Assembly (NCBI RefSeq): GCF_017876815.1
Contig: NZ_JAGIOS010000003.1
Location: 660,001 to 692,000, forward strand
Source of the DNA: Sinorhizobium meliloti
Lineage (GTDB): Bacteria > Pseudomonadota > Alphaproteobacteria > Rhizobiales > Rhizobiaceae
Direction: 5' to 3'
DNA length: 32,000 bases
In this document: in pieces, positions 1 to 32,000 of the stretch
How positions within the stretch are numbered: the stretch's first letter is position 1
Layout: every line of letters begins with the position of its first letter
Notes under the pieces: generated by a model
What the model was told of the DNA's origin: nothing
The model's input: the letters and a program-made list of their open reading frames with translations, nothing else
Databases searched by the model: none
Program-made: the position numbers and the translations under genes

Positions 1-890
1 CGAGGAGCTGTGCGGCCATGCCTTCTCGGCGTCATCGATCTCGGCGATCAACAAGCGGCTGGACGAGAGCCTGAAGGCCTTTGCCGAGCGCTCGCTTCAA
101 GAGCCGTTTGCCTACCTGATTCTCGATGCCCGTTATGAGAAGGTGCGCGAGGCCGGTGTGGTGATGAGCCAGGCGGTGTTGATCGCTGTCGGCATCGACT
201 GGGACGGACGGCGGCAGATCCTGTCGGTCGAGATGGCCGGCCGTGAAAGCCGTTGCGCCTGGAAGGACTTCCTCGTCAGGCTGAAAGGGCGCGGTTTGAA
301 GGGCGTCGAACTGGTGGTCTCCGACGACCATGCCGGTCTCGTCGCGGCAATTGGCGAGGTGATTCCGGAAGCTGCCTGGCAGCGCTGTTACGTGCATTTC
401 CTCAGGAACGCCCTCGATCACCTGCCGCGCAAACATGGCGACGATTGCTTGCAGGAGCTTCGATGGCTCTATGATCGCCGCGACCTTGATGAGGCGAAGG
501 CCGATCTCGCCGCGTGGCTGGGAAAATGGTCGGTCCGCTATCCGCGCCTGACCTCCTGGGTTGAGGAAACCATCGAGCAGACGCTGACCTTCTTTCGTCT
601 GCCGCGCCAGCATCACAAGCACCTCAAGAGCACCAACATGCTGGAACGCCTCAACGAGGAAATCCGCCGCAGAACCTACGTCGTGCGCATCTTTCCCAAT
701 ACCGAGAGCTGCCTACGCCTCGTCCGCGCGCTCGCCGTCGAAACCCACGAAAACTGGATGGAGGCCAATCGCTACATCAACATGGACGACCTGCGAGAGC
801 ACAAGAAACTCGCACTCCGTCAAGCCGCATGACCAGCACGCATGACCGCCCAATTTTGCAGAACTTGACGCACACAACCCTCTCATCCAT
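1..890 (+). mobile_element. Right-hand part of an IS256-family insertion sequence (outer end only estimated)
   Basis: The transposase runs to 832, and IS256-type elements end a few tens of bp after the stop. Candidate terminal sequence: caattttgcagaacttgacgcacacaacc (about 860-888). The other end is off-window, so the inverted repeat cannot be verified. Confidence 0.45.
2..832 (+). CDS. IS256-family (Mutator-type) DDE transposase; N-terminus lies outside the window
   Basis: The frame is open from base 2 (EELCGHAFSASSISAINKRLDESL...LILDARYEKVREAGVV) and runs into the listed 143..832 ORF. The blocks VVSDDHAGL, CYVHFLRN and TNMLERLNEEIRRR are conserved IS256/ISRm3-type transposase motifs. Stop at 830-832. 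Confidence 0.9.
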   Translation, partial: EELCGHAFSASSISAINKRLDESLKAFAERSLQEPFAYLILDARYEKVREAGVVMSQAVLIAVGIDWDGRRQILSVEMAGRESRCAWKDFLVRLKGRGLKGVELVVSDDHAGLVAAIGEVIPEAAWQRCYVHFLRNALDHLPRKHGDDCLQELRWLYDRRDLDEAKADLAAWLGKWSVRYPRLTSWVEETIEQTLTFFRLPRQHHKHLKSTNMLERLNEEIRRRTYVVRIFPNTESCLRLVRALAVETHENWMEANRYINMDDLREHKKLALRQAA

Positions 891-1098
891 TTGTCGGCAG
901 TGATCGCCGAAATTTCCAATCGGGGGCGCCATGACATTTCCACGGGACGAAGCGGTGAACCTCAAGGAAAGGTCAACACCAATGAAACGACGAGCACTTG
1001 TGTTGGTCGAAGGATCAACGGGTAATGGCCTACTAGACGTGCGCATATGCGGACCCTGGACGCGTGGCGACCAGGCATACGACATTGTCCGTCGCTTT

Positions 1099-1114
1099 TG
1101 TCGGCTTTACGACA
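1099..1114 (+). promoter_or_regulatory. NifA upstream activator sequence (TGT-N10-ACA)
   Basis: TGTcggctttacgACA lies about 100 bp upstream of the sigma-54 promoter at 1200-1215, the usual enhancer distance for NifA-dependent promoters. Confidence 0.6.
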
Positions 1115-1199
1115 CAGATTGTTCCTCCAACCGTGCGGCCACTTTCCGATCTAACTCTCTGAAAAACAGCCATTAGCATTATTAGTAACTCCCTCGGCC

Positions 1200-1215
1200 T
1201 GGCACGACTTTTGCA
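1200..1215 (+). promoter_or_regulatory. sigma-54 (RpoN) -24/-12 promoter, nifH type
   Basis: TGGCACgacttTTGCA matches TGGCAC-N5-TTGCA exactly. About 80 bp downstream come a nifH-like Shine-Dalgarno (aaaggaag) and nifH start codons. Confidence 0.85.
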
Positions 1216-1295
1216 CGATCAGCCCTGGGCGCGCATGCTGTTGCGCATTCATGTGTCGGAACAATCGAAATAGTTTAAACAACAAAGGAAGCAAG

Positions 1296-1604
1296 ATGGC
1301 AGCTCCGCGTCAGATCGCGTTCTACGGTAAGGGGGGTATCGGCAAGCCCACGCGGAAGGCTGAGCTGGTAACCGCGCCCATCGAAGATCGCAGCCTCGGC
1401 TCTCCGTCAAAAAACGAGGCGCACTTCCACAGCCGCATGAACGTCATGGCTAACATGCGCGGCGGCCACGGCTTCCGCGTTCCATCCGCAGCTTCAAGGA
1501 AGGCAATTAAACACAAATGGAAAGGTCAACCACTGCCGAAGAAAGCGCTGATTCTGCTTGAAGGCACTAAAATGGGTACTGGTCAGCCGCCAGTGGCGTC
1601 ATGA
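1296..1604 (+). pseudogene. Chimeric ORF1: the first ~18 codons of the nitrogenase iron-protein gene nifH fused to unrelated sequence
   Basis: MAAPRQIAFYGKGGIGK(P)T reproduces the NifH N-terminus up to the start of the P-loop. Similarity then stops (RKAELVTAPIEDRS...), whereas a real NifH is roughly 295 aa. ATG 1296 is preceded by aaaggaag. The track start at 1251 is only an upstream in-frame ATG. Confidence 0.7.
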
Positions 1605-1732
1605 TCAGCGACTCCTCCGACCACCGCTTCGATGCAATGCCGTTTGGCGGTTTCAAATATGACGGCATGGACCGCGAGGGCGTCCGATTTGCCTCTGAGG
1701 ACATGACGCAGCCGAAGGTGGTGTGCATCAAC
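1571..1732 (+). pseudogene. C-terminal remnant of an aldehyde dehydrogenase-family gene
   Basis: [47 protein letters not shown] fits the conserved ALDH C-terminal block (PFGG.K.SG.GREG ... K). The frame opens only after a stop at 1568-1570, and the 400+ aa N-terminal body is absent. Confidence 0.45.
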
Positions 1733-1790
1733 CGCATGAAAACACAGAGCCACGCCTGCTCAAATCCATCCACAACTCAAGGGGCAAAGA

Positions 1791-2669
1791 ATGTTTGAGG
1801 GTTCGATTACCGCGCTTGTCACGCCTTTTGCTGATGATCGCATCGATGAGGTTGCATTGCGCGACCTCGTCGAGTGGCAGATCGAAGAGGGATCCTTCGG
1901 TCTCGTTCCATGCGGGACAACAGGGGAAAGCCCGACGCTCAGCAAATCCGAGCATGAGCAGGTGGTCGAGATCACGATCAAAACCGCAAACGGGCGTGTG
2001 CCCGTCATCGCGGGCGCCGGATCAAACAGCACGGCGGAAGCGATCGCCTTCGTTCGCCATGCGCAGAACGCCGGCGCCGACGGAGTACTGATCGTTTCAC
2101 CCTATTACAACAAGCCCACCCAGGAGGGGATCTACCAGCATTTCAAGGCGATCGATGCTGCGTCTACTGTTCCGATCATCGTCTACAATATCCCTGGCCG
2201 TAGCGCCATTGAAATTCACGTTGAAACGTTGGCCCGCATTTTTGAAGACTGCCCGAATGTGAAGGGCGTCAAGGATGCAACCGGCAACCTGTTGCGCCCG
2301 TCCCTCGAGCGCATGGCCTGCGGGGAAGACTTCAATCTCTTGACCGGTGAAGACGGCACGGCGCTTGGCTATATGGCGCATGGCGGACATGGCTGCATCT
2401 CGGTGACGGCGAATGTCGCACCGGCCCTCTGCGCTGACTTCCAGCAGGCCTGCCTGAACGGCGACTTTGCCGCCGCCTTGAAACTGCAGGACCGTCTGAT
2501 GCCGCTGCACCGGGCGCTTTTTCTTGAAACCAACCCGGCGGGGGCGAAATACGCGCTCCAGCGTCTTGGCCGAATGCGTGGGGATTTGCGCCTACCACTC
2601 GTCACGATCAGTCCTTCCGTTCAAGAAGAGATCGATGACGCGATGCGCCACGCGGGGATCCTTTTATGA
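1791..2669 (+). CDS. mosA: Dihydrodipicolinate synthase-family protein (DapA paralogue, MosA-type), apparently intact
   Basis: 292 aa. Motifs: [31 protein letters not shown] and KDATGN (the Schiff-base Lys region). SD aagggg lies 7 nt before the ATG. The context (nifH promoter/ORF1 upstream, DegT-like gene downstream) matches the published mos locus layout. Confidence 0.85.
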
Positions 2670-2742
2670 TGGACAACGCAAGATTTGCTGAACGCATCGA
2701 GATGGTTCTTATCGGACCGAACAACCAGCGAAGAAAACAAGG

Positions 2743-2758
2743 TGGCACCTGCATGGGA
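2743..2758 (+). promoter_or_regulatory. Degenerate sigma-54-like -24/-12 element (possible fixA-promoter remnant)
   Basis: TGGCACctgcaTGGGA has a perfect -24 half, but the -12 half lacks the GC dinucleotide. It lies ~20 bp upstream of the fixA-like ATG at 2779. Confidence 0.2.
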
Positions 2759-2778
2759 TTGGATTCTGGAGAAACACC

Positions 2779-2924
2779 ATGCACCTCGTAGTCTGTATCA
2801 AGCAGGTGCCGGTTACAGCGCAGACACGCGTCCACCTCGCACGAACACGGTCATGCGGCGGCAGATGCTGCGGACCTCCACCCTTTCGGGTGACACATTC
2901 ATTCACTTTACACCGGAGACTTGA
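2779..2924 (+). pseudogene. fixA: 5' fragment of fixA (electron-transfer flavoprotein beta subunit), frameshifted
   Basis: MHLVVCIKQVP..AQ.RVH is the FixA/EtfB N-terminus. The next conserved block (NTVMRRQ, compare NTIMRQG) appears in a different frame (ORF 2685..2924). The rest of a ~280-aa FixA is absent. Confidence 0.6.
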
Positions 2925-3080
2925 AGCCGTTGCTGACAGGAAATTGAACACGCCAGAAGGATATGGTGAGGCTACCGGACACATGCGAGCTCATCCAAGC
3001 CGCTTGTCGGGACATGGGGGTAATATGCCGCCGCTCGCGGGATGACTGAACTGCCACTGGTCTGACAGAACGGACAGATA

Positions 3081-4062
3081 ATGAAACTCACAATTCGCAT
3101 AAACGGCGACGTCTTGTCAGCGTATATCCCTAAGAAGGACCTGGAGGAGCCGATCATCTCGGTGGAGGATGAAGCCTTGTGGGGCGGCTCGATATTGCTG
3201 AGGAACGGCTGGCGGCTGGCCCTGCCCCACCTTCCGCAGGAAGCTCGCCTGCCGGTTACCGTCGAGGCAAGAAGAATGTCCGGCCGGCTTGATCGAGGTG
3301 CGCATGAAAAACCCGATCGGATGACGAGGATCGGTGAGATCTCAAGCTCCCAAAATGCCGCTGCAATGCTAGCCGAGAACCAAAAGATGCATCCATGGCC
3401 GGCTCTAACGAGAACCGCTTACGAGGATGTCGCCGCATGTATCTCTTCCGGAGAATTATCCGGATCGGGACTGGGCATTATCAATGCGTTCGAGCGGCGC
3501 ATGGAGGAATGGATCGGCGGCGGTTATGTGGTCTCGGCAAGTAGCGGCACAGCCGCCCTGACAGTGGCGCTCATAGCTCTCGGCATCCACCCGGGGGACG
3601 TTGTGCTTCTGCCTTCCTATACCTGGGCTGCCACAGGAGTGGCACCGCTACGTATTGGAGCGATCCCCCGTTTCGTCGACATTGATCCGAATTCCTACAA
3701 CATCTCTCGCGTTGGCGGCTGCGATCACACCGGACGTCAAGGCAATCATCGTGGTCCACATGCACGGCACTAGCTGCGACATGGATGAGATTATTTGCCA
3801 TGCGCGAGAGCAGGGCATTGCGGTCATCGAGGACTGCGTTCAGGCTCATGGCGCACTCTACAAGGGGCAACATGTTGGGCTTCTGTCCGACATCGGATGC
3901 TTCAGCATGCAAAAGAGCAAGCACCTGTCCGCGGGCGATGGCGGATTCATGGTGACAAGCAAGCAAGGTGCGCTGTCATTGAACCCACACGTCCCGAGTT
4001 CATCGAGACGTCATCATGTTGAGGACAGCAGATCGTCAGGCCGTGTGTTCTTGAAATTGTAA
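3081..4062 (+). pseudogene. mosB: mosB-like fusion of a NifT/FixU domain to a DegT/DnrJ/EryC1/StrS-family PLP aminotransferase; frameshifted and 3'-truncated
   Basis: Residues 1-~70 (MKLTIRINGDVLSAYIPKKDLEEPIISVEDEALWGGSILLRNGWRLALP...LPVTVEARRM) are NifT/FixU-like. The DegT blocks follow (SASSGTAALTVALIALGIHPGDVVLLPSYTWAAT, FVDIDPNSYNIS). The reading frame switches near 3705-3712 into ORF 3601..4062 (AITPDVKAIIVVHMHG...CFSMQKSKHLSAGDGGFMVT, the PLP-Lys region). Similarity ends about 3965, so roughly half of a normal DegT domain is missing. Confidence 0.7.
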
Positions 4063-4082
4063 TCGCATAGAATGGAACAGCG

Positions 4083-5090
4083 ATGGAATTGAAACGCCCC
4101 TTTTTATTGTTCCTCGGAGACGCGGCCGACGACCTGGCTGTCAAGACAGCAGCCGGCATCGCACACTGGCGCAAAAGCTGGTGCGTCGGCCAATGGAGGC
4201 TCAGCGGGTGCAAGGCCGATGTCCACCTGAATGACATGTCGCCGAGCGACGCGAAAGCCCAGGGGGCCGAAACCATGATTGTCGCCGTAGCCAATGCGGG
4301 CGGCATCCTCAAGGAAAGCTGGATGAGCAGCATCGTTGAGGCGTTGGAGGCCGGACTCGATGTCGCCTCCGGCCTCCATGTGACACTTGAGGCTATTCCG
4401 GCAATTGCTGCTGCAGCCAAGCGCAACGGGCGCAGCCTTCACAACGTGCGCATCCCCGATCGCGCATTTTCGACGGGCAAGGGCACCAAACGTCGTGGCA
4501 ATCGCCTCCTGACAGTCGGAACCGACTGCTCCGTCGGAAAGAAGTACACCGCGCTCAGTCTTGAAGCCGCGATGCGCGCTAAGGGCTGGGATGCTGACTT
4601 CCGCGCCACTGGCCAAACCGGCATATTCATTTCCGGGCGGGGGGTTGCCGTCGATGCAGTGGTGGCCGATTTCATCTCGGGCGCCGCAGAGTGGATTAGT
4701 CCCGACGCGGAAACCGACTGTCATTGGGATCTCGTCGAGGGTCAGGGCTCCCTCTTCCACCCGAGCTTCGCTGGCGTCTCCCTTGGCCTCTTACATGGAT
4801 CGCAGCCCGACGTATTCGTAGTCTGTCACGAACCGACGCGCAAGACCATGCGTGGCGTGCAGGCACCGATACCAACCATCCGCGATGTCATCGACCTGAC
4901 GATTGCATGCGGACGGCTGACGAACCCTTTCATCAAATGTGTAGGCATCGCCGCCAATACCGAGGCCCTTAACGAAAAGGAGGCCCGCGACTATCTGGCG
5001 TCTCTGACCAGGGAATACGATCTTCCGGCCACGGACCCGCTCAGGTTCGGTGTCGACGTTATCCTGGAGAGGATCCAATATCAGCGGTGA
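4083..5090 (+). CDS. DUF1611-family protein (DgcN-like putative N-acetyltransferase)
   Basis: 335 aa. The blocks LLTVGTDCSVGKKYTALSL, ATGQTGIFISGRGVAVDAVVADFISGAAE, VEGQGSLFHPSFAGVSLGLLHGSQPD and ATDPLRFG are characteristic of DUF1611. Confidence 0.75.
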   Translation: MELKRPFLLFLGDAADDLAVKTAAGIAHWRKSWCVGQWRLSGCKADVHLNDMSPSDAKAQGAETMIVAVANAGGILKESWMSSIVEALEAGLDVASGLHVTLEAIPAIAAAAKRNGRSLHNVRIPDRAFSTGKGTKRRGNRLLTVGTDCSVGKKYTALSLEAAMRAKGWDADFRATGQTGIFISGRGVAVDAVVADFISGAAEWISPDAETDCHWDLVEGQGSLFHPSFAGVSLGLLHGSQPDVFVVCHEPTRKTMRGVQAPIPTIRDVIDLTIACGRLTNPFIKCVGIAANTEALNEKEARDYLASLTREYDLPATDPLRFGVDVILERIQYQR

Positions 5091-5309
5091 TGGTGGCGTG
5101 GATCTGGACGGCGGCATCGCTTAGGCCCATGCGCGGGCAATGCCACGCGACGCTCACGCCGGGAAGGCTTTCAAAGCGCATCCGTGCGCTCGCTGCACAA
5201 AAGCGAACTGGCACGGTTTGTGCCATTTATCCCCACGAGGCACCACGAGGGGCTGCGGCGATGCCGTTCCCTTTAACCCGAGTGTCTCGTCCTAGTTGGA
5301 GACCAAGCT

Positions 5310-6003
5310 ATGTCATACAAAACACTTCCAACGAGTGCTCCAGTCTTGCAAATGGACTCTCTGGCGCCTGCACTCAAAGTGCGGGACTGGATACGTGGCA
5401 AATCCTTGCGAGCTTCCAGCCGGGCAAATTGTACATCCGCGAGTTTTGTGGAACCTCGTGTGAATCTTGTGAGGGTGCGATGCACAATCTGATAGAGCTG
5501 CAGGAGACTTACAAGAACAGTGGAGTTGGGGCCGTCGCAGTTGTGGCAGAAGAAAGCGCTGCATTCGTCGGGGAGGCTCTGGACTTTGGGACGCGTGGTG
5601 GGCCGGTTCCCGAAGTCGAACCTGCGGGTCGCGCTCGACGACACAGGCACAATGAACACGGTTTGATGGAGGCGAGTTTTTCTGTCGAGATCCCGAAGGC
5701 GTTGGTGGTCGACCGAGACGGCTACATCGCCTCTATCGGCCATCCGAACGACCTGCATGGCGTTCTATGCTTGATGGCACCTGGCGCACCAGCGCTCAAG
5801 CGAAAGCCGCCGAAAGGGAGCGGATCGCCGAAGATGAACCAAAAGCGGCCAAGGAAGCATCGAAGAAGCAGATCAAGGCAAATTTGGCGGCAGCGGAGGA
5901 GATAGAGGATTTGAACACGGCGCTTGATGCGATCGAAGAGGGCGTCGCCCTTGATCCGGTTAACTTTTTTCCGCGAGGCTCATGTCCACCTGCTGCTCCA
6001 TGA
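5310..6003 (+). pseudogene. Thioredoxin-fold (TlpA/redoxin-like) thiol:disulfide oxidoreductase gene with at least two frameshifts and a degraded CXXC motif
   Basis: Homology runs through three frames. ORF 5310: APALKVRDWIRGKSL. ORF 5087 frame: GKLYIREFCGTSCESC...LIELQETYKNSGVGAVAV...IPKALVVDRDGYIASIGHPNDL. ORF 5767 frame: LDGTW... . The expected FWATWCGPC motif reads FCGTSCESC. Confidence 0.55.
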
Positions 6004-6283
6004 AAATGCACGACAGGCAGGCCGGTCTGCCCGCGCTACGCCAATCGATTCGCGGCGCAATCAACACAAACAACGAGTTAATGTTGACGGTGGCATCTTT
6101 CCGACTCTTCAACCCGGCACCCCTGCACCGGCTCTGGCATGCGCTTTATGTCCATCGGCTGAACCCCAGCGAACAAGGGCATTGCCGAGCTCGACGTGCT
6201 GGCCGAGGGTTGGCGCAAACATGCGGTGTGGCGGCAGGAGAGCGGCCGGGTCGAGGACTGGCGCAAGAGACTGGAGGGCACCG

Positions 6284-7135
6284 ATGACTCCTCCCCCTTT
6301 CGTGATTTCCATCCAGAGCCAGGTCGTATTTGGTCATGTCGGCAATTCGGCAGCCCTGTTCCCCATGCAGGCGGCGGGGCTGGAAGTGGCGGCAATTCCG
6401 ACGGTGATCTTTTCGAATACGCCCAATTACCCAACTCAGCACGGACGTGCGCTGCCGCCCGAGTTCTTTTCGGATCTGTTGCAGGGCGCACGGGAACGGG
6501 GCCTGACAGAACGGGCGGATTTTATCCTGACGGGCTATATCGGCTCGCTCGACGTGGCGCTGATGGTGGCGGATTTCGTGGCGGAGGCAAAGGCCGTGAA
6601 CCCAGCCCTCATATACCTCTGCGACCCGGTGATGGGCGATACGGACCCTGGCCTCTATGTGCCGGAAGCCATTGCCGACGTGATGCGTGACCGGTTGCTG
6701 CCGATGGCCGACATCGCAACACCGAACCCGTTCGAACTGAGTTGGTTGACCGAGCGAAAAGTCGCGACTACTTGGGACCTGGAAGCGGCACGACAGATTT
6801 TGCGCTTTGCGCCAGAGGCTCAATTGATCACCACCGGCTGCGCGCTGGAAGATACCACTCCTGGTCAGATCGAAAGCGTCATCCTGGGGCCCGAGGGTAT
6901 CATCAGCCGCCATCCGACGAAGCGTCTCCCAATCGGCCTGCCTGGCACTGGTGATCTCTTCGCCGGATTGATAGTCGCGGGGCTGGCGCGCGGGGTGCCC
7001 CTGCCCCGCGCAGTCGAGATTGCGCAGAACCTCACCTCCCGCGCACTAGATCACGCCAATGCACTTGGCGCCGGTGAAGTAGTCCTCAGCGAGCCAGAAT
7101 TCCGCCGCGCGCTTGTGGCGCTCGATCCAAATTGA
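6284..7135 (+). CDS. pdxY: Pyridoxal/pyridoxamine kinase (PdxY/PdxK family, ribokinase superfamily)
   Basis: IQSQVVFGHVGNSAALFPMQAAG..., ILTGYIGS, YLCDPVMGD and LPGTGDLFAGL are typical pyridoxal kinase blocks. ATG 6284 is preceded by ggaggg. The 120-codon upstream extension of the track ORF (5924) shows no family similarity. Confidence 0.85.
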   Translation: MTPPPFVISIQSQVVFGHVGNSAALFPMQAAGLEVAAIPTVIFSNTPNYPTQHGRALPPEFFSDLLQGARERGLTERADFILTGYIGSLDVALMVADFVAEAKAVNPALIYLCDPVMGDTDPGLYVPEAIADVMRDRLLPMADIATPNPFELSWLTERKVATTWDLEAARQILRFAPEAQLITTGCALEDTTPGQIESVILGPEGIISRHPTKRLPIGLPGTGDLFAGLIVAGLARGVPLPRAVEIAQNLTSRALDHANALGAGEVVLSEPEFRRALVALDPN

Positions 7136-7434
7136 GCTCCGTGGCACCCTCATGGCAACGGATCCAACGTCATCGTCAACCGTTGCATGCAAGTTGCAGA
7201 TCAGGAGATCGCTTGCGAACTTTCCGCGCAGCTCAAGTGAAGCCACGCAAATTGAAACGGTTTCAGGGAGAAGGCGGCGATTGGAAGATGATAGCGGCAA
7301 GAGATTGTCGATGAGCGTGACGCCGGGGCAACGGGGACTGTGCAGTAAATGCCCTTCTAACCGTTCCGCCTATGAGGAAGACCCATTCTTTCGGGATGCC
7401 GCTGCTCGTGAGCTCTAGCAGGCCGTTGAAGAAG

Positions 7435-7779
7435 TCAGTCGCGTTCGCAGACGAAGCCTGAATCGTCTCCGTTGTGGACGTAGAAGTGCCCGACAAGTCG
7501 TCCGGCGGAGCCGAGAGCTGCCCATCCGCGACCACAGACCCGGTCGCTCTCGTCTTGTCCCTCCCATGAGAACTCCGCACAGGCTGATCCATCGCGTGCG
7601 CCGTAGCGGACATCGAGAAAGCCCTTGAGCGCGACGAACGCGATTTCGCCGTCCGCCGTGCCCTGGAATGTCAGATGCGCCTCTTCGACGAGATCGAGGA
7701 CGTCGTTGTCCCAGTTGTCCATCTCGACGATGCGCCAACGACCGGCGAAGGCCTTGGCGAAGGGAGAAACTCTCGCCAT
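7435..7779 (-). CDS. 114-aa passenger ORF of unknown function inside the IS5-family element
   Basis: Its ATG overlaps the transposase stop (ctgATGg, TGATG overlap at 7779). Its stop (7435-7437) lies inside the terminal inverted repeat. No family recognised (MARVSPFAKAFAGRWRIVEMDNWDNDVLDLVEE...SWEGQDESDRVCGRGWA...GHFYVHNGDDSGFVCERD). Confidence 0.55.
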   Translation of the reverse strand: MARVSPFAKAFAGRWRIVEMDNWDNDVLDLVEEAHLTFQGTADGEIAFVALKGFLDVRYGARDGSACAEFSWEGQDESDRVCGRGWAALGSAGRLVGHFYVHNGDDSGFVCERD

Positions 7780-8884
7780 CAGCCTGTCTCCGTCATGAGC
7801 TTCGGCAGCCGCACCAGATCATAGGCGGCGGCCGCGAAGGTGAAGGCCCATCGGACGCGGTCGCGGCCACGGAACTTCGTCTTATCCTGCCCGGCGACGG
7901 TTTTGATCCAGCCGAACGCCCCTCCTCGATGCGCTTGCGGATGCGCAAGCTGACCCGATAGCCGGAATGGCACGTCGTGCGTCCATCAATGGCCGAGCGG
8001 CGACCATTGATGTTCTGCGCCACATGGGGCGTGACCTTCATCGACCGCAAATCTTTTACGAAGTCCTTTGTGTCATAGGCCTTGTCGACACCCAGCGTGA
8101 TCGCTTGTGTCCGCTCAGTGAAGGGCCCGATCATGTGCAACGCCGCGACCCGTTCGGCATACCCGCTGGCCTCTGTCAGATAGGCATCGACCAGCAGGCC
8201 ATGGCGATTTTCCATCAGCCCATGCCCCATGAAGCACAGCTTGGCCTCCTTGCCTTTTCCCTTCCTATAAAGCTTCGCATCCGGATCGGTCGTTGAAGCA
8301 TGCGTCTCGTTGGAGCGTCTCTCGCCATGGAAGTCTGCTTCCTTATTCCGACCGCCCGCATCCGACGGTGGTTCGCCATGATCGCCCCTGGGGCCGTCCT
8401 TCGGCTTGAAGCTCTTGATCGACGCCCAAGCTTCGATCAGCGTGCCATCGACAGAGAAGTGGTCCGTTGACAGCAACCGCTTTACTTTGGGCTGCGAAAG
8501 GATTGCGACCAGGAACTTCGCGGCGATGTCGCCTTCCAGCAACCGGTCGCGGTTCTTCGAAAACACCGAATGGTCCCAAGCTGGATCGTCAATGCCAAGG
8601 CCAACGAACCAGCGGAACAGAAGGTCGTATTCCAGCCGCTCCATCAAAAGCCGCTCAGAGCGGATCGGATAGATGGCTTGCAAAAGCATGGCGCGCAGAA
8701 GCTTCTCAGGCGCGATCGACGGCCGCGTGATCGGTGAATAAAGTGCTGCCAAATCTCGTTCCAGTGAAACGAGCGCTTCGTTCACGATCTGCCGGATAGC
8801 CCGTAGAGGATGATCTTTTCGAACACGATCCTCCAGATCAACATAGCTGAAGAGTTCGCCTGTCCTCACATCGCCGCCGCGCAT
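7779..8884 (-). pseudogene. IS5-family (DUF772 N-terminal domain + DDE) transposase with one frameshift near its 3' end
   Basis: N-terminal blocks: GELFSYVDLEDRVRKDHPLRAIR and LLRAMLLQAIYPIRSERLLMERLEYDLLFRWFVGL. C-terminus: SLRIRKRIEEG, then a frame switch at the C/G run about 7918-7925 into ORF 7779..7973 (AFGWIKTVAGQDKTKFRGRDRVRWAFTFAAAAYDLVRLPKLM), the normal family ending. Confidence 0.8.
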
Positions 8885-9022
8885 CCATCAGCTCCAAATC
8901 GCAGTAAAGCGAGTGAATCACGACCAGAACCTATGCGCCAGGGCCCTTTTTCAACAGCCTGCTAGTAGACCCGTCGCCGGTCCGCTTGACCTTATAGAGC
9001 AGAGAAAACCAATCGTGGACGC

Positions 9023-9679
9023 TCAGTCCCAATTGTTCGAGGTGGGACGCCAGCGTCTTTGCTGGGTCACCGCCCCCGGCGCTGTAACTCGGAAGGGACA
9101 GATTATCGTCGCCCAATGGAAAAAGCGCACCGTGGCGCTCAACACCGCGGCGGCGCCGATCTCTCCGCCCGCTGCAGAGGAATTGGCCTTTGCCGCGACT
9201 CTCGGAGTGAAGTAGCCGCCGCGAGCATAGCCCAGACCATTCAAGCCGCTGCTTTCGAAGGCTGTCACGCGACCGACCATCATGACATGGTCGCCCGCCT
9301 CGATAACATCATGCATCGAACATTCAAACCACGCCGCCACCTGCGCGAATATCGGACAGCCGTTCGGACCCCTCGCCCGGTCGACAGCAGCGAAGCGATC
9401 TTCGGCGGGGCGGGCAAATTTAATGGACACATCCTTCTGCGCCTCTGACAATATGTTGATGGCGAAGTGCTCGGCTGCGGTCATTGCTGGGTAGTCGCGC
9501 GCAGTCTTGGCAAGGCAAACAAGCAGCAGCGGCGGATCCAAGGATACAGATGTAAAGGAGTTGGCAGTGAAACCAACCGGCCTGCCCGCCGGATCGCTGG
9601 CGGTGATGACCGTCACTGCGGTTGGAAACGCTCCAAACGCCTCGCGCAAAGCTCTCGGGTCGAAAACGTCCGCCTTCAT
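9023..9679 (-). CDS. stc4: Flavin reductase-domain protein (stc4-like component of the stachydrine demethylase system) with an unassigned ~55-aa C-terminal tail
   Basis: LREAFGAFPTAVTVITA...GFTANSFTSVSLDPPLLLVCL...FAINILSE...DRF forms a flavin-reductase-like domain of about 160 aa. A strong SD (agggggaa) precedes the ATG. The gene is last in the order Rieske oxygenase, reductase, flavin reductase. Confidence 0.7.
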   Translation of the reverse strand: MKADVFDPRALREAFGAFPTAVTVITASDPAGRPVGFTANSFTSVSLDPPLLLVCLAKTARDYPAMTAAEHFAINILSEAQKDVSIKFARPAEDRFAAVDRARGPNGCPIFAQVAAWFECSMHDVIEAGDHVMMVGRVTAFESSGLNGLGYARGGYFTPRVAAKANSSAAGGEIGAAAVLSATVRFFHWATIICPFRVTAPGAVTQQRRWRPTSNNWD

Positions 9680-9981
9680 GTCATTCCCCCTTTGCGCGCC
9701 AGAAATCTCGCGATCGTTGCGTTAACGGTTTCCGCCGTTAGATTCTCATTTGCCTGGACTGGCGCGGGCCGCCAACGAGAGGGCCTTTCTGTCAACTTGA
9801 GACCTCCAGCACTTCCCTGCGTATTCGAGCGGCCATCGGTAGCCCTCTTCTAGATTACGTATTATGGTATTCCATGATACTAACCTGTCAAGCGGCTCTT
9901 CGCTGTGGGAGCCTCAACTCACCAGCTTCCCGGCAAGTTGTTGTGCCGAGTGTGCCGCAACTGATGGTCCCGATTCAGGAG

Positions 9982-11042
9982 CTATGCCTCGACGCTTACG
10001 CGTCCCAACGGCTTCGAGCAGCAGGCGAGGATATAACCGTCCTCGACATCCTCATCCGTGATGCCGCCATTGTGCACCATGTGGACCTGGCCCTCGGTCT
10101 TGCGCACCTTACAGGTGCCGCAGATCCCCATCGAGCAGCCCGACGGGATCACCAGCCCTGCAGCCTTTGCCGCCGCCAGTATCGTGTCCGTCTCGCTGCA
10201 TCTGGTCGTGACGCCGGAGAGGGCGAAGGCGATCTCGGCATGGTTCTGCTCATCGGGGATCACATCCTCGGGGACGTCTTCGGCATGCCCCGGCTCCGCC
10301 GTGAAGCTCTCCTGATGGTAGCGGCTCATATCGTAGCCAAGTCCGGCAAGCGCCTCGCGGACGGCCCGCATAAAGGGCTCCGGACCGCAGCAGAACACTT
10401 CGCGCTCGAGATAATCCTGCGCCATCAGGCCGAGCATGATCTGATTGAACATGCCCCGGTAGCCGGTCCAGGGCCGGAACGGGTCTGGCTCTTCGACCAC
10501 CCATTTCAGGTCGATGCCGACGATGCGCGACGCCATGAGTTCCATCCTGTCGCGCAGAATGATCTCGGAGGGTCGGCGCGCGCAATTGATGAAGACAATG
10601 TCCGGCTCGCGTCCGGAATCGTAGAGCCAGGTGGTCATCGCCACCATCGGGGTGATGCCCGAGCCGGCCGAGATGAACAGGTATTTATCAGTCGGGTGAT
10701 GCACGATCGAGAATTTTCCCGCCGGCCCGATAGCCCTGATGCGCATGCCCTATGCAGATTGTCCAGCATCCACCGTGTGCCGGTGGACCCGTCCTGCGCT
10801 TTGACCGTGATCGTCAGTGCGGTTGGCCGCGAGGGTGCAGAAGAGATGGTATAGGTGCGATAGAGCGGTCCGCCCGGCGCGGGCAGTTCCAGAGTGACGA
10901 ACTGCCCCGGATCATGGTTGAACAGCGCCCCGGAAGGACTTTGAAAGCTGAAGGTCACCACATTGGGAGCTTCCGGCGTGCGCGTGACGCATTCAAGCGG
11001 CTCGGCATCACTCCAGAAACTGAGCTGCTTGAACTGGGTCAT
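9982..11042 (-). pseudogene. stc3: Ferredoxin-NAD(P) reductase-type FAD/NAD-binding + plant-type [2Fe-2S] reductase (stc3/GbcB-like), interrupted by a frameshift
   Basis: The N-terminal part starts at ATG 11042 (MTQFKQLSFWSDAEPLECV...RTYTISS...GSTGTRWMLDNLH) in the frame of ORF 10635..11216. The remainder is ORF 9982..10746 (MRIRAIGPAGKF...ISAGSGITP...CCGP...CSMGICGTCKVRK...ACC). The frames differ by 1 nt, with the switch at about 10744-10752. The repaired length of ~353 aa is normal for the family. Confidence 0.8.
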
Positions 11043-11046
11043 CTGC

Positions 11047-12312
<1,266 letters not shown>

Positions 12313-12371
12313 TCAGATCAATCATGCTTGCAAACCGGACCGTCTGGCAATAGCGTTAAATTTCACTTTGG

Positions 12372-12386
12372 ATTAGCTGAAATAAT
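12372..12386. promoter_or_regulatory. Candidate LysR box (T-N11-A with ATTA/TAAT arms) in the divergent stc2/lysR intergenic region
   Basis: ATTAgctgaaaTAAT lies about 45 bp upstream of the regulator start and about 90 bp from stc2. This is a pattern match only. Confidence 0.2.
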
Positions 12387-12432
12387 CTCAAAGCCTACCC
12401 ACTCCTGCGGGAGAACATATAACGGGACCCTT

Positions 12433-13311
12433 ATGCCACGCCCTTATGAATTCTCTTCGATGACCGCCCTCGTCTGCTTCGAGGCGGCGGCGCGAAATGC
12501 GAGCTTCAAGAAAGCCGCTCAAGAGCTGAATGTGACGCCAGCGGCCATCAGCCACCAGATCAAGGCACTGGAGATGGACCTCAAATGCAGCCTGTTCCTG
12601 CGCCACCACCGCGGTGTCGAACTGACCGAGAAGGGAGCGCTCCTCTTCGTGGTCATTCAACGCGGCTTCGAGGCTATCTCGGAAACTCTTACCCAGATCC
12701 GCGAGCGCCCCGAAACCGTCGACGTGACCATCGGCGCGACTACGGCGTTCAGTTCACTCTGGCTGACCCCGAAGATTTCGGCCTTCTGGAAGATCCATCC
12801 CTCCATCACCGTGTCACAGGTCGTCAGTGATGTGCCTGGAATGACCAGCCGTTGCGATCTGACTATCCATTACGGCAACCCGCAGGAGAACGGCGTAGAA
12901 TACAGGAAACTCTTTCAGGACCACATTATCGCGCTGGGAACGACACGATTTGCCGCCGAGCACCGCATTGCCCGGCTCGAGGATCTGCTCAAAGCACCCT
13001 TGATCCATTCCAGCAGCAACGAGACCGGTTGGACGGCCTGGGACGATTGGTTTGCCGTACTCGGATGTCCGGCCCCGAAGGGCCGCAGTTTTTACGTCAA
13101 CAATTACATGATCGCACTTCAGGCGGCTCAAGACGATGTCGGGGCCGTACTTGGGTGGGACGGGCTCGTCGGGAGCCTCGTCAACGAAGGGCGGCTAGTC
13201 AAGCTCGTGCAAGAAAGCATTCCCTCACCTGTCGGCTTTCATCTGAGGATCCATTCGCGCGCAACGGCAAAGGCGCGGCTGTTCGCCGACTGGCTAGTCG
13301 AAGCCACCTAA
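12433..13311 (+). CDS. LysR-family (GcvA-like) transcriptional regulator, divergent from the stc2 operon
   Basis: The N-terminal HTH reads TALVCFEAAARNASFKKAAQELNVTPAAISHQIKALEMDLKCSLFLRHHRGVELTEKG, followed by a LysR substrate-binding domain. ATG 12433 gives the usual spacing before the HTH. The track start at 12259 is an upstream alternative. Confidence 0.85.
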   Translation: MPRPYEFSSMTALVCFEAAARNASFKKAAQELNVTPAAISHQIKALEMDLKCSLFLRHHRGVELTEKGALLFVVIQRGFEAISETLTQIRERPETVDVTIGATTAFSSLWLTPKISAFWKIHPSITVSQVVSDVPGMTSRCDLTIHYGNPQENGVEYRKLFQDHIIALGTTRFAAEHRIARLEDLLKAPLIHSSSNETGWTAWDDWFAVLGCPAPKGRSFYVNNYMIALQAAQDDVGAVLGWDGLVGSLVNEGRLVKLVQESIPSPVGFHLRIHSRATAKARLFADWLVEAT

Positions 13312-13382
13312 GGCGCTCGGCATCTGCCCTGATGCGGACGGCGTCGCTGTCATGAAAACTCGGCATTCCCGACGGTGACCAA

Positions 13383-13670
13383 TGGGGATGAACAGAGTTG
13401 TCGGATGGCGGCGGCGTACAGGGTTGGTGGAGATCGACATCTCGATGGTCGGCAATGGCGCGTGGCGGGACAATTCATCGAGCGGCTCTGGCGTGCGATC
13501 AAATACGAGGAGGTCTATACCACGCCTACAAAACCGTGCCCGAAGCCCTAGCTGGCATCGGCCGCTATCTCACCTTCTACAATTGCCGACACCCACATTC
13601 ATCCCTTGACCGGCAGACGCCGGATCAAGCTTACTTCAACACGCTGACGCCGATGATGGCGGCAGCATAA
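13383..13670 (+). pseudogene. C-terminal remnant of an IS3-family OrfB transposase (frameshifted, internally deleted)
   Basis: The blocks are spread over frames: GNGAWRDN, FIERLWRAIKYEEVY and HAYKTVPEALAGIGRYLTFYNCRHPHSSLDRQTPDQAYFN, which is the conserved end of IS3-family integrase-type transposases. No catalytic core lies upstream. Confidence 0.7.
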
Positions 13671-13902
13671 TCGAGGCGGAAATCCACCTAGAGAAACGCC
13701 CCAAACTGTTCAGACAAACCGCGCCACCTCTGTAGGCCTGCTGATGTCGTGGCGTGTTTGCCGTGCTCGTCCACGCCGTGTGGAGTAGCATCTTCTTGGG
13801 TCAGGTCTCGCCAGTCGATCATTGAATTTTCCTCCTTTGGTGACCTACCCGCTTGCGATCGGTACCTCTCGCCTCACGGTATCAGCCGAAATCAGCCGAA
13901 CT

Positions 13903-14352
13903 TCAGGCCGATCTTACCGCTTGCAGAGACGGGGAGAGGTTTGCCGCCGATTTCTTTCCCAGGCCGGTCGCGCGTGCGAGCTCGGATCGCTTTCTGGCAT
14001 AGTTCGGAGCTACCATCGGGTAGTCGGCCGGGAGCTTCCACTTTTCTCGATACTGCTCCGGCGTGAGTGCGTATTTTGCCATCAAGTGTCGCTTCAGAGA
14101 TTTGAAGCTCTTGCCGTCCTCAAGGCAGACGATGAAGTCGTCGGTCACAGACTTCTTGATCGGCACAGCGGGGCGTTGCTCCTCGACTGTGGCCGGAGTT
14201 TTCGTTGGTTCAGAAGCCTTACCCAGCGAGCCGTAGGTTTGCTGAATAAGATGGGGGAGTTCGCTGGGAGCAATGACATTGCGGCTCAAGTAAGCGGACA
14301 CGATGCGGCTGGTGAGCTCAAGCCTTAGTTCGTTTGAGTGCGATTCCGTCAA
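13903..14352 (-). CDS. Ros/MucR-family transcriptional regulator paralogue with a non-canonical zinc-finger
   Basis: [20 protein letters not shown]...[72 protein letters not shown] aligns along the whole length with Ros/MucR. The likely start is TTG 14352 (MTESHS...), preceded by ggagaag. The track start at 14367 is also TTG. Confidence 0.85.
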   Translation of the reverse strand: [149 protein letters not shown]

Positions 14353-14659
14353 TGATCTTCTCCACAAGCTGTTACAAATTGAGATCGAGCATGCAACCTG
14401 CAGATATTTCGGTCGGAAGGAAGGCAGTGTACGAGAAAGGCAAGACTTATCGACAGGTTCTGCCGCCCTCAGTATCGTCTCTTCAATCTCTGGTTTCGGG
14501 GAGGCACGGTGATACGAAGTCGTTGATGACTCTAGCGCAGTTCGAGATTACGTCGCCTCCTCGGTGCGCCAGGAAGCTGGCCACTTTTGTCAAGCGAAGC
14601 GAGAAATTGACCCCGCCCAACCAGCCTCGGGGTTTCATGCATCTCTTGCCTCCGGCCGG

Positions 14660-15103
14660 CGAATGTTGATCGAGATCAGTTCGGCTTTGTTCTGAACGAG
14701 CAGAACATCGGAATGCCGATGTCATACTGCTTGGTCGCGCCAAATGACGGCGTTTTCGTCGGTTGCATTCACCTTGGAATACTTCACCGTCCAACGCGCA
14801 TCGCGATCCTTCTGCGCGAGCTTGGCGGGCTTGTCTTTGGCGGCCGGTACCTTCTCGGACAGGGAAAGGCCTGGCAACCGCATGAGCGACAGCCGGTCCT
14901 GGATGACGGACTCAGCCTAGTCGTCGGAGAGATTCTAGAGCTCCTGAAGCATCCGGATCTGGAACATCAGCACCGCTGGAAAACGGCGGACGCCCGCCCT
15001 TCGATCCGTCGGAGCGCTTCAGCGCTTTGGCCAAAGGCTTCTCGAACACAGGCCACGGGAGGATTCCGTTGACCTTGTCAAGCGGACCGCCAACCGCACT
15101 CAA
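14660..15103 (-). pseudogene. Degenerate IS5-family transposase remnant (stops, frameshifts, internal deletion)
   Basis: The minus strand reads LSAVGGPLDKVNGILPWPVFEKPLAKALKRSDGSKGGRPPF, then (other frame) AVLMFQIRMLQEL*NLSDDQAE..DRLSLMR..GLSLSEKVP...KDRDARWTVKYSK. These are the typical N-terminal blocks of IS5-group transposases. Confidence 0.55.
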
Positions 15104-15354
15104 CCGCAGAGACGCGTCCGGACAATGATCAGAAAGAGGATCACAAGTGGAGGCTGGCGGCCCGGTTTCGCCGCCGCCAACGTGGTCAAGCTATTAATCG
15201 CGATGGCGGATTCGGCCATCGGTCCAACCGACTACTTGTTCGCAATGCCAAACCGATATGGCGTAATCGTGATCGGCAATCCCAGCATGCGACCGGCCTG
15301 TCCCGTTGCGAATCAATGCTTGACACTCAGCCGGGGCATATCTCAGCCACGGAG

Positions 15355-15381
15355 CTAGCACTCTCGCGTGAAGAGTGCTAA
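15355..15381 (+). promoter_or_regulatory. CIRCE operator (HrcA binding site) upstream of groES
   Basis: CTAGCACTC-tcgcgtgaa-GAGTGCTAA matches the consensus TTAGCACTC-N9-GAGTGCTAA at 17 of 18 positions, with perfect dyad arms of 8 bp. It lies 57 bp before the groES ATG. Confidence 0.9.
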
Positions 15382-15437
15382 CAACCACCACCGGGTCGTT
15401 CAAATATCCGCAGTGTCAATGATCGAGGGATTAAACA

Positions 15438-15734
15438 ATGGCAAGCACCAATTTCCGTCCGCTGCACGACCGCGTTGTCGTCCGCCGCGTCGAGTCTGAA
15501 GAAAAGACCAAGGGCGGCATCATCATTCCGGACACCGCTAAGGAAAAGCCGCAGGAAGGCGAAATCGTGGCTGTCGGTTCGGGTGCCCGTGACGAAAGCG
15601 GCAAGGTTGTTCCGCTCGACGTCAAGGCTGGCGACCGCATCCTGTTCGGCAAGTGGTCCGGCACCGAAGTCAAGATCAACGGCGAAGACCTTCTGATCAT
15701 GAAGGAAGCCGACATCATGGGTGTCATCGGCTGA
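15438..15734 (+). CDS. groES: Co-chaperonin GroES
   Basis: 98 aa: [42 protein letters not shown]...[11 protein letters not shown] gaggga. Confidence 0.97.
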
Positions 15735-15768
15735 TCGGCCGGCAACCCTTCAAACTTCCGCAATTTGA

Positions 15769-17448
<1,680 letters not shown>

Positions 17449-17486
17449 TAAGGCGACAGCCTTAGCACGATCCATCCGGATCCGAA

Positions 17487-17512
17487 GGGCGGCGCTCGGG
17501 CCGCCCTTTTTT
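17487..17512 (+). terminator. Rho-independent terminator of groESL
   Basis: GGGCGGC-gctcgg-GCCGCCC followed by TTTTTT, about 40 bp after the groEL stop. Confidence 0.8.
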
Positions 17513-18306
17513 GTACGCAACAAAGAGACGCGAGCGATCTCGTTGAGACAGGTCGATCCGACGCTGCATCATACGGTCTGCTGGCCACCTTCGTGGATGT
17601 GAATCTCTGGCATGATGATAGCCGGGCGGGCCGTCAGCCTGCCCGGCGGCCGGCTGTCGGATCGTCACCTTCCAAGCCGCAGGCGCCGTGGGGGAGCGGC
17701 ACCACAGCCGGATCTTCGTCTGACCCGTGCGGTTGCCGGAACTTTGAGGCTTGTATCCAAGACAGGAGCGATGACGCGAGGTCCAGGGAAGGGAAGGATC
17801 ATCAATATGAAGGCAGGGTACAACCGAAACTCTGAAGCAGGAATCTTCTAGACTCCAGCTTCGAGTTGCGAGGGGGGCGTTATGCCGAACGCGATATCTG
17901 TTCCAAATCCTAAGGGAGGTCTCGCGCGGTCAAGACGCTGATAAGCCATCGAGGCACGAAGCCGGCTGTTACTCTCGTCGCAAGGAGCCGCGTATCCGGC
18001 AGAATGGAAAGCGGTCCTTTCGACGGAAGGTACAAGCCTCCCCAAGCGTTGGCGAATACTCCTCAGATTGTACAATTACTCCGGGTGATTTGTTTGAGGT
18101 ATATCTTCGAAATCGTTGACGATGAGGGGCAGAGTCGCGCGTATGTCGCCTCACACATGTATCGCAAAGCAGATAAACTGATCGTGCTTCATCGAGGTGC
18201 GGAAGTCGGCATCGACATATGTCGGATTTGCGACTGGTGCGCAGTCGACGAGGACGAAGCGCAACGGGCGGGGACCGCCCAAACTGGTTGGCTGCATGAT
18301 TGTTGA

Positions 18307-18512
18307 AGTGCGCCCAGCACGCGTTCAGTATGGAATCCGTCCTTCGATGGGATTGCAGCTGCCAATGCGCAATCTTGTGCTACGCCCCCCTCGGCAAGCT
18401 CAAACACGATCACTGGCCAGGCCTCCGTGATCGATAGAGACACATTAGAAGTCGCAGGCAACCGTGTGGGCTGCACGGTGTAGATGCGCCGGAAAGTTGG
18501 CAAAAATGCTTA
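18307..18512 (+). pseudogene. Thermonuclease (staphylococcal nuclease/SNase-like) gene, 5' part; frameshifted and cut by an IS insertion
   Basis: Frame A reads ...IAAANAQSCATPPSASSNTITGQASVIDRDTLEVAGNRV. After a 1-nt frame switch near 18468-18472 it reads LHGVDAPESWQKC (the SNase ViDGDT...RL.GiDAPE motif). The IS starts at 18513. The start codon was not identified. Confidence 0.6.
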
Positions 18513-19445
18513 GAGTCGGACTCGAAAAGGTTTCAACGATATCCATATCTTGCAAGGCGTCTGGTGAGCATGCGGATGTGAGCGATGGTGATCCACGCTT
18601 CTGCTGAAGCGACGGATTTTTCGAAGTCCTTGGCCAGTCTGCGGCATCGACCCAGCCAGGCGAAGGTCCGCTCGACGACCCAGCGGCGCGGCAGGATTTC
18701 AAAACCCTTGGCCTTGTCGGAACGTTTGATGATTTCGAGTGTCCATTTCCCGATTTTCTGCAGCCGCTTTTTGAGCTTGTCGCCCGCATAGCCGCCATCA
18801 GCGAAGACATGAAGCAACCACGGCCACCGGTTTTTGATGGATTTCAGGAGATCGGGAGCGCCGTCGCGATCCTGAATATCGGCGCTGTGCACCATGAGGC
18901 CGACCATCAGCCCGAGCGTGTCGACAATGATGTGGCGCTTGCGGCCCTTAATCTTCTTGCCTGCATCAAAGCCACGGATACCGCCGCTTTCCGTCGTTTT
19001 AACGCTTTGGCTGTCGATCGCGCCCGCTGTCGGCGAGGCTTCTTTCCCCTCCAATTCCCGCGCCTCCATGACGAGGTGATGGTTGATCCGTGGCCAAAGA
19101 CCCATTGCCCGCCATTCATAGAAATATCGCTGCACCGTCGAACAGGGCGGAAAGTCCTTCGGCAGCATCCGCCACTGGCAGCCTGTCGAAGCGATATAGA
19201 GAAGGGCGTTTAAAACATCGCGCAAATCAGTCTTGCGCGGACGACCCAGACGCCGTGGCGCAGGCATGAACGGTGCAACAAAATCCCATTCGCGATCCGT
19301 GACATCGCTTGCATATCCGCTCGTCCGCCGGACATAATTGCGCCGGGTGGTTTCAGTCCAGGCCATCGTGATCTCCATCGAATCTTTGCAAATCCGACGG
19401 AATCACAACTGGCTGAAATCACTCAATTCTTTTTGAGGCAGCCTC
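18513..19445 (-). mobile_element. Complete IS5-family (IS427-like group) insertion sequence, 933 bp
   Basis: Imperfect terminal inverted repeats: GAGTCGGACTCGAAAAGG (18513-) against the reverse complement of the 19445 end, GAGGCTGCCTCAAAAAGA (about 16 of 25 positions). TTA(G) sits on both flanks (18510-18512 and 19446-19448). A single intact transposase ORF fills the element. Confidence 0.7.
18533..19366 (-). CDS. IS5-family (IS427-like) DDE transposase, intact
   Basis: MAWTETTRRNYVRR..YASDVTDREWDFVAPFMP...GRPRKTDLRDVLNALLYIASTGCQWRMLPKDFPP..TVQRYFYEWR...DSQSVKT...GKKIKGRKRHIIVDT...ADGGYAG...VERTFAWLGRCRRLAKDFE. ATG 19366 is preceded by ggaga. The alternative ATG at 19378 adds 4 aa. Confidence 0.9.
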   Translation of the reverse strand: MAWTETTRRNYVRRTSGYASDVTDREWDFVAPFMPAPRRLGRPRKTDLRDVLNALLYIASTGCQWRMLPKDFPPCSTVQRYFYEWRAMGLWPRINHHLVMEARELEGKEASPTAGAIDSQSVKTTESGGIRGFDAGKKIKGRKRHIIVDTLGLMVGLMVHSADIQDRDGAPDLLKSIKNRWPWLLHVFADGGYAGDKLKKRLQKIGKWTLEIIKRSDKAKGFEILPRRWVVERTFAWLGRCRRLAKDFEKSVASAEAWITIAHIRMLTRRLARYGYR

Positions 19446-19776
19446 TTAGACGGAGATGGCGGCACCTATCGGTGCGGAAAGGCAGCGGCAAACGCGCTTG
19501 ATCTATTCTTGCGGCGTCACGACCATCCGGTGCGACATCAGAGAGCGCGATCGATATCAGAGGCTCGTCGGTGTCTGTTTTCGCGCCGACGGCCGCGAAG
19601 TAAATCGGTGGCTCGTCGAGAGCGGCAATGCTCTGGACTGGGTCCGGTACAGCCATGGCGCGTATGCGGGTGCGGAGAAGACAGCTCGGTCTGCGGGCAT
19701 TGACATTTGGCGCGGCAATTTCCAGCTTCCCTGCGAGGTGAGAGCCCGACGATTTAAACATTCATCGTCGTGTTGA
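19446..19776 (+). pseudogene. Thermonuclease (SNase-like) gene, 3' part downstream of the IS; contains a further frameshift
   Basis: Directly after the IS the frame continues from ...QKC as LDGDGGTYRCGKAAANALDLF. The family ending then appears in another frame (ORF 19456..19776): TIRCDIRERDRYQRLVGVCFRADGREVNRWLVESGNALDWVRYSHGAYAGAEKTARSAGIDIWRGNF. Confidence 0.65.
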
Positions 19777-20043
19777 GCGGCAGCGAGCATCGATGGCGAA
19801 GCCATCACCGAAAGACGCGGCAGAACGAGTGCTACCGTCGTCTGAAAGCATCAATCATTGCTTGAGTTACGTCTTCCGCATAGCAGATCGGCGAGTATCC
19901 CTGGTTTTGAGTAGGCACTCCTTTCCCCACGGCGTCGCCCACCACGGGTAGTGTTCTGAAGGTTCTGCAAATTCACTGAGAGAGGCGGTCATTGCAGGCT
20001 GGTGGTGTTCAACGTCACCTGATTCCCTGGAAGGAACGCCACC

Positions 20044-20544
20044 ATGACCAAGACTGAAGATAAGACAGCCGAATTCAGAGAGGCGCGCGTTATGCGAACA
20101 CTTGAAGATGGAGTAGGAACCGCAATTGAAGTTGATCTTGCGGTAATGCATCCGCACCAAAGGCGGGCCTACGCCGGCCCCGAACAGTATCGCGGTCCCG
20201 TCGAGGTGCGCGGCGTCCAAGAACTCGCCAAGGAATTGCCGAATCCTGCTGACCTTTGCTATCTTCGATGTCGAGACGGTGTTGCGGTCTCCGGCGATCG
20301 CGCCATTCGTTACGCAGACGCTTTACTTCGATCCCGCTTGAGCTGCGGCGGGCCGCCTGCGACGGCGACCGGCGGAAAGCAGAAAGCGCGCCGATACCAT
20401 TTCGAGCCATTGAAGCACGTCGGCGCCTCCCGCCATCCGAATTGGGAACAGGCATTCGAGCAAAATACCTACGCAAAGCCATCGAAGGATTTGCTCGCCT
20501 TGAGACCTCTTGCCGTCCCGGGCATTGACCGGTATTGCGTGTAG
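20044..20544 (+). CDS. Hypothetical protein (166 aa), no family recognised
   Basis: The ATG is preceded by ggaaggaa at suitable spacing. There is no recognisable motif, and an equally long antisense ORF exists, so coding status is uncertain. Confidence 0.25.
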   Translation: MTKTEDKTAEFREARVMRTLEDGVGTAIEVDLAVMHPHQRRAYAGPEQYRGPVEVRGVQELAKELPNPADLCYLRCRDGVAVSGDRAIRYADALLRSRLSCGGPPATATGGKQKARRYHFEPLKHVGASRHPNWEQAFEQNTYAKPSKDLLALRPLAVPGIDRYCV

Positions 20545-20571
20545 GGATGCTCAGCAACCAACGAGGACAAG

Positions 20572-20775
20572 ATGGCAACTGGCACTGTAAAGTTCTTCGC
20601 CCAAGACAAGGGCTTTGGCTTCATTACCCCTGACAATGGCGGCCCAGACGTATTCGTTCACATCTCGGCGCTCGGTTTTGGCGGTTCTCTTCAGGATGGC
20701 CAGAAGGTCAGCTACGAGCTGGGACAAGACCGCAAGACCGGCAAGTCGAAAGCCGAGAACGTCAGCATTCTTTGA
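20572..20775 (+). CDS. cspA: Cold-shock protein (CspA family, CSD)
   Basis: 67 aa: [31 protein letters not shown] carries the RNP-1 (KGFGFI) and RNP-2 (VFVH) motifs. SD gagga. Confidence 0.95.
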
Positions 20776-20793
20776 GTGCAGTGTCGGCTCGGC

Positions 20794-20828
20794 CCGTCTT
20801 GCGGCAATGTACATTTGCCGCAAGACGG
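20794..20828 (+). terminator. 14-bp perfect hairpin after cspA (terminator-like, no U-tract)
   Basis: CCGTCTTGCGGCAA-tgtacat-TTGCCGCAAGACGG begins 19 bp after the cspA stop. It is followed by ctactaac rather than a T-run. Confidence 0.45.
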
Positions 20829-21067
20829 CTACTAACATCGTAGCTCAAAGCGAAAAACGCGGGATCCCCCGCTTCCGTGATTGCATACCGGTCCGATGTC
20901 GCGCCAAATTGCTAGCAAAAGAAATTTCGCGAGCAAATCGATGGCGGAACTAACGACTACCGACATGGCGTTGCTCGACCGCGTCGCTGCCGGATCGGTC
21001 TCGCCAGGCCGGGTGATGAACACGGCGCCCAGCCCCATTTCAGACAAAGGGCCAAGAGTGATCAAGG

Positions 21068-22040
21068 TCAGACGAGGGCTGCCTGCCGCTCGTCCTCTGC
21101 GCCCTCAGGATTGATGAGGGCGTATTCGTCTTCCGCGTCCCGCTCAGGCGAAAGATTCCGTCGGCTTGGCCACGTTCGTAGAAGGTCTCCCAGGACATGC
21201 CGCCCTGAGTGTAGACGCCGAACAATTGCGCGAAGTCCGCAGCCGACATTGTGCTGTCGAGCAGATCTTTGGGCGGAGCGACGACTATGTCGGCATCATC
21301 CAGCCCCTTCATTCGAGCGGCGGCTTTCAAGCCACGCTCGAGCAGTGCAGCACAGAGACCTGCGATACGCTCATGAGATTGGCAGTCTCGCGCGCGAATC
21401 GGAGGCGCCTGGCCTCCCCACTCTCCTGTGTGGATTTCTCCTGTTCGAACATCCCGGCGCCGGCCATGACGGCGGCTTCCTTCTGCTTCTCGATCGCGTC
21501 CTCGTGCTTCTGGGTGCCTGAGCACGTCGACGAGACGTATTTCAGATCAGGCGTCATCGGGTCGCTGCCCATCATCTGGTGCACGACGCCGGCGCCGACG
21601 GTCTTCGGAGCCTCGCCATTGATGGCGACAAGCGTTTCCTGGCCGGACATGAAAAGCTGCCAACGCCAGTCCCCGGATAGCTGGTAGGCGTTGATGATGG
21701 CATTCGCGATGCCTTGAGCCGCTGGCCGCCGAGTGCGACCGGTTCAGTTGCCGTGACAGTGGTCAGGCCTTCGCCCTCATAAACTGTAGAGACATAGAGC
21801 CCGTCGACCAGAACGCGAAATTTCGGATTGTCCTTCCACTCAAACCCGTCTCGCTTTCTTGCCGCTTTCGTCCATGACGAAGAAATCGCGGTCCCAGTTG
21901 ATGATGCTGTTACCGGCATAGCAGCAAGGAACGGCTCGCCGCCCTCGGCCGGCGCCGTCGTCAGCACGCCATATCGGCCGAGCCAGAGCAGGTACCGCGT
22001 GATTCTGCGGTGGCGCCCGGCCCGACTCTGCCTTCTTGTT
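21068..22040 (-). pseudogene. Phage portal-like head-morphogenesis gene, heavily frameshifted
   Basis: Minus-strand homology hops between frames: GRYGVLTTAPAEGGEPFLAA / NSIINWDRDFF / FEWKDNPKFRVLVDGLYVSTVYEGEG / WRWQLFMSGQETLVAINGEAPKTVGAGVVH..DLKYV / GAGMFEQEKSTQESGEARRLRFARETANLMSVSQ / MSAADFAQLFGVYTQGGMSWETFYERGQADGIF / ERDAEDEYALINPEGAEDERQAALV*. The pattern resembles portal proteins of alphaproteobacterial prophages; the assignment is from memory. Confidence 0.5.
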
Positions 22041-22043
22041 CGG

Positions 22044-22187
22044 CTCATGGCTCTGGACGAGCTGCCGGCTCACGTCGACCCCGAACTCCTTCTTGACTGC
22101 GGCCGCCACGACAGATGGACTATCAAAACACGCCAGGGCTTGCACAATGTAGGTTTTCACCTCATCAGAAAGCTTCGCTTTGGCCAT
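22044..22187 (-). pseudogene. N-terminal fragment of a DUF2280-type phage small terminase subunit
   Basis: MAKAKLSDEVKTYIVQALACFDSPSVVAAAVKKEFGVDVSRQLVQSHEP matches the conserved DUF2280 N-terminus. Similarity is lost after ~48 codons, and the sequence runs directly into portal-like fragments with no large terminase gene. Confidence 0.6.
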
Positions 22188-22225
22188 TCGTCCGTCAAAG
22201 CCCCGTCAAAGAAGGAATCGCCTGC

Positions 22226-22471
22226 ATGGCTAAACACCTGATCAACCTTGAAGCTCTCGGAGATTGCGAGATCCGCGGTCACGCCATACCTCAAGGCACG
22301 TATCAGGGCGTGACGATTGATCGGCCAGATGTGAAAGCTGAAGGCGGCAGGGCGCAGGCCGTATTTTTGTCCCTTACCGCTGATAAATATGTTGATGCTG
22401 ATAAAGCTCTCAATGCCAGTTCTGTGAATGTTACTGACTTGATCCAACAGGGCCTCATCGTCGAGATTTGA
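22226..22471 (+). CDS. Hypothetical 81-aa protein, divergent from the phage remnant
   Basis: ATG 22226 (MAKHLINLEALGD...) is preceded by gaaggaa. No family recognised. The track ORF begins earlier (22115), inside the opposite-strand gene. Confidence 0.3.
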   Translation: MAKHLINLEALGDCEIRGHAIPQGTYQGVTIDRPDVKAEGGRAQAVFLSLTADKYVDADKALNASSVNVTDLIQQGLIVEI

Positions 22472-23149
22472 TCAGGCGACCCTGAGCTGGCATGTGCCGC
22501 AAGCGTGGGCAATAATCTTAGCCAGGGCTATCTCTGGCGGGCGGGAGCGGCATCTACGATCGCGCGGACACCAGCTGCATTTGCGCCATAGCGGCGAACA
22601 ACGCCGACGAACTCTTCCACGTTATGTCCGCGAATAGTGAAGACGGGCGCGCCACATGCCCGGCAGTATTCGGCATCGAGCGTGATGATGAAATCCGGGA
22701 CGAAGCCAAACCACTGCTTTACCTGCATCTCTGCTCGGGCGCGGGCCTATTTGCCATGGCGCCCTGAGGTTTTCCTCCTCGCAGTGGCCGATGATGCGGC
22801 GGCCCTTGCAGCTGTTCTCGACTACGGTCCAGAGAAAGCCGAGCTCGGCAGCCGGCCGGATGGGTGAAGAGACGTCCGATTCCCCATATTTCTGAATTGG
22901 GGCAGGAAGTGAACTTGCTCGAGGAAAAGAACAGCACCTAACGAGATGTGCTTTCCCGCACTGCCTGATGGAGCGAATAGCCCTTGGCCGCCCACTCGTT
23001 GATGAGCGCTCCCATGCCCGGCATACCCATAAAGCCGGAATCGTATTCAGTGACGCGGTAGAGCATCCATCACCTCTTGGCTAAGCCCGATGAATCCCGG
23101 ATAAAAGCGCACGAGCCATCACCACTGCCCTTGCTGCATGAACCGAACG

Positions 23150-23542
23150 CTATCTGCTCGTGCCGAGCATGAAGTGTGTCCGGTTTGCTTCTGGAGCCTG
23201 ATGGCCAAGACGAAGACGACGAGGTGAGAGGCGGACCCAATGGCCGTTGGTCACTGTCTGCTGCTCGGGCCAACTATGCGGCTTTCGGCGCGTGGCGTGC
23301 GTAACGCAGGTGATTGAAACGACATTTCCTTGCTCTTTGGCTTTGTCGCGAAGAGCATTGAAAAGAGCGGTGTGGATATGTTTCCGTCGATGCTCGGGAT
23401 CCACGTAGGAGAGCGTGATATCCCAGCTCTCCCGGCCGCAGTCGTAGGTGAGGAAGCCGATTGCCTTGCCGTCTTCACCGATGGGTACCACGCAGGAATC
23501 CGTGAAATCCGGCGGAAGGTACGGCCGGGCGCGCGAACCCAC
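23150..23542 (-). pseudogene. Possible GNAT-like acetyltransferase remnant (uncertain)
   Basis: IGFLTYDCGRESWDITLSYVDPEHRRKHIHTALFNALRDKAKEQGNVVSI resembles the GNAT motif A region, but the Gly residues are replaced (RRKHIH where R.GxG is expected). Upstream sequence (to about 23660) reads coding-like only in other frames, and the C-terminus does not match the family. Confidence 0.35.
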
Positions 23543-24131
23543 TCTCTTCGAAGTAAGTCACTGTCTGCGGCACCAACTGCCACGCTGGTGAATGCCCGTA
23601 ATGCTTATAGAAGCGGATGCGGTACAGGCCTCGGCGGTGGGCTGGGAAGGGATGTTCATTGACAATCCTCGAAACGAAAAGCCGCCACCGATGGTGAGGG
23701 GATGATTTGGCTGCGGCGACAGGCTTAGAAACTGTGACTCTGCCCGCTCGGTGCGCTTCTTCGAGCGGTCGCGGGACTAGTTATATGGGAGGCGGCGGAC
23801 GGCTGGCTGAGCGCTACCCTCTAGCCGCCTTATACAATGCGCCACTCGCGCTGGCCATTTTGGCTGAGGCTTTGTCCAACCATGTTAACGTTATTTAATG
23901 TGAGGAAGAGCCGGCGTTGCCTTCCTCGTACTCATCTGCATCCGCCGTCAACGCAGCGCACTCCTCGAAGTTCAGCCTCAGCAGGTTGACGAAGGCCTGG
24001 GCTGATTGGCTGGATCCGACCGTTTCCGCCAAGTCGCTCATCAAACCGCTACCCGCAGGCACTTTAGCCATCGATCACGTGGGCTAGCTGGCAAACACTC
24101 GGCAGCGTCGCTCTTTACGGAAGCTCAAGCC

Positions 24132-24575
24132 TTACGGGAGCGGGCTCAAGTCAGTCCTCTCCGCCAAATTGCCCGGATTCCACACGATCTCCCACAGATG
24201 GCCATCGGGATCGGTGAAGTAGCCCGCATATCCCCCGTAAAACGTCTCTTGGGCGGGCTTCACGATGGCCGCGCCCGCTTCGCGTGCCTGTTCCATGACT
24301 TCATCCACCTCGCTTCGTTGCGAGACGTTGTGGCCGATCGAGAACGATGTGCTGCTGGCAGGCGCTTTCGTCAGACCGCTATCGTGAGCCAAATCGTCCT
24401 GATCCCAGATCGCAAGTTTGACACCGTTCGAAAGATCAAAGAACGCGACAGCGCCATGCTCGAATTCGCGACCCACGATCCCTGGGGTGTGCAGTCCCAG
24501 TCCATCACGATAGAAAGCGAGAGACCGTTCAAGATCTGCGACGCCAAGCGTCAGCACAGAAATGCGGGGCTTCAC
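24132..24575 (-). CDS. VOC (glyoxalase/bleomycin-resistance/dioxygenase) family protein
   Basis: ISVLTLGVADLERSLAFYRDGLGL...GHNVSQRSEVDEVMEQAREAGAAIVKPAQETFYGGYAGYFTDPDGHLWEIVWNP. The GTG at 24575 is preceded by gggaga at 8 nt. The 115-codon upstream extension of the track ORF has no VOC similarity. Confidence 0.8.
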   Translation of the reverse strand: MKPRISVLTLGVADLERSLAFYRDGLGLHTPGIVGREFEHGAVAFFDLSNGVKLAIWDQDDLAHDSGLTKAPASSTSFSIGHNVSQRSEVDEVMEQAREAGAAIVKPAQETFYGGYAGYFTDPDGHLWEIVWNPGNLAERTDLSPLP

Positions 24576-24957
24576 GAGCAATTCTCCCGTAAAATAGTGG
24601 CTTGGCACATCCAGTTTCGCGCTGTCTTTGCGTCGACACAACATTGCCGCAGAAGCGCCGACCGTGAGCGGGCCTGTTATCACTGAGAGTTGTTTTTTCT
24701 TGGGCCTTGACGCTCCTCCGCCGAGTGTGAGCATCGCCAAGGCGAAATGAACACCCAACGCTCCGATGACCGCCATCAAAGCATCCACATGACCGCATTC
24801 TAGCATCACGCCGTTCGGCAGTGACGCGCTCACCGTGGTTGGAGAGGAAAAGGCACAGCTCTTTTCGAGGGCCGACCCACGCACCCCATCGCAAGTCCCC
24901 GCCAAATCCGCCGCAGCCATGCTGATCTGTCGCAGCAGGGCCCGATCGGAAGTGCTT

Positions 24958-25569
24958 TTAAACTGAACTGGGATAATCGCCGGTGATGAGGACGGGGCGA
25001 GAGGCTGGCTCTGCGCGCTTCTTTATCCGCTTGCACAGAAGGTTCGCGTTGACCCGATGTTCGAGCGCAAGTCTCGCTACCGATGCGAATGGCTCAAGGC
25101 AGGCCGCGACGAGGCGGTTCTTCGATGCGGGGTCGTATCGACATCGCCCGTGCCGACCTACAAGCCCTATCGGCAGTTGCTGATAATCGTCTTCCAACAT
25201 CTCGACGCATTGGCCGTCCGTGGCGATGACATATGACCATCCGCCGACCCTCTCATGCATGAAGGAGAGAGGCGACTCTTCAGTCCAGCCATGATTTCGG
25301 ACCCTGAAGGTTATCCTTCCCGGACGTGGAGCCTGCGCATCGGCGCGCCCCACAATTCCAGCAATCCTCTTCATCCAGGAGGCTGAACGTATGGCATCGG
25401 CATCGATCCGGAACCGGTCTTCTCCAGAGATCACTTCAACCGAACGGCTACGAAGTTCATTGGAGCGCGGCTCCTGTGTTCCGGCGGTAACTCGATGTGT
25501 CCTGTAGGAGAGCGACAGGATTTGGACATCCATGTCGCAGAATGCCGTATTCCAGCGATCGAACCGCAA
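24958..25569 (-). pseudogene. Chimeric ORF: AraC-type ligand-binding-like N-terminal fragment joined to an IS66/IS3-type TnpA (HTH_Tnp_1-like) fragment
   Basis: The C-terminal GRCRYDPASKNRLVAACLEPFASVARLALEHRVNANLLCKRIKK fits the pattern RRYs.efK..vV..cl.PGaSVa.vA..HgvNANLl..W of IS accessory TnpA proteins. The N-terminal RFDRWNTAFCDMDV... loosely resembles AraC_binding_2-type regulators. The start is TTG and there is no AraC HTH. Confidence 0.35.
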
Positions 25570-25667
25570 GTCGTGTCAGGTGTTTCCATGTCTACCGAAA
25601 TTCGTGCCATGTTCCACCAGCGAAATTCACGCGCTACCCGCATGACACAATCGAATACGACGACCCT

Positions 25668-26435
25668 CTAGAAGCCACCCGACAACACGACGGCCTCGCC
25701 GGTCATGAAGCTACACGCATCCGAGGCGAGAAAGAGCGCAGCGCCCACCATTTCGTCGGGCCTGCCTGCGCGGCCCATCCAGTTGAGCGTCCGGACGTAG
25801 TTCGACCATGCCTCAGGATCGCCGTCGCGGCGGGCAGCGTTTCGGTCCGTGTCGATGAGTCCCGGCGCAAGTGTGTTGAGTAACACGCCGCGGGAGGCAT
25901 AATCGCGAGCGAGGCTTTGGATCAGGTTATGCTGGGCTGCCTTGGTCGCCGCATAAATGGAGACGATCGATTTCGGCCGCAACTGGTTGATGCTGCCAAT
26001 GTTGACGACGCGGCCCCAGCCGCGTTCCGCCATAGCGGGCAACGCCGCCTGCAGCATCTCGACTGTAGAGCGAAGGTTGACATCGATCTGGGTGGCGAAA
26101 TCCTCCGGTGTCACATCGTGGAGCGCCCCGTTGATTTGCGCCGATGCGTTGATGACCAAAATATCCAGGGGACCTGCCGCGCCTTCAGCCGCCGCAATCA
26201 AGTCGCGGCCGGCACTGGGCGGCGAAAGCTCGCGATGGATCGAGACCGCGTCACCGCCGGCCGCGCGTATCGCCTTTTCGATCTCGGCCGTAGCGCCGGG
26301 CCTCTGTCCGTGCAGGACAACACGCGCGCCATACGCTGCATAGGCTTGTGCGATCGAGGCCCCGATGCCGCGGCTCGAGCCGGTCACCAGAGCTGTTCTG
26401 CCCTTCAGCGAAAATATGTCCTTATACGTGTTCAC
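25668..26435 (-). CDS. Classical short-chain dehydrogenase/reductase (SDR; KduD/FabG-like)
   Basis: TALVTGSSRGIGASIA (TGxxxGxG), NASA and YAATKAA (YxxxK). A GTG start is preceded by gaggga. The stop of the upstream gene overlaps that SD. Confidence 0.9.
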   Translation of the reverse strand: MNTYKDIFSLKGRTALVTGSSRGIGASIAQAYAAYGARVVLHGQRPGATAEIEKAIRAAGGDAVSIHRELSPPSAGRDLIAAAEGAAGPLDILVINASAQINGALHDVTPEDFATQIDVNLRSTVEMLQAALPAMAERGWGRVVNIGSINQLRPKSIVSIYAATKAAQHNLIQSLARDYASRGVLLNTLAPGLIDTDRNAARRDGDPEAWSNYVRTLNWMGRAGRPDEMVGAALFLASDACSFMTGEAVVLSGGF

Positions 26436-26444
26436 AACTGTCCC

Positions 26445-28154
26445 TCAGACGCCGAAGAGCGAGGTGGGCAGGCCGCGCTCACCGGGATTGCAGGCAAAAA
26501 TGCCGCCGGAGAGCGGTGCTTCCGTCAGCGTTGAGGCCGGGAGACGGGTGCGCGCACTGGTGATGAACAAAGTCGCAAGCTCGTCCCCGCCGAAGGCAAC
26601 GCTGGTGGGGCGCGGCACTGGCAGTTCGACGGCTCGATCCAGCCGGCCATCTGGGCGATAGCGGTTCACGCGCCATCCGTCCCAGATCGCACACCAGACC
26701 CCGCCATCGGCATCGACAGCAAGACCGTCCGGGCGCCCTTCCGCCTCGGGCACCGTAACGAAGACACGGCGGTTGGCGATGCTCCCCTCGCGTGCATCGA
26801 AGTCGTAGGCATAGATGATGCCCGGCACCGTATCGACGAAGTAAAAGGTCGAACTGTCCGGACTCCAGGCCAGCCCGTTGGCGACCGTGAACCCGCTCCC
26901 GGCGCGGGTTACTTCGCCGGCACTCGTAAGGCGATAAAGGCTGCCGGTCGGGCGGCTCACGTCGAGCCGCATCGATCCCACCCAAAGGCGGCCGCTCGGA
27001 TCGACTTTGGCGTCATTCAGGCGGTTTTCCGGCAACCCGGGTTCCGGCTCGGCGAAGGGGTTGAAGTCGCCGCGGTCGAAATCGAAGTGCTCGACGCCAT
27101 CCTGGGAGGCGACGATCAGTCCCTCATTCCGCGTCGGAAGGACAGCACTGACGAGTTTGGCGACGTTACAGCTCTCGTTCTTACCAGTGACGGGGTCGAA
27201 GCGGTGCACAGCCGGATGCAGGATGTCCACCCAATAGAGCCGCTTCTCCCTTTCGACCCAAACTGGCGCTTCTCCGAGCTGAGCGCCCCAGGGCAAGACG
27301 CATTGCACGTCGCTGAAGCCCCCCGAGCGCGTGCGGGGGCGTGGTCCAGAGCTGATCGCAACCGCCCCGACCGTGCCAGTGATCCGTCGCGCCGCCGCCA
27401 TCAACTCGCGCCCAGCCGGATGGATGGCGGAACTGTCGAGGCGGGAAGCCGGCCCAAGCACGACGAGTGCGCCGAGTGGCACTCCATCGCGCCCGGCGAT
27501 CGGAGCAGCGACGGAATTGACCCCGGCCAGATGCTCCTCGTAGGAAACGGCGTAGCCGCGGGCACGTGTCAGAACGAGATCGGCCTCCAGCGCCTGCGAA
27601 TCCGTGATGGTGTTTGGCGTAAATCGATCATATGTGATCTGCCCCGCCAGCGACCGGGCGAAAGACGGCTCCTGAAACGCAAGCAGGACCTTGCCGGCCG
27701 CAGTGCAATGAACCGGCACGCGCCGGCCGACCTCGATCAACACGCCCAAGCCACCGCTTGACCGCTCTTCCAGATAGACCACGCGCTGACCGTCCAGCCG
27801 GCAAAGCGCAACCGTCTCTCCGAGCTCGCTCGCAAGGCGATCGAGTTCGGGGATGGCGGCGCTGACGAGGTCGAATTTGTCCCACACCCGATGTGAGAGC
27901 TCGACAAAACGGTGGCCGAGCAGATAGGCCCCCGTGGTCTCGTCCTGGCGGATCAGCCGGAAGACCATCAGCGTCTTGAGCATGCGCGCAAGCGTTGGCT
28001 TCGGCACACCACTCATTTTCTGCAGATCGGCGAAGCGCAGCGGTTTCGGCGCCTCAGCTATGAGGTCGAGGAGAGCAAGCCCCTTGGCGAGCGCTGCCGC
28101 CCCCGCCGGCGCACCGCGATCCTCCAGCCCGCCTAAGCCTGCCTTATCGTCCAT
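26445..28154 (-). CDS. Single-ORF fusion of an IclR-family transcriptional regulator (N-terminal ~270 aa) and an SMP-30/gluconolactonase/LRE-like lactonase (C-terminal ~290 aa)
   Basis: IclR part: LAKGLALLDLIAEAPKPLRFADLQKMSGVPKPTLARMLKTL (wHTH), then the effector domain ...VPVHCTAAGKVLLAF...ITD...GYAVSYEEHLAGVNSVAAPI. After the linker SSGPRPRTRSGG comes the SMP-30 part: LGEAPVWVEREKRLYWVDIL...NDAKVDPSGRLWVGSM...ANGLAWSPD...PDGLAVDADGGVWCA...FGGDELATLFITSA. The 569 codons contain no stop. Confidence 0.85.
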   Translation of the reverse strand: MDDKAGLGGLEDRGAPAGAAALAKGLALLDLIAEAPKPLRFADLQKMSGVPKPTLARMLKTLMVFRLIRQDETTGAYLLGHRFVELSHRVWDKFDLVSAAIPELDRLASELGETVALCRLDGQRVVYLEERSSGGLGVLIEVGRRVPVHCTAAGKVLLAFQEPSFARSLAGQITYDRFTPNTITDSQALEADLVLTRARGYAVSYEEHLAGVNSVAAPIAGRDGVPLGALVVLGPASRLDSSAIHPAGRELMAAARRITGTVGAVAISSGPRPRTRSGGFSDVQCVLPWGAQLGEAPVWVEREKRLYWVDILHPAVHRFDPVTGKNESCNVAKLVSAVLPTRNEGLIVASQDGVEHFDFDRGDFNPFAEPEPGLPENRLNDAKVDPSGRLWVGSMRLDVSRPTGSLYRLTSAGEVTRAGSGFTVANGLAWSPDSSTFYFVDTVPGIIYAYDFDAREGSIANRRVFVTVPEAEGRPDGLAVDADGGVWCAIWDGWRVNRYRPDGRLDRAVELPVPRPTSVAFGGDELATLFITSARTRLPASTLTEAPLSGGIFACNPGERGLPTSLFGV

Positions 28155-29113
28155 TCCGCTACCGCCTCGTCCAGCATTCGCATGATCGGCCAGTCAGGCT
28201 CGAAACCGAGTGTCTCGCGAATGCGCTGATTGGATGTGTGATACCAAACACCGGCGCCAGGCAGATCCACCGTCAAAAGCGGCAACCCGGTCATTTGCGC
28301 CATTACGGGCAGGATCTGGGCGAAGTCAACAGGTTCGGAAGCCCCCAGATTGAAGATACCACGGGCTGCCTTTTGGTGCGTAAGTGCAAGAAGCACGCCT
28401 TGGGCCATGTCGCGGGTGTCGGTAATATGCATTCGGAACGGCCGCCCCTCTTCATTGCGGGTCAGCACCAGCGCGGGCCGACCGGGGTCGGCCGCACGCA
28501 GAAGGTCGGCCGCAGCCTTATTGCCAAAGTTTTCCTGCTGCTCGATTTTGGGTCGAAGAAAGAAGCGCGGTCCGGAGAAGAAGCTTTCGGGGTCGAGCAG
28601 CTCACTTGCGTTCTGCGTGTGCGAGAAGCGCAGGATTACCGTCTCCATCGACGATACGCGCCCCTGGAACGTCACCAGTTCCTCGCCGAGAAGCTTGGTC
28701 AGGCCGTATGGCGACAGCGGCTTCTTCGGATGGTCTTCGGTAATCGGTTGAAACTCCGGTTTGTTTTCCGGGTAGACCTCGCCGGAACTCGCGAAGACGA
28801 AGCGCCCGACCTTAGCCGCGGCCGCGGCCTCGAGCACGATGCGCGTCCCCTCGACATTTGCCCGAAAGAGTTTGTCGCGATCGCTTGCCAGCCAGGACAT
28901 GAAAGCGCCGAGATGAAGCACCGCGTCGGTGCCTTCGCAAGCGCGTATTGCCGCTTCCCGATCGTCGAAGGCCCCGATGACTTCGTCGAAGCCGCCGTCC
29001 TCGATACCGGCCGAGCGAAGGTCGAAGCCCCGGACTTGATGGCCGCCGGCAATCAGCCGCCGGACGAGAAAGGCGCCGACCCTTCCGGCAGAGCCCGTTA
29101 CAAGCACTTTCAT
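28133..29113 (-). CDS. NAD-dependent epimerase/dehydratase-family protein (extended SDR)
   Basis: MKVLVTGSAGRVGAFLV (GxxGxxG), ASSGEVY and YGLTKLLGE (YxxxK). The ATG lies 1 nt after the ATPase stop. The 3' end overlaps the IclR-lactonase ORF by 22 nt. Confidence 0.85.
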   Translation of the reverse strand: MKVLVTGSAGRVGAFLVRRLIAGGHQVRGFDLRSAGIEDGGFDEVIGAFDDREAAIRACEGTDAVLHLGAFMSWLASDRDKLFRANVEGTRIVLEAAAAAKVGRFVFASSGEVYPENKPEFQPITEDHPKKPLSPYGLTKLLGEELVTFQGRVSSMETVILRFSHTQNASELLDPESFFSGPRFFLRPKIEQQENFGNKAAADLLRAADPGRPALVLTRNEEGRPFRMHITDTRDMAQGVLLALTHQKAARGIFNLGASEPVDFAQILPVMAQMTGLPLLTVDLPGAGVWYHTSNQRIRETLGFEPDWPIMRMLDEAVAEWTIRQA

Positions 29114-29114
29114 G

Positions 29115-30203
29115 TCAGTTTACTGCCTTTTCTGTCTTTGCGTCGAAGAGGTGGACCTCTGAGGCATTGAACGAGAGCACAAGCTCTTCGCCCTCGCGGA
29201 TGGGGCCTGCGTGTGCGATACGGGCGATTAGACCCTTGCCGCGCTCCTCGTCGCGCGCATCCGCTCTGTAGGCGTGCTCGCCAGGTTCGAAGTAGACGTA
29301 CTTTTCCGAGCCGAGGCTTTCCACCAAAGTCGGCTTTACGGTGAATGTGACGTCACCTGGACCGAGCGCGAGGTGTTCGGGCCGGATGCCGACGATGATC
29401 TCTCCCGCGCCGACGCCGACAGCCGCATTGAAGGTCTGGCCGAAGAGCGTCAGCTTGCCGGCTTCGATCCTGGCGCGCAGGAAGTTCATGCCCGGCGAGC
29501 CGATGAACCCGGCGACAAAGAGGTTCTCCGGCTTGGCGAACAAAGTATCAGGGTCGGCGATCTGCTGGATGGCGCCGTCACGCATGATGACGACACGATC
29601 GGCCATGGTCATCGCCTCGATCTGATCGTGCGTGACATAGACCGTCGTGACGCCGATGCGCTTGTGAAGCGCGCTGATCTCGGCGCGCGTATGGACGCGC
29701 AGCTTGGCGTCGAGGTTGGAAAGCGGCTCGTCCATAAGGAAGGCGCGCGGCTCGCGCACGATAGCGCGGCCGAGTGCGACGCGCTGGCGTTGTCCGCCCG
29801 AAAGCGCCTTCGGTCGCCGGTCCAGCAGATGGTCGACTGCGAGGATCTTGGCCGCCGCGCGAACCCGCCTGTCGATCTCTGCCTTGGGCATCCCACGCAT
29901 CTTGAGCCCGAAGCCCATATTCTGACCCACCGTCAGATGCGGGTAGAGAGCATAGTTCTGGAAAACCATCGCGATGTCGCGGTCGCCCGGGGCAAGGTCC
30001 GTCACGTCCCTGTCGCCGATCATGATCTTGCCGCCGCTTGCAGGCTCCAGCCCGGCAAGAATTTTCAACATCGTTGACTTGCCGCAACCCGAAGGACCGA
30101 CCAGTACGACGAACTCACCATCCGCGATCTCCAGCGAGAACTCCTTGAGCACGTTGAGCGCTCCGTAGTCCTTGTAGACGTTTTGAATGCTTATTCCGGC
30201 CAT
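29115..30203 (-). CDS. ABC sugar-transporter ATP-binding protein (MalK/UgpC type)
   Basis: Walker A GPSGCGKST, Q-loop, signature LSGGQRQR, Walker B FLMDEPLSNLD, H-loop YVTHD, and a C-terminal MalK-like regulatory domain. Confidence 0.95.
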   Translation of the reverse strand: MAGISIQNVYKDYGALNVLKEFSLEIADGEFVVLVGPSGCGKSTMLKILAGLEPASGGKIMIGDRDVTDLAPGDRDIAMVFQNYALYPHLTVGQNMGFGLKMRGMPKAEIDRRVRAAAKILAVDHLLDRRPKALSGGQRQRVALGRAIVREPRAFLMDEPLSNLDAKLRVHTRAEISALHKRIGVTTVYVTHDQIEAMTMADRVVIMRDGAIQQIADPDTLFAKPENLFVAGFIGSPGMNFLRARIEAGKLTLFGQTFNAAVGVGAGEIIVGIRPEHLALGPGDVTFTVKPTLVESLGSEKYVYFEPGEHAYRADARDEERGKGLIARIAHAGPIREGEELVLSFNASEVHLFDAKTEKAVN

Positions 30204-30204
30204 T

Positions 30205-31035
30205 TCACTTCTCCGCGCCGGCAGTCAGGCCGCCGACCAAATAGCGTTCGAGGAACAGGTAGATGAGGATGATCGGCAGCGCGATGAACACGGCCGCCGC
30301 CGAGATCTCGTTCCAGTCGGTGACGTACTCGCCCTTCATCGTGGTGATGCCGAGATTGGCCGTCCAACTGCCCTGGGCATTGGTCAGGAAGGTGCGAGCA
30401 TAGGCATAGTCCGCCCAGGAGAGGACGAAGGCATAAAGCGCCGTTGCAGCTAGACCAGGCGTCGCTACCGGAAGCACGACCCGGAACAGGGCGCCAAGCG
30501 GAGAGCAGCCATCGACCATCGCCGCCTGCTCCAACTCGCGCGGGATCGTGTCGAAGTAGCCCTTCAACATCCAGGTGGTGAAGGGGATGATCAGCGTCGC
30601 ATGGGCGAGGACAAGCGACCACAGGCTCCCGATCAGCCCCATCGAGCGGAAGATGCCGAAAAGCGGAATGACAAGCAGCGTTGCCGGCAACATCTTCGCT
30701 GTGAGAATGAAGAGGCCGAGCGATCGCCCGCCCTTCACGCTGAAGCGCGACAGGCTGTAGCCTGCGAAGACCGAAACAACCATCGACAGGGCTACAGAAC
30801 CGAGCGCCGCGAGCGTCGAGTTCCACAGCCATAGGAAGATCGGCCGCTCGGTACCCACTTTGGCGAAGGTGCTCCACTGCGGTTCGGCCGGCCAGAAGGA
30901 CGGCGGCAACTGGCGGATTTCCGCGAGCGTCGACAGCGCCGTGACGAACAGCCAATAGATAGGAAAGAGAAGGACACCGCAGACGACGGCAAGGCCGACG
31001 TAGAGCGAGAGCGTTTGAAGGGTGGTGCGCTGCAT
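30205..31035 (-). CDS. ABC sugar-transporter permease (CUT1 family, UgpE/MalG-like)
   Basis: 276 aa from ATG 31035 (MQRTTLQTLSLYVGLAV...), preceded by ggagg at 7 nt. EAA loop: EQAAMVDGCSPLGALFRVVLP. The longer track ORF (to 31554) overlaps the upstream permease gene in another frame. Confidence 0.9.
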   Translation of the reverse strand: MQRTTLQTLSLYVGLAVVCGVLLFPIYWLFVTALSTLAEIRQLPPSFWPAEPQWSTFAKVGTERPIFLWLWNSTLAALGSVALSMVVSVFAGYSLSRFSVKGGRSLGLFILTAKMLPATLLVIPLFGIFRSMGLIGSLWSLVLAHATLIIPFTTWMLKGYFDTIPRELEQAAMVDGCSPLGALFRVVLPVATPGLAATALYAFVLSWADYAYARTFLTNAQGSWTANLGITTMKGEYVTDWNEISAAAVFIALPIILIYLFLERYLVGGLTAGAEK

Positions 31036-31046
31036 CGCTCGACCTC

Positions 31047-31952
31047 CTAATACATTGCCTGGGACTTGCGGCCGAGCATCAACAGGCTGGCGACGACGCA
31101 CAGCACGAGGGTTACGATGCCGATTGCGGAGGCGTAACCCATGTTGAAGAAGCCGAAAGCCTGATCGTAGGTCATGATCGAGAGCGTTTGCGTCGCCTTG
31201 AGCGGCCCGCCGTCGGTCAGCACTTTGATGATTGAAAGATCCCGGAAGACCCAAAGGACAACGAGCACCGACGTCACGCCGAGAACAGGCATGAGCACGG
31301 GAATGGTGATGTACCAGAAGCGCTGGAACGCGTTCGCGCCATCGACCTTGGCGGCGTTGTAGAAATCTTCCGGAATGGACTGCAAACCGGCAAGCGTCAT
31401 GATGGAGACGAAGGGGTAACCCTTCCAGATCATCGTTATCGCCACCACCCAGAATGCGGCGGTGGGTTCGGAGAACCAGTTGATCATCTGGCTCGTAATG
31501 CCGAGCTTGATGAAGAGCCAGTTCATCAAGCCGAAGGAAGAATCGAAGATCCAAGCGAAAATGACGACGGCGATGACTTCGGGAACGGCCCAGGGCAGAG
31601 CCACGAAGAGACGCGCCAGCGTCCGCCCCTTGAAACGGTTATTGACCAGCAAGGCCGTTCCCAGACCGACGGCGAAACAGGCTGCACTGACAACCACGAC
31701 CAACTTGATCGTCACCCAGCACGAGTTCCAGAAATCCGGCGAGGCGAATAGCTTGTGGTAGTTTTCCAGTGTGAACGGCTTGCGCGGTGCGCTGAGCGTC
31801 GCCATGCCGATCTTCTGGAAAGACAAGTCGAGGGACACGAACAGCGGATAGACGATGATCAGGGCGACCAGCGCGACGGCCGGCAGCAACAACAGATAGC
31901 CCAGCCAATGCTGCCGGCTCGGCCGTGCCAGATCGAGGAAGCGTAGGCTCAT
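31047..31952 (-). CDS. ABC sugar-transporter permease (CUT1 family, UgpA/MalF-like)
   Basis: The ATG at 31952 (MSLRFLDLARPS...) is preceded by aagagg. The GTG at 31988 is an alternative start. There are multiple TM segments. EAA loop: YNAAKVDGANAFQRFWYITIP. Confidence 0.9.
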   Translation of the reverse strand: MSLRFLDLARPSRQHWLGYLLLLPAVALVALIIVYPLFVSLDLSFQKIGMATLSAPRKPFTLENYHKLFASPDFWNSCWVTIKLVVVVSAACFAVGLGTALLVNNRFKGRTLARLFVALPWAVPEVIAVVIFAWIFDSSFGLMNWLFIKLGITSQMINWFSEPTAAFWVVAITMIWKGYPFVSIMTLAGLQSIPEDFYNAAKVDGANAFQRFWYITIPVLMPVLGVTSVLVVLWVFRDLSIIKVLTDGGPLKATQTLSIMTYDQAFGFFNMGYASAIGIVTLVLCVVASLLMLGRKSQAMY

Positions 31953-32000
31953 GATTGCCTCTTGTTTCTTGCGGGGACCAGACGCCACATAAGGGGCGCC

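Follow-up and report, generated by a model that had tools for sequence, protein, structure and literature searches.

The window (the whole stretch of 32,000 nucleotides analysed here) very probably holds a pseudogenised mos (rhizopine synthesis) operon controlled by NifA and sigma-54 on the pSymA of Sinorhizobium meliloti, of the SM11 / RU11/001 type. The window was 100% identical to SM11 pSmeSM11c and RU11/001 pSymA by blastn. Positions 1076-3959 were collinear, in one block of ∼2.9 kb and at 97.8% identity, with positions 7994-10884 of T073 pSymA, where the block is followed by the remainder of mosB and then by mosC, mosD, mosE and mosF; such a long collinear match to an intact mos locus means that the arrangement is not due to chance. 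Homology to intact mos loci was limited by 1076 on the left and 3959 on the right, the latter being the point of truncation, and up to the break in mosB the gene order was that of intact mos loci. The decayed mos locus noticed in a first-pass annotation is confirmed, and its reading as a mos-type mosaic is supported by sequence comparison. Of the two findings that would have told against it, neither was made: the search gave no full-length mosB and mosC elsewhere in the replicon that would make this copy an assembly artefact, and identity to the mos locus was high. All of the elements described there were present on the + strand, some with corrected coordinates. The mos operon of S. meliloti is already known, and the window copy is a broken, fairly ordinary gene relic. 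Its features and those of its flanks are listed below.

1-879, + strand: IS256/Mutator-family insertion sequence, 3' part (transposase fragment 143-832; Pfam Transposase_mut, E=1.1e-91)
931-1035, + strand: 5' stub of a third ATP-grasp paralogue, 35 codons, ending just upstream of the promoter cassette
1076-1587, + strand: nifH-promoter cassette, a repeated element (upstream activator sequence, sigma-54 promoter, nifH leader, nifH codons 1-19, conserved linker, ATP-grasp 5' stub)
1099-1114, + strand: NifA upstream activator sequence TGT-N10-ACA (motif match; ∼100 nt upstream of the -24 element)
1200-1215, + strand: sigma-54 (-24/-12) promoter TGGCACGACTTTTGCA (exact consensus match)
1296-1604 (alternative start 1251), + strand: ORF1, a chimeric frame of nifH codons 1-19, linker and the first ∼17 ATP-grasp codons
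1296-1352, + strand: nifH piece within ORF1, 19 codons, preceded by the nifH leader (Pfam Fer4_NifH positions 1-23)
1535-1587, + strand: ATP-grasp 5' stub within ORF1, first ∼17 codons, after which ORF1 runs out of frame into the next stub
∼1592-1750, + strand: aldehyde dehydrogenase (ALDH) 3' stub, last ∼50 codons (Pfam Aldedh positions 424-461; peptide alignment)
1791-2669, + strand: mosA, intact, 292 aa, dihydrodipicolinate synthase (Pfam DHDPS, E=2.5e-91)
2666-2719, + strand: aspartate ammonia-lyase (aspartase) 5' stub, 18 codons (the nucleotide match to Rhizobium plasmids, over the annotated aspartate ammonia-lyase gene, reaches 2719)
2752-2857, + strand: fixA leader and first 26 codons (MHLVVCIKQVP...; blastn identity of 76-86% to annotated fixA 5' ends)
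3081-3959, + strand: mosB pseudogene, a fusion of a NifT-like domain and a DegT-type aminotransferase (Pfam NifT, DegT in two frames)
3960-4082, + strand: junction segment, the part at 4030-4082 being the native dgcN upstream region, common to M270
4083-5090, + strand: DUF1611 / DgcN-type N-acetyltransferase gene, intact, in the mosC position (Pfam DUF1611_N and DUF1611)
5087-5905, + strand: TlpA/redoxin-like frame (tlpA'), degraded, probable pseudogene (weak Pfam Redoxin match; 81-85% nucleotide identity to annotated TlpA genes)
6284-7135, + strand: pdxY, pyridoxal kinase (TIGR00687, 193.5 bits, cut-off 144.5; annotated pdxY in ml46 and RCAM1750)

At its 5' end the locus has the nifH-type NifA/sigma-54 promoter and the nifH-derived ORF1 expected of a mos operon, collinear with ORF1 of T073. 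Cassette copies at 80-92% identity precede ATP-grasp, asd and further genes in ml46, RCAM1750, M270, T073 and SM11. The NifA site was conserved in all copies and the sigma-54 element was conserved in them as well, its exact sequence occurring only once in the 32-kb window; both elements are intact in the mos remnant. Matches to annotated nifH genes ended at 1352 (blastn). At the amino-acid level ORF1 was 76% identical to the stretch that extends the M270 ATP-grasp ORF at its N-terminus, and a 16-residue ORF1 peptide matched the start of the ml46 ATP-grasp CDS. The separate stub at 931-1035 was 93% identical at the nucleotide level to M270 (L006 5218-5373), and its peptide MTFPRDEAVNLKERSTPMKRRALVLVEGSTGNG matched the N-terminus of the M270 ORF. 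The insertion sequence forms the left flank and separates the mos locus from an upstream ATP-grasp gene; in SM11 it occupies the interval from ATP-grasp gene 2 to window position 880, and a second copy of the element was present in ml46 (L001 1516-2006). The PnifH-driven neighbours encode two L-amino-acid-ligase-type ATP-grasp enzymes and a KamA-like aminomutase and, in other strains, aspartokinase and aspartate-semialdehyde dehydrogenase.

MosA was identical in 289 of its 292 residues (99%) to PDB 2VC6, which we take to be the L5-30 protein, and the published L5-30 mosA forward primer oxp0024 matched window 1791-1810 exactly. On these two grounds the gene is a DapA-type mosA of the L5-30 type; the link to L5-30 as a whole is based on the 2VC6 sequence, two L5-30 primers (PMC6668481) and the gene order of T073-type loci. 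MosA also passed the equivalog cut-off of TIGR00674 (dapA) with a full-length match (333.7 bits, cut-off 206.15, residues 4-287). The ALDH stub, 88% identical in nucleotides to the ALDH-dapA cluster of R. leguminosarum pRLN3, has no stop codon and its frame runs on to 1798. It had previously been recognised at 1571-1732, and the fixA stub at 2779-2924; both pieces are there, but their spans had to be moved to those listed, the end at 2924 being a chance ORF extension. Matches to the fixA stub came from many rhizobial plasmids, strain 1021 included. Both stubs had been named together with the decay of the locus. However, they are integral to intact functional loci as well (T073), and so they are not signs of decay, whereas the decay itself stands. 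The patchwork of gene pieces also stands, but its list was incomplete by three: the two ATP-grasp 5' ends and the aspartase 5' end. The 18-residue peptide of the latter was aligned against MDRTKLAERIESDLIGP, and this stub was brought in along with mosA. The ATP-grasp and aspartase stubs indicate that the operon was built by recombination into a pre-existing PnifH::ATP-grasp unit, the inserted block having been captured from a Rhizobium-type ALDH-dapA-aspA cluster. ORFs on the minus strand or in alternative frames (2097-2510, 3571-3966, 3947-4426, 2685-2924, 1723-2091 and 777-1085) matched no Pfam family and were rejected as shadows of + strand genes.

The frameshift and truncation noticed in mosB could be located precisely. 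The NifT-like part (3081-3269) matched Pfam NifT residues 1-63 (E=4.8e-23), and DegT profile positions 7-101 lay in one frame and 104-187 in another. On alignment to T073 mosB, a 5-bp deletion (CGACT missing) between 3708 and 3709 shifts the frame, and homology stops at 3959, after codon 293 of 507, with the final 214 codons lost. The predicted PLP-lysine motif FSMQKSKH lies downstream of the frameshift and hence out of frame, and the gene has lost its C-terminal domain; the window thus has no full-length, 507-aa NifT-DegT inosose:glutamate aminotransferase MosB. The mosB region of ml46 was collinear with the window, with no 5-bp offset, and is annotated by PGAP as two DegT CDSs. The PGAP name for MosB is 'putative nitrogen fixation protein NifT', and a protein cluster look-up returned no protein explicitly named MosB or MosC.

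Neither an MFS transporter gene nor mosC follows the mosB remnant in the window, as had been noticed before; dgcN follows instead. The L5-30 mosC reverse primer (PMC6668481) matched the predicted mosC stop in T073 and RCAM1115 but matched neither the window nor the 33-kb locus of SM11. The RCAM1115 annotation (MFS transporter, gluconate dehydrogenase subunit 3, GMC oxidoreductase and cytochrome c) fits the description of MosC and MosDEF (PMC6668481). The mosB 3' end and mosCDEF were found in eight plasmid records only, and a search for moc catabolic genes returned the moc cluster (at least 98% identity) from the same eight, none of them from SM11 or RU11/001. Neither the three-subunit ononitol dehydrogenase mosDEF nor a linked moc (mocCABRDEF) cluster was present in the window or in the plasmid records of SM11 and RU11/001, the replicons of these strains that the search covered. 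The moc-like content of the RU11/001 plasmid records was only ∼82% mocDEF-like genes on pSymB, which strain 2011, a relative of 1021, carries too. To our knowledge, mos loci have been described on the Sym plasmid only.

MosB and MosDEF are required for rhizopine synthesis, the latter as the ononitol dehydrogenase needed for 3-O-MSI, whereas mosA is not; MosA is a true dihydrodipicolinate synthase, and its rhizopine role has been questioned (PMC6668481). According to that paper, every 3-O-MSI producer had mosBCDEF, and SM11 was among the strains of this study, which surveyed putative rhizopine loci (Geddes et al. 2019; PMC6668481). Since mosB is broken and neither the window nor any plasmid record of SM11 or RU11/001 contains mosCDEF, the earlier suggestion that rhizopine can probably no longer be made is borne out, and its synthesis would have been lost in the SM11 / RU11/001 type. 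No explicit description of the SM11 mos remnant was found in the literature.

A rearrangement cut off the final 214 mosB codons, removed mosC and mosDEF, and joined the mosB remnant to the DUF1611/dgcN-tlpA'-pdxY segment. The first 70 nt beyond the break (3960-4029) had no source among the fetched loci except loci with the same junction, and an internal repeat search gave short chance-level pairs only, with no repeats flanking the 3959 junction. The downstream gene is a DgcN equivalog (NF041892, NCBIfam; 498.8 bits, cut-off 480). No partner dgcA adjoins it in the window, so its pathway context differs. A literature search on DgcN and on the ATP-grasp/aminomutase island gave nothing useful. In bacteroids, NifA would bind at 1099-1114 and activate the sigma-54 promoter at 1200-1215, with a transcript starting near 1226. 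This transcript would give functional MosA, acting as dihydrodipicolinate synthase and not as a rhizopine enzyme, together with a truncated NifT-DegT peptide of no use. The locus is not followed by any convincing terminator, so that transcription would probably continue into dgcN and pdxY; terminator-like and sigma-70 sites were at or below shuffle expectation in our scan, with no excess of terminators, and no RNA family was found in the whole window at Rfam gathering thresholds. Lacking both the MosB aminotransferase and the MosDEF ononitol dehydrogenase, the pathway would form neither scyllo-inosamine nor 3-O-methyl-scyllo-inosamine.

The decayed allele was present in 11 plasmid records and the intact locus in eight, which makes decayed alleles at least as frequent as intact loci in the plasmid collection. 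The 3959 junction was common to the window, ml46 (99.6% identical to the window from 1295 onward) and the RCAM1750 lineage (∼94% identical). The latter lacked the 5-bp mosB deletion and had instead at least eight other indels inside the remnant, with deletions of 1, 4, 1, 1, 147, 1, 3 and 1 bp. Since the two lineages share the truncation, it evidently came first, followed by separate decay of the mosB remnant in each lineage, and the decay is, on this comparison, an old and widespread allele rather than a recent private event. Identity between the two lineages was 92.8% for the mosB remnant, 96.9% for mosA and 96.7% for dgcN. No indels separated them in mosA and dgcN, and dN/dS against the RCAM1750 lineage was 0.21 for mosA and 0.29-0.34 for dgcN, values based on just 27-40 substitutions per gene. 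Purifying selection on these two genes, as estimated here, shows that the locus is not a wholly dead relic, and mosA appears to be kept for a rhizopine-independent role. From the intact promoter together with this selection we infer that mosA may still be expressed.

These observations also bear on a different view, namely that the locus is a repurposed functional operon in which PnifH-mosA-dgcN(-pdxY) was maintained as a nodule-specific unit after loss of mosB-F, cooperating with neighbouring PnifH-driven genes on an aspartate-/lysine-derived compound unrelated to rhizopine. We consider this possible but doubtful. Across the same lineages the mosB remnant and tlpA' are full of indels (the latter relative to RCAM1750), whereas mosA and dgcN have none and dN/dS values of 0.21-0.34, and the way in which a NifA-type promoter has been retained ahead of mosA differs from lineage to lineage: in SM11 the gene has a cassette of its own, in ml46 the sigma-54 core (1152-1294) is lost but PnifH-ATP-grasp lies directly upstream, and in RCAM1750 an ATP-grasp gene immediately precedes mosA. 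That the adjoining cassette-driven genes are amino-acid enzymes, and that MosA is a true dihydrodipicolinate synthase of questioned rhizopine role (PMC6668481), points the same way. On the other hand, just 27-40 substitutions in each gene underlie the dN/dS values, dgcN is found in unrelated surroundings as well (plasmid pEmeLPU88b and M270), such that its adjacency to mosA may be accidental, and gene sets vary between strains, which speaks against a fixed pathway. A repurposed operon is compatible with rhizopine loss.

Going further, mosA might never have been a rhizopine gene but part of a second NifA-controlled accessory pathway on pSymA, which we regard as unlikely. Here one promoter cassette, copied, would drive two ATP-grasp enzymes, a KamA-like 2,3-aminomutase, MosA, the DgcN-type N-acetyltransferase and pyridoxal kinase and, in some strains, also aspartokinase and aspartate-semialdehyde dehydrogenase. 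If true, the pathway would make a nodule-specific aspartate-/lysine-derived compound, such as an acylated or peptide-linked beta-amino acid, and would explain both the purifying selection on mosA and dgcN and the NifA-type promoter kept by three routes after rhizopine loss.

It is very improbable that the truncated form is ancestral, a proto-mos state later built up into complete operons. In its favour, gene stubs are numerous in the region, which is a recombination hot spot, and the mosA-less BL225C type is no simple deletion derivative of the L5-30 type (13 more nt of the ATP-grasp stub). However, mosB breaks off midway through the DegT fold (profile position ∼187/360) without a native stop codon and carries lineage-specific indels, which argues for truncation and decay rather than a precursor, and in the mos-type loci of Rhizobium the DegT gene is complete. 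That mosB is broken by an assembly or sequencing artefact, or that a functional mos copy exists elsewhere in the genome, is scarcely credible, because the same sequence was found in two independently sequenced complete genomes (100%), three further genomes (97.7% over 900-4300) show the same lesions, the DegT gene of ml46 is split into two CDSs in the PGAP annotation, and no SM11 or RU11/001 plasmid record contains the mosB 3' end, mosCDEF or moc.

A pseudogenised mos operon is thus the preferred reading. Strains of the SM11/RU11 type can be classed as rhizopine non-producers and non-catabolisers with a mos relic, and probes for mosA or the 5' part of mosB would score them as false mos-positives in surveys, which is relevant to work on rhizopine signalling, although the practical value of the finding is modest. 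Retention of mosA after loss of mosB-F gives independent evolutionary support to the published biochemical view that MosA is no rhizopine enzyme.

The S. meliloti L5-30 mos operon was reportedly described in 1993 as ORF1-mosABC. Geddes et al. 2019 (PMC6668481) added mosDEF to it. The window has in common with this type, represented by T073 pSymA, the nifH promoter/ORF1 cassette, the ALDH stub, mosA, the aspartase and fixA stubs and the NifT-DegT fusion start of mosB, with identical internal junctions, but differs in the 5-bp mosB frameshift and in the loss of the final 214 mosB codons, mosC, mosD, mosE, mosF and the adjacent moc cluster, with dgcN-tlpA'-pdxY replacing the lost genes. The mosA-less mos locus is the Rm220-3 type (Rao et al. 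1995, cited in PMC6668481). Such loci (BL225C, RCAM1115 and two other strains) share with the window the promoter cassette and the 5' part of mosB (96% amino-acid identity) and lack window 1588-2821 (ALDH stub, mosA, aspartase stub and half of the fixA stub), while mosB-F and moc are complete; the window is the opposite, with mosA retained and mosB-F lost. A simple mosA deletion of the L5-30 type was rejected as the origin of the BL225C type, which keeps 13 extra nt of the ATP-grasp gene. The amino-acid cluster of R. leguminosarum plasmids (for example, pRLN3), with homoserine dehydrogenase, ALDH, dapA, aspartate ammonia-lyase and phosphotransferase, matched window 1595-2719 (ALDH 3' end, dapA and aspartase 5' end) at 84-89% nucleotide identity, and its DapA and MosA belong to one 90% protein cluster. 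In the R. leguminosarum gene cluster the flanking genes are complete and there is no nifH promoter, whereas in the window dapA alone is whole and would be under NifA control. Finally, duplicated nifH/fixA-type symbiotic promoters have reportedly been known on S. meliloti pSymA since 1983; they share the upstream activator sequence, sigma-54 core and nifH leader with the window cassette, which unlike them adds 19 nifH codons, a linker of ∼180 nt and the start of an ATP-grasp gene, and drives accessory genes rather than nif or fix genes.

To judge from its sequence, the region is a pseudogenised copy of the mos locus in a publicly annotated genome. Every element that the first-pass annotation had listed for a decayed mos-type rhizopine locus (promoter, the nifH-derived ORF1, aldehyde dehydrogenase (ALDH) stub, DapA gene, fixA stub and NifT-DegT gene) was present on the + strand. 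The patchwork that it described was indeed a mosaic, with a list of pieces that proved short: ATP-grasp stubs at 1535-1587 and 931-1035 and an aspartate ammonia-lyase stub at 2666-2719 were added. The features are as follows:

1-879, 7793-8884, 18533-19378 and 24958-25569: IS elements or fragments (IS256/Mutator family, IS1182-like, IS5-like, HTH_Tnp_1 fragment)
931-1035: 5' stub of a third ATP-grasp paralogue, just upstream of the nifH-promoter cassette (1076-1587)
1099-1114, + strand: NifA-type upstream activator sequence (UAS), TGT-N10-ACA (motif match)
1200-1215, + strand: sigma-54 -24/-12 promoter TGGCACGACTTTTGCA (exact match, the sole one in the 32-kb window)
to 1352, + strand: ORF1 start MAAPRQIAFYGKGGIGK (NifH Pfam profile positions 1-23; DNA match to annotated nifH genes)
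1535-1587, + strand: ATP-grasp start at the ORF1 3' end (16-residue peptide; L-amino-acid-ligase-type ATP-grasp gene)
1592-1750, frame to 1798, + strand: ALDH 3' stub, aligning with the last ~50 ALDH residues
1791-2669, + strand: mosA, full-length DapA-family protein (Pfam DHDPS, E=2.5e-91; TIGR00674 equivalog)
2666-2719, + strand: first 18 codons of an aspartate ammonia-lyase gene (peptide comparison)
2752-2857, + strand: fixA leader and first 26 codons (match to many rhizobia including strain 1021)
3081-3773, + strand: mosB 5' part, NifT domain (residues 1-63, E=4.8e-23) then DegT profile positions 7-101 (Pfam)
ORF 3601-4062, + strand: mosB continuation, DegT positions 104-187 in a different frame (Pfam)
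4083-5090, + strand: DUF1611/DgcN-type gene (dgcN), no transporter (Pfam; NCBIfam equivalog cut-off passed)

The assignment to a mos-type locus held. Window 1076-3959 formed a single aligned block of 97.8% identity with pSymA of T073, a strain carrying an intact ORF1-mosA-mosB-mosC-mosDEF locus. The DapA-like protein was identical at 289/292 residues to PDB 2VC6, which we take to be MosA of strain L5-30, the strain for which the mos locus was described, from Phenix et al. 2008. This last paper is ref. 23 in PMC6668481. The published L5-30 mosABC forward primer contains ATGTTTGAGGGTTCGATTAC, an exact match at window 1791-1810. Beyond the shared block, T073 encodes a NifT-DegT protein of 507 aa and then an MFS transporter, with three more genes after it; downstream annotation in the closely related RCAM1115 (MFS transporter, gluconate 2-dehydrogenase subunit 3, GMC oxidoreductase, cytochrome c) agrees with MosC and MosDEF as described by Geddes et al. 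2019 (PMC6668481). In T073 and RCAM1115 alike, the published mosC reverse primer falls on the predicted mosC stop, and mocCABRDEF-like catabolic genes adjoin the T073-type mos locus. MosA identity, primers, collinearity and gene order therefore identify the T073-type loci as intact L5-30-type mos loci, and on alignment 1076-3959 is a copy of the first 2.9 kb at their 5' end. Because the T073 alignment over 1076-3959 had no large gaps, the ALDH and fixA stubs, previously counted as marks of decay, are not such marks: both occupy the same positions in the intact locus. The fixA stub had also been extended to 2924, a mere chance ORF continuation, as the match ends at 2857.

That the mosB-like gene is frameshifted and truncated was borne out. 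In a base-by-base alignment, the T073 bases CGACT were absent between window 3708 and 3709, shifting the frame after codon 209, and similarity to T073 ended wholly after 3959 (...GGTGACAAG), that is, at codon 293/507. The presumed PLP-binding lysine motif FSMQKSKH lies 3' of the frameshift and the C-terminal domain is wholly absent; the remnant would encode at most a 230-residue NifT plus partial-DegT peptide without the catalytic lysine. As claimed, no mosC follows: the dgcN gene stands there instead, and the mosC reverse primer matched neither the window nor the 33-kb SM11 locus. The first-pass annotation had also named a full-length mosB and mosC elsewhere in the replicon as evidence against its reading, and had called for a search for moc (rhizopine catabolic) genes. 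By megablast, the mosB 3' end to mosF was present in only eight plasmid records, the same eight that carried the moc cluster at identity of at least 98%, and no SM11 or RU11/001 plasmid record was among them. Only ~82% identical mocDEF-like genes were found in RU11/001, on pSymB, and also in strain 2011 (rhizopine-negative 1021 relative). MosB and MosDEF are needed for synthesis of 3-O-methyl-scyllo-inosamine (3-O-MSI), and the role of MosA has been questioned (Geddes et al., PMC6668481). Since mosB is broken and mosDEF absent, a strain with this locus is predicted to be unable to make rhizopine. Geddes et al. and their supplement list SM11 among the wild-type strains used, describe a survey of putative rhizopine loci in which a MosB homologue is accompanied by mosA or mosC, and state that every 3-O-MSI producer had mosBCDEF (PMC6668481). 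With SM11 in that strain set, the present locus may already have been examined in the 2019 study.

The window segment 900-4300 was 100% identical in RU11/001 pSymA (NZ_CP021217.1) and SM11 pSmeSM11c (NC_017327.1), and three further pSymA records were 97.7% identical over its full length. A diverged version (92-94%) occurred in six other records, five of S. meliloti and one of S. medicae. In the plasmid collection, eight mos loci were intact (four with and four without mosA) and 11 decayed. The mos locus has been known since 1993; the original finding was real and its interpretation essentially right.

Five S. meliloti records make up the RCAM1750 lineage, which is ~93-97% identical to the window. 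It has the 3959 junction with dgcN in common, keeps the five bases lost in SM11, and shows mosB remnant deletions of 1, 4, 1, 1, 147, 1, 3 and 1 bp. Given the common junction and the separate indels, the order is taken to be mosB truncation, then remnant decay separately in each lineage. Between the window and this lineage, no indels were found in mosA or dgcN. Between-lineage identity was 96.9% for mosA and 96.7% for dgcN, whereas it was 92.8% for the mosB remnant and 93.2% for the mosA-mosB spacer; dN/dS (Nei-Gojobori) was 0.21 for mosA (16 synonymous, 11 non-synonymous differences) and 0.29 for dgcN. Thus, mosA and dgcN look functional and under selection.

A NifA-type promoter 5' of mosA has been retained in each lineage by a route of its own. 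SM11 has the complete cassette with the IS256-family element immediately upstream; in ml46 the sigma-54 core is gone together with the rest of 1152-1294, and PnifH-ATP-grasp sits directly 5', without an IS; RCAM1750 has an ATP-grasp gene, then mosA directly. In ml46, mosA transcription would have to come from the upstream PnifH-ATP-grasp unit. At this deletion (L001 8690-8705 versus window 1152-1294) the nifH leader is gone as well and the NifA UAS is kept. In bacteroids, NifA at 1099-1114 would activate the sigma-54 promoter, a transcript starting near 1226 would cross ORF1 and the ALDH stub to reach mosA, and mosA would be translated to active dihydrodipicolinate synthase. No convincing intrinsic terminator was found in 2669-7135, which makes read-through from the mosA side into dgcN, a degraded tlpA-like frame and pdxY plausible. 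The retention of mosA and dgcN under a NifA-type promoter, beside cassette-driven amino-acid enzymes, is the sole part with discovery potential.

In ml46, M270, RCAM1750 and SM11 itself, the entire 1076-1587 cassette is found again 5' of ATP-grasp genes that are intact. Its ~510 bp comprise the UAS, sigma-54 site, nifH leader, 19 nifH codons, a linker and the ATP-grasp start, and it is multicopy per pSymA (SM11, L003 2428-2697 and 6096-6368; ml46, L001 2613-2895 and 6304-6820; M270, L006 3158-3679 and 8340-8793). The accessory genes that it drives vary by strain: L-amino-acid-ligase-type ATP-grasp genes, a KamA-like 2,3-aminomutase, aspartate-semialdehyde dehydrogenase with amino-acid kinase, and an ATP-grasp-MFS fusion ORF. 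These may form an uncharacterised nodule-specific amino-acid pathway.

No dgcA partner was found beside dgcN. Elsewhere (L007 12004-13011 and L006 11653-13073), the small plasmid pEmeLPU88b has a DgcN-type gene adjoining those for an aminotransferase and glutamate dehydrogenase, and in M270 it follows asd, an amino-acid kinase gene and a glutamate dehydrogenase gene that is truncated. The 70-nt segment 3960-4029, from the mosB break to the native dgcN upstream region, had matches only in compared loci sharing the junction. Between dgcN and pdxY, a TlpA/redoxin-like frame (5087-5905) with a weak Pfam match and between-lineage indels is probably a pseudogene. 3' of pdxY lie IS elements and flavin reductase, Rieske oxygenase and LysR genes; in ml46, a stachydrine demethylase is annotated in this region. 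Farther downstream are a megaplasmid-borne groEL copy (Cpn60, 15811-17448; long antisense shadow ORF 15724-17523), more IS elements, and sugar-related dehydrogenase, IclR-gluconolactonase, epimerase and ABC transporter genes; the 569-aa ORF at 26445-28154 (- strand; HTH_IclR, IclR_C and SMP-30/gluconolactonase domains) represents a fused gene or else a pair of neighbouring genes joined in a single reading frame. Upstream, SM11 has PnifH-ATP-grasp-KamA-like aminomutase; a serine recombinase/IS66 insertion follows, then a second ATP-grasp gene, and last the IS256-family element with whose 3' end the window opens. In SM11, unlike ml46, this IS256-family copy stands between the upstream ATP-grasp gene and the mos remnant. 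None of these neighbouring genes, up- or downstream, is a mos or moc gene.

The ALDH'-mosA-aspA' block (1595-2719) showed 84-89% nucleotide identity to Rhizobium plasmid clusters, in which the complete genes run homoserine dehydrogenase, ALDH, dapA, aspartate ammonia-lyase, phosphotransferase. mosA was captured along with the ALDH 3' end and the aspartate ammonia-lyase 5' end, from a cluster intact on Rhizobium leguminosarum plasmids (L009 5735-9500). Because of the ATP-grasp and aspartase stubs and the Rhizobium-like block, the mos operon appears to be a PnifH::ATP-grasp unit into which two pieces were inserted, the captured dapA block and a fixA'-nifT-DegT segment. In the mosA-less BL225C/RCAM1115 locus, the ATP-grasp stub is joined to the middle of the fixA stub (L004 9690-9790 compared with window 1550-1600 and 2800-2860), and the BL225C type retains 13 nt more of the ATP-grasp stub than the mosA-containing L5-30 type. 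A simple deletion from the L5-30 type was rejected on account of these 13 nt, so that each of the two intact types must have been derived independently.

Follow-up and report, generated by a model that had tools for sequence, protein, structure and literature searches.

An IclR regulator fused to an SMP30-type lactonase domain in a sugar-acid catabolic operon of Sinorhizobium meliloti: a candidate bifunctional one-component regulator

Introduction

Regulators of the IclR family are regarded as proteins of about 250 aa with two domains, which sense their ligands via the pocket of the IclR_C domain. The window analyzed here (a stretch of 32,000 nucleotides of Sinorhizobium meliloti, contig NZ_JAGIOS010000003.1, positions 660,001 to 692,000) bears an ORF in which such a regulator continues into a lactonase-type propeller. 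The question that this locus raises is whether the two halves were joined by error, joined without consequence, or belong together as regulator and enzyme of one pathway. We consider it reasonably likely that its product is a one-component regulator, bifunctional and conserved, and its domains and genomic setting suggest that the protein probably represses its own sugar-acid catabolic operon and also acts as an enzyme in it. Each of the domains is already well known, as is the concept of the trigger enzyme, and this is not a new kind of system.

Results

The fusion gene is located on the minus strand of the window at 26445..28154 (stop codon included), on the pSymA megaplasmid. ORF listing together with three Pfam domains defined it: it opens with ATG and runs for 569 aa without an internal stop codon, and the protein is 99–100% identical among S. 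meliloti records. All of its parts are given here on the same strand. Residues 21–72 (27939..28094) form the HTH_IclR winged helix-turn-helix (PF09339, 52.5 bits, cut-off 22) and residues 90–258 (27381..27887) the IclR_C effector-binding domain (PF01614, 129.6 bits, cut-off 24). After an interdomain linker at residues 259–292 (27279..27380), recognized by motif conservation and low AlphaFold pLDDT, the six-bladed propeller of the SMP30/gluconolactonase/LRE (SGL) family occupies residues 293–535 (26550..27278; PF08450, 302 bits, cut-off 26.3, E-value = 3e-90), the match being full length (profile positions 1–246 of 246). The propeller ends in a C-terminal tail of residues 536–569 (26448..26549), identified by its invariant columns and by alignment with the C-terminal ends of XylC and SMP30; within this tail, EAPLSGG(I/L)F is invariant among orthologues. 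ORF and Pfam data thus bear out the earlier note on this DNA, which had described a single polypeptide holding an IclR regulator and an SMP30-type lactonase domain, both complete.

Structural comparisons led to the same division. The IclR half matched PDB sequences of IclR regulators (3R4K, PcaR 8EJU, 1MKM and BlcR 3MQ0), and the N-terminal half of the AlphaFold model (mean pLDDT 81 for the whole fusion) matched the folds of the IclR, PcaR and BlcR structures 1MKM, 8EJV and 3MQ0. Concerning the propeller, pLDDT was mostly 85–97 across residues 293–535, and Foldseek superposed the model on SMP30 4GNC and XylC 7PLC with a TM score of 0.92–0.93 and an rmsd of 2.0 Å. Among NCBIfam equivalogs BhcR scored best, with 144 bits against a cut-off of 350, and PcaR/PcaU, KdgR, IclR and AllR were far below their cut-offs; the fusion protein is therefore orthologous to none of them.

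A missing base or a missed stop codon could falsely join two genes, and individual strain records do contain frameshift differences elsewhere in the operon; at the junction itself no support for an artefact was found. The same continuous frame is present in 141 plasmid records and in about 80 independent species genomes, and the orthologue alignment is gap-free across the junction. Of 84 loci taken from independent genomes, 82 gave a single unbroken tblastn segment across the junction, the two exceptions being one contig end and one draft genome, and all of the best 120 database clusters share the architecture. The junction is thus intact, as the earlier note had assumed, and an artefactual origin is effectively refuted.

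A search of domain architectures and a check for split versions showed the fusion to be widespread. Relatives were detected in 165 species genomes and the IclR-SGL architecture in about 40 clusters at 50% identity; it is common in Alphaproteobacteria and present in Beta- and Gammaproteobacteria too. Separate syntenic IclR and SGL genes were found neither among the 84 loci, nor among 60 sampled plasmid rows checked for two-piece tblastn places, nor at loci anchored on 55%-identical MR_MLE dehydratases, all of which carry the fused gene. Short database entries (P0129, P0135, P0148) resemble contig-end fragments. In a neighbor-joining tree of the propeller domain, which has long degenerate branches, the fused proteins were not monophyletic, and for 37 of 42 fused proteins the nearest neighbor was also fused. 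The design is consequently not unusual, contrary to the earlier note, and it already carries the JGI annotation label ‘sugar lactone lactonase YvrE/DNA-binding IclR family transcriptional regulator’. For the earlier note, a common and already characterized family would have spoken against its reading: common it is, but our literature search found no publication on an IclR-lactonase fusion or its locus, the partial matches being unrelated, and the family is apparently unstudied.

The fusion could also be passive, of the ‘Rosetta-stone’ kind, in which a stop codon was lost between the genes of an IclR repressor and a lactonase, the halves staying independent and the tether giving equal stoichiometry without cross-talk. 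Each half looks complete by itself according to Pfam, and such a stop-loss would be easy because the neighboring genes are tightly packed and overlapping. Additionally, linker residues 262–279 are predicted to be disordered (pLDDT < 50); since the linker is of low confidence and the model offers no assessable interdomain interface, coupling between the domains is speculative. Against a passive fusion stands its persistence across Alpha-, Beta- and Gammaproteobacteria with no split syntenic version in the loci sampled. The linker itself points in the same direction. Its residues 268–279 read SSGPRPRTRSGG and lie at 27318–27353, so that the sequence reported earlier is present but a few bases away from the 27310–27345 given for it. 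It has a conserved A-I-S-S-x-P-R-P-R (residues 266–274) followed by 8–10 variable residues, and P271, P273 and R274 are invariant among 21 orthologues of 62–88% identity. Taken with the degenerate relatives described below, we regard a passive fusion as unlikely.

The genomic context is that of a sugar or sugar-acid catabolic operon, in agreement with the earlier note, as neighbor domains and synteny across about 80 species indicate. All the neighbors in the window lie on the minus strand. An extended SDR of the NAD-dependent epimerase/dehydratase family, a candidate sugar 1-dehydrogenase, adjoins the fusion gene on its 5' side at 28133..29113 (PF01370; syntenic in 79 of 84 loci), and a classical SDR oxidoreductase at 25668..26435 is the final gene of the operon (Pfam adh_short; syntenic in 78 of 84 loci). 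A MalK-type ATPase of a CUT1 ABC transporter is located at 29115..30203 (Pfam ABC_tran and OB_MalK; syntenic in 73 of 84 loci), and ORF and synteny data place permease 2 (276 aa) at 30205..31035 and permease 1 (301 aa) at 31047..31952. The conserved order is DHDPS-family gene, enolase-superfamily dehydratase, transporter, extended SDR, fusion and SDR, with a 2-keto-3-deoxygalactonate kinase gene divergent from it; past the end of the window come the binding-protein, dehydratase and DHDPS genes, the divergent kinase gene and the promoter with its putative operator. In the loci of S. meliloti and Agrobacterium, the operon was found to encode neither a second regulator nor a second lactonase; Pseudovibrio loci have an additional divergent IclR gene. 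The counterpart of the fusion protein in A. fabrum C58 is WP_006315794.1. The fused gene stays with the DHDPS/MR_MLE/DGOK module where the transporter is of the TRAP or TTT type instead, and the module with the fused gene also occurs in a betaproteobacterium.

The start of the fusion gene overlaps the upstream extended SDR gene by 22 nt, just as had been stated earlier, and a GAGG lies 10 nt 5' of its ATG. Downstream, 9 nt separate its stop codon from the start of the SDR gene, and a GAGGGA spans the stop codon. This arrangement supports translational coupling of the fusion gene to its operon neighbors. One gene could also give two products, if an internal start at the GTG at 27308 (V283) or proteolysis of the linker released a free lactonase of about 31 kDa beside or instead of the 61-kDa fusion. 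The GTG and a G-run 10 nt upstream do exist in S. meliloti, as the earlier note had pointed out, and the conserved, disordered P-R-P-R linker might, speculatively, be a processing site. The start is not conserved, however: the V283 column holds a start-capable codon in 17 of 82 orthologues, as expected from Val/Leu codon drift, a conserved start is absent throughout residues 276–291, and GGGGGG is a poor Shine-Dalgarno match. A second product of this kind appears very improbable.

No minus-strand promoter-like site was found directly 5' of the fusion gene. Upstream of the whole operon, more than 70 loci have a tandem pair of 17-bp palindromes, TAGTGTCAATTAGTGAA and GTnTCA-N5-TGGAC/TGATAC, lying across the promoter, with a spacing of 20–21 bp in 58 of 60. 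Scanned across 1.69 Mb of locus sequence, with a position weight matrix derived from these same loci, the palindromes occur almost only at the operon promoter, and the matrix scan detected no copy within the window. In S. meliloti, palindrome site 1 overlaps the -10 of a promoter-like element (TTGACA-18-TATGGT), and promoter and candidate operator are located at the window-equivalent of about 35430–35490, around 3.4 kb past the window end; in record CP050559 the DHDPS-DGOK intergenic DNA is found at 227,258–227,343. The pair is a candidate operator of the fusion protein, assigned by co-occurrence alone, and the additional IclR gene of the Pseudovibrio loci speaks against this assignment.

Concerning catalysis, the propeller was aligned to XylC 7PLB, with 37–38% identity (E-value = 4e-52), and to SMP30 4GN7/3G4E. 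E295, N426 and D476 occupy the positions of the XylC metal ligands Glu18, Asn146 and Asp196, and R378, N380 and W491 those of its substrate contacts Arg99, Asn101 and Trp211 (PMC8820113). These residues are retained in 120 of 120 related clusters, apart from D476, which is kept in 112 and substituted in the other eight. The enzyme-fold domain of the window protein and its clade thus keeps, by alignment, the full catalytic set, unlike the enzyme-fold domain of a pseudoenzyme sensor. Sugar lactones also hydrolyze spontaneously, and given this and the loss of D476 in eight clusters, catalysis may be dispensable.

A sister subfamily differs sharply. Its 119 fused clusters, which we call P0195-like, retain no metal ligand at all, and the HTH residues T54, R57 and G80 are common to the degenerate subfamily and the catalytic one. 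Brucella intermedia and Bradyrhizobium, for example, have such P0195-like proteins. With its catalytic residues gone and its HTH preserved, the propeller of the P0195-like proteins must have a non-catalytic role, which is probably sensory to judge from this pattern of conservation; its retention after loss of catalysis is also unexplained by a purely enzymatic passenger of a passive fusion. These degenerate proteins still occur within catabolic clusters with MR_MLE and extended SDR genes. The earlier note had suggested that the enzyme domain could generate the effector or be the sensor itself, an idea to which the P0195-like proteins lend indirect support. Moreover, among fused cluster representatives 10 of 42 keep all five active-site residues, and among stand-alone SGL proteins 80 of 92 do so (91 of 92 for the E/N/N/D core alone); the two sets are unmatched for divergence, which weakens what the comparison says about sensing. 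Such data would suit a propeller that is primarily a sensor, binding a lactone or sugar, whether it turns it over or not, so as to exert allosteric control of DNA binding, with lactonase chemistry incidental. For the window protein this seems quite improbable: its clade conserves the complete catalytic and substrate-binding set, its operon is without any other lactonase gene, and IclR_C, itself a ligand-binding domain, is intact.

Discussion

The bifunctional regulator that we favor would work as follows. At the N-terminus, the IclR module would bind, probably as a dimer of dimers, the tandem 17-bp palindromes over the -10 of the promoter before the first operon gene (DHDPS-family), and thereby repress the whole operon of 9–10 genes, its own gene included. 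The propeller is predicted to be an XylC/SMP30-type metal-dependent lactonase, the only one of the operon, whose substrate would be the aldonolactone that one of the two SDR dehydrogenases forms. From the resulting aldonate, a De Ley-Doudoroff-like route would lead through dehydration (enolase-superfamily enzyme) and phosphorylation (DgoK-like kinase) to cleavage by an aldolase. Induction would most likely take place through binding of a pathway intermediate to the IclR_C pocket, candidates being the aldonate released by the lactonase and the 2-keto-3-deoxy acid, in line with KdgR-type regulators, and the tethered enzyme may help deliver the inducing ligand or transmit substrate occupancy. A broader proposal can be made tentatively, which we think possible but doubtful: IclR-SGL proteins may form a large, unrecognized class of one-component regulators with the propeller as signal input. 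The window clade would still turn over its ligand, coupling induction to lactonase flux, sister clades would be pure non-catalytic sensors, and the P-R-P-R linker would relay the signal to the IclR core.

With the IclR repressors KdgR, PcaR/PcaU, BhcR and Agrobacterium BlcR/AttJ, the fusion shares the HTH_IclR and IclR_C core and fold, as well as a gene position in or beside the catabolic operon presumably controlled. Those repressors are, however, two-domain proteins of roughly 250 aa, whereas the fusion has 569 aa with an additional C-terminal enzyme domain of about 275 aa. BlcR tetramers are reported to bind an operator of two adjacent palindromes, and the candidate operator of the fusion is likewise such a pair. 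BlcR also governs a lactonase-containing operon, as we propose for the fusion, but the lactonase of the blc system is a separate protein of the metallo-beta-lactamase fold and not a propeller in the same chain. XylC of Caulobacter crescentus and mammalian SMP30/regucalcin have a metal triad and substrate contacts identical to those of the fusion propeller and act downstream of a dehydrogenase in oxidative sugar pathways, matching its predicted role; they are stand-alone proteins of about 290–300 aa, while the fusion propeller makes up the C-terminal half of a transcription factor.

The trigger enzymes PutA, BirA and NadR combine a pathway step with regulation of the pathway genes in one polypeptide. 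The fusion conforms to this concept at the sequence level only, in that a catalytic and a DNA-binding domain share one chain; its folds are not related to theirs (in PutA, an RHH domain is combined with PRODH/P5CDH), and for these three proteins both the activities and the switch were demonstrated experimentally. MocR/GabR regulators (GntR HTH with an aminotransferase-like domain) and ROK repressors have degenerate enzyme-fold sensors, a pattern that fits the P0195-like subfamily; unlike them, the window protein keeps its full catalytic set, and the fold and HTH family differ.

By adding a whole enzyme domain, the IclR-SGL family, with its hundreds of clusters, would broaden the picture of IclR regulators. 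Its natural series from catalytic to degenerate propellers could be used for studying enzyme-to-sensor evolution, and the regulator-operator pair could become a biosensor for the cognate sugar lactone or acid. Fusion, predicted operator and solved dehydratase together point out a catabolic operon that is widespread on the megaplasmids of rhizobia and Agrobacterium. The dehydratase (Q92ZS5) is a structural-genomics target without assigned function (PDB 4H1Z and 2PPG), with an Agrobacterium orthologue that has also been solved (PDB 2NQL and 4DN1). No NCBIfam equivalog was found for the dehydratase, the DHDPS-family protein, the kinase or the binding protein, and no PDB relative for the ABC binding protein; the TRAP binding protein has distant PDB relatives only. 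A uronate/galactarolactone route was suggested by the next-best PDB match, 4GGB, which we take to be Atu3139. That route was dropped because the conserved partners are a kinase of the DgoK-like type and, in part of the loci, a KDPGal aldolase.

Fused Reading Frame and Domain Composition

The earlier note placed an IclR regulator and an SMP-30-type lactonase in a single 569-aa ORF at 26445–28154, and this proved correct: the ORF, for which no strand had been stated, lies on the minus strand, starts with ATG and runs through 569 codons with no internal stop. Three Pfam domains were located in its product, all far over their curated cut-offs, namely HTH_IclR (residues 21–72), IclR_C (residues 90–258) and SGL (SMP-30/gluconolactonase/LRE, PF08450; residues 293–535), the last one covering the whole profile (1–246 of 246, E-value = 3e-90). 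The Pro/Arg/Ser/Gly stretch reported for the linker, SSGPRPRTRSGG, is also present, at residues 268–279 (27318–27353, minus strand), a few bases away from its first placement. As noted earlier, there is a 22-nt overlap between the start of the ORF and the end of the preceding gene; that gene encodes an extended SDR (28133–29113), and a GAGG is located 10 nt upstream of the fusion start. On the other side, a classical SDR gene (25668–26435) starts 9 nt past the fusion stop, which is itself spanned by a GAGGGA. The best-supported reading, and one that we hold to be rather probable, is that the fusion protein is a bifunctional, autoregulated repressor-lactonase.

By type, the nearest known proteins are the IclR-type sugar-acid and lactone regulators KdgR, PcaR and BlcR on the one hand, and the lactonases XylC and SMP30 on the other; by its IclR and SGL domains the fusion protein belongs with both. 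However, it is about twice the size of canonical IclR regulators, and it falls short of the curated cut-off for every named IclR equivalog. The likeness to trigger enzymes such as PutA is conceptual.

Distribution of the Architecture

The window belongs to the S. meliloti megaplasmid pSymA and is 100% identical to SM11 and RU11/001, and 99.7% to 1021 and 2011. The fused reading frame was detected by tblastn in 141 plasmid records (coverage of at least 80%), while searching a single genome of each species led to a relative in 165 genomes, with both halves matched at 57–92% identity in the best 80 loci. A missing base or stop at the junction had been raised as a possibility; the junction is crossed by one uninterrupted segment in 82 of 84 loci, the two exceptions being a contig end and one draft assembly. 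The best 120 protein-database clusters (62–99% identity, 524–593 aa), coming from Ensifer, Agrobacterium, Stappia, Nitratireductor, Paracoccus, Pseudovibrio, Geminicoccaceae and others, all contain the three domains, one without a precomputed HTH_IclR hit. Together, these data exclude a sequencing error for practical purposes.

The search was widened to 1.84 billion representatives of 50%-identity clusters, where the best 150 include about 40 that are 528–590 aa long and align end to end with the fusion protein (32–48% identity). Pfam assigned HTH_IclR and SGL to all 39 sampled representatives and IclR_C to 38 of them. Variovorax (Betaproteobacteria) and a metagenome-assembled Granulosicoccaceae genome likewise carry fused genes, and in JGI annotation such proteins are already named ‘sugar lactone lactonase YvrE/DNA-binding IclR family transcriptional regulator’. 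With so many fused clusters, spread over several classes and already catalogued, the description of the fusion as unusual could not be upheld; the architecture is common, and what is new is an uncharacterised family. Literature searches returned no paper discussing the IclR-SGL fusion or its locus. The present analysis adds a candidate operator that is conserved, an active site that is intact in the clade of the window protein, and a large sister clade whose propeller is catalytically dead. One further match, a 970-aa protein with three SGL-like stretches from the insect Lycorma delicatula (P0139), is unrelated to the fusion.

Enzyme Half and Linker

The propeller aligns with SMP30 and with the Caulobacter xylonolactonase XylC (7PLB, E-value = 4e-52). 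XylC binds Fe2+ via Glu18, Asn146 and Asp196 and contacts its substrate through Arg99, Asn101 and Trp211, while the metal ligands of SMP30 are Glu18, Asn154 and Asp204 (PMC8820113). All counterparts are present in the fusion protein, E295, N426 and D476 for the metal and R378, N380 and W491 for the substrate; D476 is kept in 112 of 120 related clusters and the other five in all 120. In an AlphaFold model derived from 21 orthologues (mean pLDDT 81, pTM 0.71), the propeller fits onto SMP30 and XylC with a TM of 0.92–0.93 and an rmsd of 2.0 Å. Judging from the conserved residues and this superposition, the enzyme half looks catalytically competent. The N-terminal half of the model matches the IclR, PcaR and BlcR structures, and no PDB chain in the comparison spans both halves.

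The linker harbors the motif A-I-S-S-x-P-R-P-R (residues 266–274; 27330–27359 for residues 266–275), conserved among orthologues with P271, P273 and R274 invariant and followed by 8–10 variable residues. Since residues 262–279 have a pLDDT below 50, the motif is conserved yet predicted to be disordered. Many distant fused proteins likewise have P-x-P motifs in their linkers. It had also been proposed that an internal GTG (27308) could give a free lactonase. Nevertheless, the codon aligned to V283 is ATG, GTG or TTG in just 17 of 82 orthologues, and no conserved start codon was found at any position across residues 276–291 of these, so that internal initiation is not supported, although it would be possible for S. 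meliloti alone.

Sister Subfamily With a Degenerate Propeller

Among representatives of 50%-identity clusters, the five residues E295, R378, N380, N426 and D476 are all kept in 10 of 42 fused proteins and in 80 of 92 stand-alone SGL proteins, two sets of unmatched divergence; the E/N/N/D core is kept in 91 of the 92. A sister subfamily of fusions (P0195-like), the one degenerate group studied in detail, with 119 clusters from Kaistia, Bradyrhizobium, Brucella intermedia, Agrobacterium, Devosia, Bosea and others, retains none of the metal ligands but does retain the HTH residues T54, R57 and G80. In this large IclR-SGL subfamily (loci L092–L094 and L087), the substrate residues of the propeller are gone as well. 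The P0195-like genes are found next to MR_MLE, extended-SDR, RraA-like, SnoaL-like (SnoaL_2), YCII and amino-acid-type ABC genes, which form a catabolic module. As this propeller has outlived catalysis while fused to a conserved HTH, its role there must be a non-catalytic one, in the simplest case ligand sensing or assembly. Any likeness to MocR/GabR-like regulators belongs to this degenerate group.

For the window protein, the propeller may just share a polypeptide with the regulator, may feed its product to the IclR_C pocket, or may itself be the sensor. By analogy with the dead-propeller sister group, functional integration of the two halves is more plausible than a purely passive tether, though this does not amount to proof. 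A neighbor-joining tree of the propeller domain is compatible with a single as well as a multiple origin of the fusion.

Operon and Uptake Systems

Operon context was taken from annotated relatives and our own tblastn searches. The gene order is DHDPS-family, enolase-superfamily (MR_MLE) dehydratase, binding protein, two permeases, MalK-type ATPase, extended SDR, fusion and classical SDR, with a 2-keto-3-deoxygalactonate kinase gene (DGOK) divergent from this conserved operon. Of 84 loci, 81 carry the dehydratase along with the fusion, 79 the extended SDR, and 78 each the DHDPS and classical SDR genes. The window holds only the last six genes, the remainder and the promoter lying past position 32000. 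No DNA-binding protein or putative lactonase other than the fusion is encoded at the S. meliloti and Agrobacterium loci. The dehydratase (UniProt Q92ZS5) has structural-genomics structures released without function (4H1Z and 2PPG), as well as an Agrobacterium orthologue (2NQL and 4DN1), and no NCBIfam equivalog fits it. This gene content suggests a pathway of the De Ley-Doudoroff type (dehydrogenase, lactonase, dehydratase, kinase, aldolase).

Depending on the lineage, this catabolic module with its fused regulator is combined with one of three uptake systems, CUT1 ABC, TRAP DctPQM or TTT binding proteins, as exemplified by loci L055 (6958–9851), L064 (6093–8952) and L089 (11659–13709; own coordinates throughout). 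Marine lineages have TRAP DctPQM instead of the CUT1 ABC transporter, with a KDPG-type aldolase added to the operon, whereas Variovorax has two TTT binding proteins instead and lacks both SDR genes. The TRAP and TTT variants offer a hint that what is taken up, and enters the pathway, may be an acid or a lactone.

At 29720, inside the ABC ATPase gene (29115–30203), the S. meliloti 1021 pSymA record (NC_003037.1) is one base short, shifting the frame after ...MDEPL, unlike the SM11, RU11/001 and 2011 records, which match along the whole query. This is either a real laboratory-strain lesion or a 2001 sequencing error, and it bears on the reading of any 1021 phenotype data for the operon. Permease 2 is intact in the window (30205–31035, 276 aa); its counterpart in strain RCAM1115 (CP050559; 13600–14460 of locus L002) is frameshifted and missing in the annotation table.

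Candidate Operator

When the sequences ahead of the first operon gene were aligned for 75 loci, two adjacent 17-bp palindromes emerged, a tandem pair present in more than 70 species. Site 1 has the consensus TAGTGTCAATTAGTGAA, while site 2 reads GTnTCA-N5-TGGAC or TGATAC and in several species forms a perfect palindrome. In 58 of 60 loci the two starts are separated by 20 or 21 bp, and the pair lies 10–55 nt ahead of the start codon. In RCAM1115 the pair is located at ~18830–18890 of L002, before the first operon gene and outside the window (equivalent to ~35430–35490). A position weight matrix, derived from the same loci that were then scanned (1.69 Mb, both strands), matched almost solely at this place ahead of the operon, and its scan of the window gave no operator-like match. 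In S. meliloti the palindromes coincide with a promoter-like TTGACA-18-TATGGT, and site 1 overlaps the -10 hexamer, the geometry expected for a repressor. By phylogenetic footprinting, the pair is a candidate operator of the fusion protein, with the caveat that Pseudovibrio loci carry an additional divergent IclR gene. More distant paralogous clusters have other palindromes, such as TTCC-N7-GGAA in Variovorax, upstream of both the operon and the fused gene.

Other Features of the Window

A glyoxalase/VOC ORF is located at 24132–24920 (minus strand); its Pfam domain is confined to residues 120–245 of 262, which makes an internal codon the probable true start. The adjoining ORF (24958–25569) has no Pfam match. 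Positions 1–19400 are cargo unrelated to the fusion operon, including a second DHDPS-family gene (1791–2669), a DUF1611 gene (4083–5090), a PfkB/Phos_pyr_kin kinase gene (5924–7135), two IS transposase genes (7793–8884 and 18533–19378), a Rieske oxygenase alpha subunit (11047–12291, minus strand) overlapping a divergent LysR regulator (12259–13311), and a GroEL paralogue (15811–17448).
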